Part shown: piece after piece, positions 1 through 64,000 of the stretch
How the letters are laid out: each line of letters begins with the position of its first letter
How positions within the stretch are numbered: position 1 is the stretch's first letter
From: Deltaproteobacteria bacterium
GTDB lineage: Bacteria > Bdellovibrionota_C > UBA2361 > SZUA-149 > JAITKM01
Assembly: GCA_031278395.1 (NCBI GenBank)
Contig: JAITKM010000007.1
Coordinates: forward strand, 222,818-286,817
Length of the DNA: 64,000 bases
Direction: 5' to 3'
Program-made: the position numbers and the translations under genes
The notes under the pieces: generated by a model
The model's database searches: none
What the model was told of the DNA's origin: nothing
Seen by the model: only the letters and a program-made list of their open reading frames with translations

Positions 1-37
1 TGCCTTAAGTGATCAAATTGTTCTTAACTCACCTGTT

Positions 38-832
38 TTGTATACAGGACTAGAACGTGCAAGTAATTTTATCTTTCGTAATCGAACTTGGAAATTTTTA
101 AGACGCTGGTTTAATTCCGGCAAACAAATGCTAGTTTCTCGCAAACAGTTGTTGATGAATATGGTGCAAGTGATTTATCACGGAGTGGAGCTAGAAAAAT
201 TTTATATTATAGACGAGGTAGAACGTTCTCGGATAAGGCAAAAATTAGGCATTGAATCATCTGCTAAAGTTGTAGCATATATTGGCGAGTTTAAATCACA
301 AAACCAACAGCTTGAATTTATGCAGACCTGTGCTTTAAAAATTTTAACCGACAATCAGCAAGTTAATTTTTACTTTATAACTAAAAATCGATCCTCAAAA
401 AGTCAGTCATATATTTTTAGTTGCTGTGATTTTGTGGAAAGTTTTGGCTTACAGGATAAAATGTTTTTAACTGAAGTCCAAACCGAAATTGAAATGCTAG
501 ATTTACTGCGAGCTATAGATATTGTGGTTCTCTCCCCACAGGCGGCTTTGGAGATTGATTGGTTAGCTAAAGTTTTTAGTTTAGGTAAGCCTGTAGTAAC
601 CTTTAATTTAGCGCAACATATAAAAGAGTTTGTGGGTGAATATACAACCGGCGTAATTGTGCCTGTCGAAGATTTTTATAGATTGCAGTTAGCGCTAAAG
701 GAGTTGATTAGTAATGACATTTTTTACAAGCAGTGTGTGGAGAATGCCCTAGACGTTTCTAAATATTTTTTTGATGTCAATTATGCAGTCGAAAAGTATG
801 AAAAATTATATAGAAATTTAAAAACTGCTTGA
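38..832 (+). CDS. Glycosyltransferase-like protein, probable C-terminal fragment of a gene starting upstream of the window
   Basis: C-terminal half resembles GT1-type nucleotide-sugar binding region (GKPVV..., E-x7-E-like spacing). The first M of the ORF is probably internal. Confidence 0.35.
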   Translation: MYTGLERASNFIFRNRTWKFLRRWFNSGKQMLVSRKQLLMNMVQVIYHGVELEKFYIIDEVERSRIRQKLGIESSAKVVAYIGEFKSQNQQLEFMQTCALKILTDNQQVNFYFITKNRSSKSQSYIFSCCDFVESFGLQDKMFLTEVQTEIEMLDLLRAIDIVVLSPQAALEIDWLAKVFSLGKPVVTFNLAQHIKEFVGEYTTGVIVPVEDFYRLQLALKELISNDIFYKQCVENALDVSKYFFDVNYAVEKYEKLYRNLKTA

Positions 833-873
833 AAATAATAAACAAAATTAGTAAATTCCAAAAATTTTAAATT

Positions 874-1566
874 ATGTCAAACAACATTATTTTTTTAAGT
901 GTCTTTATTTTTGTTGCCAGTATCATCACGGTTATTGTGTTAATTGCTGTAGCCAAAGGCTTTAAAGTTTTATTTTTAAATAATCTATCGCAGGAGGGGA
1001 ATTCTTTCTATTCAGATTTAGAAGAAATAAAAACGGTTGTCGAGTCGGCTAAAGCGCGTTTGGCAAGTGGTATGTTGCCATATGAAAAATTTTACGAACT
1101 AGAACAGGCGGAAATAGAATTTAGAAACAGAATTAATGAAATAAAAGAAGACACCCAAACACTAAATCAAACTCTTAAAGATTTAAATAAAAATTTAGTC
1201 GAAAAAGAGAAGAAAAGAGAAGAACTAAAGAGTAAAAGCGCTAATGTGTTGTTATTAATTGGCGAGTTAGTAGCTAATAAGACGACTTTAGAAACAGAAA
1301 TGGGAGCCTTGCAAAAGGAGCTTAATTCTTCAAAGTCTATGCTAATTACTTTGGAAAGTGAATTAGAATTGGCTGAAGATCAAAAGGCAATTTTTGTAGA
1401 ACTCCAGAATAGTTTAGAAGAACTAGAAAACCAATTATTTGAGGTTTCTACAACATATAAAGATGTATCAAAAAGTTTTATGGAACTTGAAAATCAATAT
1501 CAATCGCTAGAAAGAGAATATAAAAGATTAATAGAGTTAAATTTAAAGGATAAACCCCATTCATGA
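874..1566 (+). CDS. Membrane-anchored coiled-coil protein (hypothetical)
   Basis: N-terminal hydrophobic helix followed by long heptad-like E/K/L-rich sequence. No recognisable catalytic motifs. Confidence 0.45.
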   Translation: MSNNIIFLSVFIFVASIITVIVLIAVAKGFKVLFLNNLSQEGNSFYSDLEEIKTVVESAKARLASGMLPYEKFYELEQAEIEFRNRINEIKEDTQTLNQTLKDLNKNLVEKEKKREELKSKSANVLLLIGELVANKTTLETEMGALQKELNSSKSMLITLESELELAEDQKAIFVELQNSLEELENQLFEVSTTYKDVSKSFMELENQYQSLEREYKRLIELNLKDKPHS

Positions 1567-1645
1567 TTTTAACGCTTAAAGTTTTGAGTAAAACTGTCGC
1601 GTGTTAGTTGGCTTGGAGGTAGTTTGTATATTATTAGGATTTATT

Positions 1646-3160
1646 ATGAAAAAATCAATTACATTAAAACCGCTTACTTTTTATTTTTTATTGTTTTGCA
1701 CTTGTTTTTCTATCTTTATTGTCCTTGGTTCGTTTAACCAAAAACCTGAAGATGTTTCAGCGGCAACTAGCAATGCTGAAAATAAAAAGGAAACTATTGT
1801 TAAAAATCAAGATGACTATAATAACTTAAAAGTTTTTACAGATGTTATCGCGCTTATTAAAAGAAACTATTACCGTGAAGTTGACTTTTTGCAACTAGTG
1901 CAAGGCGCAATTAAGGGTATGGTTGCTACCCTTGATCCGCATAGTTCATATTTGACTGCTGATAATTTTAAAGATTTAAAAGTTGAAACTAAGGGTGAAT
2001 TTGGTGGCTTAGGCATAGAAATTACCATTAGGGATACGACGCTGACAGTTGTTTCGCCGATTGAAGATTCGCCAGCTTATCGGGCTGGCGTCATGGCTGG
2101 AGATCAAATTATAAAAATTGAAGATGAGTTCACTAAGGACATGACTTTAAGTGATGCATTAAAAAGAATGCGTGGTTTAAAAGGCACTCCAGTAACTATT
2201 TATATTCATCGTGAAGGACGTAAAAATTTATTACCTTTTACGATTGTGCGAGATAATATTAAAGTTAAGAGTGTGCGTTTTAGAATGCTTGATGACGGCA
2301 TTGGTTATATTCGACTGGCGCAATTCCAAGAAGATTCGTCAAGCGAATTTATTTCTGCACTAAAGACTTTAGAAAAGCAAAATAAAAAACAGTTATCGGG
2401 CTTAGTCATGGATTTGCGCAATAATCCGGGTGGCTTATTAACTCAGGCAGTGCGAGTGACAGATTTGTTTTTAGATGGCGGAATAATTGTTTATACTGAG
2501 GGACGTTTAGAAAGTAATAAATCTGAATATTATGCGCATAACGATAGTACAGAGCCAAAATACCCAATTATAGTTTTAGTTAATGAAGGCTCGGCATCGG
2601 CTTCTGAAATTGTTGCGGGAGCATTTCAAGATGCTAGACGGGCAGTGGTGGTCGGGGCGCAGACTTTTGGAAAGGGTTCAGTGCAAACGATTATCCCAAT
2701 GGAAAATGATCAAGCCTTAAAACTAACTACAGCCCTCTATTATACGCGGAGTGGGCGTTCGATTCAGGCAGTTGGTGTAACGCCAGATAAATTAGTAGCG
2801 ACTAAACCAATTCAACTGGAAGACCTCGACGAGGTGGCTCCAGAAGATGTTTTAAAACCTAAAGAAAGCTCTTTAAAAGGTTCAATTAGAAATCCTAAAC
2901 AGAGGACTAGCGATTTGGAAGGCAATAAGGAGCTGACTATTTCGCAGTATCCTAAACAAAAAGTAAAGGAGCCAAAGTATTTAATTGGTTCAAGAGATGC
3001 AATGAACGCTGAGCTGAGTTTTGTGCTAAGCGAGGATCCGCAGTTAGCTGAAGGTTTAAAGATTATTAAAGATTGGATAGCTACAGGAAAGCAGCCTATA
3101 TTTGATAAGCCGGAAGCCTCGAAAGTCGCTAGCAGCAAAAAAACAGTTAGCGCTAATTAA
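1646..3160 (+). CDS. ctpA: Carboxy-terminal processing protease (S41 family, tail-specific protease) with PDZ domain
   Basis: Signal/TM segment. PDZ region GEFGGLGIEITIRD. S41 motifs DLRNNPGGLL and GSASASEI. The ORF track starts at 1601 (TTG/ATG) but the ATG at 1646 (MKKSITLK...) is the more plausible start. Confidence 0.85.
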   Translation: MKKSITLKPLTFYFLLFCTCFSIFIVLGSFNQKPEDVSAATSNAENKKETIVKNQDDYNNLKVFTDVIALIKRNYYREVDFLQLVQGAIKGMVATLDPHSSYLTADNFKDLKVETKGEFGGLGIEITIRDTTLTVVSPIEDSPAYRAGVMAGDQIIKIEDEFTKDMTLSDALKRMRGLKGTPVTIYIHREGRKNLLPFTIVRDNIKVKSVRFRMLDDGIGYIRLAQFQEDSSSEFISALKTLEKQNKKQLSGLVMDLRNNPGGLLTQAVRVTDLFLDGGIIVYTEGRLESNKSEYYAHNDSTEPKYPIIVLVNEGSASASEIVAGAFQDARRAVVVGAQTFGKGSVQTIIPMENDQALKLTTALYYTRSGRSIQAVGVTPDKLVATKPIQLEDLDEVAPEDVLKPKESSLKGSIRNPKQRTSDLEGNKELTISQYPKQKVKEPKYLIGSRDAMNAELSFVLSEDPQLAEGLKIIKDWIATGKQPIFDKPEASKVASSKKTVSAN

Positions 3161-3331
3161 ATTAATTAAACTATCCAGTGTCAGATAAAAGAAAAACGTA
3201 AGTCCTTGTAAGTTCCCCTTGTGGGTGACTATACAAGGACGTCGCGAGGCTATTCAAGAGTTGAAAGTTTGTTCTGTGTCCTCTGGGGTTTTATTTCCTA
3301 AGGAGCGGGTGGAGCTCCCCTAGTTAAAATT

Positions 3332-4099
3332 ATGAACTTGAAAAAACGACTAGACGTATTGTTAGTTGAGCGGGGATTAGCTAGCTCGCGAGAGAAAGCT
3401 CAAGCCTTAATTTTGGCGGGGAATGTTTTGGTTAATAATGAGCCGGCAGAAAAAGTTGGTTTGCGCTATGGAGTGGGGGAAAATATCCGGGTGCGTGGGG
3501 AGGTTTCTAAATTTGTGGGTCGTGGTGGAGATAAGATTGAACCGGCTTTTGAATTTTTTGGGATAAATTTAAATGGCGTGGTAGCGCTGGATGTTGGAGC
3601 TTCAACGGGTGGGTTTACAGATTGTATGTTACAGCGTGGTGCGAAAATGGTTTATGCAGTTGATGTTGGATATAATCAGTTGGCGCATAAATTAAGAACG
3701 GATGCGCGAGTTGTGGTCTATGAAAAAACGCATGCTAAGGATTTAGCAAGGCTTAATTTTAAGCCGCAACCAGAGTTTGCTACGATAGATGTAAGTTTTA
3801 TTGGGGTTAGAAAAGTATTAGGTTATGTAGTTGAGCTATTTAGAAATTTTGAAGCTCAACCGTATTTTTCTATTGCAGAGAAAAAGTTAGGTATTTTAGC
3901 TTTAGTTAAACCGCAATTTGAGCTTGGTCAAAAATTTATCTCTAAAGGCGGGGTTGTTAAAGAAGAACAAGCTCAGTTAGAGGCAGTTAAGTTAGTTCAA
4001 GAGTATGCACAAAGTTTAGGTTTAGTGGTGGCTAATTCCTTTGCCTGTCCCCTACGTGGCGAAAAAAGTGGTAATCAAGAATATTTTTTATATATGTAG
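3332..4099 (+). CDS. tlyA: TlyA-family rRNA 2'-O-methyltransferase (hemolysin A-like), S4 + FtsJ domains
   Basis: N-terminal S4 RNA-binding motif (LDVLLVERGLASSREKAQALI) and SAM-binding LDVGASTGGFTDCML. Confidence 0.85.
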   Translation: MNLKKRLDVLLVERGLASSREKAQALILAGNVLVNNEPAEKVGLRYGVGENIRVRGEVSKFVGRGGDKIEPAFEFFGINLNGVVALDVGASTGGFTDCMLQRGAKMVYAVDVGYNQLAHKLRTDARVVVYEKTHAKDLARLNFKPQPEFATIDVSFIGVRKVLGYVVELFRNFEAQPYFSIAEKKLGILALVKPQFELGQKFISKGGVVKEEQAQLEAVKLVQEYAQSLGLVVANSFACPLRGEKSGNQEYFLYM

Positions 4100-4427
4100 T
4101 GGTAGTGTATAACATTAGTTTTTTCTGATATCTGATATAGGATTAGTGCGTATTTTTGCTTTCTTTAAAAAAATAACAAGATAATCGATAGTTATAACTT
4201 TTTTATTGACTTGTAAAAGATTGGCTATTGTACTGTGGATACGTCAGTAATATCTATCATTTTTCTTTTTTTTCTTTTTTTTGTGTATTTTTTTTTTTTT
4301 TTGATAAGAAATTGCGGGAAAGTTTGGCAATTTTTTTAGGGCAGTTAATAATATTTGTCATTTTTTCATTTAAAAAAAATAAAGTTTCATTTTTAACAAT
4401 TAAAATTTGATTAAAGGTAATTCAATT

Positions 4428-5144
4428 ATGAAAAATAAATTATATTTAACTATTGCAGCAGTAATAGTGTTTAGTTCATCAATTAATTTGGCAAATGCCG
4501 AAAAAAATACTAGCGCTGTTTCAGTTGCTCCTTACGTTTCTTCTAAAATTTCTTTTGGTTGGGTAAAAGCGCACAATTTGTCAGCTGATGTCCCCTTATT
4601 GGCTGGGACTTCATTTGCTTCTAGTGGTCATACAGATGGAGTTTGGGGAACAAAATTAGCGATTGGCGCGGATACCGCAATTAAAGCTATTCATGGCTCA
4701 ATTAGAACTGAGTTAGAGCTTGGCTTTAATTCAGCATATGAAAACAATGGACTTGTTTCAAATAGTTCTCCCTCTACGTGGGATTATACAAATATTGAAA
4801 GCAAAACTTTTTTATTTAATCTTTACTATGACTTAAATACTTGTTCTAAATTTACTCCTTATATTGGAGGTGGATTAGGTTTGAGCCACTTAGATAGTTC
4901 TGTAACCGCGGCTGATCCTGCTGCAGGTTGGTCTTTTTCATCAAGAAAATCGGTTAATAAATTTTCGTGGCAAGTTGGCGCTGGCGTAGCATATGCCCTT
5001 AACGACAAGGTGGACTTAGACTTAGGATATAGATACTCAGATTGGGGGTCTCTTAGTAGCACGCTTACTGGGGTGATAGATATTCCAATCAAAGCTGATT
5101 TAAGAAGCCATGAAGTTTTGCTTGGTTTGCGATATACTTTCTAA
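4428..5144 (+). CDS. Outer-membrane beta-barrel protein (OmpA-like N-terminal / OmpW-opacity type porin)
   Basis: Cleavable signal peptide (AAVIVFSSSINLANA). Alternating amphipathic beta-strand pattern. C-terminal aromatic residue (…LGLRYTF). ATG at 4428 preceded by AAAGGT. Confidence 0.6.
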   Translation: MKNKLYLTIAAVIVFSSSINLANAEKNTSAVSVAPYVSSKISFGWVKAHNLSADVPLLAGTSFASSGHTDGVWGTKLAIGADTAIKAIHGSIRTELELGFNSAYENNGLVSNSSPSTWDYTNIESKTFLFNLYYDLNTCSKFTPYIGGGLGLSHLDSSVTAADPAAGWSFSSRKSVNKFSWQVGAGVAYALNDKVDLDLGYRYSDWGSLSSTLTGVIDIPIKADLRSHEVLLGLRYTF

Positions 5145-5189
5145 TTTGTTTTAATTTCTGTTTGGCTCGTGAGATAGTTCAGACAGAAA

Positions 5190-5252
5190 GACCGCAAGGT
5201 TGAGACATCAGCTATCAGACTGCCTAATTACTCCTAACTTTACCTTGCGGTC
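5190..5252. terminator. 11-bp stem hairpin (GACCGCAAGGT / ACCTTGCGGTC) with ~41-nt loop between convergent OMP and histidine-kinase genes, followed by a T-run
   Basis: Inverted repeat read directly from the sequence. The T-run CTTTGAACTTTTT lies downstream on the + strand. Possibly a bidirectional terminator or a small structured RNA. Confidence 0.35.
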
Positions 5253-5329
5253 TCCTTTGAACTTTTTAAGGGATTTTACTTCTATGGTAGCGCAACCAAT
5301 TTTATAGAAACTAATTAAAAATCATACTT

Positions 5330-6478
5330 CTAATTCACGACAAATCCAACTTTAATAATACTTCCTATACCATCCTCTGGTTTTTCATAGGTTAAAATTC
5401 CCTGGTTGAGGCGAATATAATGCTCGGCAATGCTTAACCCTAAGCCACCTCCTTGTTGCTCAAGTTTTTTTCTGTTGAGTTGCGATAATTCTTTACAAGC
5501 TTCTGCAAAAGAACCGTCTGGAAAACCTGCCCCATAATCACGAATACAGCAATAAATTAGTTGGTCTTCTTTTTTTAGCATTACATCGATGTCACAACCT
5601 TTTTGATTGAACTTATGGGCATTGGAAAGAATACGCTGTAACGCGTTGATGAGATATTTAGGCGAGACATTAATTTTTACATTTTGTAATAATAAGGAGT
5701 TAAAATTTATATATGGTGCAGCTTCATTACAATATTCCGAATAATCTTCTAGAAACGAATCAATAGCGTTTTGCACAAGTCTTGAAAAAATTACTTGCTT
5801 TGTGGTTTTTAAAATTTGGTCTGGTAACGGATTAAATCCTAGCTTTAATTGTTGGATGGTTAGTAAATCTTCTATTAAATTAGATAACTTTTTTCCACCA
5901 TGCTCAATCGTAGTTATTAATTCGGCTAAGTTATCATTTCTTAATTTTTCTTTTAACAACTCCGTGCCATTGTTAATTAAGACTAATGGAGTTCTAAATT
6001 CATGTGATATGGTTTGTAAGAGATAGTGTTTGTTAGCGCTTATCTGATCTTCTAAATATAATTTATTTTTCCAAGCTTTTTGGAGTTTGCCTTTTATAGA
6101 CGCCAACAAGTCAGCTGGCAAAAAAGGTTTGGTAATAAAATCGTCAATTCCGAATTCCTTAGCTTTTCTGATTTCAGTCCCAGAATTAAGACTACTTAAA
6201 AAAATAAAAGGTAAATTCTCATGATTATCTAAAGCCTGAACTTGGGAATAAAAATCAAAACCATCTTGTTCGGGCATTTTAATATCTGAAATTATTAAAT
6301 CAATTTTGGGCTGACCAAGTAATAAAAAACTTAAAGCTGAGTTGGCGTTAGATTTGGTAATAGCATGGTAACCCTGTGCATTTAGAAGTTCCTCTAGGGT
6401 ACTTAAAACTGTAGTATTGTCATCAACGACTAGGATATTAAATTGCGGCAAAGAAGGTGAATTGACAAAGTGTTCCAT
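5330..6478 (-). CDS. Hybrid sensor histidine kinase with N-terminal receiver domain
   Basis: REC motifs (ILVVDDN..., DLIISDIKMP). HisKA H-box SHEFRTPL. HATPase G-boxes (DYGAGF, GGGLGLSIAEHY). Confidence 0.85.
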   Translation of the reverse strand: MEHFVNSPSLPQFNILVVDDNTTVLSTLEELLNAQGYHAITKSNANSALSFLLLGQPKIDLIISDIKMPEQDGFDFYSQVQALDNHENLPFIFLSSLNSGTEIRKAKEFGIDDFITKPFLPADLLASIKGKLQKAWKNKLYLEDQISANKHYLLQTISHEFRTPLVLINNGTELLKEKLRNDNLAELITTIEHGGKKLSNLIEDLLTIQQLKLGFNPLPDQILKTTKQVIFSRLVQNAIDSFLEDYSEYCNEAAPYINFNSLLLQNVKINVSPKYLINALQRILSNAHKFNQKGCDIDVMLKKEDQLIYCCIRDYGAGFPDGSFAEACKELSQLNRKKLEQQGGGLGLSIAEHYIRLNQGILTYEKPEDGIGSIIKVGFVVN

Positions 6479-6736
6479 GGTTTATGTTTATCGGCTGTTT
6501 AAAGAAATAATGTAAAAAATTACGTAACATATTATAATTTATATTTTTCTGAGTGTAGAAAAACAGCTAATTTATTGAAACTAAAAAAGCACGATTGGCT
6601 GTGTTATTTTTCTAGCTTGATTAATTATCCTATTTATTGATATGCGTTTTGCCTACTAGGTAAATTTGCCTCAGCGTTATAATGATTTTTTAGAAGTTCC
6701 TTGAAGTATTAGAGATACCCTTAGGATATAATTTAT

Positions 6737-7660
6737 ATGAAACAACGCATTGCAGCCCTATTCACAGGTCAGGGCGCCCAAAAAATTGGTATGGGCAAAA
6801 GTTTTTTTGAGGCAAGCGAAGTAGCTCAAGAACTTTTTAAGACAGCTGACAAAACACTAGGCTTTAAACTTTCAGAATTATGTTTTAAAGGACCAATTGA
6901 GGAACTAACCTTAACAGCTAATGCCCAGCCGGCTTTACTTCTGACTTCATTTATAGCTTTTAAATTATCTGGTATTCAGCCTCTGGCTGGGGCTGGACAT
7001 AGTTTAGGAGAATATTCTGCCCTAGTCGCGGCAGGTAGTTTAAAGTTCGAAGATGCAATTAACCTCGTGCATAAACGCGGCAGGTATATGCAAGAAGCAG
7101 TGCCAGCTGGAACTGGAAAAATGATTGCTGTTATGGGGCCAGAAGAAGTAGAGTTACAGGAGTTAATCAACCAAGTTACAAACTCTAGAACAGGTGTAAT
7201 TGTCGAAATTGCAAACTTGAATACGCCGGGACAAACTGTGCTATCTGGCAATAATTCTGGAATTGACGATTTTCTTAAGTTAGCAGGTGAGAAGAAAATT
7301 AAAGTTATACCACTAAATGTCAGTGCACCTTTTCATTGTAGTTTAATGCAGTCCGCAGCCGATAAGTTAGCAATAGATTTGGAACTGACTGAATTTCGCG
7401 ATCCAGAGTGGGTAATTTATTCTAATGTTACAGCCCAAGCTGTGAAAACAGGGGTTACAGCTAGGGAGTTGTTAAAAAAGCAAGTTTGCGGTTCAGTGCG
7501 CTGGTTTGAATCCGTGCGTAACATGCTACAAGAAAATAATATCGAAGTTACAATTGAATTTGGAGCCTCAGATGTGCTGACTAAAATGCAAAAACGAATT
7601 AATGATACAGTGGAAAAATATGTAGTTAGCGATATGCAGCAACTCCAAGCATTAATTTAA
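6737..7660 (+). CDS. fabD: Malonyl-CoA:ACP transacylase
   Basis: GQGAQKIGMG and active-site GHSLGEYSALV motifs, with typical length. Confidence 0.9.
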   Translation: MKQRIAALFTGQGAQKIGMGKSFFEASEVAQELFKTADKTLGFKLSELCFKGPIEELTLTANAQPALLLTSFIAFKLSGIQPLAGAGHSLGEYSALVAAGSLKFEDAINLVHKRGRYMQEAVPAGTGKMIAVMGPEEVELQELINQVTNSRTGVIVEIANLNTPGQTVLSGNNSGIDDFLKLAGEKKIKVIPLNVSAPFHCSLMQSAADKLAIDLELTEFRDPEWVIYSNVTAQAVKTGVTARELLKKQVCGSVRWFESVRNMLQENNIEVTIEFGASDVLTKMQKRINDTVEKYVVSDMQQLQALI

Positions 7661-7665
7661 AAATT

Positions 7666-8241
7666 ATGACTTATAATAAATTTATCTTATTTGTTTTTTT
7701 GAGTTTTTTTATTTTTTTTGAAATGGCGAGCGCGCAAGATTTTTTAGGTGGTAAATCAAATTCAAATACTAAACAGGCTAACAAGCAACAGATCTATAAA
7801 TGCGGCAATAGTTGGAGCTATTATCCCTGTCCAGCAGTAATAGAAACTACAACTTCATTATCCAAAAGCGTGAGTTCAAAATATTCGGAAATCGAGAATA
7901 TCAAAGTAGATCTATCCAAGATGAAGTTAATTGAGAATATTGATAAATTGATAACGGATTTGGATAGGCGTTATCATGTCATCCCCAATCATGCTTATCG
8001 AATTAAGGCTCTTTGTAAGAATCCTGAAATTTCAGTAATGACTTGTGCCAGACTGGTAGAGGAACTAAAAGAGAGTGTTAAGTCTTATGACAAAGACCAA
8101 GAATTAGCTGAACTTGAAAGGCGAGAAAAAAGAGAGCTGGATGAAAAGAAAAGAATGGTTCTGCGGGCAGAAAGATTAAAGGCACTTCAGAGACATAAAG
8201 TTGAAAAAAAGAATCAAGAAAAAGAGATAGAGCAGTTTTAA
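7666..8241 (+). CDS. Secreted coiled-coil protein (hypothetical)
   Basis: Signal peptide (FFEMASAQD) and a charged K/E-rich C-terminus. Starts 5 nt after the fabD stop. Confidence 0.4.
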   Translation: MTYNKFILFVFLSFFIFFEMASAQDFLGGKSNSNTKQANKQQIYKCGNSWSYYPCPAVIETTTSLSKSVSSKYSEIENIKVDLSKMKLIENIDKLITDLDRRYHVIPNHAYRIKALCKNPEISVMTCARLVEELKESVKSYDKDQELAELERREKRELDEKKRMVLRAERLKALQRHKVEKKNQEKEIEQF

Positions 8242-8560
8242 AAATCAAGGGAAAATATTATAACAGATTTAATTTTTATTATTACGTCTCTAACAGATTA
8301 GTTTGACGCTTATTTAACTAGAATTTTAAAGCTGAAACTATTATTGGTAGAAAGCTAAATCCTTTAGTAGATAAAACTCTTGTTATGGCGGTATTAGTTA
8401 TGCTAAGTGCATGAACTGTCTGCGTTTACCAGCTGGATGACCGTAGTTCTGATTTCTAGGGATATGATTATTACAGGATTGCGTTCGTTGGTTGTTTTAA
8501 AAAGTAAAGTTGTTTCAGCTTTTATAGAATAATGAAATTTGTTTAATAAGGAATACTAAT

Positions 8561-8914
8561 ATGAAAAAAATATTTACTGGTTCGTCTATTTTGGTTGCTT
8601 TGTTAGTTTTGATAACTGCTTGCTCTTCAACACCAGATTTTGGAGAACCTTACGGAGAATTACCAGCGTCATGCCAGATAGAAGTATTTATTTCAGCGAG
8701 TTGTCAATATTGCCATAAGTTACAAGAATTTCTTAAAGCTAAAAATATTCCGTTTATTAAACGCGATGTAGTTCACGATTATTGGGCAAGGCAGGATTAT
8801 TATGCCTTAAAAGGTTCAGGAGTTCCATTAACTAAAATTGGCGATAAATTAGTCAAAGGTAATCGCCCAGAAGAGGTTGAAGCTGCTTTTCGTGAATATT
8901 GTGGAATTAAATAA
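8561..8914 (+). CDS. Glutaredoxin/NrdH-like thiol-disulfide oxidoreductase, probable lipoprotein
   Basis: Lipobox-like LITAC. CxxC motif (CQYC) followed by the glutaredoxin-type FIKRDV region. Confidence 0.55.
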   Translation: MKKIFTGSSILVALLVLITACSSTPDFGEPYGELPASCQIEVFISASCQYCHKLQEFLKAKNIPFIKRDVVHDYWARQDYYALKGSGVPLTKIGDKLVKGNRPEEVEAAFREYCGIK

Positions 8915-8955
8915 AAGAGCCTAAAGGTTTCCTAACTTATTAAAGATACCTTAAT

Positions 8956-9786
8956 ATGAGATTTACTAAAATGCATGGTATAGGCAATGATTATGTCTAT
9001 ATCAACGGCTTTGTTGAAACAGTAGATGAGCCAGAAAAATTAGCACTTAAAATCAGTGATCGACATTTTGGAGTTGGTAGCGATGGCTTAATTTTAGTGC
9101 TACCCTCGCAAGTCGCTGATTTAAAAATGCAAATGTTTAATGCCGACGGCTCTGAAGCTGAAATGTGCGGTAATGGTTCACGTTGTGTTGGAAAATTTGC
9201 TTTTGATAAGGAGCTTATCAAAAAGACAGAATTTACTTTAGAAACCAAAGCCGGTATTAAATATTTAAAAATTTTAGCTGGCGATCTTAAAAAACGTAAG
9301 GTGCAAGTTGATATAGGTGAACCGATTCTTGATCCAGCTCAAATACCGGTGCGGATTAATCAAAGACCTGTTTTAAATTATCCAATTCTAATTGATGATA
9401 CAACTTGGAATATTACTTGTGTTTCAATGGGTAATCCACATGCTGTTGTTATAACCCAGAATATAGAAAAGTTAGATTTGCCAACTTTGGGACCTAAATT
9501 TGAGAACCATCAACTTTTTCCTAATCGAATTAACACTGAATTTATAGAAGTAATTACGCGGTCGCTAATAAAAATGCGGGTTTGGGAACGAGGCTCTGCT
9601 GAAACCTTAGCTTGTGGAACAGGGGCTTGTGCTAGTGTGGTAGCGACAATTTTAAATGGGTTGTGTGACAGGCAAGTAGTAGTCAAATTAATAGGCGGAG
9701 ACTTGGAAGTTTATTGGAGTGCTGAAGATAACCATATTTATATGACAGGTGATGCAGTTACAGTGTTTGAAGGAGAGTATTTATAG
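8956..9786 (+). CDS. dapF: Diaminopimelate epimerase
   Basis: Hallmark N-terminus MRFTKMHGIGNDYVYI and the two catalytic Cys regions (CGNGSRC; ACGTGACAS). Confidence 0.9.
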   Translation: MRFTKMHGIGNDYVYINGFVETVDEPEKLALKISDRHFGVGSDGLILVLPSQVADLKMQMFNADGSEAEMCGNGSRCVGKFAFDKELIKKTEFTLETKAGIKYLKILAGDLKKRKVQVDIGEPILDPAQIPVRINQRPVLNYPILIDDTTWNITCVSMGNPHAVVITQNIEKLDLPTLGPKFENHQLFPNRINTEFIEVITRSLIKMRVWERGSAETLACGTGACASVVATILNGLCDRQVVVKLIGGDLEVYWSAEDNHIYMTGDAVTVFEGEYL

Positions 9787-9880
9787 TATCTACTATTATT
9801 GAATAGTAATAAATGGTAATTTATTGACGATGATTTTTGGCGCATCCTTCTTCATCATGATTTTAAAAACGTTAGATCTA

Positions 9881-11980
9881 TCAATTTCCTTTTAATTTAG
9901 AGGTAATCAAAGCATTACTTAATGTTTCAGCGGAATAGAGTAGGGCGAGCTCTTCTGTGGGGGTTAAATCATCAAATATTTCAAGCTGTGAATCTTTAGA
10001 AGTTAACTTAAAGTTTTTAAGTTTGGAGGTAACGCTTTCCCAGAGTTGTTCATTAACTTCCGGAGCTGGGCTGTTTATTGGTAACATTAAGATATGCAAA
10101 GCATATAGTAAATTATTGCTGAACAGCAATTTAATACCTTTTAATTCAGTTTGATTTAAATTTAATTCTTTTAAGAAATGTTTTGAGCGAACTAAAATTT
10201 GTGGTTTCTGAATTTCTTCAGGAGTTAAAAAGTAGCGCCGCTTTTTAAACCATAATCCAACATTAACTTTGGAAGTCAAAATCGAAATCGGAATTGAGAG
10301 AATTAATCCCAAATTAATCGGCAGCATCCACCAAAAAAGATTGGTAGTCCAATACCACAAAACTAGCATAGTCAACCATCCCAAGCCAGTCTGCCAAATA
10401 TGCCGTTTAACAGCAGTTTTAAAACTGGTTCCCATGTCGCTGCGGCTTTGGATATTCCAAGCAACTGAACGACCAAATAGAATATCAATAATAAATTTGC
10501 TCTGAAACATCATCATGATTGGAGCAAACAAACTACTAATAATTATTTCTATAAAAACACTTTTTAAAGTTTGCCAGATTCGCATTTTCGATTGTTGTAA
10601 ATATATGATGACCCCCAAAAATTTAGGGACAAGCAACATCGACATGGAGAGCGCAAATAACAAAATCGTTCCCAACACATCAAAAATAGGCCACTCTGGA
10701 AATAAAGTTTTGTAGGTAGAAAAATAAACTGGCGGGAAAAATATTTTACTTAACGCAACTGCTAAGCCAATGATTAAAAACGAAAGCCAGAGTAATGACG
10801 ACAAGTAAGACATAATCCCAATAATAAAGTGGATTCTACTAATCGGATGTATGCCTTTAGCAAATAAAACTTTTAAGTGTTGAAGATTGCCTTGACACCA
10901 ACGCCTATCACGGATGGCAAAATCAATTAAAGTCGGCGGAACTTCCTCATAACTGCCCTCTAAATCTGGCAACAACCAAGTTTCCCAGCCAGCTCGCTTA
11001 ATTAATGCCGCTTCAACAAAATCATGACTTAAAATATAGCCACCAAAAGGTTGTCGTCCTTTTAGAACAGGCAGACCACAACTATCCATAAAAGCTTGCA
11101 CTCTAATAATTGCGTTATGTCCCCAATAATTACTGGAATTACCTTGCCAATAGGCTGTACCAAAAGCCACGACAGGACCATAAACTTTACTGGCAAATTG
11201 TTGTAAGCGAGCAAATAAGGTATTGTGATTAATAGCTAGCGGAGTGGCTTGAATAATTCCAGCTTGCGGGTTGTTTTCCATAGTTTTGGCTAGGTAAATC
11301 ATAGTTTGCGCTGTAATTAAACTGTCTGCGTCAAGCACAATCATAAAATTGTAGTTTTTCCCCCATTTATTACAAAAGTCTTCAATATTGCCAGACTTGC
11401 GGGCAATGTTTTTTGGGCGCTTGCGATAAAATAAATTAATGTGGGGAATGATAGTGCCTGCTGCGCTAGAGTGAGTATGCGCTTGAACTATCTTAGCTAT
11501 GAGTCTTTTGGCATCTAACCAAGTTTTTTCTTCATCAATCCAAACTTTGGGGTTCGTTGTGTCACTTAAAATAAAAAAATCAAAATTGTTTATTTGACCC
11601 TGCCTAGTTAAATCCTCTGCCATAGCTAAGACATTTGCAAAAACCTGCTGGGGGGATTCATTATAGACTGGAACTAAGATAGCTGTTTTGGTTGAGAGTG
11701 TTATATTTTCTGGATTAGACTTAGTAAGTTTAGTTTGTTTTTTTTGCGCCAACCAAGCCAAGAATCCAAAAATACTAGACCAAAAAAATAGCGCAATCCA
11801 AGCAAAAGTTAGCGCAAACAGCACGATACTAGCAATTGCGGTGTAGTTAGAAATATCAGTCGGTAAAGATTTTATCCATTTTAATGTAGCCAAAAGCGTG
11901 TTGAGGATTGTGATCCCAAAAATTTTTAGACGTCTTTGGGATAAGGTGGAGTCAGGGATTTTTAATTCAGAGCAGCTCAT
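9881..11980 (-). CDS. opgH: Glucans biosynthesis glucosyltransferase H (GT2, osmoregulated periplasmic glucan synthase)
   Basis: Multi-TM protein with GT2 DxD region (VLDADSL), QxxRW-like RDRRWCQGN, and the ILSHDFVEAALIKRAGW block typical of MdoH/OpgH. Confidence 0.85.
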   Translation of the reverse strand: MSCSELKIPDSTLSQRRLKIFGITILNTLLATLKWIKSLPTDISNYTAIASIVLFALTFAWIALFFWSSIFGFLAWLAQKKQTKLTKSNPENITLSTKTAILVPVYNESPQQVFANVLAMAEDLTRQGQINNFDFFILSDTTNPKVWIDEEKTWLDAKRLIAKIVQAHTHSSAAGTIIPHINLFYRKRPKNIARKSGNIEDFCNKWGKNYNFMIVLDADSLITAQTMIYLAKTMENNPQAGIIQATPLAINHNTLFARLQQFASKVYGPVVAFGTAYWQGNSSNYWGHNAIIRVQAFMDSCGLPVLKGRQPFGGYILSHDFVEAALIKRAGWETWLLPDLEGSYEEVPPTLIDFAIRDRRWCQGNLQHLKVLFAKGIHPISRIHFIIGIMSYLSSLLWLSFLIIGLAVALSKIFFPPVYFSTYKTLFPEWPIFDVLGTILLFALSMSMLLVPKFLGVIIYLQQSKMRIWQTLKSVFIEIIISSLFAPIMMMFQSKFIIDILFGRSVAWNIQSRSDMGTSFKTAVKRHIWQTGLGWLTMLVLWYWTTNLFWWMLPINLGLILSIPISILTSKVNVGLWFKKRRYFLTPEEIQKPQILVRSKHFLKELNLNQTELKGIKLLFSNNLLYALHILMLPINSPAPEVNEQLWESVTSKLKNFKLTSKDSQLEIFDDLTPTEELALLYSAETLSNALITSKLKGN

Positions 11981-12432
11981 TTTTTCAAAACCTTGCTAAA
12001 TAATTTTCGCAGATTAAAAATAGAACTAAGTTTTTGTGGACGCATTTGTGATACCTTATATTCGGGGATAATTTCTAAGTTAAAATCTTTGACAAAAAAG
12101 AAATCTTGTTTCAGTTCAGTGCTAAAATCATAATATTCTGCCACCTGATTTAAAATGAAATAAAACTTAAAGAAAGCCAGCAATTCATAATCTTTTAACT
12201 TGTCATGAATAAAAATCTTCTTAGCTTCTAAAAATAAAAAACTATCCAGGAGCATTATAAAATCGTTTTGGGTATAATTCTCGGATACTGACTGCTTGGT
12301 GTTGATAATACAGAGTTCTTTGATTTTTTCTAAAACAGTCTGGGCAACTATTTTAGCTTTATTCTGGTTGTAGCCCAGTGTTTCCAAATAGGCTATTGTA
12401 ATTGCAAGGGGTTGAGAATTTACGGTAACCAT
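11977..12432 (-). CDS. Hypothetical protein between opgG and opgH
   Basis: Open frame overlapping both neighbours by 4 and 13 nt (operon-internal). No recognisable motifs. Confidence 0.4.
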   Translation of the reverse strand: MVTVNSQPLAITIAYLETLGYNQNKAKIVAQTVLEKIKELCIINTKQSVSENYTQNDFIMLLDSFLFLEAKKIFIHDKLKDYELLAFFKFYFILNQVAEYYDFSTELKQDFFFVKDFNLEIIPEYKVSQMRPQKLSSIFNLRKLFSKVLKK

Positions 12433-14141
12433 TGATAGCTCCAGACTTCCGAAATAATTTTATCCTCTTTCTTTAAGGCAATCCTAATTTCACTAATCTT
12501 GCGCGGCGGCACAAAATCAAAGTAGACCGTCGCGCCTTTAGTAAGTGGATTATAAACCAAACTAACGTCTAAAATTTCGCCTTCTGATAAATAAACATCG
12601 GGCTTAATAAGCTGTTCTTTAAGCTCAGTCTCTGAAAACTTACCGCTAAAGTTTACTACAAATTTACGCTTTTCGCGTTCTAATAAACTAGAGATTGAAT
12701 CCGTTCCAGTAAGAGTTGAATCCACACGAGCTACATTGCTTTTTTTAGGAATATTATCGCACCAGTATAACATATATTTAAAACTATATTCTTGTTCTGG
12801 AACAATCTCAGCTTCTGGTACCCAATAAGTAACAATATTATCATTGACGTCTTTGATAGATGGAATCTCAACTAATTGCAGCATGCCTTTACCCCAATTC
12901 CCCAGCGGCTCAACCCAAACGCTTGGTCGTTTTTCATATTCATTTTCTAAGTCGTAATAGTGTTTGCCACGTCTATCGCGTTGCAGCAAACCAAAGCCTT
13001 GAGGGGTTTCGTCAAGAAATGAGCTGATACGCAAATATTTTGAATTATCTAGTGGTCGCCAGAGCCACTCGCCTTTGCCGTTTAAAATGAGTAAGCCGTC
13101 GCTGTCGTGGACTTCGGGACGGTAGTCATCAAAGCGATTTTTAGTATTTTCTCCAAATAAAAACATGGAAGTTAGCGGTGCAATACCGAGCTTTTTGATT
13201 TTTGTGCGCGGAAATAAATTAGCTTCAACTTCAACTAGAGTGTTTTTGCTTGGGGTTAAGTGAGCTGGCGTAATTGTGAATTTATAGGCGCCGCTAATGC
13301 TTGGGCTGTCTAGTAGAGCATAGACTTTAACAGAAGTTTCGGCTGGGTTAGGGCGTTCAATCCAAAATTCTTTAAAATATGGAAATTCTTCGCCAGTTTG
13401 TTCGGCTGTATCAATAGCTAGTCCGCGCGCGGAAATTCCGTAATGTTGCTTTTTGGATAGTGCTCTAAAATAACTAGCTCCTAAGAATGAAATTAAATCG
13501 TCATAATAAGTTTTGGTGTTAAGTTGTGTATGTAGTCTAAAACCAGCAAAACCGGTTAGGGTGTTAGGAGGATTGTCGGTGCTGAATTTTTTAACCCAAT
13601 TACTAAAGATGGCATTTTCTTCTGGCAGAGGGATATGGTTATAGGTGAACATTTCAGGCGCGTATTTAAGGGGTAAAGCTTTGCCACGATAAACTTCGTG
13701 GATTGGAACAGGGATTTGAAAAATTGAGCCGAGGTGGTGAAAAGTTAATTCAAAAGGTAGTCTTTTGTTAGCCCATGGATTGTTTTTGCGTTCCCAGCGT
13801 AGATTTTTATGTTTGTCATAGTCTAATTTTTTTAATTCTTCGGGCAAAATATTTTCTGGATTTTGAAAAGGTTGGCTAGCGAGTTCTTTAGCTTTTTGGA
13901 TTAAAATTTTTTGGTTAAAAGCAATAGCATTGGGGGGATCTGGTTCTGCTGGTTCAGTTATGTCATTAGCGGTTGAGGTATTGGTATTTTGTTGAGTTGT
14001 TTGATTGGTTGTTGTTTGAGATGAGAGTTTTTTAAAATTAAGAGGTATAAATTTGTCGGCGAAAGATAAGACGTCAAACCAATATAATACTCCAGATATA
14101 AACAGAATGATTAGTAAAAATTTAGTTATGAATTTAGTCAT
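12420..14141 (-). CDS. opgG: Glucans biosynthesis protein G (periplasmic, MdoG/OpgG family)
   Basis: Signal peptide. Conserved MdoG block GLAIDTAEQTGEEFPYFKEFWIERP ... YALLDSPSISGAYKF. Confidence 0.8.
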   Translation of the reverse strand: MTKFITKFLLIILFISGVLYWFDVLSFADKFIPLNFKKLSSQTTTNQTTQQNTNTSTANDITEPAEPDPPNAIAFNQKILIQKAKELASQPFQNPENILPEELKKLDYDKHKNLRWERKNNPWANKRLPFELTFHHLGSIFQIPVPIHEVYRGKALPLKYAPEMFTYNHIPLPEENAIFSNWVKKFSTDNPPNTLTGFAGFRLHTQLNTKTYYDDLISFLGASYFRALSKKQHYGISARGLAIDTAEQTGEEFPYFKEFWIERPNPAETSVKVYALLDSPSISGAYKFTITPAHLTPSKNTLVEVEANLFPRTKIKKLGIAPLTSMFLFGENTKNRFDDYRPEVHDSDGLLILNGKGEWLWRPLDNSKYLRISSFLDETPQGFGLLQRDRRGKHYYDLENEYEKRPSVWVEPLGNWGKGMLQLVEIPSIKDVNDNIVTYWVPEAEIVPEQEYSFKYMLYWCDNIPKKSNVARVDSTLTGTDSISSLLEREKRKFVVNFSGKFSETELKEQLIKPDVYLSEGEILDVSLVYNPLTKGATVYFDFVPPRKISEIRIALKKEDKIISEVWSYQWLP

Positions 14142-14300
14142 GCTCTATGCCTCGTTGTGTTATAAAAAGATAGATATTTTGAAAGCTAAAGGGTGTGGAT
14201 GTCTAAAATAATATTCCAGTTTTTGCAATAAGTTATCTGAATTTTTTCTGTTATAATAATCGGTTAAGCCGTTTTTTTATATGAATTTATGAGGACTATA

Positions 14301-14324
14301 TTACAGGCAATCCTGCCTGTGCAT
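14301..14324. repeat. REP-like palindrome copy 1 (ACAGGCAATCCTGCCTGTG) at the 3' end of the ABC ATPase gene
   Basis: Imperfect palindrome shared with 27471-27496 (inverted), 32000-32033 and 58380-58412. Confidence 0.6.
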
Positions 14325-14343
14325 TTATTCTAAGAGATGTAAA

Positions 14344-15048
14344 TTATTTTGCGACATAGTTTTTGACTAAGCCATCATATTCTTTAGAGCCATCAGAAAT
14401 ACGAATCAGGCGGTCAGCATATTGAGCAATATCTGGTTCGTGAGTAACCAGGATGATTGTGCAACCTTGTTTTTTGTTGAGGTCAGTTAAAAAAAGCATA
14501 ATTTCATCACTAGTCTTACTATCTAAATTTCCAGTTGGTTCGTCAGCTAAAATAATTTCTGGATTATTAACTAAAGCGCGAGCAATAGCTACGCGTTGTT
14601 GCATACCACCAGAAAGTTGTGTTGGGAAACGATCTTCGTAACCCTTAAGTCGAACAATTTCTAAAAGTTTTTCAGCTTGAGCGCGACGGAACAGTTTATC
14701 TTTGCCCATGTAAATTAGCGGCAAAGAAACATTATCCGCAATAGTTCGCTTCATTAGTAAATTAAAACCCTGAAAAACAAAACCAATTAATGTATTACGA
14801 ATACTTGCTAATTCATTATCCGTAGCCTTAGCTATTTCTCTTTGAGCCAAAATATAGGAACCACCAGTTGGACGGTCCAGACAACCTAAAATATTCATCA
14901 GTGTTGATTTGCCAGAACCAGACGGTCCCATTATCGCAACAAACTCGCCCTGCTCAACAGAAAATGAAACATCCTTTAAAACAGGATGTTCTAAACCACC
15001 TTCCAGATAGTAAGTCTTATATAAAGATTTTATTTCAATAACGGACAT
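14344..15048 (-). CDS. ABC transporter ATP-binding protein (MacB/LolD/DevA type)
   Basis: Walker [13 protein letters not shown] signature [15 protein letters not shown]. Walker [12 protein letters not shown]. Confidence 0.9.
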
Positions 15049-15091
15049 GCTGATAATTTGTAATTACGTTCTCTTAACCTCTAGGGAGCGT

Positions 15092-16237
15092 TTATTTTTT
15101 CTTTATTTTAGCCTTCAAATATTCTGCAATTACTTCGTCACCTTCCTGTAAGCCAGAAATTATTTCTGTATTTGAAACATCTGACAACCCGCGTGTGATT
15201 TTAACTGGAACCACCTCATAGTTTTTAAACTGATAGACTAATGTTTCTTCATTTTTCAAGTTTTTTATAAACTCTCGCGTAGGTTTTTCTTTTAATAAGT
15301 CGCCAGGCTTAAACTGAAATACAACATTGGGTAGTCTTAAGACGTTAGTAACCTCTTTAATTTTAATCGTAACAAAAGCAGTCATTCCAGGTAATAATTT
15401 TTCGTTATCATTATTAATATGAATTACCACAGTATACATGATAACGTTTTGCTCTTTGGTTGGGTTTAAACGGATTTGCTCAATTTTACCAGTAAAGATT
15501 TCACCCGGATGAGCATCAACTGTAAAAGTAACTTCTTGGTTTTGATTAATCATGCCAATATCAGCTTCGGCAATACTTGCTTCAATTTGCATTTTTTTTA
15601 AGTCTTCTGCAATTTCAAAAAGAGTAGGGGTTTGGAAACTAGCAGCCACTGTCTGCCCACGTTCGATTTGTCTTGAAATTACAGTGCCTGAAACTGGCGA
15701 AGTAATTTCGGCATAACTAAGGTTACGCAGCGCCTTGTTATATCTTGATTGAGCGCTTTCCATGTCGGAGAGCGCAGTCGCTAGATCAACCTCAGCCTGC
15801 TCAAGTTCATATTTAGCAATGTAATTATCTATAAATAATTTTTTATTTCGGTCAGTATTAAGCTTTGAAATATTATATCTAGTTTTGGTTTGTTCTAATT
15901 TGGCTTTAGCTTCGTTGAGATCTTCATTAAGTATAGTTTTATCTAGTTCAGCAAGTTTTTGTCCTTTTTTGACTTTGTCGTTATAGTCGGCAAATACGTT
16001 TTCAATAATCCCAGAGACTTGGGTTCCAACACTAATAATATTAATGGGACGCAGAGTGCCGCTAGCTGTAACGCTTTGTGAAACTCGCCCGTGTCGGACT
16101 TTTTCAAATTCAAAATCAGTGGCTTTTAAGTTATGCTCGGTTGAAGTGCAACTACGAATCACGACGCCAATTATAAATATCACAATTATTAAGACAATAA
16201 TTTTAATTTTTGATTTTTTTTTCATCTGATTACTCAT
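15092..16237 (-). CDS. HlyD/MacA-family periplasmic adaptor (membrane fusion protein)
   Basis: N-terminal TM anchor, long coiled-coil hairpin region, and C-terminal beta-barrel/lipoyl-like segments. Confidence 0.8.
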   Translation of the reverse strand: MSNQMKKKSKIKIIVLIIVIFIIGVVIRSCTSTEHNLKATDFEFEKVRHGRVSQSVTASGTLRPINIISVGTQVSGIIENVFADYNDKVKKGQKLAELDKTILNEDLNEAKAKLEQTKTRYNISKLNTDRNKKLFIDNYIAKYELEQAEVDLATALSDMESAQSRYNKALRNLSYAEITSPVSGTVISRQIERGQTVAASFQTPTLFEIAEDLKKMQIEASIAEADIGMINQNQEVTFTVDAHPGEIFTGKIEQIRLNPTKEQNVIMYTVVIHINNDNEKLLPGMTAFVTIKIKEVTNVLRLPNVVFQFKPGDLLKEKPTREFIKNLKNEETLVYQFKNYEVVPVKITRGLSDVSNTEIISGLQEGDEVIAEYLKAKIKKK

Positions 16238-17630
16238 TTTCAGCTAACGCCCTTAATAAATTACTCTTGGCAATGAAAACGTTATAAACTGCTGAAACTT
16301 TTTCAACGCGGGCAGTAGCTAACTTAGATTGAGCGTTAAGTAGATTAAGAATATTGCCTTTTCCAGCTTTATATGCCCCCAGTGCAACTTTTTCATTTTC
16401 TAAGGCGCTATCTAAGAGCTTAATACTAATTTCGTGATTTTTAATTGCCGTTGTCCAGTTTTGATAAGTATCCCAAACATCAAGCTCTACAATTCTTTGG
16501 GTTCTCTTTAAGTCAGCTTTAGCGCTTTCAACTAAATAACGGCTTTGCATAATGTTGTAGGTATTACTAAATCCAGTGAAGATTGGAAAGGATAATTCTA
16601 AGCCAATTGTGCCGTTGTTTGAATTACTGTCATCGTTGCTAAATCTATCGTTAATCCCCAGTGAACTAGTTAAAGAAAGCGTGGGATAGTTTTTTTTCTG
16701 AGCAGCTTCAAGATTAGCCGTTGCGGCTTGCAATTCAGCTTTTTTGGCAGCCAGATCAGAACGTTTGTTAAGTGTAGATTTGATTAAGTCTTCAAGTTGT
16801 CCTTGAAATTGTAATTCCTTAATATCGGGAAAAAATTCAGCAAAATTAAGTTTAGCATATGGCGCCAGATTTAAAAGGGAAAGTAGTTTGCCTTTACTGA
16901 TTTGAAAATTATTTTCTGTGCGAGTTCGGTCTAGTTGCGCTTGAGCATATGAAGTTTCAGCTTGTAATTTATCACTCAACGCGACTAGTCCAAGTTCATA
17001 ACGCTTGCTGGCTGCCTCAAAAGCTGATTTAGCACTAGCTTCATTAGCTAAAGCGCTTTGGGTAGCGGAGTGGTAACTGAGCATAGTATAATAAGCTGAG
17101 GTAATATCATAAATTGTGCTACGTAGATTGTGGTCAAAGGAGAAGTTTGCAGAAAGTAGATTTTGTTTAGTTTTTTCAATGTACGCGGGCGTTGCTCCAA
17201 AATCAAAAAGTAACCAACTTAAAGAAAGATTAGCGCTAGTGTCAGAGTTATAAGTTTTATTTCTACTATTTAGCAAACTGTCTGATTCTGAGAATTTGCG
17301 ATTTAGATTAGCGCCGGAGTTTATTTTGGGTAAATATCCAGAGAGAGCTTGTCCGTAACTGGCGGCGCTGGCTCTAGCTTGCATGTAATTTTGTCTAATC
17401 GTCGGGCTATTGCAAATTGCAATTTCGATTATGTCGGCTAAGTAAAAAGCTTGGTTTGTATCAATTTGTTTTTCGTAACATTCAGTGAAGTCGGGTGAAT
17501 TTTGGAGCGCGTCAAATGGGTCGTCTATAGAGAAGGCAAAGGCTGCTGGCAAGTATGCAAGTGAGATGTAGGTAAATAATATATATTTATATAATTTGAA
17601 CATATTTGAGCGCTTATTAAATGTGAGCAT
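16230..17630 (-). CDS. TolC-family outer-membrane efflux protein
   Basis: Signal peptide and two tandem TolC-type repeat halves rich in coiled-coil (A/L/Q/N). Overlaps the adaptor gene start by 8 nt. Confidence 0.8.
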   Translation of the reverse strand: MLTFNKRSNMFKLYKYILFTYISLAYLPAAFAFSIDDPFDALQNSPDFTECYEKQIDTNQAFYLADIIEIAICNSPTIRQNYMQARASAASYGQALSGYLPKINSGANLNRKFSESDSLLNSRNKTYNSDTSANLSLSWLLFDFGATPAYIEKTKQNLLSANFSFDHNLRSTIYDITSAYYTMLSYHSATQSALANEASAKSAFEAASKRYELGLVALSDKLQAETSYAQAQLDRTRTENNFQISKGKLLSLLNLAPYAKLNFAEFFPDIKELQFQGQLEDLIKSTLNKRSDLAAKKAELQAATANLEAAQKKNYPTLSLTSSLGINDRFSNDDSNSNNGTIGLELSFPIFTGFSNTYNIMQSRYLVESAKADLKRTQRIVELDVWDTYQNWTTAIKNHEISIKLLDSALENEKVALGAYKAGKGNILNLLNAQSKLATARVEKVSAVYNVFIAKSNLLRALAENE

Positions 17631-17937
17631 TTACGGAGTGACGAAACGTTGATATTCTTCGTTACCCGCCTAAGTTTTAAAATGCGCACTGTTTTTGATG
17701 AAAATTACTAACGCAACGTTTCGATTTTTTTATTTTTTTTGGTGATAAGAAGTAAAATCTAATATCTACCAAACTGGTAAGAGTTACAAAAATTTGACAC
17801 TTTTTTGTAAACGCCGCCTTTTTGACAATCTCTAAACTTTAATTCGAATATTTTTTCGAAAATAAAAATTAAGATATTCAAGTAATTACTGCGCCTTTCA
17901 AATTTAAATCAATTTTATTGAGCAAGGTTTATTTTTC

Positions 17938-17953
17938 GGCATGCTCCTTGCTT
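17938..17953 (+). promoter_or_regulatory. Sigma-54 (RpoN) -24/-12 promoter upstream of flgB: cGGCATG-N4-TTGCT
   Basis: GG and GC elements separated by exactly 10 nt, matching TGGCAC-N5-TTGCW. Lies ~40 nt upstream of the flgB ATG. Confidence 0.55.
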
Positions 17954-17992
17954 TCAGGTTACAGAGTCAAAAATTAATCATGAATTTGAATT

Positions 17993-18412
17993 ATGAAATT
18001 ATTTAACGAAAGAAGCATAATACTCAGTGAAAAAGTTCTGGACTTGTCTTTTAGACGACATGGAATTTTAACTTCTAATGCCGCTAACAGCGAAACTCCC
18101 GGCTTTAGAGCTAAAGAGCTTGATTTTGCTAAAGAGCTTGAACGAGCTTGGAAAGTAGGAAGCCCAAACCTTAGTTTAACTAATAATCTTAGATTGACTA
18201 ACACCAGACACTTAAACACAGATTTTAATCCAGCCTCAAATGCTAAACTTGTTTATGACAATAGCGGCGCCGTAGGAGCGGATGGCAATAATGTAGATTT
18301 GGATATTAACCTGGGAAAAATCTCAACCAACGCTAGTCAATACACTGGCGCCATAACTTTACTGGGTATGAAATTAAAAATGTTAAAAAATGCCGTAACT
18401 AACAAAGGATAA
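17993..18412 (+). CDS. flgB: Flagellar basal-body rod protein FlgB
   Basis: The N-terminal sequence LSFRRHGILTSNAANSETPGFRAKELDF matches the FlgB family. Confidence 0.9.
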   Translation: MKLFNERSIILSEKVLDLSFRRHGILTSNAANSETPGFRAKELDFAKELERAWKVGSPNLSLTNNLRLTNTRHLNTDFNPASNAKLVYDNSGAVGADGNNVDLDINLGKISTNASQYTGAITLLGMKLKMLKNAVTNKG

Positions 18413-18416
18413 AATT

Positions 18417-18851
18417 ATGTTTGGTTCAATTTATAACATAGCAGCTGGAGCCTTAAGCGCTAACCGTCTGCGCATTAATGTGGTAGCTAGTAATATTGCA
18501 AACGCCGAAACAACTCGGACTGAAGAAGGCGGACCCTACAAACGTCGTGAAGTAATTATGACCACAGTTACACCGCCAAGAGAATCTTTTGCGTCATTCT
18601 TAGAAAAAAAAGAATTAAAAGGCGTGCGGGTAGCGGAAATTCATGAAGATGAAAACCCTCCGCGTCTGGTTTATGATCCAGCGCACCCAGATGCAGATCC
18701 CGTTACTGGCAACGTAGCTCTGCCGAATATTAATCCAGTGGCGGAAATGACTAATATGCTCACAGCAAGTGCGGCATATAAAGCAATGGCGGAAATTGTT
18801 GGAGTTACTAAAGATATGGCAACAGCTTTAAAAGGCTTAGCGGATAAATAA
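18417..18851 (+). CDS. flgC: Flagellar basal-body rod protein FlgC
   Basis: NIANAETTRTEEGGPYKRREV and the C-terminal rod-family motif. Confidence 0.9.
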   Translation: MFGSIYNIAAGALSANRLRINVVASNIANAETTRTEEGGPYKRREVIMTTVTPPRESFASFLEKKELKGVRVAEIHEDENPPRLVYDPAHPDADPVTGNVALPNINPVAEMTNMLTASAAYKAMAEIVGVTKDMATALKGLADK

Positions 18852-18878
18852 TATTAATTAATATTTTTTAAGAAAACT

Positions 18879-19205
18879 ATGAACAACATAACTGGCGTAT
18901 ATAATTCAACCGGAAGATTAATTAAAGATGCAGCGCCTGTCTCTGCAATTCCAAAAATCACTGGTGATGTGCAGCAAGTTGGGCAACAGTCATTTGCGGA
19001 TATGTTGGCAGAACAGATAAACAAGGTTAATGCCGAAGGCATTACGGCTGATGATAAAATGGCAAACTACTTGGTTGGCAAAGAAGCTGATCCACATAGT
19101 GCAATTTTAGCTTTGCAAAAAGCTGATATTTCTTTCCAATTACTAACCAGTGTTAGAGACAAAGTCATACAGGCATATCAGGAAGTTATGAGAACACAAT
19201 TATAA
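18879..19205 (+). CDS. fliE: Flagellar hook-basal body protein FliE
   Basis: Size and the conserved C-terminal region (LALQKADISFQLLTSVRDKVIQAYQEVMRTQL). Confidence 0.85.
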   Translation: MNNITGVYNSTGRLIKDAAPVSAIPKITGDVQQVGQQSFADMLAEQINKVNAEGITADDKMANYLVGKEADPHSAILALQKADISFQLLTSVRDKVIQAYQEVMRTQL

Positions 19206-19220
19206 TAATTAATAAAAAAT

Positions 19221-20882
19221 ATGGATTTTGATTTAAGCGTTATATTAAAGCAAATTTGGAATATGTATAAAAAACTCTCGGCAATGCAGAAGCTGGCATT
19301 ACCATTGTTATTTGTGCTGGGCGTGGTCAGTATTGTTTTTATTTCAAAGTGGGCAAGTCGTCCCGAATATGAAGTTTTATTTTCTAACTTACGTGAAAAC
19401 TCAGCTGCTAGCGTGATTCAACAGCTCAAGGATAAAAAAATATCCTATACCCTGCAAGATAATGGACATACTGTCTTAGTTGCTCCGCCTTCAATTATTA
19501 ATGAGCTGCGTCTTGACCTTGCCTCGAACGGTATTCCAAGCAGCGGTAGTATTGGCTTTGAAGTTTTTAAAGAAAACTCTTTTGGGCGTACCGGTTTTGT
19601 TGAAAAAATTATGGGCGTGCAAGCACTCCAAGGCGAACTAGAAAGAACCATTGCGAGTATTAGTGCAGTCCAAAGTGTACGGGTACACATTACTAAACCA
19701 GAGCGTTCAGTATTTGTTACTAAAGATATAGCCCCTACTGCGTCAGTCTTTCTTGACCTGAAAGCCGGGACTAGTTTAGAGAAAAAACAAATTAAAGGTA
19801 TTACAAATTTAGTTGCCAATGCAGTTGAAGGCTTAACACCAGAAAATATCACTATTGTTGATGAGCAAGGTAGTCAACTAAGCTATCAAGCTGAGGCTGA
19901 GCTGGACGGCTTAGATATATCAAGATTCGACTATCAAAAGAAACTCGAACAAACATATGAAAAACGGATTGAGTCGATGTTAAGCGGTATTTTAGGTGAT
20001 GGCAAAGCAATTGCTCGTGTTACAGCGGAACTAGATTTTAATAAAGTTGAAAAAGAGGAAGAAATTTATGATCCCAGCAGTAAAGTTGCTCGTAGTGAAA
20101 GACTGCTTTCGGATAAGCTGGCTGGCACCGAAGAAGTTGGCGGTGTTTCTGGCGTGATGTCTAATTTGCAAAATCAGCGAGGTTTATTAAAAGCGCCGGA
20201 TGGACAAAATGGTCTGGGACGCAAAGAATCCCTGGTTAATTATGAAATCTCACGTTCGGTCAGCAGAACCACCGCGCAACTAGGACGTTTAAGTCGTCTT
20301 TCGGTAGCAGTATTGGTCGATGGCAATTATACCACCACAGTAGGAGCGGCAGAAGCAGAATATAAGCCACTTTCAACTGAAATGATAAAACAAATTGAAA
20401 ATTTAGTTAAACAATCTGTAGGTTATGATTCGGCACGCGGCGATATGGTTACTGTAGAAAATATTCGTTTTATTGAGCCAACTGTTAGCACTCCGCTAGC
20501 AACGACAACTCCAACAGGAATTAATTTTGATTGGCAAAATAAAGCCTTTTTAATGGAAACGGGTCAGGTCGTTGTACCATTTTTGATTGCCGTTTTCTTT
20601 TTTATTTTTATGGTGCGTCCTTTGGTTAAAACTTTGTTAGCTAAACCAACCGAAGCGGATGTTGATTTAAGTAGATTATTGCCAACTGGTATCAAAGAAT
20701 TGGAAGCAGAATTAGAAGCTGAACGTAAGAAACTTTCAACTTCAATTGGGAGTGATGATATTGGCACTATTGATATTGAAGAACTGGAAGGGTTAATTGC
20801 AAGCAATGCCAAAATGACTAAAGAAAATCCACAACAAGCAGCCTTGTTGATTAGACATTGGTTAAACGAAGGTATTAGGTAA
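19221..20882 (+). CDS. fliF: Flagellar M-ring protein FliF
   Basis: N-terminal TM, large periplasmic ring-forming domains, and a second TM near residue 450. Confidence 0.9.
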   Translation: MDFDLSVILKQIWNMYKKLSAMQKLALPLLFVLGVVSIVFISKWASRPEYEVLFSNLRENSAASVIQQLKDKKISYTLQDNGHTVLVAPPSIINELRLDLASNGIPSSGSIGFEVFKENSFGRTGFVEKIMGVQALQGELERTIASISAVQSVRVHITKPERSVFVTKDIAPTASVFLDLKAGTSLEKKQIKGITNLVANAVEGLTPENITIVDEQGSQLSYQAEAELDGLDISRFDYQKKLEQTYEKRIESMLSGILGDGKAIARVTAELDFNKVEKEEEIYDPSSKVARSERLLSDKLAGTEEVGGVSGVMSNLQNQRGLLKAPDGQNGLGRKESLVNYEISRSVSRTTAQLGRLSRLSVAVLVDGNYTTTVGAAEAEYKPLSTEMIKQIENLVKQSVGYDSARGDMVTVENIRFIEPTVSTPLATTTPTGINFDWQNKAFLMETGQVVVPFLIAVFFFIFMVRPLVKTLLAKPTEADVDLSRLLPTGIKELEAELEAERKKLSTSIGSDDIGTIDIEELEGLIASNAKMTKENPQQAALLIRHWLNEGIR

Positions 20883-20887
20883 TACAT

Positions 20888-21910
20888 ATGGCGACAGAAA
20901 CAGAAACCCCTAAGAAAAAAATAAGCTCAACGCAAAAAGCAGCAATTATCTTGATGAGCTTAGGTAAAGACCAAGCCGCTGAAGTTATGCGTTTTTTGTC
21001 TGAAAGTGAAGTTAAAAAAATCAGTCGAGCATTTATGGAGGTTCAAGAAGTTCAGCGCGAAATTCAACAGGAGATCGCGACCGAGTTTCGCAAAATGCTC
21101 ACTGCAGCAAATAAGCTCGTGATTGACGGACAAGAATTTGCCAAAGATGTAATTGCGGCAGCTTTTGGTAGCGAAGGTGGCGATAGCCTGTTGGATTATA
21201 TGAAAGGAAGTAAAAAAGAATCCTTAACTTCTATTATAGGGGATATTCCAGAAAATATTTTGGATACAATTATTGCTGGCGAACACCCGCAAACTGTAGC
21301 TTTTATCTTAACTAAAATGTTACCAGACCAAGCCGCTCGCACAGTTGCCAGATTAGAAGAAGAATTGCGTTTTGATGTTATGCGTCGTTTATCCACTATG
21401 GAAAATGTTAAAGCTGAAGTTGTTGATGAAGTTCGCGAAATATTACGCGGTTATATTAAAGGGGGAGGGCAGGAAGAAGAAAATGTAGGCGGTCCTAAAG
21501 TTGCTGCTTCAATTTTAAACTTAATTGATAAAAATATTGAAAATCAGATTTTTGAAGATTTAGAAGAAACGAATCCAGAACTCGCATCTGAAATTAAGAG
21601 TTTAATGTTTACCTTTGAGGATATTGTTGGTTTTGACGATCGCACAATGCAGACAATTTTAAAAGACGTCCCACGCGAAACTTTAGTTTTGGCAATTAAA
21701 ACAGCTAGTCCAGAATTAAAGACGTTAATCTTTAAGAATATGTCGCAAAGAGCCGGGCAAATGTTAAAAGAAGATTTAGAAGTTATGGGACCAACCAAAT
21801 TGAAGGATGTAGAAAAAGCTCAACAGTCGATTATTGACTTAATTAGAAAATTAGAAGGCGAAGGTAAGATTGTCATCGGCGGTGGCACAGGTGGAGATGT
21901 CTTAGTTTGA
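20888..21910 (+). CDS. fliG: Flagellar motor switch protein FliG
   Basis: FliG N/M/C domains, including the conserved region MGPTKLKDVEKAQQSIIDLIRKLEGEGKI. Confidence 0.9.
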   Translation: MATETETPKKKISSTQKAAIILMSLGKDQAAEVMRFLSESEVKKISRAFMEVQEVQREIQQEIATEFRKMLTAANKLVIDGQEFAKDVIAAAFGSEGGDSLLDYMKGSKKESLTSIIGDIPENILDTIIAGEHPQTVAFILTKMLPDQAARTVARLEEELRFDVMRRLSTMENVKAEVVDEVREILRGYIKGGGQEEENVGGPKVAASILNLIDKNIENQIFEDLEETNPELASEIKSLMFTFEDIVGFDDRTMQTILKDVPRETLVLAIKTASPELKTLIFKNMSQRAGQMLKEDLEVMGPTKLKDVEKAQQSIIDLIRKLEGEGKIVIGGGTGGDVLV

Positions 21911-21917
21911 GAATATT

Positions 21918-22655
21918 ATGAAGATAATTGATTCTATCAAAGATTATATTGCGTCGAACTACCAAGATCAGGGCTGGGAACGTCTGGGAGCTTGCGAGGG
22001 AGAGGATTTTAATAGCTTGGAATGTGAAAAACTAGGTTTAATGCCGAGCGTTAGTCCAATGTTTGAGGATTTTGAGGAAAGCCAGTTTGCCGAAGTTATC
22101 GCAGAAGCTGATTCAGATTCTGAAATTAATCCAGAATTAATAGAAAAAATAAAAGAAGAAAGTTTCGCAGCGGGCAAGTTGGCTGGTAGAGAAGAATGTA
22201 AAAGTCTAGTCACAGCCGAATATACTAAACAACTTGAAGTATTAGAAAATAAGTTCCAGCAATTAACATTTGATATTAACCAAGAGAAAAAAACTTTTTA
22301 CGAAAAGCTGGAAAAAGAAACACTGAATCTGGCGCTGCAAGTTGCCAAGAGAATTTTACAAATTACGGTCGAGACAAAACCAGACTATATAATTGAAATT
22401 CTGCATCAGGCTTTTGCAACCAAGCTGGCAAGTCAGCCGCTAAGAATCAAGCTGTCACGGACAGATTACGAGTTTATACAAAAGTTAGGTTTACCAGCTG
22501 AGTTAAGTCCTGAAAAGACAGGTGTTGAATATGTAGCAGATAATAATATTAAGTCTGGCTGTATTGTTGAAACAGAAGTTGGAAATTTAGATTTACAGAT
22601 TGAAAATATGTGGCGCGAGGTAGTAGCGCAATTGGAGGAGATTTATAAAGCATAA
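21918..22655 (+). CDS. fliH: Flagellar assembly protein FliH
   Basis: Acidic N-terminus, FliH/ATP-synthase-b-like coiled coil, and C-terminal FliI-binding region. Position between fliG and fliI. Confidence 0.7.
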   Translation: MKIIDSIKDYIASNYQDQGWERLGACEGEDFNSLECEKLGLMPSVSPMFEDFEESQFAEVIAEADSDSEINPELIEKIKEESFAAGKLAGREECKSLVTAEYTKQLEVLENKFQQLTFDINQEKKTFYEKLEKETLNLALQVAKRILQITVETKPDYIIEILHQAFATKLASQPLRIKLSRTDYEFIQKLGLPAELSPEKTGVEYVADNNIKSGCIVETEVGNLDLQIENMWREVVAQLEEIYKA

Positions 22656-22682
22656 AGGTTCCCTGAATTATTGGAGATATCC

Positions 22683-23987
22683 ATGAATTATTTTGGTCGC
22701 GCGGAAGAATTATTAACTCGTACATCGCCAGTCAGCACTTGCGGTTATGTAACAGATATTACGGGACTAATTATTGAAGGCTCTGGACCAGCTGTCGGCA
22801 TTGGCACAACTTGCACAATTGTTCAAGACAGTCGTCGTATTGCAGCGCAAGTTGTAGGATTTAGAAAAGGTAGTATTTTGCTTATGTCTTTTGATGATGT
22901 TTATGGTATTGCGCCTGGCGCAACAATTATTTCACAAGGGGAAATTTCAAAAGTTTTAGTTAGTCGTGAACTTTTAGGACATGTTATTGATCCGTTAGGT
23001 AAACCGCTGGATTCGGCTTTGCCTCTGACAGTTGGTTCAGAAGTTCCTGTATTTCAAAATCCACCGTCGCCACTCAAACGCGATAGAATTGAGGAAGTTT
23101 TTGATGTGGGGATTAAGGCAGTGAATAGTATTTTGTCTATTGGTAAAGGGCAACGTGTAGCAATTATGGCTGGTTCGGGTGTAGGTAAATCAACTTTTTT
23201 AAGTATGATTGCTAAACATTCCAAAAGCTCGATTAATGTAATTGCTTTAGTAGGCGAGCGAGGACGTGAAGTGCGGGAATTTATTGAAAGAGATTTGGGC
23301 GTTGAGGGACTGGCCAGAAGTGTCATTGTTACGGCAACCAGCGATTCCAGCGCCTTGCTTAGGATACGAGCTGGGTTTGTGGCTACTGCGATTGCGGAGT
23401 ATTTTAGAGATCAGGGAGAAGATGTGTGTTTGATGTTGGATTCAATTACTCGTTTTTGCATGGCACAAAGAGAGATTGGTTTAGCTGTGGGTGAGCCACC
23501 TTCAACTAATGGCTATACGCCATCAGTTTTTGCGCTCTTACCCAAGTTGCTTGAACGAGCTGGTTGTAAGGCTGGGGCTGGGTCGATTACGGCATTCTAT
23601 ACTGTTTTGGTTGAAGGCGATGATCTAAACGAACCTATTGCAGATGCAGTGCGAGGTATTCTTGACGGTCATATTGTTTTAAGTCGGGCGTTGGCAAATG
23701 CAGGTCATTATCCAGCTATCGATGTCTTGCAAAGTGTATCTAGAGTGATGACTGATATTGTGCCAATTGAAAAGATTACTTTAGCACAAGAGACGCGAAA
23801 AGTGCTAGCCGATTATAAAGCCATTGAGGATTTAGTAACGGCTGGAGCTTATAAAGAAGGGCAAAATAAGTCGGCGGATTATGCTTTAGCGCATATTGAA
23901 GAAGTGCAGGAGTTTTTAAAACAAAAACCGCTTGAGGCATATAATGTCGGGCAAGCTGATGAATTATTAAGTAAGGTATTTAAATGA
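22683..23987 (+). CDS. fliI: Flagellum-specific ATP synthase FliI
   Basis: Walker A MAGSGVGKST and Walker B DSITRF, with F1-ATPase beta-like fold. The ORF track start at 22671 is a TTG inside the upstream leader motif. The ATG at 22683 has GGAG 5 nt upstream. Confidence 0.9.
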   Translation: MNYFGRAEELLTRTSPVSTCGYVTDITGLIIEGSGPAVGIGTTCTIVQDSRRIAAQVVGFRKGSILLMSFDDVYGIAPGATIISQGEISKVLVSRELLGHVIDPLGKPLDSALPLTVGSEVPVFQNPPSPLKRDRIEEVFDVGIKAVNSILSIGKGQRVAIMAGSGVGKSTFLSMIAKHSKSSINVIALVGERGREVREFIERDLGVEGLARSVIVTATSDSSALLRIRAGFVATAIAEYFRDQGEDVCLMLDSITRFCMAQREIGLAVGEPPSTNGYTPSVFALLPKLLERAGCKAGAGSITAFYTVLVEGDDLNEPIADAVRGILDGHIVLSRALANAGHYPAIDVLQSVSRVMTDIVPIEKITLAQETRKVLADYKAIEDLVTAGAYKEGQNKSADYALAHIEEVQEFLKQKPLEAYNVGQADELLSKVFK

Positions 23988-24415
23988 AAAAATTTGATTT
24001 TCGCTTAGACAAAATTTTAGATTATCGACAAGGTTGTCGGAAAATAAGTCAGGAGGAGTTAGTGCGGCGTAATAATGAATTATTTGAGATAGAGCAATAT
24101 ATTGAAGCCCTAGCTAAAGAGCAGCAGCGAGTTGCTACCAGCCAAGAGCAGTATCAATTAAATATTGCGGACTTGTTTTTGTCTTCGATGTATCAGGAAA
24201 AATTGCAAAAAGAGTTAGTTCTGCAAAAAGAATTAGGTAAGAAAGTTGAGGCGCAAGTTGATTTAGCTCGTGAGAATTATATAGAGAAAAGTAAGGAAGT
24301 TCGTGTTTTGGAATTATTAAAGGATAAAAAATTTGACGAGCATAAAATAGATTTAAAGAGAAGTGAAAGAAAACGTTTAGATGAAATAGCACACAGACAA
24401 CCAAGAGGAGTTTAA
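23984..24415 (+). CDS. fliJ: Flagellar export chaperone FliJ
   Basis: ~140-aa coiled-coil protein overlapping the fliI stop (ATGA), in the canonical position. Confidence 0.6.
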   Translation: MKKFDFRLDKILDYRQGCRKISQEELVRRNNELFEIEQYIEALAKEQQRVATSQEQYQLNIADLFLSSMYQEKLQKELVLQKELGKKVEAQVDLARENYIEKSKEVRVLELLKDKKFDEHKIDLKRSERKRLDEIAHRQPRGV

Positions 24416-24417
24416 GC

Positions 24418-25314
24418 ATGGCAATACAAACAAATAATCTAGCCCAAACTCAAGAGAGTATTACCACACAACAACGAGCTGAAATGCTAAAATTGTTGGA
24501 TAATGAATTAAAAAGACGTGGTCAGAGCGGGAACAGGAATGTAAATGCAGGTCTTAGTGAACGCCAGAAATTAAACACATTTACATTTCCAACTAGTGCA
24601 AGACAAGGTTCTACTATTGTTAGTGTTCTGGATAATCAGGAAGAAACAGAAGCTCGTCGTCAAAAGATTAAGCAGTTAGAGGAAAAGATTGAAGCTTTAA
24701 AACAAGAATATTTATTAAAACAAGTTGCGACTAATAAAAACAAGATGCAATCGCTGAAGAACAATTTAAATTCAATACTCCGTTGGGGATTAGCGTTGGT
24801 TTTGATTCTAGTTGGGACAATAAGATTGGCGCTGCCAGAGGATTTACTGGATAGTTTAGAAAATAAATTATCAGCGCTTCCAAAAGTTGAAATTTTGGCG
24901 CAACAAGTAATTGATTCTGAACACACTCCAGCTGAAAATAAAATTTTGTTAGCCTTAGATAAAAGACGGGTTGAATTAGAAAATAGGAAACAAGAGTTAG
25001 ATAAACGAGAGCAAGAATTAGCTTTGCAAGATCAAATTCTTGCTACTAAAGCCAAAGAATTAAAAACTCTATATACTGAATTGCAAACTCGTCGAGCTGA
25101 AAAAGATAAAAAAGCTTTGGCGCGCTTAGAGCAATTAGCGGAAGTTTATGGTTCCATAGCCCCAGAGCAAGCTGCGCCAATTATTGCTAAGTTAGATGAT
25201 GAAACCGCACTGAGCTTATTAGAGCATATGACAGGTAAACGTATGGGGCAAATTTTAAGCGCAATGAGTAGTGAAAGAGCAATTGAACTAACTAAGGGTT
25301 TAAAGCAGATATAA
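24418..25314 (+). CDS. Flagellar-operon protein with MgtE-N/MotE-like C-terminal domain (hypothetical)
   Basis: Coiled-coil N-terminal half. C-terminus LLEHMTGKRMGQILSAMSSERAIELTKGL resembles the MgtE_N/MotE family. Translationally coupled to fliJ. Confidence 0.4.
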   Translation: MAIQTNNLAQTQESITTQQRAEMLKLLDNELKRRGQSGNRNVNAGLSERQKLNTFTFPTSARQGSTIVSVLDNQEETEARRQKIKQLEEKIEALKQEYLLKQVATNKNKMQSLKNNLNSILRWGLALVLILVGTIRLALPEDLLDSLENKLSALPKVEILAQQVIDSEHTPAENKILLALDKRRVELENRKQELDKREQELALQDQILATKAKELKTLYTELQTRRAEKDKKALARLEQLAEVYGSIAPEQAAPIIAKLDDETALSLLEHMTGKRMGQILSAMSSERAIELTKGLKQI

Positions 25315-25369
25315 ACTCCTCCCTGTTGCTGCTCCGCATCGACGAAGTTTGTTTTTTACCTCATATTTT

Positions 25370-27358
25370 TTAAGCTAAAATAGAAGGTGTTGGACTGCTA
25401 GTAAGAGGAAGTTCTTGAGAAGTAATTTTATCGCAGGTTGTCTGAATTTCAATGTCTTTAAAACCATTAGCTTCTAAAATCGATTTTAAAAGTGGAGTTT
25501 GAGTTGCTAAAAAATTAATTACTTCTTGCTGCTCAGCGGTTAAATTAAGCCACATTTCGGCTTGGCGATAAGCAATATTAATCTCAACTAAGCCCAGATT
25601 AGGTAGAGGAAGAGTAACCTGAATTTTTTGAAATGGAATCTTTGAGTTGCTAGTCGCGGAATCTTCAAATTGTTGAGCGTTCGCATCCTGGTCTTGATTT
25701 ACAAATATATTAGCGTTAGCCAATAAACCATGCAGTAGAAACGGAAATAAAATTAGCGCTGGCTCACCAGCTGCTTGCAACATAGGATTAAGATTAAGGG
25801 TTGTATTTTGAGTTACAATTAATTGTTCTACCTTATTAATTAGCGGTTGAATATCTAATTCTTGATGAGTTGGTGAATTTGCTAATAAATTTTGGTCTAA
25901 ATTATTTTTTAGTAAACTGAGATTCTTTTCAAACTGTTCTTGAATCTTATCCAAGTGCAGATTAACCTTGATTTCTTTAGGTTGTGTGGAGTTGCTGGAG
26001 TTCAATTTTAATGCTGTGGCTAAGAGTTGGGGTTGAACTTTTTGAGATGCAGCTAAATCATCTAGGCGAGTTAAATTTGTGTTGGGCTTTGGCTCATGGC
26101 GTTGCCCCAAAAGTTCTGGTGTTAAACTTTCTTGCGCTAGTAAATGGTTGAGCTGTGGTATTTGAGTTTTAAGAGGGCTAACGTGGTTCTTAGTCGAAAG
26201 TGGCAAATTGGGAGTTAAATTTTTTATAATTTCGTAGCTGACAGAATTTAGAAATTTTTCAAGCTTTTGTGAGTGGCTGGTTGTGGTGGTAGGTAGTGTT
26301 GAGCTTGATTTGAGCAGTGAGGTGGCTGGTTCGTGGAACATAAAGGTTTTAGGTGATGTTTCTGTTAAGGTATTGCTCTGGGTTAATGTTGTTTGGGGAG
26401 ATGAATATTGTTTAATTGGTTCAAAAATTTCTTTTAGTTGCGTTGTCAAAATTGTTTTTAGGTTTATATCTTGTTTAGTCACTGCTGTGTTACTAACTTC
26501 TTTTATAACTTCGTTTAAAATTAGCGCTTGGATTTTTGTAGGTAGTTGATTTAGTTTTTCTGCGATATTTTGAAGATAATTTGCTGTGGCAATTTTATTG
26601 GCTGGATTGTCAGTGTTAGCAGCTGATATATGTCGGAGCAAGGTAATAATATTCTTAGTTGTTTCTTGGATTAGAGGCTGAATTTGTAAAGGAGTTTGAG
26701 GTGTTTCAGGAGTCGTCAGCAAAGATTTAACTGGGATAGAATTTAAAGCAGCTTTAAATTGGGTTAAAAGGCGAGCTTGTTGTCCGTTAGTTGCTGCTAG
26801 GATGTTTTTTTCTAATTCAGAAATCAGAGTTTGAATTTGTGATTTGTTAGTTTCTGGTTGAGGTTGAGCTACTTCTGAGGATTGAATTTGATTAGCCGTA
26901 ATTTCTAATTGGGCTAAGATTTTATTTAGTTGTGGGTTGTTTTTGAGCAGCTCAAGTAGAGGAGTTTGAATTTTTAGGCTTTGTTGAGTATTGTTAAAAA
27001 TATTTTTTAATGTATTTTGTAGAAAATAATTTAATTCTTTTTCAATTTTAAATTCTAGATTATTGGCTACTTCATTTTTGGGGATGATAGCTTTTTGAAT
27101 ATCAATAATTTTTAGAACTACTTCTCCAGCGGTAATTTCGACTTTAGCTTGAATTATATCGCCAGCTGTTAAGTTGTTTGGTAGCTTAGCTTGAATAATT
27201 TGGTTTTTATAGTTGATTGTTCCTAACTCTGAATCATCGGCTTGAGCCGCAACAACAAACTTTAGCGTTTCGCCTTCACTAATCTTCTGTGTCTGTTGTA
27301 ACCAGACAGAACTACTGTTCGCCTTAATAGTAACAATATTATTGGGTATAGTTTGCAT
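25370..27358 (-). CDS. fliK: FliK-like flagellar hook-length control protein (Q/T/P-rich)
   Basis: Low-complexity Q/T/P/N-rich protein with a C-terminal block (PLPNLGLVEINIAYRQAEMWLNLTAEQQEVINFL) resembling the Flg_hook domain. Confidence 0.5.
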   Translation of the reverse strand: MQTIPNNIVTIKANSSSVWLQQTQKISEGETLKFVVAAQADDSELGTINYKNQIIQAKLPNNLTAGDIIQAKVEITAGEVVLKIIDIQKAIIPKNEVANNLEFKIEKELNYFLQNTLKNIFNNTQQSLKIQTPLLELLKNNPQLNKILAQLEITANQIQSSEVAQPQPETNKSQIQTLISELEKNILAATNGQQARLLTQFKAALNSIPVKSLLTTPETPQTPLQIQPLIQETTKNIITLLRHISAANTDNPANKIATANYLQNIAEKLNQLPTKIQALILNEVIKEVSNTAVTKQDINLKTILTTQLKEIFEPIKQYSSPQTTLTQSNTLTETSPKTFMFHEPATSLLKSSSTLPTTTTSHSQKLEKFLNSVSYEIIKNLTPNLPLSTKNHVSPLKTQIPQLNHLLAQESLTPELLGQRHEPKPNTNLTRLDDLAASQKVQPQLLATALKLNSSNSTQPKEIKVNLHLDKIQEQFEKNLSLLKNNLDQNLLANSPTHQELDIQPLINKVEQLIVTQNTTLNLNPMLQAAGEPALILFPFLLHGLLANANIFVNQDQDANAQQFEDSATSNSKIPFQKIQVTLPLPNLGLVEINIAYRQAEMWLNLTAEQQEVINFLATQTPLLKSILEANGFKDIEIQTTCDKITSQELPLTSSPTPSILA

Positions 27359-27470
27359 CTACTTTTAGATGCAGTTTTTAGCTAAGTGGTTTATTTTTTT
27401 ATAGTTAACGCCTAATACTAGCTAACAATGTATTATCCTCAAAAACCGATGTTATGTTGTATTTTACTGT

Positions 27471-27496
27471 AACACAGGCAGGATTACCTGTGCTAG
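27471..27496. repeat. REP-like palindrome copy 2 (inverted orientation) at the 3' end of the REC-HisKA gene
   Basis: CACAGGCAGGATTACCTGTG is the reverse complement of CACAGGTAATCCTGCCTGTG. Confidence 0.55.
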
Positions 27497-27505
27497 ACGT
27501 TTGAT

Positions 27506-28198
27506 TTATTCCCAGTCTTTGTCATTAGGGAGGTGAAAGGTTGCAACGTTACCTTTGGTAACTTGCTGAATCTCAGTCATGCTTTTTAATTCTTTAAGAA
27601 CAGTCTTAATACGTTTGCCACTTTCTTCTACAACTTTTAGACTTTCTTTTTGTTCTTTTGAAAGTTCTAGTGAAGATTTAAGTAAAAAAATTCCACCAAA
27701 AACAGCGCCTAAAGGATTGTTAATTTCATGTTCAAGCGTCGCAATCAGAGTTTTAATTACTTCGAGTTTTGATTCTTCTAACTTAGTGGCTAATAATTTA
27801 TTTTCGAATTCCTTCCTTTCTAATAAGGCAAAAATTAAAGGAATAAATAACGGTTCTGAAATTTGTCTTTTATGCACAAAGTGCATGGCTCCAGCTCGAA
27901 CGCTTTTAGACGGAATTAGCGGCGAATCATCTGAACTCATGGCAATCTTAGCCGAATACTCAAATTTAGGATGATTAAATAATTGTTCTCCAGTTCCATC
28001 TGGTAGAAAATGGTCAAGAATAGCAATATTAATAAACTCTGTCGTGGTTTCAAGAAAATTAGTAGCTGCGGCTATTGTTTCAGCTACATGGAAAAAAAGA
28101 TTGTTGTTCCAGCTTTTTAGTCTTAATTGTAACAATCTCAAAAATGACTGATCGTCTTCCAAAATAAATATATGTAATGGACGTTCTTCTAGTTTCAT
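27506..28198 (-). CDS. Receiver domain fused to HisKA-like dimerisation/phosphoacceptor domain, with no HATPase domain
   Basis: REC acidic pocket (FILEDD, DHFLPDG). H-box LEHEINNPLGAV. The protein ends ~60 aa later with no ATP-binding G-boxes. Confidence 0.6.
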   Translation of the reverse strand: MKLEERPLHIFILEDDQSFLRLLQLRLKSWNNNLFFHVAETIAAATNFLETTTEFINIAILDHFLPDGTGEQLFNHPKFEYSAKIAMSSDDSPLIPSKSVRAGAMHFVHKRQISEPLFIPLIFALLERKEFENKLLATKLEESKLEVIKTLIATLEHEINNPLGAVFGGIFLLKSSLELSKEQKESLKVVEESGKRIKTVLKELKSMTEIQQVTKGNVATFHLPNDKDWE

Positions 28199-28334
28199 TG
28201 AATGATTAGAGATACCCTATTGTTAAAAATGAGGCTTTATTGTAGTAGCACCTAGTTTTAACTAGTCCCCTTAACTTTAGATTGGATTTTTAACAACCCC
28301 TTATTTTTTTTAAGATAAAAACAAAATTGTAGTT

Positions 28335-28517
28335 ATGAAACATATATTATTTCTATTTTTATTAGTCTTGTCTCTTGGTTTTTTAGAAAGTTGTGGAGTG
28401 AAAAAATTGGATCCAGGTAGATGTGAAGTTAATGATGATTGTAAACAGTCATTGCGCTGTGTGGATACATATTGCAAGGATATTTATTATCCTCCGGAGT
28501 CCTTAATGGTGCCATAA
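28335..28517 (+). CDS. Small secreted Cys-rich protein (hypothetical, 60 aa)
   Basis: Signal peptide plus five Cys after the signal. Its stop overlaps the prfA start region. Short, so low confidence. Confidence 0.3.
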   Translation: MKHILFLFLLVLSLGFLESCGVKKLDPGRCEVNDDCKQSLRCVDTYCKDIYYPPESLMVP

Positions 28518-28520
28518 CAG

Positions 28521-29588
28521 ATGTTACTTGAAAAGTTAGAAGGTATTGAAAGTCGTTACCAAGAGTTGACGCAACTATTATCACAGGCGGAAGTTATTGC
28601 TGATCGGGAGAATTTTACCAAACTAAATAAGGAACACGCTGAACTTGCGCCCATTGTTTTTGTTTTTGAAGAATATAAAAAAGTCTGCAAAGAATTAAGA
28701 GACAGTAAGACCTTACTAGACGAAACCAAAGATAATGAACTCAAGGAGCTAGCTTTATTAGATATTGAGAATCTGAAAGAAAAAGAAGTGCAATTAAAAG
28801 ATAAATTATTAGGTTTAATTGCCCCTAAGGATCCTAACGACGATAAAAATATTATTTTAGAAATTCGAGCTGGCACTGGCGGAGATGAGTCAAGTATTTT
28901 TTCTGGAGACTTATTTAGCATGTATTCCAAATACGCAGATTTGCAGCATTGGATAGTTGAAATTTTAAGCGCTTCTGAAGGCACAATGGGCGGCTATAAA
29001 GAAATTATAGCTCGGATTGAAGGCCGAGGAGCTTTTAGCCGTCTTAAATACGAACGAGGTGTGCATCGTGTGCAACGTGTGCCTCTAACAGAAACTCAGG
29101 GGCGTATACATACTTCAACCTGTACTGTAGCCGTTTTGCCAGAAGCTGAAGAAGTAGAAATTAAAATTGATGATAAAGATTTGCGCATTGACGTCTACCG
29201 CTCGTCGGGAGCAGGTGGACAAAGTGTAAATACAACAGATTCAGCTGTGAGAGTTACTCATATCCCGTCTGGTTTAGTTATTACTTGTCAAGATGAAAGG
29301 TCTCAATGGAAAAATAAGGCTAAAGCCTTGATGGTGCTGAGGTCGCGCTTGTTAGCCTTGCAAGAGTCAACTGCATCTGCCGAGCGTGCAGATGATCGAC
29401 GTTCACAAATTGGGACTGGAGATAGATCAGAGAGAATTCGCACTTATAATTTTCCACAAGGGCGAGTTTCGGATCATCGGATAGGGCTTACGCTTTATCA
29501 AATTGAAACTATTATGGCTGGTAATTTAGATTCAGTTATTAATCCATTAATGGCACATTATCGGGCAGAAGCCTTAAAGAAAGGGTAA
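28521..29588 (+). CDS. prfA: Peptide chain release factor 1
   Basis: GGQ motif ([23 protein letters not shown]) and PxT-type class-I RF architecture. Confidence 0.95.
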
Positions 29589-29601
29589 TCTATATATACT
29601 T

Positions 29602-30726
29602 ATGTTAAGCGATATTTTTATCAACATCCTAATTATTACCGCCAAAGCGCTGGTTGCAGTGCTGTGTTTTCTTTTGCCACTTGCTGCAATTAATAGTTGG
29701 TTTGAAAGAAAAGTCTCCGCGCTAATTCAAGATAGGGTTGGGGCAAATCGTTCTAATATTTTTGGGTTTGATTTAGCTGGTATAATAAACACAGTCTTGG
29801 CAGATCCGGTAAAGGCGTTTTTAAAAGAAGATTTAATTCCACAAGGCGTTAATAAAATTTTACATACTCTAGCTCCTATTTTGGCTGCCTTGCCTGTTTT
29901 TATGTGTGTAGCTGTTATTCCATTTGGACCACCGTTTGAAATTTTAGGACGAACTATTACGATGCAGGTTGCTAATCTTAATGTCGCTTTGCTTTATATT
30001 TTTGCCATGGGCGGTTTGGCAATTTATGGGGTTATTTTAGCTGGCTGGGTTTCAAATAATAAATTTTCTCTGCTAGGTTCTTTAAGGGCTGTCGCTCAAA
30101 TGATGTCATATGAAGTAACTTTAGGCTTAAGTGTAGTGGGGTTGATTTGTATTTATAAAACTTTGGATTTAAACAAAATAGTATTGTTGCAGGGTGGCAG
30201 TTTTTATGGACTACCAGCTTGGGGTATTTTTTTAAATCCAATTGCGTTTTTTGTGTTTTTTGCAGCGGCGATGGCTGAGACGCGACGGGCTCCTTTTGAT
30301 GTTGCAGAAGGGGAGTCAGAGATTGTGGCTGGCTATTTCACTGAATATTCGGGCATGAAATTTATTTTATTTTGGTTGGGTGAATTTGCGGAGATAGTTA
30401 TAGTTTCAGCTTTAATTGTGTTGTTGTTTTTTGGCGGTTGGCAAGTTCCGTATTTTGATATTACAACAATTCCATCTGATTTATGGGGAGTGTTACCAGA
30501 GTGGTTTAATGAAGTTGAGTTTAATTGGACACCGCTGGTAGCCTGGTCTGTGTTTATTGCCAAAGTTATCTTCTTTTGTGTTTTACAAATTGTAATACGT
30601 TGGACTTTACCTCGTTTTCGTTATGATCAAGTCATGGGTTTGTGCTGGAAGATTTTACTGACAGTGAGTATTTTAAATTTTCTCTTAACAGTTGGTTTAG
30701 TGTTAGGTGGGAGTTATAAAATTTAG
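29602..30726 (+). CDS. NuoH/ND1-like membrane subunit (complex I subunit H family or related hydrogenase-type membrane subunit)
   Basis: Strong resemblance to NuoH blocks (FERKVSALIQDR...; LAGWVSNNKFSLLGSLRAVAQMMSYEV; YFTEYSGMKF; LFFGGW). Stands alone between prfA and a TadE-like gene. Confidence 0.7.
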   Translation: MLSDIFINILIITAKALVAVLCFLLPLAAINSWFERKVSALIQDRVGANRSNIFGFDLAGIINTVLADPVKAFLKEDLIPQGVNKILHTLAPILAALPVFMCVAVIPFGPPFEILGRTITMQVANLNVALLYIFAMGGLAIYGVILAGWVSNNKFSLLGSLRAVAQMMSYEVTLGLSVVGLICIYKTLDLNKIVLLQGGSFYGLPAWGIFLNPIAFFVFFAAAMAETRRAPFDVAEGESEIVAGYFTEYSGMKFILFWLGEFAEIVIVSALIVLLFFGGWQVPYFDITTIPSDLWGVLPEWFNEVEFNWTPLVAWSVFIAKVIFFCVLQIVIRWTLPRFRYDQVMGLCWKILLTVSILNFLLTVGLVLGGSYKI

Positions 30727-30879
30727 GGGAGTATGATCTCACATACCCAAAACAATAAGCGTAATGCTTTGATTTTACTTATGTTTTATTTGACGGAAAT
30801 AAAATTTTAAGTAACGCTGGAAATTTTTTCAAAATAAAAGTAGTGCTTCGTTTTTTTTAATTTTCAACCCCATAACGTA

Positions 30880-31995
30880 GTGAGGATTTTTATGGATGTG
30901 AATTTTAAAGAAAAAGGAAATTATACTCTTGGTGCGATTTTTTCTATTACTGTCGGTATTGCTTTTCTGCTTGGTGTAGTTAATTTAACCAGATATGCAT
31001 ATGCCGTGAATGCTGTCGAACAAGCATCCAGAAGTGTGGCACGCTGTTTAACTCCAACTGATTCGGAATGTTTAGATTTAGATTCTATCAGCACCCAGAA
31101 AAATATTGAGGTAACTAATTCAATTCCAGAATGGTTCGGAATAAAAAAATGTCCACCCATTATTTTTTCTCCTGATCCAATTGAATGTAATCAACAACAA
31201 ACTTATTTTCAACTAGATGATGGACAAGTTATTACTAAGCCTGAAGACTGTAAAATAGATCCTACAATTTGCAATTGTCTTTGTAGCTGTTGCGGAAAAT
31301 ATAACTATTTCTTTCGCCTAAACAACAGCAGTGAGACAACCCAATTCTCCAGCGATTCAGCAGCCGAGCCAATTCCTTCGTTGTGGTCTACCAATTGCCC
31401 CGCAGAGCTTGGTGAGATTGTGGCGTTGTCAACTGATTTTGCCTTTAGTTATAACAATAACCCCAAAATTTTTATGCCGCAGAGTTTAGCTGCTGGTAAT
31501 TATTTAGATTATTTCAATACTATTAATCTTCCAGAAAATTCCAGCGTTACTAAAATAGAAACAACAGTTACTATCAATGGCGACAACAAAAATTGCAAGG
31601 AGCAAACATCAGAGGTTGTAACTTCTGTCGTTGAGCGCGTTACTTTAGGCAGATCTAAAGAACGCCCAGAAGCCTGCGCTGCTTTTGATGATTGCCAAAA
31701 CGAGAATGAAACAATGCAAGCTTTAGCGTTTAAGGATTTATCAAGTAATGAACAAGCTACCCAAATCGCCAAACAAAAAGGCTATGCTGAAATAGCCAGA
31801 GCTTTTGCTAATTATCTACCTAATTGTAATAATCAAGCCAATTGTTCACAAATTTCTATTACTCAAAATGGTTCTAACGCTTTAATTGATGTTAGTTATA
31901 ATTTACAGCTAACTTTTCCATTTGATTTGTTGCTCAAAGATTTTTTACCGGTGCGAACTAGAAAAGAAGAAGCTATGGAATTGTTTATTGAGTAG
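30880..31995 (+). CDS. Cys-rich secreted protein with TadE/TadG-like N-terminal pseudopilin segment (hypothetical)
   Basis: N-terminal pattern GNYTLGAIFSITVGIAFLLGVVNLTRYAYAVNAVEQASRSVARC resembles the TadE-like domain. About 20 Cys in the remainder. Confidence 0.4.
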   Translation: MRIFMDVNFKEKGNYTLGAIFSITVGIAFLLGVVNLTRYAYAVNAVEQASRSVARCLTPTDSECLDLDSISTQKNIEVTNSIPEWFGIKKCPPIIFSPDPIECNQQQTYFQLDDGQVITKPEDCKIDPTICNCLCSCCGKYNYFFRLNNSSETTQFSSDSAAEPIPSLWSTNCPAELGEIVALSTDFAFSYNNNPKIFMPQSLAAGNYLDYFNTINLPENSSVTKIETTVTINGDNKNCKEQTSEVVTSVVERVTLGRSKERPEACAAFDDCQNENETMQALAFKDLSSNEQATQIAKQKGYAEIARAFANYLPNCNNQANCSQISITQNGSNALIDVSYNLQLTFPFDLLLKDFLPVRTRKEEAMELFIE

Positions 31996-31999
31996 GAAT

Positions 32000-32033
32000 G
32001 TAGCACAGGCAATCCTGGCTGTGTGTATAAAAC
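32000..32033. repeat. REP-like palindrome copy 3 (GTAGCACAGGCAATCCTGGCTGTGTGTATAAAAC)
   Basis: GTAG-initiated palindrome in the convergent intergenic region. Near-identical to 58380-58412. Confidence 0.6.
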
Positions 32034-32128
32034 ATGGAGTAATATAGAATCGCGTTGTATTCATCGAAATCTGCATTCAGCTTTGAGTTTAAAATTTTCA
32101 GTTGTAAGGTTTTAAATCTGCCGCACTC

Positions 32129-32887
32129 TTACAAGTTAGGCAAGTAGAGGGTCGCATCCCAGTTGCTTGATTTTTTAAGTTTCCCATAGTCTCTAGTTGT
32201 AATCCGTTGCTCAAAGTTTTTTTCTAGTTTTTCTTTAAAGAAGTCTGTGCCGCGCACTTTTTCATTTTTGAGTTGCTCTTCATTTCTGAAGGTTCCTTTG
32301 CTGGTAAATAGTTTAGACGGGTTGTTAATGCCCTCATAAATATACTTTTTGTCGTGATACTGCACAATCCAAGTTGGAGAAATACTAACTTGAAAAGCGC
32401 TGCGCAGCTTTTCAAAGTCAATATTTCCATACTCTGTAAAACCTAATTCTTTTAATAATTTTTCTTGCGGGATAAGTTCTTCTAAAATATCAAAATCTAC
32501 TTTTTGTAAAGATGATTTAGTTATTAAGTCCTCTTGTCGTTTTTGCTTATGCTCAGCTTTGGATTTAGCTAAACCTAACACAATAACTTGCCCGAGCTGA
32601 GCATTATATATTTTTTTTAATCTTGATAATTCCTTGGCAACAACTGAAAAATGTTCATCTGGCAGAGCATTAACTATAACACTGACAGTCGGCTGCTTAA
32701 CATAGCTTTGGAGTAGTAAGGCTGGATCTAGTTCTGTCGTCGCAGTTGGAAGGCTTGTCTGACTACCTTCACCTATATCTGAAATATCAATGACATTTGT
32801 ATTTTTTATATTTTGTTTTTCAGATTTTTTCTGAGCTTGAATTTCCAAAGCTGTCAAAGGAGAGTCAGTAGCAAAAAGACTATCCAC
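32129..32887 (-). CDS. Hypothetical protein
   Basis: Long open frame co-oriented with 32917-33402. No clear motifs. Confidence 0.4.
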   Translation of the reverse strand: MDSLFATDSPLTALEIQAQKKSEKQNIKNTNVIDISDIGEGSQTSLPTATTELDPALLLQSYVKQPTVSVIVNALPDEHFSVVAKELSRLKKIYNAQLGQVIVLGLAKSKAEHKQKRQEDLITKSSLQKVDFDILEELIPQEKLLKELGFTEYGNIDFEKLRSAFQVSISPTWIVQYHDKKYIYEGINNPSKLFTSKGTFRNEEQLKNEKVRGTDFFKEKLEKNFEQRITTRDYGKLKKSSNWDATLYLPNL

Positions 32888-32916
32888 AAAATTATTTATT
32901 TCAGCAGTTTTTTGAT

Positions 32917-33402
32917 TTACTTGCTGTTGGAGATGGGGTTGACTGTGGTGGTCAAGATTGCTTTGGGATTTTTTTTTTGAGTCGAGTCTTTATCTAAGAC
33001 GTCCATAGAAATTATAGACGGATGAGAAGAAAGGTTAGTTTGGGCATTATTAATGTTAGTCTTATTAAGTTCATCCGTTGTTTTAGTAGGATTACTACTA
33101 ACTGAGAGAGGTTCAGTATAATTATTACCCATATTTGCTTTTGTGCTTTCAGCAATAACTTTGTTGCGCACCTCGTTTAAATGCCGTTCTATTTCCTTAC
33201 GAGAAACATCTGCATCTGGCGCAAGTTTTTTAAGCGTTTTAAAATCATGATTCTTTTTTTTCTCTTCAAAACCAAAAGACAATTCCTCAGCTTGAGCCAA
33301 ATTGGTTATACCCAAAGCTATAATAAAAAACATTGTTTTTAATAAAAACTCTTGCATATTACTTATTATCCATCCAGAAATATTTTTCTTTTGTTTTGTC
33401 AT
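32917..33402 (-). CDS. Secreted hypothetical protein
   Basis: Internal Met followed by a signal peptide (MFFIIALGITNLAQA). Low-complexity N/T-rich tail. Confidence 0.4.
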   Translation of the reverse strand: MTKQKKNISGWIISNMQEFLLKTMFFIIALGITNLAQAEELSFGFEEKKKNHDFKTLKKLAPDADVSRKEIERHLNEVRNKVIAESTKANMGNNYTEPLSVSSNPTKTTDELNKTNINNAQTNLSSHPSIISMDVLDKDSTQKKNPKAILTTTVNPISNSK

Positions 33403-33875
33403 AATGTGTTTTTACAATTGGGCTGTATCATTGCCGTTGTCCCTTTGGGAGCTAAATATTTGCCAGCGCGAACAATAGATTCCACGGGAAAGTGCAAGCT
33501 GTTCTTCTATTCCACATTGCAATTCTGATAGAAGCAAACTGCGCGGGGTTTACCATATCCGGATTAAATACGCTATTTTATTCTTATCCTTTTTTATCTA
33601 GTATCGGAGTATACATTTAATAGAGAAAATATCGTTTGGGGTTAACAATATGGATACCTCCGTTCAATAATACTTTTGAGAATTGGTTCATATAAAATCT
33701 TAAATAGAAAATACACAGAGTTACAGACTAACCTAAAGCAGTTATTAATAATTATGCTACTCTTAAAAAATAACAGTTGCTTTTATTGGGCTAATTAATT
33801 ATTTTGCGCGACAGTTCAGGGGGATGATATTTAAATCATCCCCGCCCTGAAAAAGAATAATTACAGACTATTGCT

Positions 33876-35186
33876 ATGAAAAAACTACTTATCTACACAC
33901 ATGATCTAGTCTGTAATGGTAGTAACAAACATTTGATTCGGATTTTGCCGCACCTACTTAAGGTATATGAAGTTATTTTGGTGATAAATCTAGAAGCTGA
34001 ATCAGAAAAATTAATTAAGCATTTACCAAAACAAGCTAAGAATTTTAAAATTTTATTTTTAGAAAATACATCCTTTATTTCACCACTCAAACAGCTTGTT
34101 AAAATTATTAAGCAATACCAGCCAGTTTACGTATTATCCCTGCGCAATGAGGCTAATTTTGTAGCGCTTCTGAGTAAGCGGCTGATAATTGGTTTAACTA
34201 AGAGTGGGTTAGCTACCTGTCCTAAGTATGTTTGTTTGGTGCAACAGCATTTTTCTAAACAATTCAAGTATGCCCGCACGGTTAAGGAACGGTTATTTTT
34301 AAAAACTTTGCTTAGATTATATAAATCTGCCGATTTAATTGTTTCAGCTAGTGAGGGGTTAGCTATAGATTTAAATAATTTAATCCCGAGGTTAATTAAT
34401 AAAATTAAACCGGTTTACAACGCAGGTTTTGACGGCGATTACGCTAAATTAGAGGTCGCTAGCGTAGGTGATAGGTGGTTCAATGAAAAATCAAAACAGC
34501 TTGTTGGAAATTCTAAAAGGTCCAAAAAAATAAACTCAGGAAAGAAATTTGTTTTACCAGAGTTTAATTTTCAACCAGCCGCTCCAGTGCCGATTATTAT
34601 TAGTTGCTGTAATTTAAAAGAGCATAAGAATTTAGAACTTTTGATTCAGGCTTTTTCTATTGTAGTGAAGAAGCAACCCGCCAGATTAGTTTTATTAGGA
34701 ATTCCTGCTATCCCACTTTTAACAAGCGTCGTCGAGCAGAAGGATTTGTCTGCCGCTAAAATTTCAAAACTAGAGCTAGAATATATTGTCAAGCTTTCTG
34801 GCTTAATTAGCCAGTTAAAACTTGAACAAAGTGTCAAAGTTTTACCATTTCAGAATAATCCGTATAAATTTTTTTCCAAATCGGATATTTTTGTTTTGCC
34901 TTCGCTGTATGAAGGGTTTGCTACAGTGCTAGTCGAGGCAATGAGCGCTAAGTGTCCAGTTATTGCGTGTAATTGTCAGTCCAGCCCCAATGAAATTATT
35001 GAGGACAATAAAAGTGGTTTTTTAATTGCAGTCAACAACGTTAATGAGTTAGCCCAAAATATTTTGCTGCTTTTAACTCGTCCTGAATTACAGCAAAAAT
35101 TTCGTGAAGAGGGGTTTTTAAGATCTCAAAAATTTTCAGCGGAAAACAGTGTTGCCGGGTTAATTAAATTGTTGGATAAGCTGTAA
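33876..35186 (+). CDS. Glycosyltransferase family 1
   Basis: C-terminal GT1 motif (EGFATVLVEAMSAKCPVIACN...SPNEII). Confidence 0.7.
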   Translation: MKKLLIYTHDLVCNGSNKHLIRILPHLLKVYEVILVINLEAESEKLIKHLPKQAKNFKILFLENTSFISPLKQLVKIIKQYQPVYVLSLRNEANFVALLSKRLIIGLTKSGLATCPKYVCLVQQHFSKQFKYARTVKERLFLKTLLRLYKSADLIVSASEGLAIDLNNLIPRLINKIKPVYNAGFDGDYAKLEVASVGDRWFNEKSKQLVGNSKRSKKINSGKKFVLPEFNFQPAAPVPIIISCCNLKEHKNLELLIQAFSIVVKKQPARLVLLGIPAIPLLTSVVEQKDLSAAKISKLELEYIVKLSGLISQLKLEQSVKVLPFQNNPYKFFSKSDIFVLPSLYEGFATVLVEAMSAKCPVIACNCQSSPNEIIEDNKSGFLIAVNNVNELAQNILLLLTRPELQQKFREEGFLRSQKFSAENSVAGLIKLLDKL

Positions 35187-35369
35187 AGAATGACCGCATT
35201 TGGTGTGGCTAATAACTTGGCTGTCGTTCCATCTATTAACTATTTTGGTTTAGTTAAAATAAAAATTTCAATTGTTATGTTTTTTAACTCTTCGGGCTGG
35301 ACAGCTGAAAACCTGGTATTATCAAATTTGACTAAAAAATTATTTTTCTATATAGCCCTACTCGCAAAG

Positions 35370-35444
35370 GCGAGAGTAATTCAGTGGCAGAATGCAAGCT
35401 TCCCAAGCTTGACGTCGCGGGTTCAATCCCCGTCTCTCGCTCCA
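35370..35444 (+). tRNA. tRNA-Gly (anticodon CCC)
   Basis: Hand-folded cloverleaf. Acceptor stem GCGAGAG/CTCTCGC. D-stem ATTC/GAAT. Anticodon stem CAAGC/GCTTG with loop TTCCCAA. T-arm GCGGG-TTCAATC-CCCGT. Encoded CCA. Confidence 0.8.
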
Positions 35445-35446
35445 AT

Positions 35447-36856
35447 TCACGACAAGCCATATTCCTTAATTTTATACAATAAGGCACGATGGCTGATTTC
35501 TAAAAGTTTTGCCGCTTGGGTCCGATTGCCTTTTGTTTGTTCTAAGGCTTTGAGAATCAACGCTTTTTCTATATCTGTAGTATGTTGCTTAATTGATAGA
35601 TTCTTGGAGTTTTCAACTATGATTTGCTGAGTTAGAGGTATATATTGAGAATTTTGTTGAGTTAAAATTTTATTCGATAAATCTTTAACCGTAATAATAT
35701 TACCTGTTTTTAAAATCATCGCCTGCTCAAGACAGTTTTCCAACTCTCTAATATTACCTTGCCAATTGTAATTAATGAGGGCTTGTCGCGCCGTAGCTTC
35801 AAGAGTAGGTCGGGCAATCTTAAACTTGATAGCCTGTTTTTCCAAAAAATAATCGAGCAAAAGATTAATATCCCCCCGGCGTTCGCGTAGCGCTGGAACT
35901 TTAATGTTAATCACATTCAGACGATACAATAAGTCTTCTCGAAAATTTCCCTTTTGAACTTCCTCTTCTAAATCTTTTAAAGTAGCAGTAATAATTCGCA
36001 CGTCAATCGGAATTTGCTCTGAACTGCCAATTGGAGTAATAACTCGTTCTTGTAAGACTCTCAGCAGTTTTACCTGCAAGAGAAAAGGCAAATCGCCAAT
36101 TTCGTCAAGAAAGATTGTGCCATTATTGGCTTCTTCAAATAAACCTTTTTTGTCTGACTTAGCATCAGTAAAAGAACCTTTTTTATACCCAAATAATTCA
36201 CTTTCTAACAGCGTTTCAGGAATAGCGCCGCAATTGATCGCAATAAATTTATGGTCTTTACGAGACGAATTTTGATGAATAGCTTTGGCAATTAATTCTT
36301 TACCAGTTCCAGACTCACCAGTAATTAAAACTGTCGTATTAAAATTAGAAATTTTAGTAATCACCTCAAAAATTTCTAATATTTTCGGGTCTTGAGAAAT
36401 AATTTCCGAAAAATTAGATTTTGGCTGTTGCTGAACCTGTGGATTAGTATCTTTAAAATTTAAATGGCGCCTATTTTTCTTTAAAATAAAAAGTAATTCT
36501 TCTGGGCTAAAGGGTTTAGTTATAAAATCAACTGCCCCTAGACGAATAGCTTCTAAAGCTAAATCTGAAATGCCACTTGCGGACATCGCAATAATTGCCC
36601 CTTTAAATTCTGATTTTTGAAGATATCTTAAAAAGGTTAGCCCATCGATTTGAGGCATCTTTAAGTCAATTAAGAGAAGGTCAAAGTCGTTCTTGTCTTT
36701 GAGAGTTTGTAAAGCAGTGCAAGAATCTGAAGAAGTTGTTATCTCAAATTGAAACGCACTATCAGCTTTAGTGTTTTCGTGATTTAAAATGGCTCTTAGC
36801 GATTGAGTAATTGTTTCTTCATCATCTAAGATAAAAATTTTTTGTATTATTTTCAT
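35447..36856 (-). CDS. Sigma-54-dependent response regulator (NtrC/FlrC/FlgR family enhancer-binding protein)
   Basis: REC domain. AAA+ sigma-54 interaction domain (GESGTGKELIAKAIH, GAFTGA-like GSFTDA, ESELFGY). C-terminal Fis-type HTH. The ORF-track start at 36883 is a TTG within the leader motif, so the ATG at 36856 is preferred. Confidence 0.9.
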   Translation of the reverse strand: MKIIQKIFILDDEETITQSLRAILNHENTKADSAFQFEITTSSDSCTALQTLKDKNDFDLLLIDLKMPQIDGLTFLRYLQKSEFKGAIIAMSASGISDLALEAIRLGAVDFITKPFSPEELLFILKKNRRHLNFKDTNPQVQQQPKSNFSEIISQDPKILEIFEVITKISNFNTTVLITGESGTGKELIAKAIHQNSSRKDHKFIAINCGAIPETLLESELFGYKKGSFTDAKSDKKGLFEEANNGTIFLDEIGDLPFLLQVKLLRVLQERVITPIGSSEQIPIDVRIITATLKDLEEEVQKGNFREDLLYRLNVINIKVPALRERRGDINLLLDYFLEKQAIKFKIARPTLEATARQALINYNWQGNIRELENCLEQAMILKTGNIITVKDLSNKILTQQNSQYIPLTQQIIVENSKNLSIKQHTTDIEKALILKALEQTKGNRTQAAKLLEISHRALLYKIKEYGLS

Positions 36857-36894
36857 AATGCTTAGGGGTCTCCAATAATTCAAGGAACCTTCAG

Positions 36895-37560
36895 TTACAC
36901 AATCAACTCAATTAATCTAAACATATAAACTATTGCAGCTAAGGCTAACCAAGGTCCAAATGAAATTTCAGTTTTACGGTTTTGCTTAGTAGCAAACATA
37001 AAAATTATTCCAAAAATCGAACCGAAAATCGAGCTTAAAAAGAAAATAGCAAGTGTTGCTTGCCAGCCAAACCAAGTCCCGAAAAGTCCTAACAGTTTGA
37101 TGTCTCCCATACCAAAACCTATTTTTTTGGTTATTAAAAAGTAGAGATAAACAAAAATAAACGGTATTCCCAAGCCAATCGCTAAGCCTAGCAGTGAATC
37201 ATAAATACTTTGGGTTAGAGGTGGATCTAATTTGTAGCAGTAAGATGAAATAAGACCTAAAATAAGACCAATAATTATACCGGGAAAATTAATTTTATCG
37301 GGAATGATTTTAAACTCTAGGTCAATAAAGGTAATCGCAATTAAGGTAGCGCTCATGACAAAAATTAAAATAGCGGTAATTATTGACTCAAAAGTGTAAT
37401 AACTAAGGGCAGCAGTGGAAATGCTCAGCACTTCAATAAGCCAAGGCTGAAGCTTAGACAGATTTTTTTCTCTGGGCAGATGCCGAATATAAAGATTAAT
37501 TAAATGTCCAATAATTAAACCGAGGATTATGATTAAAAACGCAATTAAATAAATATCCAT
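36895..37560 (-). CDS. A24-family prepilin (leader) peptidase, TadV/CpaA-like
   Basis: Multi-TM protein with the two catalytic-Asp regions (IPDKINFPG; GMGDIKLLGLFGTWFGW). Confidence 0.75.
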   Translation of the reverse strand: MDIYLIAFLIIILGLIIGHLINLYIRHLPREKNLSKLQPWLIEVLSISTAALSYYTFESIITAILIFVMSATLIAITFIDLEFKIIPDKINFPGIIIGLILGLISSYCYKLDPPLTQSIYDSLLGLAIGLGIPFIFVYLYFLITKKIGFGMGDIKLLGLFGTWFGWQATLAIFFLSSIFGSIFGIIFMFATKQNRKTEISFGPWLALAAIVYMFRLIELIV

Positions 37561-37606
37561 TTGATAAAAGTTAAATTCTTGTGTAAGTCAGTGTTACTAC
37601 GAATCT

Positions 37607-37629
37607 AGGTCTGCAAATTTTGCAGACCT
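37607..37629. promoter_or_regulatory. Perfect 23-bp palindrome AGGTCTGCAAATTTTGCAGACCT in the divergent promoter region
   Basis: Read directly from the sequence. Lies between the prepilin peptidase start (37560, -) and the unknown operon start (37675, +). Candidate operator for a dimeric regulator. Confidence 0.4.
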
Positions 37630-37674
37630 CCCTATATAGATATTTGTTGTTTAAAGCTAGAGATAAATTTAGTT

Positions 37675-38148
37675 ATGGTCAAAATAAAGAAATTACAATC
37701 CACCAAGATTACCAGTATTCCAGGTGGGAAAGACCCCCTTTTATTAATTGAAGAATTTTTAACTCAACGGGGTTATCAACCTAAGTCTTGTTTGCAATTT
37801 AAAAGCAACGAAGTTGTAACTTGGTCAGTTCCAATTAATGAAGAAGATGAGCTTGAGATTACTTTGGAAAAATTAAACCAGCACACTCAAACAACAATTT
37901 ATTTTGGGATTAATATTTTTGCAGTTCCATTGAAATATACTGAAGCTTTTTTAGCTTCAGCTTTAATTGTGGCTGATAGTTTGATTGGGACAAAAATTAG
38001 TTTGATTGATTACGATCTTGTGCTGAGCGTTACACATTATGTTTATAACATGACTATCGAAGATTTAAATTATTTCTTTGAGTTACTCCTGAGCCAACAA
38101 GAACCTATAAAAAGCGCAATCCTTGAAGGCATGAAGTTAGATTTTTAG
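37675..38148 (+). CDS. Hypothetical cytoplasmic protein (possibly YbjN/secretion-chaperone-like fold)
   Basis: ~157 aa, no TM segments, two-lobed hydrophobic pattern. First gene of a tightly spaced 4-gene operon. Confidence 0.35.
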   Translation: MVKIKKLQSTKITSIPGGKDPLLLIEEFLTQRGYQPKSCLQFKSNEVVTWSVPINEEDELEITLEKLNQHTQTTIYFGINIFAVPLKYTEAFLASALIVADSLIGTKISLIDYDLVLSVTHYVYNMTIEDLNYFFELLLSQQEPIKSAILEGMKLDF

Positions 38149-38176
38149 GTCACCTGAAATACTAGAGATACCCCAT

Positions 38177-39175
38177 ATGTCGCAACTTAAAAATAAAATT
38201 ATAGTTTTTTTTACTTTCATTGGAGGTTTATATTTTTTTCTTGAATATATTCTACCTGAAAAATGGCAACTCATTGGTTATGAAATAGAGTTTGGCAAAT
38301 ATCATGATCAAATCACTCAAGGCGTCATTATTTTAAGCTTAATGACTATTGGTTTAGGAATTATTAATATCTTTATGACGCACGGGGCAATAATTCTAAA
38401 AAGTAGACCACATTGGATAAATTCTTTGGTTTTATTACTGAGTTTTCTGATAACTGCATTTTATTTAACCTCTGATTTTATCGCTCAAGAAAAAAAAAAT
38501 TATACTATAGCTAGGTTTGAAAATTTAGAACTTTTTGTGAAAACTGTAGTTGAAGATTACGAAACTAAACAAAGCGCGCCTTTGCCTAGACTACAAGCTT
38601 TAATTATCAGCCTCGAAAAAGAGCGATCTCCAGAATTAAATGCTGCTATTAATTCTAGCATTTCAGAGACTAAAATTTTAATGCGAGAACTAGAAGTTAA
38701 CAACGCAGTTAAGAATAATCTACATTCACAAAAAGAAATTTTAATTGTGGCGCTTCAAGGGTTAACTAAACAAGTGGCTCGGCTTGCTCAAATAAATTAC
38801 GAAAAAGACAAGGCACAACTTGTTTCAAGCTTTATTAAAAATAGTCTTTTTATTCCGCTGGGTTCGGCAATGTTTTCGTTGTTAGCTTTTTATGTAGTAA
38901 CTGCCGCTTACCGTTCATTTAGAATTAAATCCTGGGAGGCGTTGGCAATTATGATACCAGCCCTGTTAATTATGTTGGGACAAATTCCACATGGACCAGC
39001 CTATATATATAGCGGACTTCCAGATATTAGAACTTGGTTGTTAAAAAACTTAAGTTCGCCAGCTTTTCGAGCAATATTTTTTGGTTCGGCTATTGCAGGT
39101 CTAGCTATGGCAGTGCGTATGTGGCTTTCCTTAGAAAAAAGTCCTGTGCAGGATGATGAGCAAGATAGGGGATAG
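38177..39175 (+). CDS. Integral membrane protein (hypothetical), operon gene 2
   Basis: ~3 N-terminal and ~3 C-terminal TM helices flanking a ~150-aa soluble coiled-coil region. Preceded by the conserved leader motif, which overlaps the upstream stop. Confidence 0.5.
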   Translation: MSQLKNKIIVFFTFIGGLYFFLEYILPEKWQLIGYEIEFGKYHDQITQGVIILSLMTIGLGIINIFMTHGAIILKSRPHWINSLVLLLSFLITAFYLTSDFIAQEKKNYTIARFENLELFVKTVVEDYETKQSAPLPRLQALIISLEKERSPELNAAINSSISETKILMRELEVNNAVKNNLHSQKEILIVALQGLTKQVARLAQINYEKDKAQLVSSFIKNSLFIPLGSAMFSLLAFYVVTAAYRSFRIKSWEALAIMIPALLIMLGQIPHGPAYIYSGLPDIRTWLLKNLSSPAFRAIFFGSAIAGLAMAVRMWLSLEKSPVQDDEQDRG

Positions 39176-39184
39176 TGTTAATTT

Positions 39185-40078
39185 ATGAATTACGGATTAA
39201 AATTAGATTCTCGATTGATTTTTTTGCTAGTGTTTATTGTTGTCGCTATCCCGCTAGTTTATGATTCTTCCATTAAACCTGCTAAAATGGAGACCGCTAA
39301 TGTTACCTATCAAGAGCTTGAAAAGCTTGCCGAAAACCAAAAAAATGGCAAGCCAGCTTTGGTGCTAATTGCCGCTGATTTAGCTCCTTCAACGCAATCC
39401 GAAAATGAGCCGCAAACTTCAGTGCTAATTGAGCATTTGTTGCGCAGAAGAATTCCTTTTGGCTTAATTTCTCTGATTCCGTTTGCAACTCCTTATCTAG
39501 AACAAATGCCCCAGGAGATTGTAACTAAGTTAGCTCAAGAGACAGGAGAAACTTGGGAATACGGTAAAGATTGGGTTAATTTTGGTTATCGACCAGGGTC
39601 GACTATTATGATTCAAAAATTTGCTAAGTCCAAAGACCTACACGAATTTTTTAAAACTGATGCTCAGGCAATTCCGATGAAGAAGTTAGAAATTATGAAA
39701 GGGATTAAAACAATTCAGGACATTCCAGCTTTGATAGAACTAACTGGCACGGTTGGGGTTTTTAATGTTTGGTTACAGTTTTTTAGGTCGGATCAGCATG
39801 TACCAACTTTAATTCATGGTTGCACCGCAATTACAATTCCAGAAGCTTATAATTATTTTATTACCAATCAAATCTCTGGTTTGCTAGAAGGGGTAGCTGG
39901 CGCGGCATGGTATGAGGAATTATTAAGTGAAGTGTATCCAGCCCGCAAGCCTGGTCATGCGTTAAAAATTATGACTGCTTTGTCAATTGGCAATATTTTA
40001 ATTATTGTTTTAATCGGCATTGGGAATTTGCAAGAGTTGTGGAATTACTGGAAGAATAAGAGAACTAGAAATTTTTAG
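39185..40078 (+). CDS. Membrane-anchored protein (hypothetical), operon gene 3
   Basis: N-terminal TM, a large domain, and a C-terminal TM. Starts 10 nt after gene 2. Confidence 0.5.
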   Translation: MNYGLKLDSRLIFLLVFIVVAIPLVYDSSIKPAKMETANVTYQELEKLAENQKNGKPALVLIAADLAPSTQSENEPQTSVLIEHLLRRRIPFGLISLIPFATPYLEQMPQEIVTKLAQETGETWEYGKDWVNFGYRPGSTIMIQKFAKSKDLHEFFKTDAQAIPMKKLEIMKGIKTIQDIPALIELTGTVGVFNVWLQFFRSDQHVPTLIHGCTAITIPEAYNYFITNQISGLLEGVAGAAWYEELLSEVYPARKPGHALKIMTALSIGNILIIVLIGIGNLQELWNYWKNKRTRNF

Positions 40079-40111
40079 AGGTCCCCTGAGATATTAGAAA
40101 TACCCTTAATT

Positions 40112-40834
40112 ATGAATTACACATTATTTACACTATCTTGGTTTGAAACTATTTTAGCTGGGATATCTGTGTTAGCAATTTATTCTTTTCTCTATCGGGA
40201 AAACAAATTTTACCGTTTGTTTGAGCATCTTTTTATTGGTATTTCTACGGCAATTGTAACTATTGAACCAATTAAAACTTTTTTTTGGCAAACAACTTTA
40301 AAACCGCTACTGGGTTTAGATCGTCTTGCATTTCCGGATGGTACATATGTTGCGGATTACGATTTTAATTATTTGTTATTTTTAATTCCTATCTTTTTTG
40401 GTTCGCTTTATTACAGCATATTAGTTCCTAAATATAGTTGGCTGGCGCAAATCACAATTGGTTTTTTATTAGGGATTAGTGGAGGTATGGCTTTTAATGC
40501 AACCATGGTAGAAGTTACTCCACAAATTATTGATTCCTTTCGTCCACTTTATATAAATCTGCCGGAGCAATCGGCGAGAGAAAACTTAATCAATAGTCTT
40601 AATAATATTTTCTTTCTTATAGTTTTATTTTCGACTTCTTGTTATTTCTTTTTTACTTTTAAGCGCAAGCCAAACGGAGTGGTGGAGAAAATTTCAACTT
40701 CCGGACGTTGGCTCATGATGGGTTGTTTTGGGGCGTTTTTTGGCACTACTATAATGGCGCGCCTAGCATTGTTAATTGAGAGATTGCAATTTATGGTTGA
40801 CCATTGGTGGGTTGCTGTCATGGCATTGTTTTAA
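40112..40834 (+). CDS. Polytopic membrane protein (hypothetical), operon gene 4
   Basis: ~6 predicted TM helices. Preceded by the conserved leader motif, which overlaps the upstream stop. Confidence 0.5.
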   Translation: MNYTLFTLSWFETILAGISVLAIYSFLYRENKFYRLFEHLFIGISTAIVTIEPIKTFFWQTTLKPLLGLDRLAFPDGTYVADYDFNYLLFLIPIFFGSLYYSILVPKYSWLAQITIGFLLGISGGMAFNATMVEVTPQIIDSFRPLYINLPEQSARENLINSLNNIFFLIVLFSTSCYFFFTFKRKPNGVVEKISTSGRWLMMGCFGAFFGTTIMARLALLIERLQFMVDHWWVAVMALF

Positions 40835-40933
40835 TTTGTTATGTTTTTTATGTTATTCAAAACCACGATATAATGAAAAAATTTGGAATAAGTTTGTAGT
40901 AGGGACACCGTATCATTTTACAAAATATAAATT

Positions 40934-41971
40934 ATGTTAAAAATTACTGATACATTGCAACTACAAACGCCCCTGATTTTAGCTCCAATGTCTGGGATTA
41001 CTAATGGAGCCTTTAGAAGTTTGATTTTTCGCGAAAATAAAATTGTAAATTCTCCGATTAATGTTTCCAATTCCCAGACTAATAATTTTCTAACTAACGT
41101 AGATCCTACATCTGAGATAGAAAATGCCGTCGGACTAATGGTTACTGAGTTTGTTAGTGTCGAAGCGCTAATCCGCAATAATCAACGCTGCTTGCAAATG
41201 CTAAAATTTTTGCCAACAGAAAAGCCAATTGCCATTCAAATCTTCGGTTACGAAATTAATCATATGGTGCAAGCCGCCAAAATGGTCGAAGAATTTGGAG
41301 CAGACCTTCTTGACATAAATTGTGGCTGCCCGGTCCCTAAAGTTGTTCGTCGAGGTGGTGGAGCGGAACTTATGAGACAGCCCGGACATCTTCGCAAAAT
41401 GCTGTCAGCCATAAAAAAAGAAATAAAAATTCCAATCGGCGTAAAGATTCGTTCTGGCTGGGATGAAGCTCATAAAAATGCAATTGAAATAGCAAAACTT
41501 GTAGAAGCTGAAGGGGCGAGCATGCTTACGATTCATGCTCGGACAAAAGTGCAGGGGTATAGTGGGAAAGTTGACTATAATATAGTAGAAGAAATTTGTA
41601 AAAGTATCTCAATTCCCACGATTGGTAGTGGAGATATTTGTGATATAGAGGACGCTAAATTTTACTTAGGGTTAGGTGTGCGTGGATTAATGATTGGTCG
41701 AGCATCACTAAAAAATCCGTGGGTGTTTAAGGATATTTTCAATGCTTTGTGTGGGGCAGTTGAGCAGGAAAGTAGAAGTTATCAGGAAATAGTTAGGATT
41801 TTAAGAGATTATAATTTTTTATTGCAGAATGACCTTCCAGAAAAAGCAATTCTTGGTCGTCTTAAACAATTAGTTGCCCAAATTACAAAAGGACAGGTAG
41901 GCGGCACAAAATTGCGGGCTGCTTTGTGCCAAGCTAAAACGACTGAACAATTTTTTGAATTGCTATGCTAG
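40934..41971 (+). CDS. dusB: tRNA-dihydrouridine synthase (Dus family, DusB-like)
   Basis: Motifs LAPMSGITNGAFR and DINCGCPVPKV. TIM-barrel FMN-binding blocks. Confidence 0.85.
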   Translation: MLKITDTLQLQTPLILAPMSGITNGAFRSLIFRENKIVNSPINVSNSQTNNFLTNVDPTSEIENAVGLMVTEFVSVEALIRNNQRCLQMLKFLPTEKPIAIQIFGYEINHMVQAAKMVEEFGADLLDINCGCPVPKVVRRGGGAELMRQPGHLRKMLSAIKKEIKIPIGVKIRSGWDEAHKNAIEIAKLVEAEGASMLTIHARTKVQGYSGKVDYNIVEEICKSISIPTIGSGDICDIEDAKFYLGLGVRGLMIGRASLKNPWVFKDIFNALCGAVEQESRSYQEIVRILRDYNFLLQNDLPEKAILGRLKQLVAQITKGQVGGTKLRAALCQAKTTEQFFELLC

Positions 41972-41983
41972 TTTTAGGTTTTT

Positions 41984-42093
41984 CTGGTATGGGGTTACTT
42001 TTGTATATTGAATTTTTATATAATAATTAGTTAATTCAATATATTATATTTTTATAAATCATTAAAAAAGTAAGAAAAGTAACCCCATACCAG
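41984..42093. repeat. MITE/BIME-like palindromic element, full copy A (18-bp terminal inverted repeats CTGGTATGGGGTTACTTT / AAGTAACCCCATACCAG, AT-rich core)
   Basis: Terminal inverted repeats read directly. Same family as 55230-55357 and 60093-60203. Followed by 3x CAGAAAAACC at 42091-42120. Confidence 0.8.
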
Positions 42094-42120
42094 AAAAACC
42101 CCAGAAAAACCAGAAAAAAC

Positions 42121-42258
42121 AATTCCCACTATTGGTAGTGGAGATATTTGTGATATAGGGGGGGACGCTAAATTTTACTTAAGATTAGGTGTGCAAGGGT
42201 TAATAATTGCTCAAGCGTCACTAAAAAATCTGCGAGTGTTTAAGGATATTTTTAATGC
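42121..42258 (+). pseudogene. Diverged duplicate (~85% identity) of dus-gene internal fragment 41611-41745
   Basis: Direct alignment of the two stretches (AATTCCCAC[G/T]ATTGGTAGTGGAGATATTTGTGATATAG... to ...GGATATTTT[C/T]AATGC). The copy ends at the ATG of the downstream ABC ATPase gene. Confidence 0.75.
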
Positions 42259-42995
42259 TAAATGTTATTAACCTACACAAATCGTTTGCTGACCATCTAG
42301 TCATTAACGGCGTGAGTTTCGTTTTAGAAGGTGGAGATCTAGTTGGTTTAGTTGGACCAAGCGGTTGTGGAAAAAGTGTGCTTCTCAAACTTTTGGCAAA
42401 TGTTATCGAGCCGGACCAAGGGCAGATTCTAATGGGAAGTAATATCAACACTCGCCATATGGTTCCGAATGTCTCATATAAGGTAGGCTTCTTGTTTCAA
42501 GAAAGCGCTTTGTTTGATTCTATGACAGTGTTAGAAAATGTGCTTTTTCCTTTAAAAGATGGCGGATTGCGTGAAACAAAACTTAGCGAGAAATCTGCTT
42601 TGGAACGAGCGTATCAAATTTTAACTGAAGTTGGTTTAGCAAAAGCCTACCACAAATTGCCTGGCGAATTAAGTGGTGGTATGCGGCGTCGAGTTGGGAT
42701 TGCTAGAGCTTTGGTGAATAATCCAGATTTAGTTCTGTTAGATGACCCTACTGGTGGGCTTGATCCAGTTGCGGCAAGCGTTATTATGGATCTAATTAAA
42801 AAACTACATCAAACCTATAAGCCGATTGTAGTTTTAGTTAGTCACGATATTCGACGCTTACTGCCCAATGTAAGTCGAGTGTTAGGTTTGTTTAATGGTA
42901 AAATATGTTGTGATTGCTCACCAGAAATGCTTACGACAACCACTCCTGATTATGTTGTTCAGTTTTTAGCTACGAGATATGATTTTAAAAAGTAA
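42255..42995 (+). CDS. ABC transporter ATP-binding protein (MlaF/Ttg2A-like)
   Basis: Walker A GPSGCGKSVL. Signature LSGGMRRRVGIARAL. Walker B LLDDPTGGLD. H-loop SHD. Confidence 0.8.
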   Translation: MLNVINLHKSFADHLVINGVSFVLEGGDLVGLVGPSGCGKSVLLKLLANVIEPDQGQILMGSNINTRHMVPNVSYKVGFLFQESALFDSMTVLENVLFPLKDGGLRETKLSEKSALERAYQILTEVGLAKAYHKLPGELSGGMRRRVGIARALVNNPDLVLLDDPTGGLDPVAASVIMDLIKKLHQTYKPIVVLVSHDIRRLLPNVSRVLGLFNGKICCDCSPEMLTTTTPDYVVQFLATRYDFKK

Positions 42996-43033
42996 AGATA
43001 ATTAGTTCGTGATTGTTGTAATAGGTTAATAGA

Positions 43034-43810
43034 ATGTCAAAATATCAAAATAAAATAAACGAAATTAGAGAAAAATTTTTAGCTGGGATTAGTGTTCCTG
43101 AAAAGAAACCTTTTGTGCCGGATGATTTTCAACTTGAAGCAATTGAATCCTTAAAACAAGGTAAGGATACTTTAGTTGTTGCTCCAACTGGAGCCGGAAA
43201 AACTTATATTGCCTTAGAAGCAATTCAAGAGATTGTAGCGCAAGGCAAGCGGGTGATTTATACAGTTCCGCTTAAGGCTTTATCGAATGCGAAGTATGCT
43301 GAAATGAAAAGGCTTTTTCAAGGAAAGTTCACGGTTGGAATTTTAACCGGCGATAGAAAAATCGACGGCGATAGTGATGTGGTGGTGGCAACTACAGAGA
43401 TTTATCGTAATGAGCTTTACCGCTACTGCGAAAACTATGGTTTGGTAGTGCTGGATGAATTGCACTATTTGTCTGACCCACAGCGTGGGGCAGTTTGGGA
43501 AGAGAGTATTATTCTGGCGCCACGTTCAGCAACCCTCTTAATGTTGTCAGCTTCAATATCTAATTATCAGGAAGTTGCAGAGTGGATAAAAAGTATTCGG
43601 GATAAGGAAGTTAAAATCGTGCATATTACAAAACGTCCAGTAGAGTTAAGACTTGGTTTTTTACATCCGAAGTTGGGATTATTACCTTTGGCAAATGAGA
43701 ATGGCGAACCCTTAGCAGAAGTGCAGAATTTTTATAGTCAGGCTAACGATACATTCCGTGGGAACTTGGGCGGCAGATTTGGTAGAGGAGCAAGACGGGG
43801 ATTTAGATAA
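43034..43810 (+). CDS. Ski2-like/DEAD-DEAH superfamily-2 helicase, N-terminal (RecA1) half, as a separate ORF
   Basis: Motif I APTGAGKT. Motif II DELHY. Motif III SASISN. Ends with a Gly/Arg-rich tail and a TAA stop. Confidence 0.75.
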   Translation: MSKYQNKINEIREKFLAGISVPEKKPFVPDDFQLEAIESLKQGKDTLVVAPTGAGKTYIALEAIQEIVAQGKRVIYTVPLKALSNAKYAEMKRLFQGKFTVGILTGDRKIDGDSDVVVATTEIYRNELYRYCENYGLVVLDELHYLSDPQRGAVWEESIILAPRSATLLMLSASISNYQEVAEWIKSIRDKEVKIVHITKRPVELRLGFLHPKLGLLPLANENGEPLAEVQNFYSQANDTFRGNLGGRFGRGARRGFR

Positions 43811-43855
43811 AGGGAAATTTTAGGAGGTTCCTTAATTAACTAAGGATAAGCATTA

Positions 43856-45310
43856 ATGATTAAAGAATACAATATTACAGATATAGTTTTAGAATTAGAG
43901 CGATGTAATTTATTACCAACTATCGTTTTTAGAACTTCGCGTTCACAGTGCGATTCAGATATTTTAAAGGCGGTAAATAACAAAGCCTTAGCTTTGCCTA
44001 TCTCGCAGCAGCGAGCTATCAAAGATGCGGTCTATGAAATAGCCAAAAATTATGAAATGGAGTTGGAATTAATTACTACCCATCCACATTATAGTAGCTT
44101 AATTAAAACTGGCGTAGGGGCGCATCATGCGGGGCAACTCTTAATGTGGCGGTTGTTGCTTGAGGAGTTAATGTCATTGGGAGTGTTAAAAGTTCTTTGT
44201 GCAACAGGAACTGTCGCGGCTGGTGTTGACTTTCCAGCTCGCACAACTGTGGTAACAGCCCATACGAAGCGTGGGCATGACGGTTATAATAAGTTACTTT
44301 CAACAGAGTTTCAGCAGATGTCGGGTCGAGCGGGGCGTCGTGGTAAAGATATAGTTGGTTTTTGTGTAGCAGCGCCCTCGGCGTTTTGTGATGCTCGTGA
44401 ATTATTGAAGTTGTCTAAAACTCCGCCAGAGCCGTTGATGTCCGCATATTTTCCAAGCCCTAGCACAGTTTTAAATTTGTTACGCTATCGCAATGTTGAT
44501 GATTTACGTTTTACGGTGGAGCGGAGTTTAGCCAGTTTTGCCGATAAGAAGCAGGCTGTAATTTTGGAGAAAGAGGCGGCTGAGGTTGATGAAAAAATTA
44601 AAGTTAAAGAAGATCTAGTTGGGCGCTTGAAAGGACATCAGAAAGACAATGAAACTAAGGCGCTGACTAAGTTAATCAAGAAGTCTAAACGACTACACAC
44701 GCAAGCTGAGGAATTAAAGAATAAGCAAGGGACGTTGTTAGATCGAACGATAGCCGGTCTGCGGCAATTAGGGCATTTGAATAATTTTACCCTTTCAGAT
44801 AAGGGGTATTGGAGCGCTAATCTTTGCACAGGTATGGTTTTGGAATTAGCTGAAATAATAGAGGCGGGATATTTTGATCATATTAGTCCAGAGCGGTTAG
44901 CGACAATTTTGGCAGGTATTTGTGGTGAAGATCATCGTCAGTATTTAAAGGCGAGTAAATCTCCGATTTCAGATGCTGATTTTCAAGGGTTAAATGAAAT
45001 TTTAAAGCGTGTTCAAGACATGAACTTACCGGGAGCGCCGACGGAGATAAATGTTATAGTTCCTAATGCGGCATACACTATGGAAGTTTGGTTGCAAGCT
45101 GAGAACTGGCAGGAATTTCGGGCGATGTTGTTGTTGAATGGCGCAGCAGAGGGGGATGCTGCTAGATTAATTACCCAAACTGCAGAGCATTTAAATCAGC
45201 TCAAACGGCTTGACGAGAAGTTTCCAAAATTAGCCAAGCGAGCCGAGGAAGCCCGTCGCAGAATTTTAAGACCGCCTCTTACAGAAGCAATTAATTTAGA
45301 TAGCGTTTAA
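43856..45310 (+). CDS. Ski2-like helicase, C-terminal (RecA2 + winged-helix/ratchet) half, as a separate ORF
   Basis: Motif IV region IVFRTSRSQCD. Motif V/VI (ATGTVAAGVDFPARTTV; QMSGRAGRRG). Has its own leader motif and ATG. Confidence 0.75.
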   Translation: MIKEYNITDIVLELERCNLLPTIVFRTSRSQCDSDILKAVNNKALALPISQQRAIKDAVYEIAKNYEMELELITTHPHYSSLIKTGVGAHHAGQLLMWRLLLEELMSLGVLKVLCATGTVAAGVDFPARTTVVTAHTKRGHDGYNKLLSTEFQQMSGRAGRRGKDIVGFCVAAPSAFCDARELLKLSKTPPEPLMSAYFPSPSTVLNLLRYRNVDDLRFTVERSLASFADKKQAVILEKEAAEVDEKIKVKEDLVGRLKGHQKDNETKALTKLIKKSKRLHTQAEELKNKQGTLLDRTIAGLRQLGHLNNFTLSDKGYWSANLCTGMVLELAEIIEAGYFDHISPERLATILAGICGEDHRQYLKASKSPISDADFQGLNEILKRVQDMNLPGAPTEINVIVPNAAYTMEVWLQAENWQEFRAMLLLNGAAEGDAARLITQTAEHLNQLKRLDEKFPKLAKRAEEARRRILRPPLTEAINLDSV

Positions 45311-45394
45311 TTTTGATATAGACAGAGACTAATTCTTCAACTCGTAAAAAACTAATAGATAGTAGATAGTTAGAGTAGTTTAGAGTAGTTTTTT

Positions 45395-45413
45395 CTGGTA
45401 TGGGGTTACTTTT
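45395..45413. repeat. Solo left arm of the palindromic element family (CTGGTATGGGGTTACTTTT)
   Basis: Exact arm match with no partner arm within 150 bp. Preceded by short tandem AGTAGATAGT/TAGAGTAGTT repeats. Confidence 0.6.
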
Positions 45414-45599
45414 ATATTTTACTTTTATACTTTTGTATCTAGTTTCATCTAGAACAGCGGATCAGTTAAGATTTATGCTGAATTTTAATATGTATTTATA
45501 TTTTAGGACAAGGTCGTTTAAAGAAATTATGAGATATTGTCGATTGTTAGAGTAGTAGAGTGTTAAAAAATTAAGGTCTTTGAAATAGGGAGGAGGTTT

Positions 45600-46574
45600 T
45601 TGGCTATTCAAAAAATTTTATCAGCAGATATTGGTGGAACGAATGGGCGCTTTGCTTATTTTAGCTACGAGGTCGAGGCAAAAAAACTTGAATTAGTAAA
45701 AACCCATTGGATCTCATTAGGACAACTAGAAGAAAAATATTCCAAACCAACTTTAATCGCTATTCTTTCACAGCTGGATTTTGGTTTTGAACTAAACGAG
45801 TTTGACGTTTTAGTGATAGCAGTCGCCTGTCCAATAACTGAACGAAAATTAAAACTGACTAATAATTTACTGACTCTAGACTTAGACGAATTAGAAGCCA
45901 ATTTTAAATGTGTTAGATTACTTAATGACTTTGTTGCGCAAGCCTGCTCTTGTCTTTCTGACCTCAAAGAAACTAGCCGAATAATTCAGCTGGGCAAAAC
46001 AAATCCCAATTCACCCATTGCAGTGGTTGGGGCTGGCACTGGATTTGGTAAAGCCTATATTGTGCCAAACCAAAACGCACCTCTTATTTGCTCCGCCGAA
46101 GGCGGTCAGGCAGCTTTTGCAATGCAAAGTAGGGAAGAAATGGAATTTGCAGAATTTGTTAAAGACCGCCTTGGGGTAACATATCCAAATTACGATAATA
46201 TTGTGTCTGGGTTAGGTTTAACGCTGTTACATGAATTTCTAACTGGTGAGAAACTCAAGCCTCAAGAAATTGCAGCACAATTTACTAACAATCCAAAGCT
46301 TAAAACATTAGAATGGTTTTCAGGTTTTTATGGACGAGCTGGACGAAATTATGTGCTGGAAACACTGGCGTTGGGTGGTTTATTTATTTCTGGTGGAATT
46401 GCTATTAAAAATCCGATTATTATTAGTCATGAAGCTTTTAGGGCTAATTTCATTGATTCAAAAAAGTGTTCAAAGCTTTTACAAGAAGTGCCGATAAGGT
46501 TGTTGACTAATGAAGCGAGCGGTTTATGGGGGGCAGCAGAATTTTGGAGATTGAAGCAGTTAAATTCTTTTTAA
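45600..46574 (+). CDS. glk: Glucokinase (Glk family)
   Basis: N-terminal ATP-binding motif DIGGTNGRFAYF. TTG start with GGAGGAGG 6 nt upstream. Confidence 0.8.
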   Translation: MAIQKILSADIGGTNGRFAYFSYEVEAKKLELVKTHWISLGQLEEKYSKPTLIAILSQLDFGFELNEFDVLVIAVACPITERKLKLTNNLLTLDLDELEANFKCVRLLNDFVAQACSCLSDLKETSRIIQLGKTNPNSPIAVVGAGTGFGKAYIVPNQNAPLICSAEGGQAAFAMQSREEMEFAEFVKDRLGVTYPNYDNIVSGLGLTLLHEFLTGEKLKPQEIAAQFTNNPKLKTLEWFSGFYGRAGRNYVLETLALGGLFISGGIAIKNPIIISHEAFRANFIDSKKCSKLLQEVPIRLLTNEASGLWGAAEFWRLKQLNSF

Positions 46575-46583
46575 TTAAAAATT

Positions 46584-47069
46584 ATGGATTTAGAACTATT
46601 AAATATTTTTACACAATCAGCGGTGAGTGTGATTGAAACAATGGCATTTACAAAAGTTGCTGTTGGCAAACCAGTCTTGAAAGTAGAGAAGGTTACTAAC
46701 GGGGATGTTACTGGTATTATTGGGCTTGCTAATTCAGAGTTTAAAGGGACTTTAGTGATTAGCTTTGAGGCTGAAGCAATAATTGCAGTGGTCAATAACA
46801 TGTTGGGTAGCAATTACACAGAAATGAGTAGCGATGTTATTGATGCAGTTGGCGAAATTACAAATATGATTTGTGGCGCTTCTAAACGTTCTCTTGCCGA
46901 TAGTAAACAGATAATCTTAGATATGGCTTCGCCAACTACTATAATTGGTAGAGATTTAATGATTAATTTTCCGGGTAGCTTACCAGTGGTAGAAATTCCT
47001 TTTGCAACAGAAAAAGGTAAATTTATAATTGATATTACGCTAGGCAAGGAACATCAGTCATTAATTTGA
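46584..47069 (+). CDS. cheX: CheX/CheC-family chemotaxis phosphatase-like protein
   Basis: ~160 aa with a CheX-like conserved block (VGEITNMICGASKRSL). Confidence 0.55.
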   Translation: MDLELLNIFTQSAVSVIETMAFTKVAVGKPVLKVEKVTNGDVTGIIGLANSEFKGTLVISFEAEAIIAVVNNMLGSNYTEMSSDVIDAVGEITNMICGASKRSLADSKQIILDMASPTTIIGRDLMINFPGSLPVVEIPFATEKGKFIIDITLGKEHQSLI

Positions 47070-48617
47070 GAATTTACCTAGCATCACAATTATTTTTGAG
47101 GGGTGGTGAATTACTGCAAAAATAAACGGACGTTCAGCAATAAAAGAAAGCTGTTCAGTATTTTCACTCAAGTTTGTGTTTGCTGCAGTAGCAGTGCCTT
47201 TATCTATAGTAGTTAAATTAGCTTGTTGAATATAAGGATTTAAAAATAAATCAGTAGTGCCGGTAATGCCGGATAAATCAGCTTTGCCGGTAAAGATATC
47301 TGACACGCCTAGTTTTGTTAATTTTTCTTTGACATTAATTCTGGAACTAATTTTTAATTTTGGCACTTTAATATATAATTCCTTCTCGGTGAGAGAAGTT
47401 TCGATAGTATTAATTAGTTCAGCTGATAAAATATTTTCAAGTTCTGCAATGGACATACTGGCATTGGGTAAAATAAATAACAGAGCCAACTCTTGCTCCG
47501 CTGGTTTTAATTCCAGAGCTTGAAAATCTTGGTTAGCAAGATATAAATAATTATTCTTACCAGTAATATAATGTAGCCTTTTTGTTCCAGTGTTATGGGA
47601 GGTAAAAGTTCCTTCGGTTGAAGTAAAATTTTTGTCAAAGGTCAAAGTTAGATTAAACAGATCAGCAATTACCATTCTAGTTGAGATTTTAATTTCTTTA
47701 TTAAAAAGATTTTCAATGTTTTGTTCCGATTTGCTAAAGACCCAGTCATTGATTCTTTTTTGGGTGAAATCAATATCGTTGAAGAAGTCCGATTTATCAA
47801 AATTTAATAGAAAATAATCATTTAGATAGTCATTAAACTCTTTTTGGATGTAATTATTGTCATTTGCCCAGATATTAGAACGATAATAGGAACTATCTTT
47901 ATTGGCTAAAAATATATTGTTAATAGAATTAAAGGTTTCTTTAAAACGCACGCCAATACTTTTTAGATTTTTATCTAGACCTAAGATGTCCTGCATTTGT
48001 TTTTTAGTTTCGTTTTTACTACCAGCGTATAAAGCTGCTAGGTGATGCATTATACTATAAGTTGCCACAACAAAAGAGTCTTCTTTTGTTGCCATGGTTT
48101 GGTAAAGCTTAAGAGAAAATTGGTTATTAGCTGTGGTGATGTCGAAATTTTCTAATAGTTGATCTTGTAAGGGAATAATTTTTTCTTCTTTAACTGGCTC
48201 AGTGATTGTGGCAGATGATTCTACCTCTAGACTATTAGTAGTTGATTTTGAGATTCTAGAGTTTTTAGGCTTGACTTCTTCAAACTGGATATTATTTTTA
48301 CTAACAGCTTGTGCAGTTAGTGGGGCTAGAGATAACGAACAAGCCAGGATGATGAGTAGTATGATTTTGGTTTTATGTTTTAAAACGTCAGATAGAATGT
48401 GCTGAGTAAGTTTATTGATTAGTTTTTTATTAACTGAGACTTCTTCTGCAACATCATAAATGGCACAGATAAGTTCGCCTATAGTGGTATTAAGACTAGA
48501 TTGCGATTGATGGTTTGCTGCGTTTTTTCCCACTTTTATAGGTTTGATTGGCAGTGTGTGGCTAGGTTTAGCATGAGGATTAATTTTTTTCCTATTACTG
48601 TTAGTAACTTTTTCCAT
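47061..48617 (-). CDS. Serpin-family protease inhibitor with ~150-aa N-terminal extension containing a hydrophobic anchor
   Basis: C-terminal serpin signature (FIAERPFIFAVIHHPSKIIVMLGKFSN). Hinge/reactive-centre-loop region upstream. N-terminal hydrophobic segment IILLIILACSLSLAPLTAQA. Confidence 0.8.
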   Translation of the reverse strand: MEKVTNSNRKKINPHAKPSHTLPIKPIKVGKNAANHQSQSSLNTTIGELICAIYDVAEEVSVNKKLINKLTQHILSDVLKHKTKIILLIILACSLSLAPLTAQAVSKNNIQFEEVKPKNSRISKSTTNSLEVESSATITEPVKEEKIIPLQDQLLENFDITTANNQFSLKLYQTMATKEDSFVVATYSIMHHLAALYAGSKNETKKQMQDILGLDKNLKSIGVRFKETFNSINNIFLANKDSSYYRSNIWANDNNYIQKEFNDYLNDYFLLNFDKSDFFNDIDFTQKRINDWVFSKSEQNIENLFNKEIKISTRMVIADLFNLTLTFDKNFTSTEGTFTSHNTGTKRLHYITGKNNYLYLANQDFQALELKPAEQELALLFILPNASMSIAELENILSAELINTIETSLTEKELYIKVPKLKISSRINVKEKLTKLGVSDIFTGKADLSGITGTTDLFLNPYIQQANLTTIDKGTATAANTNLSENTEQLSFIAERPFIFAVIHHPSKIIVMLGKFSN

Positions 48618-48702
48618 TTTATCTCCCGAAACTAGTTATGGTTTTAATGATGTTTTGAGATGTTCTAAACCATGAATTAGATACAAATTTTTGGTCGGGA
48701 GA

Positions 48703-48738
48703 TTTTGGTATCGGGTTCTTGGGATTTTGGTATCGGGT
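48703..48738. repeat. Two degenerate tandem copies of the element arm (TTTTGGTATCGGGTT x2) downstream of the HUH transposase gene
   Basis: Differs from the family arm TTTTGGTATGGGGTT at a single position, and is duplicated 21 bp apart. Confidence 0.5.
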
Positions 48739-49013
48739 TATTAGATTTTTCTTAGTTTTTTTAGTGTCTAATAAGAATTTTTTATTTTATAAAACATCGA
48801 TTTGAAGGGGATAAAAGATAAGAAATTAGTAAAAAGATATATATTGTCAATTCATATGTAGTAGAATTAGTTATTCTCCATGTAACTTATTTAGTTTTTT
48901 ATAAAAAAAAGTTAAAAAGCATATATTTTTCCATAGTTGTCAGTGCAATTTATATCAAATCAGGCTTTTGCATGTAAAATTTTCGATTAATTTACCGCTT
49001 TAAAAAGAACTTG

Positions 49014-49988
49014 TTAAGTTAAAAATAAATTCGGAGGTATATGTTCAAGAAATTCTCCACCCGGCATAAACATTCCAGCCGGAAACAAGATATTACATAA
49101 ACCATTCTTTATTGTTTTATAAGCTTGCTTTGCAATTTGCGTCAGAGATCTGAAATAAGTGATATATGTTTTACGTAATTCGATATTGGAACTGATACAG
49201 AGCATTCTTTTGCTATATTTGGCTGACTTAAATTTTTTATTTATATGTTGAGTTTTAAGTTTTTTTGCTCCGACGACCCCTTTGGGATGTTCTAGTTTTT
49301 TCTCTTCTTCAATAACTTCCTTGATAATTTGATTATTTATTTCCTCAGGATTATTATCTTTATATTCAATAAATCCCTCCATCCAAGCATTAGGTTCTAA
49401 TTCAAAAGTGTGAAATATAGGTTTATCTCCGGCTAGGTTATTAATAAGTTCTTTTTGTTTTTTATCTGTCATTAAAGCTAAGTTGTTTATTTTATAAAAT
49501 TGCGAACGTTTTATCCAAACACATTCTTTTCTATATTCTTTCTTTTTAAACATACTCCAAGAAGAAAGTCCTGGATATTGTTCGATAGAGTTGACTAGAT
49601 CAGCAGAGGCAGGATTTTTATAAATATATTTAATAGTATCAATAACTTTGTCGTAGGTTAAAACTATTGGATCGTCAAATCCATCATTCCAGACGGTATT
49701 TTGTCGAATGCCACAGATTCTATTGATAGCAGAGGCTGATTCTAATTTTAAGAGTCTAATAAAGTTAGGTATATCTGCTGGGTTTCTCACAACTGCGAGT
49801 ATATGAAAGTGGTTAGACATAAAGACAAAGTGACAGATTGAGATGTTATACAAAGATTTAGCGCGTGCTAATATGCCTATTAATGCTGTATTGATTAGGG
49901 GGTATGCAGGAAATGGCAAATCTTTTTCAACGCGTGAGGTTATAAATAATACTGTATTTTCAACATATAATTTTCTTTTCTTAGCCAT
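49014..49988 (-). CDS. HUH-motif Y1 tyrosine transposase (IS200/IS605 TnpA / REP-associated RAYT-like) with ~170-aa C-terminal extension
   Basis: HUH motif NHFHILAVV. The Y/NP/LV/WSS block IKYIYKNPASADLVNSIEQYPGLSSWSMF is typical of Transposase_17/RAYT proteins. Confidence 0.7.
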   Translation of the reverse strand: MAKKRKLYVENTVLFITSRVEKDLPFPAYPLINTALIGILARAKSLYNISICHFVFMSNHFHILAVVRNPADIPNFIRLLKLESASAINRICGIRQNTVWNDGFDDPIVLTYDKVIDTIKYIYKNPASADLVNSIEQYPGLSSWSMFKKKEYRKECVWIKRSQFYKINNLALMTDKKQKELINNLAGDKPIFHTFELEPNAWMEGFIEYKDNNPEEINNQIIKEVIEEEKKLEHPKGVVGAKKLKTQHINKKFKSAKYSKRMLCISSNIELRKTYITYFRSLTQIAKQAYKTIKNGLCNILFPAGMFMPGGEFLEHIPPNLFLT

Positions 49989-50101
49989 AATAGATAGCTC
50001 CGATTGGTAAATTTTTATAAATAAAGAGGTGAGGTTATAACCTCGCTATATACCTATCGGGTGAAATTCTTATTGTTTTCATATGTTCGCTGTCGTAAAT
50101 A

Positions 50102-50175
50102 TAACCCCATACCAGTTCGCGCCAGTTCCAGTTCGCGCCCGCGCGAGTTCGCCAATTAGTAACCCCATACCAGTT
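50102..50175. repeat. Two direct copies of the element right arm (TAACCCCATACCAGTT) flanking a GC-rich CCAGTTCGCGCC-type spacer, upstream of the transposase gene
   Basis: Exact arm sequence at 50102-50117 and 50160-50175. Confidence 0.7.
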
Positions 50176-50265
50176 ACAAAAAAACTTATGGTTAAAATTA
50201 CAATTTTTATGTAGTCCATAGCAGCAGTTTTACAGGTTTAGTAATTATACATTATAAATAAAGAG

Positions 50266-53010
50266 ATGTCACAGACTGTTCGCAAAAGAGTTCCACCATT
50301 GCCTAGGCATTTTGAACCACCTAAAAAATCTAAGCCACCAGTAGAAATACCGCCGGTAAACCGGACTTTTGTTCAGGAAAGTTTTGTATGGTTTTTTTGT
50401 GCCATAGGAATTTTTTTGTTTTTAGCTCTCTACTCAAATTTTAAAGCCCACAGTTTTTTAAAAGGACATGACCCTAGAGAGACTTTACAAATGTCGTTAG
50501 CCATAACTAATTCCATGGGGCAGGTAGGGCAAAAGGTTTCTGACTTTTTAATAATCTGGCTGAGCTATTGTTCTTTTATCGTGGCGTTATGTCCATTTCT
50601 GCTGGCACTAAAATTATGGCGTAGTGGTTTTCCACAAATTAAAAAAATTTTCATCGGCGCATTTCTAGCAACCATATCTTCAGTCGTTATGGTTGGTTCT
50701 TTAGCCGCACTAGCAACAGTTCTTTATGGACATAATGGCGGCGGTAAAGCAGGAGCGCTACTAGCTAAATCTATTAATAATTATATCAATGAAGGTGGCA
50801 CCTGCTTAGTTTCTATAGTTGTATTTTTTCTTTCACTAGCTTTCTGTACAGGTCTCAAAACAACACAAATTCTGGCTTACATTTCAAGAAGCTTTCAACT
50901 TCTGAAACAAACTATTGTTGACGCTTTAGTCGAGCTGAAAGAAGAAAATGAATTCTTAAAAGATAAGGATTTAAGTATTAGTCACCTAGTTTTAAATTCC
51001 ATTAGGTTTTCATTTAACATTGTTTGTGCGACTTTATTTGCAATTCTGATTATCTATCCTAAGGTTTTAATTGGTAAAATTAGAAATAAATGGTTGGCTC
51101 AACAGCCTAGTTCATTCAAAAAACATATGGCGGATAATTATAAGGTTGTCCGAGTTGGTCATAAACTAAGGTTAAGATTTGACCCAGAAAAACAAACCAA
51201 AAATAGTAAAGATCTAAAATGGAAACTCGGTAACAAGAAAACAGCTCAGCAAATGGAATTAAATTTGGATCAGCGTGTCCAAATATCTCGCCAGAAAAAA
51301 GATAAAAAAGACAAAAAGAATTTACTAGGCAGATTAAAAAACAAAAATAAACATCCTAAATCTATAATCAAAGAGCTAAACTTAGCAGAACGCTATTCTT
51401 TGCCTCCACTGAATTTATTAGCTAGTGGCGAGAATGAACCAAGTGTTGCTCCAACCAATGAGGAAATAATAGAAAATAGTCATCTCTTAGAGCAGGCCTT
51501 TGAGGATTTTAAAATTAGCGGCAAAATTACAGAAGTTCATCCTGGACCTATTGTAACTTTATACCAATACAAGCCAGCTGCTGGAATTAAAACTAAATCA
51601 ATTGTTAGCCTTTCAGATGACATTGCTAGAACTTTAAAAGTAGCTAGCGTGCGAATTTATGCCCCAGTGCCAGGGCAAGACACTGTGGGAATTGAAATTC
51701 CTAATACTAATCGTGAAGTTGTGTATTTTCGTGACGTAATTGATAGTAACGTTTGGTTTGACGCTAAAGATTATGAACTAAAGCTGGCTTTGGCTAAAAC
51801 AACTTTTGGTGACCCATATGTAGCAGATTTGGCACGTATGCCGCATTTATTAATTGCTGGCGCTACTGGAACAGGTAAGTCAGTTTCTCTTAATTCTGTT
51901 TTATTAAGCTTATTATATCAGCATACGCCTGAAACTTTAAGATTGATTCTTTTTGACCCAAAACTAGTTGAACTTAGTGTCTACGATGGAATTGCCCATT
52001 TGCTAACACCCGTCGTTACTGATCCTAAACGAGCTAAAGGAGTTTTGTGGTGGGCTTTAGAAGAGATGGAGCGACGTTTAACTCTCATGCAGGAGTTGGG
52101 TGTGAGAAATTTAAGTAGTTTTAATAAAGCTGTGCGTGGCGAACATGTTGATTTAAATTCTTTAGAAACTGAGCCTGTTTTAGATGATGAAGTGATTGAG
52201 CTGGGTGATAAGAATAAAATTGATCCGCATGATAAACTTAAAGAAAGTGAAAAGAAAAAATATGAGCCTCTGCCTTGGATTGTGATTGTTATAGATGAAT
52301 TTGCTGACTTGATTATGTCAGTGCGTGAAATAGAGGAATATATTGTTAAGTTGGCTCAAAAAGCCCGTGCGACTGGAATACACCTAATTATTGCTACGCA
52401 ACGACCTAGTGTAAATGTAATAACTGGTTTGATTAAGGCAAACTTTCCGTCGCGTATTTCGTTTAAAGTAACAAGCCGCACTGATGCTCGAACTGTTTTG
52501 GATGCCTCAGGCGCAGAGAAATTACTCGGGCGCGGTGATATGTTATTTTTGCCGCCAGGCACAGCAGTAGTCAGAAGAATGCACGGACCTTTTGTGAGCG
52601 ATAAAGAAGTACTGTCAGTAGTGCGCTGGTTAAAGACGCATAACAAGCCAATGTATAATTCAGAAATTGAAGAAGCTATCAATAAAATTACCGAAATAAA
52701 TGAAAATAGTGCTGGAGCATTGAGTGAAGGTATTGAGTTAGATATTGATGGTAAGCCATATGATAAACTTTATGACAAGGTTGTAGCGTTCACGATAGCT
52801 AAGGGAGAAATTTCAACCAGTCGTTTACAAGCTGAGTTTGGTATAGGTTATCCTAAAGCCACTAAATTAATGAGCACGATGGAGAAGGAAGGAATAATTG
52901 AAGCAGCGAAAGGTTCAAAAAGGCGGAGGGTTATTGTGGGAATGGGAAGTAGTGTTAACTCAAATAATCTTGATAAAGATTACGACGACGGAGAGGAAAG
53001 TTTATTGTAA
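50266..53010 (+). CDS. ftsK: DNA translocase FtsK
   Basis: N-terminal TM domain, linker, AAA+ motor (GATGTGKSV; DEFADL; ATQRPS) and C-terminal gamma winged-helix domain. Confidence 0.95.
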   Translation: MSQTVRKRVPPLPRHFEPPKKSKPPVEIPPVNRTFVQESFVWFFCAIGIFLFLALYSNFKAHSFLKGHDPRETLQMSLAITNSMGQVGQKVSDFLIIWLSYCSFIVALCPFLLALKLWRSGFPQIKKIFIGAFLATISSVVMVGSLAALATVLYGHNGGGKAGALLAKSINNYINEGGTCLVSIVVFFLSLAFCTGLKTTQILAYISRSFQLLKQTIVDALVELKEENEFLKDKDLSISHLVLNSIRFSFNIVCATLFAILIIYPKVLIGKIRNKWLAQQPSSFKKHMADNYKVVRVGHKLRLRFDPEKQTKNSKDLKWKLGNKKTAQQMELNLDQRVQISRQKKDKKDKKNLLGRLKNKNKHPKSIIKELNLAERYSLPPLNLLASGENEPSVAPTNEEIIENSHLLEQAFEDFKISGKITEVHPGPIVTLYQYKPAAGIKTKSIVSLSDDIARTLKVASVRIYAPVPGQDTVGIEIPNTNREVVYFRDVIDSNVWFDAKDYELKLALAKTTFGDPYVADLARMPHLLIAGATGTGKSVSLNSVLLSLLYQHTPETLRLILFDPKLVELSVYDGIAHLLTPVVTDPKRAKGVLWWALEEMERRLTLMQELGVRNLSSFNKAVRGEHVDLNSLETEPVLDDEVIELGDKNKIDPHDKLKESEKKKYEPLPWIVIVIDEFADLIMSVREIEEYIVKLAQKARATGIHLIIATQRPSVNVITGLIKANFPSRISFKVTSRTDARTVLDASGAEKLLGRGDMLFLPPGTAVVRRMHGPFVSDKEVLSVVRWLKTHNKPMYNSEIEEAINKITEINENSAGALSEGIELDIDGKPYDKLYDKVVAFTIAKGEISTSRLQAEFGIGYPKATKLMSTMEKEGIIEAAKGSKRRRVIVGMGSSVNSNNLDKDYDDGEESLL

Positions 53011-53161
53011 TTGTAGGGCAGCCCTGATGGTTGTTGTCCTTAGATCTGTTTTTTTTATCCGGATTTTCATAAATTAATACTAATTTTTTTCGTGTTAATT
53101 CGTGGATAAAAAAAGCTAGAACGGTTCAGATTTCTTATTAATTGTAAATTTAAAGTTTTTT

Positions 53162-53896
53162 ATGGATATAAAAACTGTCAGTGTTGGTAATAAAAAACTA
53201 TTTGCGTTTGGGGATATTCATGGATGTTTTACGGAGTTGAATATCTTAATTCAGTATTTAGAACAGAACAAAATTATTGCGCCGGATGATATGGTTGTTT
53301 TTTTAGGAGATTATATTGACCGGGGGGCTAACTCATTTGCTGTAGTTGATTTACTGATTGACTTTAAATATAAATATCCGCAGACTTACTTTTTAAAAGG
53401 CAATCATGAGTCAATGTTTTTAAATTTTTTAGGTTTTGACGCCAGAAAAGAAAGCGTTTTTTTGTATAATGGAGGTTTAGAAACCATTCTTAGTTATGAT
53501 ATTCAAGTCGGCGCGTTACCAGAAACTGCGGTGCATAAGATACCGCCTTTACATTTTAAATTTTACACAGAGTTGATTGATATTTTAGAGACAGAGGAAT
53601 TTATTTTTGTGCATGGTGGTCTCGATATTAAACGGAAATTATCTGAGCAGGTGGAGCGCGATACTTTGTGGATTAGAGATGAATTTATTACTAAGCCACA
53701 TGAATTTGGCAAAACAATAATTTTTGGACATACGCCATTTAAGGAAATCTATCTGGATTTGCCTTACAAGATTGGTCTAGATACCGGCTTAGTATATGGT
53801 AACAAATTAACCTGTTTAGAAATGACAGAGTTCAAGTATTACGAAACTGCCTTAGCTGAGCAGGAAGTAGTAGCGGGAAAAATTGAGAAGTTATGA
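53162..53896 (+). CDS. PPP-family Ser/Thr (metallo)phosphatase
   Basis: GDIHG, GDYIDRG and GNHE metal-binding motifs. Confidence 0.8.
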   Translation: MDIKTVSVGNKKLFAFGDIHGCFTELNILIQYLEQNKIIAPDDMVVFLGDYIDRGANSFAVVDLLIDFKYKYPQTYFLKGNHESMFLNFLGFDARKESVFLYNGGLETILSYDIQVGALPETAVHKIPPLHFKFYTELIDILETEEFIFVHGGLDIKRKLSEQVERDTLWIRDEFITKPHEFGKTIIFGHTPFKEIYLDLPYKIGLDTGLVYGNKLTCLEMTEFKYYETALAEQEVVAGKIEKL

Positions 53897-55212
53897 AGTT
53901 AGCAAATGAACAAAAAATACAGCGAGCGCCTTTGGCAGAGCGGATGCGCCCACGCACCTTGGATGAAGTTCTAGGGCAGGATAAAATTATTGGACCCAAG
54001 TCTTCGTTTGGGCAAATTATTCGAAACCCACTAGCATCTGTTCCGTCAGTAATTTTTTGGGGACCGCCGGGAACTGGCAAAACAACCTTAGCTCAAGTTA
54101 TTGCCGCAACAGGTAATTATAATTTTGTTCGGTTATCTGGTGTGCTGGATGGAGTGGCTGAGTTAAGAAAGATTGTAGCGGATGCGTTAGAAATGCAAAA
54201 AGCAGAAGGTAAGCCGACACTAGCCTTAGTAGATGAAATTCACCGTTTTAATAAATCACAACAAGATGCTTTTTTACCGCATGTTGAATCGGGATTATTA
54301 ACTGTTATTGGGCAAACCACTGAAAATGTAAGTTTTAGAATTCGTAACGCCTTACTGAGTAGGATGCGAGTATTGCCGCTGGAAGCTCTGGACGAGGAAG
54401 TTATCGTGAAAATCCTGAATAATGCTATCAACGATAAGGAGCGAGGTTTAGGAGGATGGGGAATAAAACTGGAGGCAGATGCTGCAGAATTAATTGCCAA
54501 ATATAGTATTGGGGATGCTAGACGAGCTTTAAATTGTTTGGAGTGGGCAGCAGCATATGTGCGCGCTGAAAATACGACGATCATCAATAAAGAAGTGGTT
54601 AATAATTCATTTAATAAGCAGCCGCAGTTATTTGATCAGAGCGATGACTATCACTACGACAATATTTCAGCGTTTATTAAGTCTATGCGTGGGTCTGATC
54701 CAGATGCGGCTTTGTATTATATGATGAATGCGTTGGAGGGTGGTGAAGATCCGTTGTTTTTGACGCGGCGGATGATAATTTTTGCTTCTGAAGATTGTAG
54801 TTGTGATCCGCGGGCTTTAGAAATTGCTTTAAATGTTGATCAAGCTGTGCAGAGAGTTGGTATGCCAGAGGGGCGAATTCCGCTAGCGCAGGGGGTAGTA
54901 TATTTATCATGTTGTGCGAAATCCAATGCTTCTTATTTGGCAATGGAAGCAATGACGGCAATTGTGCGGGAGAATCAAAATTTAGAAATTCCGCGTCGAA
55001 TTAGAAATGCCCCGACAGATTTAATGAAAAAAATGGGCAATCATTTAGGTTATCATTATCCACATAATTATCCAGGTGGTTTTTATCCAGAGCGCTATTT
55101 GCCCGATAAGTTGGGGGATTTAATTGTGTATGAACCGACTGACAGGGGTTTGGATGCACAAATTAAAGAGCGTTTAACGAAATACCGTGAATTAATAAAA
55201 CAAGCGAAATAA
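53893..55212 (+). CDS. rarA: Replication-associated recombination protein A (AAA+ ATPase RarA/MgsA)
   Basis: Walker A GPPGTGKTTLA, Walker B LVDEIHRFNK, and the MgsA C-terminal helical domain. Confidence 0.9.
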   Translation: MKLANEQKIQRAPLAERMRPRTLDEVLGQDKIIGPKSSFGQIIRNPLASVPSVIFWGPPGTGKTTLAQVIAATGNYNFVRLSGVLDGVAELRKIVADALEMQKAEGKPTLALVDEIHRFNKSQQDAFLPHVESGLLTVIGQTTENVSFRIRNALLSRMRVLPLEALDEEVIVKILNNAINDKERGLGGWGIKLEADAAELIAKYSIGDARRALNCLEWAAAYVRAENTTIINKEVVNNSFNKQPQLFDQSDDYHYDNISAFIKSMRGSDPDAALYYMMNALEGGEDPLFLTRRMIIFASEDCSCDPRALEIALNVDQAVQRVGMPEGRIPLAQGVVYLSCCAKSNASYLAMEAMTAIVRENQNLEIPRRIRNAPTDLMKKMGNHLGYHYPHNYPGGFYPERYLPDKLGDLIVYEPTDRGLDAQIKERLTKYRELIKQAK

Positions 55213-55229
55213 TGAAAGTTTCTAGTTCA

Positions 55230-55357
55230 CTGGTATGGGGTTACTTTATTTCCTATGTCTTTTATATTTTTATTTAAAAAATATCACATTATTTAAGTAT
55301 ATTATTGTTACTAAAATCATTAAAAATATAAGAAAATAAAGTAACCCCATACCAGTT
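55230..55357. repeat. MITE/BIME-like palindromic element, full copy D
   Basis: Arms CTGGTATGGGGTTACTTT and AAAGTAACCCCATACCAGTT. The core shares TAAGTATATTAT and AAAATATAAGAAA with copy E. Confidence 0.8.
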
Positions 55358-55552
55358 GACCCAGTTGAATATAGAGATTCCATAGAATAATTATGGTATT
55401 TTCGATTTTTGCAACTATTTATCTTGATTGTCATCTAATTCATAACAGTATTGTGCATATAGACTTCTAAGCCAATATTTATGCTTTATACATTTTTCGC
55501 GTATCGAAAATATTAACACTACAAGCGTAGTAATATATTCTATTTTTTACAT

Positions 55553-57616
55553 ATGAAAATCTATATTAATTTTTTTAAACGAATATCAATTGCATCAAAA
55601 CTTTTTGTTATTTTATTACCGATTCTGATTATTGGACTTGGAATATCAGTTTTTTATACTAATAAAGTTACTAACGAAAGAGTGACTGAACAAGTTGTTC
55701 GCGAACTGCAGGAATTATCTCTATCATATTCCAAAGAGATTAGTCTGGTTTTGACTTCGGCATATACTGTCGCCAAAACAACAGCAGATGGTTTTGCTAA
55801 TATAATAGCAAGTGGTGTTGCAACCCGTGAAAATTTAGTTGATTTTTACACTGGTATTTTACAACAACATCAAGAATACACAGGTGTTGGATTTTTATTT
55901 GAACCTAATGCTCTAGACGGTAATGATTACGAATTTAAGGGGACTCAATACCATGATGAGACTGGACGTGCAATGGTCTACTTAACTTTTGACGACAAAG
56001 GTGCAATCGTCCGTGAAGCAATTACTGGCTATGATATTCCTGGTGAAGGTGATTGGTATTTAAAGCCTAAAGCCAATAACAAACCTATCTTAACCGAAGC
56101 TTATAATTATGTAGCCAATGGCAAAAAAATCTTACTGACTACTATTGCTGTACCAATTATAGTTGATAGACAGTTTTTAGGTGTAGTTACAATTGATTTG
56201 CCTTTAACAAAAATTGCAGAATTAGTTGCAAAAATTAAAGTATTAAGCAGCGGCTATGCATTTATGATTTCTGATGCTAATGCTTTTGTAACACACACTA
56301 AACCAGAAAATATCGGAGTTAACTTGCTAGAGTTTAATTCTTTATGGAAACCATATGAACAAGATTTTAAATCTGGCAGGTCGTTTCAAGCTTCTCATAT
56401 TTCTAAAGCTACCAAACGTAAGACTAACTATTTTATTGCTCCCGTTAGTATTCCAGATATTGAACAACGTTGGAAATTATTACTAAATGTTCCGGAACAA
56501 GAAGCTTTGCAAACAGTTTTTGCAATTTCTAATGTTCTGTTATATTCATCAGGACTTTTATTATTGGTTTTAAGTCTAGGTATTTATATTGTAGCTAGAA
56601 ATATTAGCTGCCCAGTAAAAAATATGGCTGACTTAATGTTAGAACTAGCTAACGGTAACCGTTTAGTTGAAATACCATATCAAGATCATACTGATGAACT
56701 AGGAGAGATAGCACAGGCAATGGGTATTTTTAAGAAAAACTTGAGCCAGATGGATACCGCCGAAGAACGTAAGCAAATTATGGCAAAGATGGCAGACGAA
56801 TTAGATAACGGTGTTGGTATGATTGCCCGTTCGTTATCTGAAGCAGTTCAGCGTCTTAATAGTATAGCGCAAGACGCTGGACTAGCAGCGACAAATGCAA
56901 TGGAACAGTCTGAACATGGTTCAGAGACATCATGTCAAACTGCAGCAAATGTTCAAACTGTAGCTACGGCTACTGAACAATTGTCTGGCGCTATTCAAGA
57001 AATTTCACAGCAGATTTTAGAGTCAAATGAAATAGTTAATAACGCAGTTAAAGAAGCTGAAGATACTTCGCGTGTGATGAATGCTCTCTTGGTGTCCGCC
57101 TCACAAATTAGGGAAGTTATAGCCTTAATTAAGGATATTGCTAGCAGAACTAATTTGTTGGCACTAAATGCGACAATTGAGGCTGCCAGAGCTGGCGAGA
57201 CTGGTAAGGGATTTGCAGTTGTTGCAGGAGAAGTAAAATCGCTGGCAGCTCAGACTAGTGAAGCTACTGAAAAGATTGCAGAGAAAATTTCAGAAGTTCA
57301 AAAAATTACTGACGATGCAGTGAATGCAATTAAACATATAAATGAAGTGATTGTGAAGGTAAATCAAATTACAACTACTATTGCTGCTGCTGTAGAAGAA
57401 CAGGGGGCAGCGACTAAAGATATTAATCAGAGTACGCAACAAGCAAGTTTGGGGACACAAAATGTCTCGCAAAACATTTCTTCTGTTCATGAGTCTGTAA
57501 AGCTAGTTGCCCAGAATGCAAAAGATGTTGAGAAGACTTCTACTGAATTGACTGAATTAGGTGAAAACCTTAAAAATAAGGTTACTTCATTTTTGTCGCA
57601 TATTTATCAAGGATGA
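55553..57616 (+). CDS. Methyl-accepting chemotaxis protein (periplasmic Cache-like sensor + HAMP + MCP signalling domain)
   Basis: Two TM segments flank a ~280-aa periplasmic domain. HAMP region. Conserved MCP hairpin (ASRTNLLALNATIEAARAGETGKGFAVVAGEVKSLA). Confidence 0.9.
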   Translation: MKIYINFFKRISIASKLFVILLPILIIGLGISVFYTNKVTNERVTEQVVRELQELSLSYSKEISLVLTSAYTVAKTTADGFANIIASGVATRENLVDFYTGILQQHQEYTGVGFLFEPNALDGNDYEFKGTQYHDETGRAMVYLTFDDKGAIVREAITGYDIPGEGDWYLKPKANNKPILTEAYNYVANGKKILLTTIAVPIIVDRQFLGVVTIDLPLTKIAELVAKIKVLSSGYAFMISDANAFVTHTKPENIGVNLLEFNSLWKPYEQDFKSGRSFQASHISKATKRKTNYFIAPVSIPDIEQRWKLLLNVPEQEALQTVFAISNVLLYSSGLLLLVLSLGIYIVARNISCPVKNMADLMLELANGNRLVEIPYQDHTDELGEIAQAMGIFKKNLSQMDTAEERKQIMAKMADELDNGVGMIARSLSEAVQRLNSIAQDAGLAATNAMEQSEHGSETSCQTAANVQTVATATEQLSGAIQEISQQILESNEIVNNAVKEAEDTSRVMNALLVSASQIREVIALIKDIASRTNLLALNATIEAARAGETGKGFAVVAGEVKSLAAQTSEATEKIAEKISEVQKITDDAVNAIKHINEVIVKVNQITTTIAAAVEEQGAATKDINQSTQQASLGTQNVSQNISSVHESVKLVAQNAKDVEKTSTELTELGENLKNKVTSFLSHIYQG

Positions 57617-57628
57617 TCATGAAAATTA

Positions 57629-58357
57629 ATGCTAAACAATAAAAATAAAAACAGAAGACAGAATAATAGTAGAGAATATAATCGTAGTGCCAGACGTGAG
57701 AGGTTGACTAAGAGTTTAAATATTCTACGTGAACGAGTTCATTTAATTGAACTAGAACTTGAAGAATACACGAATGATTTTTTTAGGGTCTGCATTTTTG
57801 GTAGTGCCAGAATTAAGCCAGACGATAAAATGTATAAGCAAGTTTTTCAGCTTGCGTTTTCGCTTGGTGAGTTGGGGATTGATGTGTTAACTGGTGGTGG
57901 ACCTGGCATGATGGCGGCAGCCAATAAGGGGATTATTGAAGGTCGTCAGGAATTTAATACCCATAGTAGGTCAATTGGTATTTCAGTGGATTTAAATAAT
58001 TTTGAACCATTAAATTCGTATTTAGATATTAAACATCATCATAAAAAATTTTCTTCTAGGTTGGATGATTTTATGCGACTTTCCAATGCTGTAGTGATTA
58101 CAGCTGGCGGGATTGGGACTCTCTTAGAAATTTATTATACTTGGCAGTTATTGCAGTTAAAATTAATTTCATCGCGTCCCTTTATTTTTTGGGGTTCAGA
58201 AATGTGGGGCGATTTGATTGACTGGATGAAAAAGAGGCAACTAGCAAACGGTTTAGTTAGTGGGAGTGATTTCAGTTTTATTCATATTGTTGATACAGCC
58301 GAAGAGGTAGTTCAGATTATCAAAGAGCATTACGATAAATTTAAAGCCAAACATTAA
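57629..58357 (+). CDS. LOG-family (TIGR00730) Rossmann-fold nucleotide-binding protein with basic N-terminal extension
   Basis: GGGPGMMAAANKG and ITAGGIGTLLEI motifs. ~50-aa N/R/K-rich N-terminus. Confidence 0.75.
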   Translation: MLNNKNKNRRQNNSREYNRSARRERLTKSLNILRERVHLIELELEEYTNDFFRVCIFGSARIKPDDKMYKQVFQLAFSLGELGIDVLTGGGPGMMAAANKGIIEGRQEFNTHSRSIGISVDLNNFEPLNSYLDIKHHHKKFSSRLDDFMRLSNAVVITAGGIGTLLEIYYTWQLLQLKLISSRPFIFWGSEMWGDLIDWMKKRQLANGLVSGSDFSFIHIVDTAEEVVQIIKEHYDKFKAKH

Positions 58358-58379
58358 TCATTTCTTTTTTGAAAGGACA

Positions 58380-58412
58380 GTAGCACAGGCAATACTGCCT
58401 GTGTATCAAAAC
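58380..58412. repeat. REP-like palindrome copy 4 (GTAGCACAGGCAATACTGCCTGTGTATCAAAAC), followed by a second GC hairpin
   Basis: Near-identical to copy 3. A second hairpin GTCGGCGAAGCCGAC follows immediately. Confidence 0.6.
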
Positions 58413-58486
58413 AGCGAGGCGTCGGCGAAGCCGACACGGGGGGGATTATGCCTTTGCTACTGTTTGGTATAATCGTTTGTTTGAGT

Positions 58487-59281
58487 TCACTTAGCAAAAT
58501 TAATAAATGGGACGCTGTTACCCAACATATATTGCGGCAAGATACCATTCCATTTTTGAACAGCTTCGTATTGAACTAGGCTAGCATTTTGCGTAAGTGC
58601 ATTAGCTCTAATACGCATGGATTCTGCTTCGGCTTGTGCGGAAATAATTTTTTGATTAGCCTCTTCTTTTATTCGCAAAGTATTGTTTTGAGATTCAATT
58701 GCCCTTTGAGTTGCGACAACTTTTGCTTCAATTGCCTTTTCAAAAACCTCACTATAGTCAATATTCGTGATTGATACAGCTTCTAAAATTATAGGATAGC
58801 CAACAAAACTTTGCGTTAAGATCTCCTTAATATCCGCCGCGCCTTTATCACGATTGGCAATTAACTCAACCGCATCCCACTTACCAAGAGCAGCTTTAGT
58901 CGAGTCTTGCACTCTTTGCATGATAATCTTTCTAAACCAGTCCTGCCCATATTTTTCATATGTTTCAACAATTTTTGACTCCTCCAGATGAACATTGATG
59001 GCAATTTTAATTTCCGCTTGTTGAACATCCTTAGTATAAACATTAGTTACTTCTTCGTGTTTGATAAGCTTAATATCGAAAACTTTAATCTCTTGAATTA
59101 CTGGAATAAACAAAACCAGCCCAGGCTTAAGCATTTCTTGAGAAGCTCTACCAAAAGTTAGTTTCACCCCACGCTCACCTTCGTCAATTGTAGTAAATGG
59201 TTTTAAAAACAACAATGCTAGCAAAATAAATGCTACAACAAATAATTTTTTTTCAAGGTTCAAGTCCACCATTTTCGCCAT
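58487..59281 (-). CDS. SPFH/band-7 (prohibitin/HflC-like) membrane protein
   Basis: N-terminal TM anchor, SPFH domain pattern and a C-terminal coiled coil. Confidence 0.8.
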   Translation of the reverse strand: MAKMVDLNLEKKLFVVAFILLALLFLKPFTTIDEGERGVKLTFGRASQEMLKPGLVLFIPVIQEIKVFDIKLIKHEEVTNVYTKDVQQAEIKIAINVHLEESKIVETYEKYGQDWFRKIIMQRVQDSTKAALGKWDAVELIANRDKGAADIKEILTQSFVGYPIILEAVSITNIDYSEVFEKAIEAKVVATQRAIESQNNTLRIKEEANQKIISAQAEAESMRIRANALTQNASLVQYEAVQKWNGILPQYMLGNSVPFINFAK

Positions 59282-59308
59282 TTCTTTGTCCTCCTAAATT
59301 TTAAATAC

Positions 59309-59875
59309 CTACTGTAATATGTATGTTGTTAAATAATATAAATCATCGCTTTTGTTACGGGCTTTACCACAAACTACCTGAGCAGTTAGGCTATAACCAT
59401 TAGCTTCTGTTTGGAGAATATGGTATTCATACTGCGGACTACAGTCTCCAGAACAACGTTTATATAAATCTTTACCTTCCTGACCATTACCCTGTGAAAA
59501 ATCTGAAATCCAATCCAGCAAAGCGCTGTTGTTGTAAAAAGTTTTATTAGTATAGCTCAGCGGGGTTTTAGATGTTTCTGTGAAACGAGTAGCGCAGGAA
59601 ACGCCGGCAGCATCTGTTTTGCCTTCTAAAAAAGTCGTTGGGATAGAAGTGAAAATAATAGTTGCTTTTTCCTGACCAACTTTTGCAAGAGCTTCTGTCA
59701 GTAGTTGGTTGGATTTGAATTTAATAGAATTTTCACTATTCCAGAGATTGCTTGTAATACTAGCTGTTGCTGTAACTTGATTAAGTTTAGTTTTCTTTAA
59801 AGTTTGAGCCGTTGTGATATTTAACGCCAAACAGGTAATGAAAGTGAGAATAATTAATTTAAAGATGTTTTGCAT
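59309..59875 (-). CDS. Secreted hypothetical protein
   Basis: Signal peptide (LTFITCLALNITTAQT). Four Cys. Downstream of and co-oriented with the LRR protein. Confidence 0.45.
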   Translation of the reverse strand: MQNIFKLIILTFITCLALNITTAQTLKKTKLNQVTATASITSNLWNSENSIKFKSNQLLTEALAKVGQEKATIIFTSIPTTFLEGKTDAAGVSCATRFTETSKTPLSYTNKTFYNNSALLDWISDFSQGNGQEGKDLYKRCSGDCSPQYEYHILQTEANGYSLTAQVVCGKARNKSDDLYYLTTYILQ

Positions 59876-60092
59876 ATATAATAGGGGTGTTTTTATGATA
59901 TTAGATATTTTTAGTCTCAGATTGTTATTTTACTCCACACTTTGAGCCTTGATTACATATAATTAATTCAGCCAGTTAGATGTTCTTAAAAAAATCTTTA
60001 TCCTTTTATATACATTTTGTCAGGGAAGCAACTGTTGTTTGCGGTGTTACCAAATATCGAATAATGGCAATTCTAATAGTTCTGGATTTTTT

Positions 60093-60203
60093 TGGTATGG
60101 GGTTACTTTGATATTTAGATATCTAAAAAAATAACAAATAAATTAAGTATATTATAGTATTTAATACACTGAAAATATAAGAAATAAAGTAACCCTGTAC
60201 CAG
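60093..60203. repeat. MITE/BIME-like palindromic element, full copy E, overlapping the 3' end of the LRR gene
   Basis: Arms TGGTATGGGGTTACTTT and AAAGTAACCCTGTACCAG. The last ~28 codons of the LRR ORF are read from this element. Confidence 0.8.
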
Positions 60204-63200
60204 TGGGAATATGATGAATATGACCGCCAACGTATTCCGGGAGCTGCAATCCTTTTGCTGAGGTAAGCTTATTAAGATAAATATCTTTGCCAACGTATTC
60301 CGGGAGCTGCAATCCTTTTACTGAGGTAAGATTCCTAAGATAAAGATTTCCGCCGACGTGTTTCGGGAGCTGTAATCCTTCGGCTGAGGTAAGATAATCA
60401 AGATAAAGATCTCCGCCGACGTATTCCGTGAGTTGCAATCCTTCGGCTGAGGTAAGATTACTAAGAACAAGATTTTTACTAACGTATTCCGGGAGTTTTA
60501 TTCCTTTGGCTGAGGTAAGCCTACTAAGAAAAAGATCTCCGTCGACGTGTTTCGGGAGCTGCAATCCTTCGGCTGAGGTAAGATTATCAAGATAAAGAGC
60601 TCCGCTGACGTGTTTCGGGAGCTGCAATCCTTTTGCTGAGGTAAGATTACCAAGATAAAGAATTCCGCCGAAGTGTTTCGGGAGCTGTAATCCTTCGGCT
60701 GAGGTAAGACTAGTAAGATCAAGATATCCGCCAACGTATTCCGGGAGCTGCAATCCTTCGGCTGAGGTAAGATTATTAAGATTAAGACCTCCGCCGACGT
60801 GTTTCGGGAGCTGCAATCCTTTGGCTGAGGTAAGATCATCAAGAAAAAGATTTCCACTAACGTATTCCGGGAGTTTTATTCCTTTGGCTGAGGTAAGATT
60901 CCTAAGATCAATATGTCCGTAATAAATCTTAGCTCCCTTAAATATTTTATTAAATGATTTCACAGTGAATTTTTGTTCATTAATATCCTCATCTAAACGT
61001 ACCTCCTCTGGTTTACAATTGAAAATTTGACTCAAATCTTGTTTTTTATTTCGATTTTCAAGAAGTTCTTTAATTCTTGGATCGTTACTATAGCCAAATC
61101 CTTCAATTCTTCCGTCAATTTCGTAGAGGAATCTTAAATCTTCTACAGTCAACTCCTCTCCTGTTTTTGCACGATTATCTATGTCTGTAAGCCGCTGCAT
61201 GTCGGCGCTCCTTTTCCTGAAAACATCGGCTTCTCTGCCAAACTCTGCAAGTTTTTTATTAAGAGTTTCTTGCATTACAGGCTCAATATTCTGACTTGGC
61301 AAGATGCCACGAATTTCGCCAATTTTATTCTTGTTCATACGAATAGCTAAACGAGGTTGAACAAATTTACCTTGCTCATCTTTTGAGTAATAAACATAAA
61401 AATCACCACCTTGAATTTGAGTATTAGCTGTGCTTTGACCAGCTGTACACCAGCCGGTTCCCCTACCTTGTAAGGATTTCCAGAGCTCTTTGGCGTGCGA
61501 CATGTTGCCTTGCGAGAATTTTCTCCATTCGCCTTCAATGCTTAAGTTATTTTCTTGAGCAGCTAAGGACTTCTGAATTAATTCGGCATACAGCTTAGGA
61601 AAATTTTTTTCAAAATCTATGATAGCTTGCGGATTTTTATTACCTTTGGCGATTCCCTCGTAGATATCATAAATTTGCGCCAGCGCTTCGCGGTTGATAT
61701 CCGGAAACGGCGCTACTGTGTTTTTAGTGCGTTTCTTAAATTTTCCTTGCTTTTTGTCAAATTGCGAAAGACTGATAAGTTGATTCCAAGCGTAAAACTT
61801 AAACCACGCTGGATATACAGCATCGCTGGAAGCAAGATAGTCAATGATATTATCAAGCGATTTCTTCTGGTCGTTGATAACGGTTTCTATCATTCTTTTC
61901 CTTGTTTCGGGAGTAATTTCAATTGTTCCATGCCCTTGCTCACGAGCAATTTTCTTTTGGAGTTCAATTTCGGATTCCGGGTAATTTTCAGGTTTTAACA
62001 GAAGTTGGTCGTAAATTTTATCTCGGTATACTTTTCTAAAAGTTTTTCTATCGAGAAAAATATTTTCTAATCGATTAATATATGTATCAATTTTTGGCCC
62101 GGGTTCGTTTGGAACATTTTTACCTGTAACTAGTTTTTTACTTTTAACAGCTTTTTTAACCGGAGCTGAGTTATGTAGTTTGGGGTCCTTCAAATGAATA
62201 GGATGTTTGTTGTTACCGCGCTTTTCAGCTTTGATATTAGGTAAGGCTTGTTCAATGTGGTAATTATCGGAAGTTTGGTGTGAAGCAACCGAGCTTACGA
62301 TATCGTTTCCTATGGCCTTTAAAGGAGTTTCTATTACTTCCACTTTAATCCCGAAATTATTCGCTTTGATAAAATCAGCAAATTCTCTCGCTTCTTTAAC
62401 CTTATTTTCACTGCACAACTGCGCTAACTTTCGCACCACCGCATCGTTGACTTGCGGGTTATCTAAATTCAGCTCTAATTTTTTATTTTTTGCAGATTGA
62501 AGCAACTTAGCCACATTCTCTAAATTACCTTTTTCAATCGATTGGCTTACGCCTTTATAAAACGACTCGGTATTTTCCTGCTTGCTTAATATTCCATATC
62601 CCTTCGCTGCATTGATAACTGCTGCATCCAAATTACCATCAGCTACAGCAGCACTAATTTTACTTGCTATATTCTTCTTAACCTGCACCTGCACTAGCTT
62701 GCCACCAACGTGTAACATTACCAGCAACGTCGCTGTCTGTGCCAGTGCATCACCTTTTTGTCCCTCAGAGGCCGCAATCCCACTCTCGGAGACCAGCACT
62801 ACATTACCTAAACTTCCTAAAACTCCTACCGCACCTCCTGTTAAAAACGATCGACCAACCTCGTTAAAATTTACTCCCGTGCCATACCGCACGTCTGACC
62901 CAACTTGACTAACAAGATTGCTTGATGCAAAAGCCGAAGCTGTCGAAAGACCACCAATGCCTCTTGTACTCAGTTGTCTCACAATTGATTGCTGTATCTC
63001 AGGCGAAAAATTAGCTTTAGATAATGTCACTGCAAGCATTTCCGGACCCTGACTGGCTAGCCATTTGGTATTGCAAAGCACACTTACTCCGTTAGCTACT
63101 TTGAAAAAAGTAGCATTAGCTAAACCTTCCACGGCATTGTCTGCTATAGACTTTGACAAGTCAAAATTACCTGCCACTCCGCCTCCTTGAACTGCCGCAT

Positions 63201-64000
63201 CTGTCAAATCAATAGCAAGCCCTGCTGCACCACTAACGCCAGCTGTTGCTCCAAACACTATCGTGCCCCCTGCTACTGTTCCTCCAGTTACACCCAATGA
63301 CGGAAGAAGATACACTTGCCCAGTAGCAGTGATCGCTATTGCCGCCGTCATCGTTCCAACAAACTTGATAGAGCTTGCCCACATTTCTTGCGAACACACA
63401 TAGCTGTCAAGGTATTTGTTACTTTGGCTAAACTCTTCGCTAAGGCGGGCATACTTATGAGTGTCGCGATTTAATATTCCGTCCATTTCAAGATAGCGAT
63501 CAAACAATACGTCTTCACCGCGAATTGCTTTATACCGCGCATTAAACTCAGCGTCGGATAAACTAGGAGCGGCTTTTGCTAACTCAGTAATGGATTGCTG
63601 GACACGCACTTGTTCTTCCAGCAAAGTTTGGGCTGATAACGGCAGAGTTTTGAACCACGAGGCATCACGATAATCTTTTGCATTAGCAGAGCCGTTGGTT
63701 AGTATATACATAGCTGCGTCGGAAAGAATTAAATTGCCTTCGGTCTTTAATTTTTCTGCTAGTCCGCCTAACCAGCCTTGCTTTTCCCACGCGTCGGATA
63801 TTAGTTGTGAACGTCCCTGATTAATATAAGTCAGACGCCGAATATCTCTTTCACGGGTTGTACGTAGCGCTTCTGCTAACGCTTCAGGAGAAAGCAAAAT
63901 TTGCTGTGTTGAGGAAGAGGTCGGCTCGACAGATGCTTGTAAAGCTTCCAACGCTTTGGCGTCAAAAAATTCTAACACAGAATATTTATTCCGTAGTTGC
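60115..64000 (-). CDS. Very large secreted/surface leucine-rich-repeat protein (bacterial 20-residue LRR type), 5' end beyond the window
   Basis: About 12 tandem 20-aa repeats NLTSAEGLQLPKHVGGxLYLD (LxxLxLPxxV type) at the C-terminus. Upstream there is a Gly-zipper-like hydrophobic region (GVTGGTVAGGTIVFGATAGVSGAAGLAIDL) and long alpha-helical regions. The frame is open to the window edge. Confidence 0.8.
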   Translation of the reverse strand, partial: QLRNKYSVLEFFDAKALEALQASVEPTSSSTQQILLSPEALAEALRTTRERDIRRLTYINQGRSQLISDAWEKQGWLGGLAEKLKTEGNLILSDAAMYILTNGSANAKDYRDASWFKTLPLSAQTLLEEQVRVQQSITELAKAAPSLSDAEFNARYKAIRGEDVLFDRYLEMDGILNRDTHKYARLSEEFSQSNKYLDSYVCSQEMWASSIKFVGTMTAAIAITATGQVYLLPSLGVTGGTVAGGTIVFGATAGVSGAAGLAIDLTDAAVQGGGVAGNFDLSKSIADNAVEGLANATFFKVANGVSVLCNTKWLASQGPEMLAVTLSKANFSPEIQQSIVRQLSTRGIGGLSTASAFASSNLVSQVGSDVRYGTGVNFNEVGRSFLTGGAVGVLGSLGNVVLVSESGIAASEGQKGDALAQTATLLVMLHVGGKLVQVQVKKNIASKISAAVADGNLDAAVINAAKGYGILSKQENTESFYKGVSQSIEKGNLENVAKLLQSAKNKKLELNLDNPQVNDAVVRKLAQLCSENKVKEAREFADFIKANNFGIKVEVIETPLKAIGNDIVSSVASHQTSDNYHIEQALPNIKAEKRGNNKHPIHLKDPKLHNSAPVKKAVKSKKLVTGKNVPNEPGPKIDTYINRLENIFLDRKTFRKVYRDKIYDQLLLKPENYPESEIELQKKIAREQGHGTIEITPETRKRMIETVINDQKKSLDNIIDYLASSDAVYPAWFKFYAWNQLISLSQFDKKQGKFKKRTKNTVAPFPDINREALAQIYDIYEGIAKGNKNPQAIIDFEKNFPKLYAELIQKSLAAQENNLSIEGEWRKFSQGNMSHAKELWKSLQGRGTGWCTAGQSTANTQIQGGDFYVYYSKDEQGKFVQPRLAIRMNKNKIGEIRGILPSQNIEPVMQETLNKKLAEFGREADVFRKRSADMQRLTDIDNRAKTGEELTVEDLRFLYEIDGRIEGFGYSNDPRIKELLENRNKKQDLSQIFNCKPEEVRLDEDINEQKFTVKSFNKIFKGAKIYYGHIDLRNLTSAKGIKLPEYVSGNLFLDDLTSAKGLQLPKHVGGGLNLNNLTSAEGLQLPEYVGGYLDLTSLTSAEGLQLPKHFGGILYLGNLTSAKGLQLPKHVSGALYLDNLTSAEGLQLPKHVDGDLFLSRLTSAKGIKLPEYVSKNLVLSNLTSAEGLQLTEYVGGDLYLDYLTSAEGLQLPKHVGGNLYLRNLTSVKGLQLPEYVGKDIYLNKLTSAKGLQLPEYVGGHIHHIPTGTGLLYFLYFQCIKYYNILNLFVIFLDI
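60215..60900. repeat. Tandem ~60-bp DNA repeats (≈12 units) encoding the LRR units
   Basis: Unit ...CCGACGTGTTTCGGGAGCTGCAATCCTTCGGCTGAGGTAAGATT... repeated with >85% identity. Generates a spurious 119-aa ORF in another frame (60498-60857). Confidence 0.85.

What the first reader, a model, noticed from the sequence alone, without database searches (positions are those of the whole stretch)
48703..50175. REPtron-like unit: HUH/Y1 (RAYT-like) transposase gene flanked on both sides by copies of a palindromic repeat family
The 324-aa ORF (49014-49988, -) carries the HUH motif (NHFHILAVV) and the Tyr/NP/LV/WSS block characteristic of IS200/RAYT Y1 transposases. It also has an unusual ~170-aa C-terminal extension. 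Upstream (50102-50175) lie two direct copies of the arm TAACCCCATACCAGTT, separated by a GC-rich CCAGTTCGCGCC-type spacer. Downstream (48703-48738) lie two degenerate copies (TTTTGGTATCGGGTT). The same arm sequence forms the terminal inverted repeats of dispersed ~110-130 bp elements elsewhere in the window. RAYTs are known to associate with and probably disseminate REP/BIME elements. This looks like such a system in a low-GC lineage, with a longer-than-usual transposase and composite (MITE-like) rather than simple REP substrates.
Basis: partly seen in the sequence, partly recalled or inferred. Interest (0 to 1): 0.7.

Follow-up and report, generated by a model that had tools for sequence, protein, structure and literature searches.

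The report
RAYT-like transposase gene with cognate repeats
A gene for a single-strand-DNA-cutting (HUH/tyrosine) transposase relative is bracketed by copies of a 15-base repeat that also forms the ends of small hairpin elements scattered nearby; this is a new long-tailed variant of the known RAYT/REPIN and TIRYT kind of system, not a new kind of system.

The parts
49014..49988 (-). Gene for a 324-aa Y1 HUH (RAYT/TIRYT-like) protein. The catalytic core is aa 1-140 (HUH H60/H62, Tyr Y121 in YIYKNP, SSW motif 141-144). The conserved tail of unknown fold family is aa 141-324.
   Evidence: dN/dS against the L001 paralogue is 0.023 for the core and 0.19 for the tail.
50101..50117 (-). Proximal upstream arm. 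It reads CTGGTATGGGGTTAT on the gene strand and starts 113 nt before the ATG.
   Evidence: An arm sits at the equivalent position in L001 (-118), L127 (-73) and L128 (-101).
50118..50158 (.). GC-rich spacer between the two upstream arms. It is built from reiterations of the arm's outer end (CCAGTTCGCGCC twice, plus a partial inverted copy) and forms only a weak hairpin.
   Evidence: the 71% GC maximum of the window, unique sequence. (-7.7 kcal/mol, z -2.5).
50159..50175 (-). Distal upstream arm (CTGGTATGGGGTTAC on the gene strand).
50244..50272 (-). Sigma-70-like promoter match (GTGACA-17-TATAAT, 11 of 12) upstream of both arms. If used, the arms lie in a leader of about 250 nt.
   Evidence: consensus match only.
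50031..50044 (-). Terminator-like hairpin with a T-run in the leader, about 43 nt before the ATG.
   Evidence: consensus match only.
48703..48741 (.). Two degenerate direct copies of the arm in inverted orientation relative to the upstream arms (AACCCGATACCAA on the gene strand), 273 and 295 nt past the stop codon.
   Evidence: 3 and 4 mismatches. They do not fold on their own.
48742..49013 (-). AT-rich 272-nt non-coding stretch between the stop codon and the downstream arms. Its arm-proximal roughly 20 nt resembles the inner right end of the small elements.
   Evidence: alignment A4; suggestive only, because the sequence is AT-rich.
41977..42100 (+). Element E1: inverted dimer of the arm (26-nt perfect arms) around an AT-rich interior. 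It starts 6 nt after the stop of the Dus gene.
   Evidence: I2. ssDNA fold -34.9 kcal/mol, z -10.7..
45393..45409 (+). Solo arm with no partner arm within reach.
   Evidence: No fold.
55229..55356 (+). Element E3: inverted dimer, starting 17 nt after the stop of the MgsA-like gene.
   Evidence: I4. ssDNA fold -28.3 kcal/mol, z -8.5..
60090..60205 (+). Element E4: a more degenerate inverted dimer. Its right arm (GTAACCCTGTACCAG) is the variant found beside the L001 paralogue. It overlaps the 3' end of the 1287-aa ORF.
   Evidence: I7. (-13 kcal/mol, z -2.4)..

Best explanation
This is a cognate pair of enzyme and repeat, of the RAYT/REPIN and TIRYT/TIRtron kind.

**The enzyme.** The gene encodes a Y1 HUH single-strand DNA endonuclease/ligase. 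H60 and H62 would hold the metal ion, Y121 would be the nucleophile forming a 5'-phosphotyrosine link, and N125 lies in the class-2 'Y---NP' motif.

**The DNA partner.** The partner is a 15-nt non-palindromic arm, consensus CTGGTA[TC]NGGGTTAC.
- Direct copies of the arm lie in the gene's leader, and inverted copies lie about 270 nt past its stop.
- Two inverted arms around roughly 75-90 nt of AT-rich DNA make 110-126-bp non-coding elements. On single-stranded DNA these fold into long hairpins, with the arms forming the base of the stem.

**Inferred mechanism.** The enzyme recognises the arms on ssDNA exposed by replication or repair. It cuts at or near the outer CTGG/CCAG boundary on both sides and joins the ends. 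The hairpin element is reinserted elsewhere without a target duplication. This spreads the small elements in trans, mostly nearby.

**State of the gene copy.** The gene-bearing unit has the same polarity as the small elements, so it probably began as the autonomous form. Its downstream arms are now decayed (3-4 mismatches) while the dispersed copies are near-perfect, so this copy is more likely a stationary source of enzyme.

**The tail.** The conserved 185-aa C-terminal tail packs onto the catalytic core. I guess that it supplies recognition of arms that lack the small hairpin which TnpA-REP reads.

**Shown:** protein family and catalytic motifs, repeat architecture, hairpin potential, conservation of the gene-arm layout across loci, absence of target duplications. 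**Inferred:** cleavage, mobility, the role of the tail.
For: **Protein**
- Pfam Y1_Tnp is above its cut-off.
- The RAYT model scores 59.7 bits against 14.8 for the IS200 model.
- HUH, Y121 and N125-P126 are invariant in 18 relatives.
- The model is confident: pLDDT 81, pTM 0.83.
- Purifying selection acts on both core and tail.

**Repeats**
- 10 arms against about 0.5 expected.
- The three elements are homologous through their interiors and lie in one orientation.
- ssDNA hairpins have z-scores of -10.7 and -8.5.
- There are no target duplications of 3 bp or more.
- There is no Rfam family.

**Association across loci**
- In 9 other loci with different neighbouring genes, the window's arm (up to 4 mismatches) occurs 9 times in the expected orientation within 500 nt of the gene. 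Shuffles give 0.59 (0 of 500 reach 9), and there are no hits in the wrong orientation.
- L118 has 4 direct copies of its own 15-mer upstream and 1 inverted copy downstream.
- L123 has three 86-nt arm units upstream, and L122 has five or more inverted copies downstream.
- L128 has a downstream doublet.
- The arm is kept at 13 of 15 positions between two paralogues whose synonymous sites are saturated (dS 1.3).
- L001 starts inside a small element.
- An independent assembly breaks inside E4's arm.

**Literature**
- TIRtrons/TIRYTs share the motif GGGGWSAS and form dimeric repeat families (PMC3733652). The arm core GGGGTTAC matches 7 of 8 positions.
Against: - No cleavage or transposition was observed. 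There is no comparison of empty and filled sites.
- Genome-wide copy number is unknown. My genome scan was wasted on a 14-mer that is too short.
- In the 73 kb I could see, all copies lie within 10.6 kb of the gene and none lies in the 51 kb to the left. So this may be a small local cluster and not a dispersed family.
- Single arms have no hairpin, unlike every Y1 substrate solved so far.
- The NCBIfam RAYT cut-off is not reached.
- A single inverted pair per locus is not significant on its own.
- The similarity between the gene unit's inner ends and the small elements is weak, given the AT-rich sequence.
Confidence: 0.68

Rival explanations
1. The 1.47-kb unit (arms, gene, arms) is itself an active, autonomous insertion sequence of a Y1 type with terminal inverted repeats. 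The 110-126-bp elements are its internally deleted, MITE-like derivatives. On this view the gene is a selfish transposase and not a domesticated, stationary RAYT.
For: - The gene sits inside a frame with the same arm polarity as the small elements.
- About 20 nt inside the downstream arm resembles the small elements' right end.
- Relatives lie in unrelated gene neighbourhoods: UvrA-like, MlaD, tRNA/ABC and others.
- There are probably three paralogues in one MAG.
- An independent assembly cannot cross gene nt 35-579, which is what happens with multi-copy sequence.
Against: - The paralogues are old (76-81% amino-acid identity, dS 1.3). They are not the near-identical copies of an active IS.
- The downstream arms of this copy are degenerate, and arms occur in variable tandem numbers (1-5) instead of one defined end.
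- P0026 occupies the same locus in six samples.
- Known Y1 transposases use subterminal hairpins and not terminal inverted repeats (established knowledge of IS200/IS605).
Confidence: 0.2
2. The small elements are ordinary MITEs moved by an unrelated (DDE-type) transposase encoded elsewhere. The Y1 gene merely lies in, or attracts, a cluster of them.
For: Inverted ends of 15-26 bp around an AT-rich non-coding interior are the classic MITE shape. Single arms lack the hairpins expected of Y1 substrates.
Against: - There are no target-site duplications at any of the three elements.
- The gene-arm association, with fixed orientation and co-varying arm sequence, recurs in independent loci.
- The arm is contiguous with a conserved leader of the gene in two paralogues.
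Confidence: 0.05
3. The arms are binding sites for the protein acting as a regulator or structural factor, such as autoregulatory operators or iterons in its own leader. The hairpin elements are immobile regulatory or mRNA-end structures that arose by local duplication, with no transposition involved.
For: - Arms occur as direct tandem copies in the leader, downstream of a promoter-like site.
- Elements sit 6-17 nt after stop codons.
- All copies cluster within about 10 kb of the gene.
Against: - The catalytic HUH and Tyr residues are invariant, and the core is under very strong purifying selection (dN/dS 0.023).
- The elements lie at separate intergenic sites between unrelated genes, which local tandem duplication does not produce.
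- They are not followed by the T-runs of intrinsic terminators.
Confidence: 0.07

Closest known systems
TIRtron / TIRYT (TIR-associated tyrosine transposase; Di Nocera et al. 2013, PMC3733652), equated with TnpA-Y1 subclass 2.1 / RAYT Group 1 (Quentin et al. 2018, PMC6006769; Bertels et al. 2017, PMC5581495)
   Same: - A RAYT-like Y1 HUH gene flanked by inverted repeats that are not REP hairpins.
- The repeats share a G-rich motif: GGGGWSAS against our GGGGTTAC.
- The repeats also occur elsewhere as dimers, in moderately abundant families.
- The protein has an NH[YF]H HuH motif, a Y---NP tyrosine motif, a serine motif just after the core and a C-terminal extension.
   Different: - Published TIRYTs are 168-238 aa, and those in subclass 2.1 have DnaA_C/HTH-like tails. 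Ours is 324 aa.
- Our tail has no Pfam hit at E up to 10 and no similarity to TIRYT tails.
- The residue after the conserved Trp is N/T, not E/Q.
- Core similarity to TIRYTs (up to 59 bits) is no higher than to classical RAYTs (66 bits).
REPtron: RAYT (TnpA-REP) with REP/REPIN elements (Nunvar 2010; Bertels & Rainey 2011, PMC3116915; Ton-Hoang 2012; structure 4ER8, PMC3479197)
   Same: - Nearest solved structure and best family model.
- The gene is flanked by its own repeat.
- Non-autonomous inverted doublets fold into hairpins (REPIN-like).
- Several diverged paralogues, each with its own repeat variant, as in Pseudomonas.
   Different: - A single repeat unit is not a palindrome and has no conserved 5' GTAG tag.
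- The spacer between the two arms is long (about 75-90 nt) and AT-rich.
- The NCBIfam RAYT cut-off is not reached.
- The protein is twice the length of RAYTs.
- High genome-wide abundance has not been shown.
TnpA-Y1 subclass 2.3 (Quentin et al. 2018)
   Same: Median length of 325 aa, a long two-part C-terminal tail with a proximal serine motif, several diverged copies per genome, and no REP hairpins.
   Different: Subclass 2.3 has a 55-aa insertion between beta3 and alphaC that gives a HuH-to-Tyr distance of about 110 aa. Ours is 59-61 aa with no such insertion. The motifs NHYH/WE/YVDLNP contrast with our NHFH/W[NT]/YIYKNP.
IS200/IS605 family and its non-autonomous derivatives (PATEs; named from my own knowledge)
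   Same: Y1 HUH chemistry on ssDNA, insertion without target duplication, and a terminator-like hairpin in the leader reminiscent of IS200 expression control.
   Different: - Its ends are subterminal hairpins, not inverted repeats.
- There is no tnpB partner here.
- The copies here are not near-identical.

Membership tests
Y1 HUH transposase superfamily (Pfam PF01797) | Score above the Pfam gathering cut-off | tested here: met
   31.8 bits against a cut-off of 23, E 1.8e-7, aa 34-105.
Y1 HUH transposase superfamily (Pfam PF01797) | HUH motif and a single catalytic Tyr on the following helix, both conserved | tested here: met
   H60, H62 and Y121 are invariant in 18 relatives. They align with the HMH and Y115 region of 4ER8.
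Y1 HUH transposase superfamily (Pfam PF01797) | HUH nuclease fold | tested here: met
   [not shown]
RAYT / TnpA-REP (NCBIfam NF047646; class 2 of Quentin 2018) | Score above the NCBIfam curated cut-off | tested here: not met
   59.7 bits against a cut-off of 80. It is still the best model, covering aa 4-139.
RAYT / TnpA-REP (NCBIfam NF047646; class 2 of Quentin 2018) | Class-2 tyrosine signature Y---NP (against Y---Q in IS200) | tested here: met
   Y121-I-Y-K-N125-P126, with Y, N and P invariant. Signature taken from Table 1.
RAYT / TnpA-REP (NCBIfam NF047646; class 2 of Quentin 2018) | Gene flanked by REP units: short imperfect palindromes forming hairpins, with a GTAG tag | tested here: not met
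   Single arms and the downstream doublet have 0 kcal/mol folds. No conserved GTAG lies next to the arms.
RAYT / TnpA-REP (NCBIfam NF047646; class 2 of Quentin 2018) | Flanking repeat is highly over-represented genome-wide (tens to hundreds of copies) | tested here: inconclusive
   10 arms in the window against about 0.5 expected. All lie in an 18-kb stretch, with none in 51 kb to the left. The whole genome was not available.
RAYT / TnpA-REP (NCBIfam NF047646; class 2 of Quentin 2018) | Typically one copy, or a few diverged copies, per genome, with no near-identical duplicates | tested here: inconclusive
   Three diverged paralogues are inferred from adjacent NCBI accessions. An assembly gap inside the gene hints at further similar copies.
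TIRYT / TIRtron (Di Nocera 2013) | RAYT-like gene flanked by inverted repeats that are not REP hairpins | tested here: met
   Arms at -127 and -185 upstream, and inverted arms at +273 and +295 downstream. They do not self-fold. The layout recurs in other loci.
TIRYT / TIRtron (Di Nocera 2013) | TIR carries the GGGGWSAS motif (the majority type) | tested here: inconclusive
   GGGGTTAC matches 7 of 8 positions. Relatives have GGGCTAC, CGGGTTAC and AGGTTCT.
TIRYT / TIRtron (Di Nocera 2013) | C-terminal DnaA_C/HTH_23/HTH_28-like tail (all subclass 2.1 TIRYTs, per Quentin 2018) | tested here: not met
   No Pfam hit at E up to 10 for aa 141-324. The family profile aligns with 13 published TIRYTs over the core only.
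TnpA-Y1 subclass 2.3 (Quentin 2018) | HuH-Tyr distance of about 110 aa, caused by a conserved 55-aa insertion between beta3 and alphaC | tested here: not met
   The distance is 59-61 aa. The model shows beta3 (61-67) followed directly by a helix (70-92). Criterion.
TnpA-Y1 subclass 2.1 (Quentin 2018) | Motifs NH[YF]H or NHVH, W[EQ], Y[IV]xLNP; proximal SS tail; median length 238 aa | tested here: inconclusive
   NHFH and SS are met. W is followed by N/T, the Tyr motif is YIYKNP and the length is 324 aa, so these are not met. The authors' HMMs were not available.
IS200/IS605 insertion sequence | Subterminal hairpins at both ends, the Y---Q motif, near-identical multiple copies, often a tnpB partner | tested here: not met
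   IS200 model 14.8 bits against a cut-off of 55. Y---N and not Y---Q. No end hairpins. The neighbours are serpin and FtsK. The paralogues are 76-81% identical.
MITE of a DDE transposon | Terminal inverted repeats plus direct target-site duplications | tested here: not met
   Inverted repeats are present. No duplication of 3 bp or more was found at E1, E3 or E4 with boundary shifts of 0-11 nt.
REPIN (REP doublet forming hairpin) | Two inverted copies of the RAYT-flanking repeat separated by a spacer, folding into one hairpin | tested here: met
   E1 folds at -34.9 kcal/mol (z -10.7) and E3 at -28.3 (z -8.5). The same arm flanks the gene. Unlike classical REPINs, the unit is not itself palindromic and the spacer is long.

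The most novel reading that the evidence does not exclude
The roughly 325-aa proteins form an undescribed subclass of Y1 HUH enzymes, widespread in uncultured bacteria. Their novel C-terminal module lets them act on non-hairpin arms. On this reading the arm-gene-arm unit is a still-autonomous 'Y1 transposon with terminal inverted repeats' that spawns REPIN-like hairpin elements. It would be a living intermediate between IS200-type insertion sequences and domesticated RAYTs. It would also be the first long-tailed TnpA-Y1 group with a demonstrable cognate repeat, where the 2018 survey found none for such groups.
Probability: 0.2. Interest if true: 0.65.

Novelty: new variant of a known kind. Interest (0 to 1): 0.45.

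Why it matters
RAYT/REPIN systems are the textbook case of a domesticated bacterial transposase living with its own non-autonomous elements. Their biochemistry is known for only one enzyme and one hairpin type.

The 2018 survey of the Y1 family reported that the subclasses with large C-terminal domains have no identifiable associated repeats, which left their function open. Here a long-tailed family from uncultured, low-GC bacteria has a clear and conserved DNA partner that evolves along with it, and that partner is not a hairpin on its own.

This gives a concrete, testable substrate for an otherwise orphan enzyme family: a 15-nt arm and a 110-bp hairpin element. It also offers a handle on how Y1 enzymes can recognise non-palindromic ends. 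If nothing beyond what is shown here holds, it is one more, somewhat unusual, member of a known kind of system.

Tried and rejected
1. **Genome-collection scan with the 14-mer TGGTATGGGGTTAC.** The pattern was too short for 596 Gb. No genome-wide count was obtained.
2. **Metagenome scan with the protein alignment.** It returned only four short loci.
3. **Exact-protein look-ups.** The look-ups for the window protein, P0001 and P0004 found nothing on record.
4. **Generic test for the best inverted 15-mer between the up- and downstream flanks.** It has no power in AT-rich DNA, where 12-13 of 15 matches arise by chance. I replaced it with the a-priori motif and orientation test.
5. **The shared contig break 258 nt upstream of P0026.** I first read it as a sign of a repeat. 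It is in fact a tRNA gene, so I retracted that inference.
6. **Assignment to subclass 2.3 on length alone.** Rejected because of the HuH-Tyr spacing.
7. **A model of the C-terminal domain alone.** pLDDT was 41, which is unusable, so no domain-specific fold search was run. The afdb50 library was unavailable.
8. **Rfam.** Only far-sub-threshold miRNA-precursor hits, which reflect the hairpin shape.
9. **k-mers shared with the L001 paralogue.** The longest identical run is 23 nt, too short to explain the assembly breaks inside the gene.
Full report
**Observation**

ORF 49014-49988(-) is 324 aa and has a GGAG ribosome-binding site. TAACCCCATACCAGTT occurs at 50102-50117 and 50160-50175, separated by a 42-nt GC-rich spacer. 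Two degenerate copies (TTTTGGTATCGGGTT) lie in the opposite orientation at 48703-48717 and 48725-48739.

The arm is far more frequent than chance. With up to 3 mismatches the 16-mer gives 9 hits against 0.41 expected. With up to 2 mismatches the 13-mer core gives 10 hits against 0.56 expected. At up to 3 mismatches to the 15-mer, all 10 hits are genuine copies.

Besides the four gene-flanking copies there are three complete elements and a solo arm:

| Element | Coordinates |
|---|---|
| E1 | 41977-42100 |
| E3 | 55229-55356 |
| E4 | 60090-60205 |
| Solo arm | 45393-45409 |

The three elements are homologous through their AT-rich interiors as well as their arms, and they lie in the same orientation.

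**The DNA elements**

Folded as single-stranded DNA, E1 and E3 form long hairpins far more stable than shuffled controls (-34.9 kcal/mol, z -10.7; -28.3 kcal/mol, z -8.5). E4 is weaker (z -2.4). Single arms, the solo copy and the downstream doublet do not fold at all. The repeat unit is therefore not a REP-type palindrome. Only inverted dimers make a hairpin, with the arms at the base of the stem.

No Rfam family matches. None of the three elements is flanked by a direct target duplication of 3 bp or more, even when the boundary is allowed to shift by up to 11 nt. That fits Y1-type insertion and argues against DDE-type MITEs.

The elements sit 6-17 nt after stop codons, or overlap an ORF's 3' end. 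All dispersed copies lie within 10.6 kb of the gene. None is found in window positions 1-41,900, nor in a further 9.1 kb to the left recovered from an independent assembly of the same strain. A post-hoc uniform-placement probability within the 64-kb window is about 0.01.

**The protein**

- Pfam Y1_Tnp is above its cut-off (31.8 bits against 23).
- The NCBIfam RAYT model is the best hit but below its cut-off (59.7 against 80). The IS200 model scores 14.8.
- In an alignment of 18 relatives, H60, H62, Y121, N125 and P126 are invariant. So are several C-terminal residues: P199, G240, R272, I276, P303 and G305.
- The family profile's best solved match is 4ER8, E. coli TnpA-REP, with the HUH and YIYxNP motifs aligned.
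- The AlphaFold model is good (pLDDT 81, pTM 0.83).

The tail (aa 141-324) has no Pfam hit even at E up to 10 and no structural match. It is confident only in the full-length model; modelled alone it reaches pLDDT 41. This suggests it packs on the core and is not a free-standing domain.

Compared with the L001 gene, dN/dS is 0.023 for the core and 0.19 for the tail, at dS about 1.3. So the whole ORF is functional.

**How unusual is the long form?**

It is not unusual within its own family. A word-indexed search found only 23 relatives. An exhaustive profile search found 17,677 hits at E up to 1e-3 and 366 clusters (at 50% identity) at E up to 1e-30. Nearly all of the top 150 are 300-340 aa and match along their full length. 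They come from metagenomes and MAGs, and the only source name given is 'REP element-mobilizing transposase RayT'.

**The gene-repeat association is a property of the family**

Relatives lie in unrelated neighbourhoods. Using the window's arm as an a-priori motif, the 500-nt flanks of 9 other loci contain 9 matches (up to 4 mismatches) in the expected orientation. That orientation is the forward arm upstream of the gene and the reverse arm downstream. Shuffles give 0.59 (0 of 500 reach 9), there are no matches in the wrong orientation, and the background in the rest of the loci predicts about 0.4.

De novo searches of the flanks show the same plan with diverged arm sequences:
- L118 has four direct TCCCTCGTCCAGCCT copies upstream and one inverted copy downstream.
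- L123 has three 86-nt arm-led units upstream and an R-like arm about 235 nt past the stop.
- L122 has CTTGTACAGCCC upstream and five or more inverted copies downstream.
- L128 has a 30-nt doublet downstream and a 12-of-15 inverted match at -101.

A single inverted pair per locus is not significant on its own. The evidence lies in the recurrence, the orientation and the tandem copies.

L001 also begins inside a small element whose end matches E4. Its upstream arm runs into a leader that is conserved with the window's.

**Copy number**

The window's strain is present in run SRR14710901. Contig L135 is 100% identical to window 49955-60109. It ends inside E4's arm and at gene nt 34. The 102-kb contig on the other side starts at gene nt 580. 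So gene nt 35-579 is unassembled there. Runs shared with the L001 gene (23 nt at most) do not explain this.

The NCBI accessions of the window's protein and of the 81% and 76% relatives are MDR2337401, MDR2337761 and MDR2337786. I infer one MAG with at least three diverged paralogues, and L001 would be one of them. E4's right arm carries the L001-type variant, which is consistent with that inference.

**Comparison with what is known**

- Di Nocera et al. (PMC3733652) defined TIRtrons/TIRYTs: RAYT-like genes flanked by non-REP inverted repeats that share GGGGWSAS, some of which seed moderately abundant dimeric families.
- Quentin et al. (PMC6006769) equate these with subclass 2.1. They report that the long-tailed subclasses 2.1 and 2.3 have no identifiable associated REP structures.
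- Bertels et al. (PMC5581495) found only modest flanking 16-mer abundance for the corresponding Group 1.

Our system matches the TIRtron definition in architecture, and its arm core GGGGTTAC matches the motif at 7 of 8 positions. The protein, however, fits no tabulated subclass:
- Subclass 2.3 is excluded by the HuH-Tyr spacing (about 60 aa against about 110).
- Subclass 2.1 fits on NHFH and the SS motif. It does not fit on W[EQ], on length (238 against 324) or on tail type.

Scored against published sequences from the Di Nocera supplement, the family profile aligns only over the core. The scores are similar for RAYTs (up to 66 bits) and TIRYTs (up to 59 bits).

**Mechanism (inferred)**

By analogy with IS608 TnpA and TnpA-REP (established chemistry), the enzyme would cut ssDNA through Y121 with HUH-bound metal. 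The inverted arms of an element would pair on exposed single strands. Cleavage near the outer CTGG/CCAG boundary on both sides and rejoining would excise the hairpin, which would then be reinserted without a duplication.

This gene copy has decayed downstream arms, while the dispersed copies are near-perfect. I therefore favour a stationary gene supplying enzyme in trans (confidence 0.68 for the cognate enzyme-repeat system). The still-autonomous reading is the main rival (0.2).

A promoter-like site upstream of the arms and a terminator-like hairpin before the ATG suggest that the arms lie in a leader of about 250 nt. This rests on consensus matches only.

**Verdict**

It is a new long-tailed variant of the RAYT/TIRYT family with a clear cognate repeat. 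It is not a new category of system. Mobility and genome-wide abundance remain untested.

Noticed in passing
window 42092-42121, 55352-55368, 50112-50140, 45371-45390; L001 5778-5795; L123 86-475; L122 6904-7220: The outer 6-13 nt of an arm is often reiterated in tandem right next to it. Examples are CCAGAAAAA three times, CCAGTTGA twice, CCAGTTCGCGCC twice, CTTTCTGGT twice and arrays of AGGTTCA. This could be a footprint of repeated cleavage and rejoining, or of slippage, at the arm terminus.
   Followed up: partly
window 60090-60205 with ORF 60115-63978(-); L001 5790-5804 with ORF 329-5815: Element E4 supplies the last roughly 30 codons and the stop of a 1287-aa ORF. In L001 the gene-proximal arm overlaps the 3' end of an 1828-aa UvrA-like ORF. 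Arms can therefore sit inside coding 3' ends, as reported for intragenic REPs.
   Followed up: no
window 49410-49954 (gene nt 35-579); L135, L136: An independent assembly of the same strain (Logan, SRR14710901) covers both flanks at 99.99-100% identity but breaks at gene nt 34 and nt 580, leaving the middle of the gene unassembled. This hints at further similar copies or strain variants.
   Followed up: partly
P0001, P0003, P0004 (NCBI MDR2337401, MDR2337761, MDR2337786): Three family members (100%, 81% and 76% identical to the window protein) have NCBI accessions within 385 of each other and the same MAG label. They are probably three diverged paralogues in one genome, each with its own arm variant.
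   Followed up: partly
window 50104-50158: The spacer between the two upstream arms contains the most GC-rich 41-mer of the 64-kb window (71% in a genome of 36% GC). The sequence is unique in the window.
   Followed up: yes
window 41977-60205, compared with 1-41900 and L134 1-9127: All arm copies lie within 10.6 kb of the gene, and all four dispersed copies share one orientation on the strand with positive GC skew. No copies occur in the 51 kb to the left.
   Followed up: partly
window 47061-48617(-): A 518-aa bacterial serpin (Pfam Serpin, E 8e-62) carries an N-terminal extension of about 160 aa. It lies immediately downstream of the transposase-like unit.
   Followed up: no
window 43034-45310(+): A DEAD/ResIII helicase ORF (258 aa) is followed by a separate 484-aa ORF with a DSHCT (Ski2/Mtr4-type C-terminal) domain. 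That domain is mostly known from eukaryotic and archaeal exosome helicases. This is either a split gene or a two-gene arrangement.
   Followed up: no
L001 329-5815: An 1828-aa ORF with UvrA DNA-binding and interaction domains is about twice the length of canonical UvrA.
   Followed up: no
L123 160-241 and 1767-1844: Simple CTAAA/CTAAAAAAA-type repeats flank the arm units on both sides of the L123 gene.
   Followed up: no
window 50244-50272(-) and 50031-50044(-): A near-consensus sigma-70 promoter match overlaps the first codons of the divergent ftsK gene. A terminator-like hairpin lies just before the transposase start, reminiscent of IS200 expression control.
   Followed up: no

Follow-up and report, generated by a model that had tools for sequence, protein, structure and literature searches.

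The last gene of a 64-kb stretch of DNA (the window) is a real gene in which an orphan, partly hydrophobic front half is fused to a conserved domain and to an array of 21-residue repeats. Relatives of the conserved domain are targets of diversity-generating retroelements (DGRs), and the residues that vary most among the repeats surround a predicted strand. We tentatively interpret the product as a membrane-associated recognition protein, from a family in which one core is joined to exchangeable binding modules that evolve rapidly.

The window holds 1294 codons of the gene, and the frame is open to the window edge with no upstream in-frame stop. The initial annotation had placed the 5' end outside the window and proposed that the full gene be obtained. 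Both points are settled by an exact (100%) database match, LBE20_02030 (here, P0001), from an NCBI metagenome-assembled genome (MAG) labeled "Deltaproteobacteria bacterium." The complete protein has 1585 aa, of which 291 aa, encoded by the 5' 873 nt, lie outside the window. P0001 is known from a single contig of one assembly. The original description of a giant repeat protein with a hydrophobic Gly-rich region also holds, and the array is modeled as an LRR-like solenoid. Features are listed in Table 1.

Table 1. Features of the P0001 gene, in order of translation, and of the two genes downstream
Feature	Coordinates	Strand	Residues or codons	Basis or remarks
Big CDS	60115..64000	(-)	codons 292-1585 of 1585 (3' 82%)	ORF list and translation; stop at 60115-60117
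N-terminal extension (887 aa), part in the window	62212..63999	(-)	aa 292-887	orphan; mostly helical, hydrophilic
Gly/Ala/Thr-rich hydrophobic segment 1, candidate two-helix membrane hairpin	63205..63375	(-)	aa 500-556	Kyte-Doolittle 19-residue windows 1.4-1.6
Hydrophobic segment 2, candidate third membrane helix	62773..62850	(-)	aa 675-700	Kyte-Doolittle peak 1.78
Conserved core	60913..62211	(-)	aa 888-1320	begins KHPIHLK, corresponding to the N-terminus of stand-alone relatives
Core β-sheet subdomain	61252..61539	(-)		invariant columns: GTGWCTAG (61438-61461), GDFYVYY, PRLAIRM, IGEIRG
Degenerate lead-in unit, ends HIDLRN	60898..60960	(-)	aa 1305-1325	unit alignment; in confident solenoid model
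11 tandem 63-bp / 21-aa repeats	60205..60897	(-)		Tandem Repeats Finder, unit table, AlphaFold, family-wide entropy
Aromatic, hydrophobic C-terminal tail in AT-rich DNA	60118..60204	(-)	29 aa	replaces helical cap found in about a quarter of relatives
Cys-containing protein with signal-peptide-like N-terminus	59309..59875	(-)	188 aa	translation
SPFH/Band 7 protein	58487..59281	(-)		PF01145, E 2.4e-29; starts 27 bp past the 188-aa gene; context only

The conserved core and its relatives

The core belongs to a family with 2578 representatives at E ≤ 1e-3, for which searches of Pfam, NCBIfam, PADLOC and the PDB (by sequence and by fold) returned no match. AlphaFold models it with a pLDDT of 77 and a pTM of 0.70. 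The listed invariant residues are all present in P0001, which is itself the alignment reference. In 106 of 110 relatives, a start motif of the KHPIHLK type lies within the first 10 residues. Because the core thus stands at the protein N-terminus in relatives, the P0001 gene is a fusion. The initial annotation overlooked this core, which is preceded by the hydrophobic region and followed by the repeats and which links the gene to DGR targets of Patescibacteria.

The closest core relatives are Patescibacteria proteins of ~610 aa that are 55-58% identical over >90% of the core and that have all invariant motifs, including a KHPLHIK start. The core is homologous to DGR targets, since these close relatives are encoded next to reverse transcriptase and Avd genes. 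In a set of 80 species-representative genomes, at least 24 loci have a DGR reverse transcriptase next to the family gene, and about 28 have Avd. One locus (L003) has a variable-region/template-region (VR/TR) pair in which 23 of 23 mismatches fall at template adenines. DGRs are very abundant in Patescibacteria, and targets of clade-2 DGRs in CPR bacteria were described as having no recognizable domain (Roux et al. 2021, PMC8144416). The conserved N-terminal region of the Patescibacteria targets is a discrete, widespread domain.

Like these targets, P0001 has the core and a fast-evolving C-terminal module predicted to bind a ligand. The modules themselves differ, as the CPR proteins carry a VR-bearing domain of ~180 aa (presumed C-type lectin, CLec), whereas P0001 ends in repeats, and none of the CPR targets has its 887-aa extension and hydrophobic segments. 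The 64-kb window contains no reverse transcriptase, Avd or TR. A DGR-type domain is found in 113 of the 120 closest core relatives; by contrast, when the C-terminal modules of the top 150 representatives are classified, 91 are repeats, 5 are of the DGR type and 54 are other sequences. Since mutagenic retroelements target relatives of the core in ultrasmall bacteria, P0001 looks like a fast-evolving recognition protein.

The family occurs in organisms that depend on other cells. Sec-type signal peptides are present in 26 of 144 complete representatives (18%), including one from Pseudobdellovibrio. P0001 has no N-terminal signal peptide, and most Patescibacteria members have neither a signal peptide nor a membrane segment, both in the sequences collected here and in those described previously (PMC8144416). 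Given this feature of the Patescibacteria members, an intracellular role is equally possible.

Sequence comparison indicates that the β-sheet subdomain of the core is an autonomous module that also occurs in a phage polyvalent protein. It was detected in an LPD38-bearing ORF of 3290 aa on a viral contig (L085), with an hhalign probability of 99.1% and 41% identity, and a distant homolog is present in a second sequence (L086). Only this subdomain of ~75 residues (GTGWCTAG/GDFYVYY/IGEVRG) is common to the large polyvalent protein and P0001; the phage protein has no counterpart of the remaining core, the repeats or the extension. The window itself has no phage or plasmid context. LPD-domain proteins of phages and conjugative elements reportedly play a role in phage-host conflict.

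This relationship is among the observations that would fit P0001 being an intracellular anti-phage sensor-effector similar to NLR proteins. In such a system, the solenoid would sense an invader protein, the core would transduce the signal or multimerize, and the N-terminal helices would permeabilize the cell's own membrane, causing abortive infection. The order of hydrophobic N-terminus, core and repeats mirrors that of effector, hub and sensor, most family members are without export signals, and core relatives are diversified by DGRs. DGR-diversified proteins of multicellular bacteria have been proposed to act as antigen sensors (Doré et al. 2024, PMC10907252). The resemblance to NLR/STAND sensors is one of working principle only (a putative effector-like N-terminus, a conserved center and variable C-terminal repeats). 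In contrast to those sensors, the core contains neither a P-loop nor any other NTPase signature and matches no STAND-like fold, and PADLOC models match neither P0001 nor its relatives. Moreover, the gene is surrounded by chromosomal housekeeping genes (FtsK, RarA, an MCP and a LOG-family protein), and the exported representatives noted above are difficult to reconcile with an intracellular sensor. We therefore regard an anti-phage function of this kind as unlikely.

The N-terminal extension

No relatives of the extension were found among families, PDB entries or metagenome sequences. Long N-terminal extensions occur in only two of 275 fetched family members, P0001 and a protein from a Bdellovibrionales MAG (P0056), and the two extensions are dissimilar. 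The latter protein carries a signal peptide, and one of its segments is hydrophobic and rich in Gly/Ala/Val.

The Gly/Ala/Thr-rich hydrophobic stretch that had been noted in the N-terminal half of P0001 is present, with 19-residue Kyte-Doolittle peaks of 1.4-1.8. Because the scores reach only these values, the segments could instead be buried in a soluble domain. The proposed resemblance to glycine zippers is not supported by comparison with composition-preserving shuffles. Four motifs of the form (G/A/S)xxxGxxxG or GxxxGxxx(G/S/T) occur between aa 500 and 730, a chance-level count given that shuffled sequences contain 2.8 ± 1.8 and 32% of them reach four. P0056 contains no such motif. The domain search that had been suggested for toxin or translocator families in this half of the protein yielded nothing in Pfam, NCBIfam, PHROGs, PADLOC or PDB sequences.

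The repeat array and the C-terminal tail

Tandem Repeats Finder reports the array at 60224-60919 with a period of 63 bp, 11.0 copies, 80% matches and a score of 811, and detects a higher-order period of 189 bp (83%). Tandem repeats had thus been recognized correctly in the initial annotation, but their length of ~60 bp and 20 residues is corrected to 63 bp and 21 aa by this analysis and by the protein register. The consensus of the unit is LTSAEGLQLPKHVGGxLxLxN. In pairwise comparison, units share on average 81% of their nucleotides and 64% of their amino acids, and invariant residues carry identical codons across units. The longest exact repeat inside the array is only 42 bp, so short reads are not forced into collapsing it during assembly. 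The copy number of the repeats could plausibly change. Identical units are found within 11 of 140 repeat-bearing relatives, which is evidence of recent duplication of units.

The differences between P0001 units cluster at positions 16, 18, 20 and 21, where pN/pS is about 21, versus 0.8 elsewhere; these values compare paralogous units inside one gene rather than orthologs. Across the family, variability likewise peaks at positions 16, 18 and 20, as judged by entropy in 760 units from 140 proteins. The four positions flank an xLxLx strand, an arrangement like that on a binding face.

AlphaFold models the array as a solenoid (pLDDT about 95, pTM 0.86) with two short strands per unit. When the model was compared with the PDB by using Foldseek, nearly all of the 31 matches were LRR or closely related repeat solenoids, all of them non-significant (best E 0.26, TM-score ≤0.42). 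YopM (1g9u) and the LRR domain of IpaH9.8 (6loj) are among the top four, with TM-scores up to 0.35-0.42 and non-significant E values of 0.7-0.8 (probability 0.13-0.33). No Pfam LRR model matches P0001 even at E ≤ 10, the sole Pfam match (Glutaredoxin2_C) is a spurious sum over repeats, and NCBIfam gives no match. A repeat-bearing relative (P0379) exceeds the Pfam cut-off for FNIP, with LRR_EndoS just under threshold.

The initial annotation had assigned the repeats to the YopM/IpaH type. An LRR-like solenoid is predicted by the AlphaFold model; the class is not supported. Units of the "Bacterial" LRR class follow LxxLxLxxNxLxxLPxLPxx, in which the Asn is conserved and LP occurs twice (Matsushima et al. 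2010, PMC2946307). All 11 units of P0001 have 21 residues, rather than 20 or 22, and each has a single LP in place of LPxLP. Neither LP register brings the Leu positions into line, and there is no Asn ladder (position 21 is Asn in 5 of 11 units). An IpaH protein would also have a NEL E3 ubiquitin-ligase domain, whereas only the 29-aa tail follows the repeats here. A second class covered in the same study, IRREKO, has 21-residue units in which LxxLxLxxNx(x/-) is nested at a 10/11 periodicity. P0001 units are equal to these in length, and 10 residues separate their LxL pairs (positions 7/9 and 17/19). Their Asn positions, however, are unconserved, and the modeled strands (positions 12-13 and 17-18) are 5 residues apart, in contrast to the 10-11 proposed for IRREKO. 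P0001 resembles YopM/IpaH, IRREKO and FNIP proteins in its modeled solenoid of the right size and its LxL strand, here with hypervariable flanking residues, and differs from these classes in having no in-register LxxLxLxxNxL core.

These comparisons largely refute membership in the YopM/IpaH class. They also weigh on the proposal that P0001 is a secreted effector or toxin of that class, in which a glycine-zipper translocator at the N-terminus would enter the membrane of a target cell. The ranking of YopM and IpaH9.8 among the structural matches, the Gly-rich hydrophobic region and the dependence of family hosts on other cells are all compatible with such a role. Nevertheless, those matches are not significant, the units are incompatible with the consensus, no LRR, NEL, toxin or translocator family was detected, and zipper motifs are no more frequent than expected by chance. 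In addition, the examined parts of the window contain no secretion-system genes. A YopM/IpaH-type effector is thus highly improbable.

A helical cap (..E[KR]xxL[RK]xKYPxLxIV) terminates 46 of 204 relatives, and other endings are diverse, one being a clean C-terminal membrane tail. In P0001, the array stops within unit 11 and gives way to AT-rich DNA that has no remnant of the cap in any frame; the resulting tail resembles read-through, and its pLDDT is <50. Together with the orphan extension and the occurrence of P0001 on a single contig, this ending raises the question of whether the gene is a decaying fusion, a family member that a rearrangement linked to an unrelated ORF upstream of it, and whose product is nonfunctional or only partly functional after loss of the cap. 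Yet an intact frame of 4.7 kb at about 36% GC would be very unlikely without selection, and the core retains every listed invariant residue. Most relatives likewise end without the cap, and P0056 represents a second, independent member with a long extension. Decay is therefore quite unlikely as an explanation.

Possible function and gene neighborhood

If P0001 is a membrane-associated recognition protein, as we tentatively propose, the lineage-specific 887-aa extension may tether it to, or insert it into, the cell membrane through its weakly hydrophobic Gly/Ala/Thr-rich helices. The core of ~430 aa would provide a constant activity or docking function. The C-terminal solenoid would bind a ligand through residues that are exposed to solvent on either side of L17-x-L19, namely x16, x18, x20 and also x21. 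In Patescibacteria, the binding module would be the C-terminal domain rewritten by the DGR; in P0001 and many others, it would be the repeat array, which could diversify by point substitution at face positions and by duplication, loss or recombination of units. The ligand would probably come from another cell (prey or host), at its surface or elsewhere, or from a phage. The P0001 gene is thus a candidate factor for recognizing prey, hosts or phages, and its array could differ among strains.

A broader interpretation, which we consider doubtful, is that the GTGWCTAG core defines a new recognition machine that always requires a rapidly retargetable module and is common to cell-dependent bacteria and phage polyvalent proteins. 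Its cell-dependent bearers would be Patescibacteria, Bdellovibrionota and possibly DPANN and Chlamydiota. The module would arise by two unrelated routes, either DGR mutagenesis of a C-terminal domain or recombination in an array of 21-residue LRR-like repeats of a type not described before, and P0001 would be a rare variant linked to an N-terminal effector or anchor that inserts into membranes. If true, this would provide a handle on the role of the otherwise featureless CPR DGR targets.

In P0001, the core known from DGR targets is combined with a wholly different variable module, the unannotated repeat, and some lineages join this core to signal peptides or, as here, to a long extension predicted to be membrane-associated. 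These combinations hint at the site of action and at a need for a retargetable binding surface. The core and the repeat are two unannotated families that merit profile models.

Downstream of the P0001 gene, the predicted order of a small secreted protein followed by an SPFH protein was confirmed. The 188-aa protein has no family match and no demonstrated tie to the big gene, from which its own gene is separated by an AT-rich gap of 240 bp.

Extent and surroundings of the large gene

The gene LBE20_02030 encodes P0001, a protein with four parts: an N-terminal extension (residues 1-887), a conserved core of ~430 residues beginning at residue 888, an array of 21-residue repeats and a 29-residue tail. 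The initial annotation predicted at least 1287 aa with the 5' end beyond the window, and this is correct. The reading frame is open through the last base of the window, and its 1294 codons there translate to a sequence identical to residues 292-1585 of P0001, which is 1585 aa when complete. P0001 was seen in the database once, on one 301,962-bp contig. The window is ordinary chromosomal DNA (~36% GC) that includes genes for FtsK, RarA/MgsA, Dus, glucokinase, CheX, a dCache-type MCP and a LOG-family protein.

The genes expected downstream, one for a small secreted-type protein and one for an SPFH protein, are also present. An AT-rich gap of 240 bp on the 3' side of the large gene is followed by a gene for a Cys-containing, 188-aa protein with a signal-peptide-like N-terminus, for which family searches yielded no match, and the SPFH/Band 7 gene starts 27 bp beyond it. 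No functional tie of either gene to the large gene was found. A polymorphic toxin, with the 188-aa protein as its immunity partner, was rejected because what P0001 has at its C-terminus is a repeat array rather than a toxin domain. The GC content of the core is 0.366, versus 0.359 for the genome. The extension and repeats have a higher GC content than both, but this follows their amino-acid composition and therefore is not evidence of transfer.

Other genes in the window are listed in the table. Serpins are uncommon in bacteria, and the DSHCT/NUC185 domain, which normally terminates eukaryotic and archaeal Ski2/Mtr4 helicases, is unusual on a bacterial chromosome. The Y1 transposase is the sole mobile-element signal in the examined parts of the window near the large gene, and the tRNA is the sole RNA gene detected in the window.

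Features of the window and of loci that hold relatives
Feature	Location	Strand	Description
Large gene, stop codon	window 60115-60117	minus	end of the P0001 coding sequence
Tandem repeat	window 60224-60919		Tandem Repeats Finder: period 63, 11.0 copies, 80% matches, score 811; 189-bp superperiod
Repeat array in register	window 60205-60897		eleven 21-residue units, consensus LTSAEGLQLPKHVGGxLxLxN; one degenerate unit before
Serpin	window 47061-48617	minus	518 aa; PF00079, E = 7.8e-62; ~160-aa N-terminal extension
DSHCT/NUC185 protein	window 43856-45310	plus	484 aa; C-terminal match, E = 8e-15
Y1 transposase	window 49014-49988	minus	IS200-like domain, E = 1.8e-7
tRNA-Gly (CCC)	window 35370-35444	plus	overlaps 3' end of mechanically listed ORF 35190-35630
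DGR cassette, Moranbacteria MAG	L003 9689-9826 and 10176-10313		138-bp VR/TR pair, 23 of 23 mismatches at template adenines; order: target gene, TR, Avd, RT
Family gene and flanking genes, contig labelled viral	L084 2883-5258 and 8777-9808		ClpB-like AAA+ protein, DGR-type RT, two serine recombinases
LPD38 polyvalent protein, 35-kb viral contig	L085 121-9993	plus	3290 aa; internal GTGWCTAG beta-subdomain; adjoining DUF927 protein gene
Distant core homologue and PcfJ-like gene	L086 5773-7917 and 9067-10602		714-aa homologue, ~1 kb from PcfJ-like gene; no homology detectable between the two domains

A conserved core and an orphan extension

The initial annotation overlooked the conserved domain that precedes the repeats. 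A HMMER scan of 1.84 billion representatives produced 2578 relatives, typically of 600-900 aa, that match only residues 888-1552 (the core plus repeats). With the core alone as query, 2778 proteins were found. The best of these (55-58% identity, ~610 aa) are all hypothetical proteins without a Pfam domain from Paceibacterota, Moranbacteria, Uhrbacteria and other Patescibacteria. Many columns of the core alignment are invariant, particularly in GTGWCTAG, GDFYVYY, PRLAIRM and E..RG. A word-indexed homology search with the whole protein had found only P0001 itself among the candidates scored, perhaps because words from the low-complexity repeats or the Gly/Ala-rich region crowded the relatives out; splitting the protein into parts recovered them.

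Pfam, NCBIfam, PHROGs and PADLOC yielded nothing meaningful, whether queried with the complete protein, with each of its three parts or with several relatives, and matches to Glutaredoxin2_C, BAR_2, GNAT_acetyltran and LeoB were dismissed as sub-threshold or as repeat artefacts. Neither phmmer nor a profile search found a relative among PDB sequences. P0001 is outside every curated family and belongs to a large, unannotated one.

The AlphaFold model of the core (pLDDT 77, pTM 0.70) has no significant neighbor among PDB folds (best E = 0.95), and weak matches to GNAT/HAT1-like folds are not trusted. Among BFVD viral models, one match is significant (E = 3e-7), to an uncharacterized phage protein. 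A weak BFVD match to a PcfJ-like fold (E = 0.37) led to a direct hhalign comparison, by which homology to PcfJ was rejected (probability 0.06%), and tblastn of the core against phage and plasmid collections gave no match. A beta-subdomain of ~75 residues in the core is an independent module: on a viral contig (L085) it occurs, at 41% identity, inside an LPD38-containing polyvalent protein. A distant homologue of the full core is on another viral contig, of 548 kb (L086). The finding would be of wider interest if the core proved to be a novel machine, for recognition or as an effector, that cell-dependent bacteria share with phages.

The motif KHPLHIK is within the first 10 residues in 106 of the 110 relatives that share it, versus residue 889 in P0001. 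Among the members fetched, only P0056, from a Bdellovibrionales MAG, also has a long extension, which shows no sequence similarity to that of P0001. P0056 carries a signal peptide as well as a hydrophobic stretch rich in Gly, Ala and Val. The fusion architecture of P0001 is nearly unique, and that the gene is a decaying fusion was considered but seems improbable. Toxin or translocator families had been proposed as a search target for the N-terminal half; no relative of the extension turned up in Pfam, in the PDB or in either of two metagenome scans.

The Gly-rich, hydrophobic character noted previously is real (Kyte-Doolittle 1.4-1.8 for residues 500-556 and 675-700), but the glycine-zipper motif carries no weight, because the 4 occurrences compare with 2.8 +/- 1.8 expected from composition alone. 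Clear Sec signal peptides are present in 26 of 144 complete representatives, including one from Pseudobdellovibrio, and so at least part of the family acts outside the cytoplasm. The best-supported reading, which we hold tentatively, is that P0001 is a membrane-associated recognition protein, in which the orphan extension, fused to the core, would be a membrane anchor or insertion region. It is unlikely that P0001 is instead an intracellular NLR-like sensor whose N-terminus disrupts membranes.

A 21-residue repeat with variable strand positions

The tandem repeats reported initially exist, and their DNA identity is indeed high (81%), but the unit is 63 bp and 21 residues rather than ~60 bp and 20 residues. 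Protein identity between units is only 64%. Codons of invariant residues are identical in all eleven units (CTT, ACC, TCA, GGA, CTC), and non-synonymous differences cluster at positions 16, 18, 20 and 21, where pN/pS between units is 21, versus 0.8 elsewhere. Across 760 units from 140 proteins, positions 16, 18 and 20 vary most (3.2-3.35 bits), as they do within single proteins (1.8-1.9 bits, versus 1.24 or less at every other position). Identical units, and therefore recent unit duplication, are found in 11 of the 140 relatives. The longest exact repeat inside the array is 42 bp in the one assembly, so a short-read assembler would not necessarily have collapsed it.

Assignment of the repeats to the YopM/IpaH type of LRR does not hold. 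The period is 21, there is one LP and no conserved Asn, and the unit consensus cannot be aligned with that of the "Bacterial" class, LxxLxLxxNxLxxLPxLPxx (PMC2946307). The associated proposal of a secreted YopM/IpaH-type effector with a translocator is very improbable. No Pfam LRR model matches P0001 even at E ≤ 10; the sole Pfam match to the repeats at this cutoff, Glutaredoxin2_C, is an artefact summed over units. One repeat relative clears the Pfam FNIP threshold and falls just short of that for LRR_EndoS.

AlphaFold, using 44 homologues, predicts a solenoid with very high confidence (pLDDT ~95 through the repeats, pTM 0.86). Each unit of the model has two short strands, one at positions 12-13 and one at 17-18. 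Of its 31 Foldseek neighbors in the PDB, nearly all are LRRs or repeat solenoids close to them, among them SHOC2, YopM, the IpaH9.8 LRR, GPIb-alpha, TLRs and NLRC4, and all are non-significant (best E = 0.26, TM-scores ≤ 0.42). The model thus points to an LRR-like solenoid whose 21-residue repeat is of a type not described before. Because x16, x18 and x20 alternate with buried L17 and L19, they are predicted to lie together on a single exposed side of the strand stack.

Exchangeable C-terminal modules

Across the family, one C-terminal module can take the place of another. Among the 120 closest core relatives, 113 carry a DGR-type C-terminal domain (presumed CLec), 2 a repeat array (3-23 units) and 5 another module or none; the corresponding numbers among the top 150 representatives are 5, 91 and 54. 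One of these other modules, in P0052, is a helical repeat of ~36 residues.

The neighborhood of P0174, a close relative, contains bAvd and a reverse transcriptase. Together, the 3' end of its gene and a copy in intergenic DNA make up a VR/TR pair of 138 bp, and each of the 23 mismatches is at a template adenine. Of the best 80 loci kept from a scan of species-representative genomes, at least 24 have an RT beside the family gene, and ~28 have Avd there. Roux et al. described clade-2 CPR DGR targets that lack a recognizable transmembrane or conserved domain (PMC8144416), and the RT-adjacent CPR members of the family are evidently these targets. CPR members have so far been known only as such featureless targets. 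No RT or Avd was found in the 64-kb window. A ClpB-like gene is less than 5 kb from the family gene in L003, as well as being present at L084.

The family plan would be a single core with interchangeable, fast-evolving binding modules, of which the hypervariable array is presumably one. A retroelement would diversify one module type; the other would diversify through exposed-strand substitutions and unit turnover. This pattern speaks for a binding module that follows a changing ligand. The family is found in Patescibacteria and Bdellovibrionota, and on single contigs labelled Chlamydiota and Nanoarchaeota. Every one of these taxa relies on other cells, from which a role in recognizing prey, host or phage may be inferred.

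About one quarter of family arrays are closed by a short helical cap (..KYPxLxIV). P0001 lacks this cap, and no remnant follows its array in any frame. Instead, the last unit breaks off into the 29-residue aromatic tail, which is encoded by AT-rich DNA. C-terminal endings of relatives are diverse, and one is a clean membrane tail. Many repeat proteins, of 200-500 aa, have no core and are sometimes clustered paralogues. P0317, P0324 and P0329, with nearby locus tags on one 811-kb contig of Candidatus Campbellbacteria, are paralogous repeat-only proteins that have a common 140-aa N-terminal domain but not the same number of units or the same face residues, an arrangement that resembles a contingency gene family.
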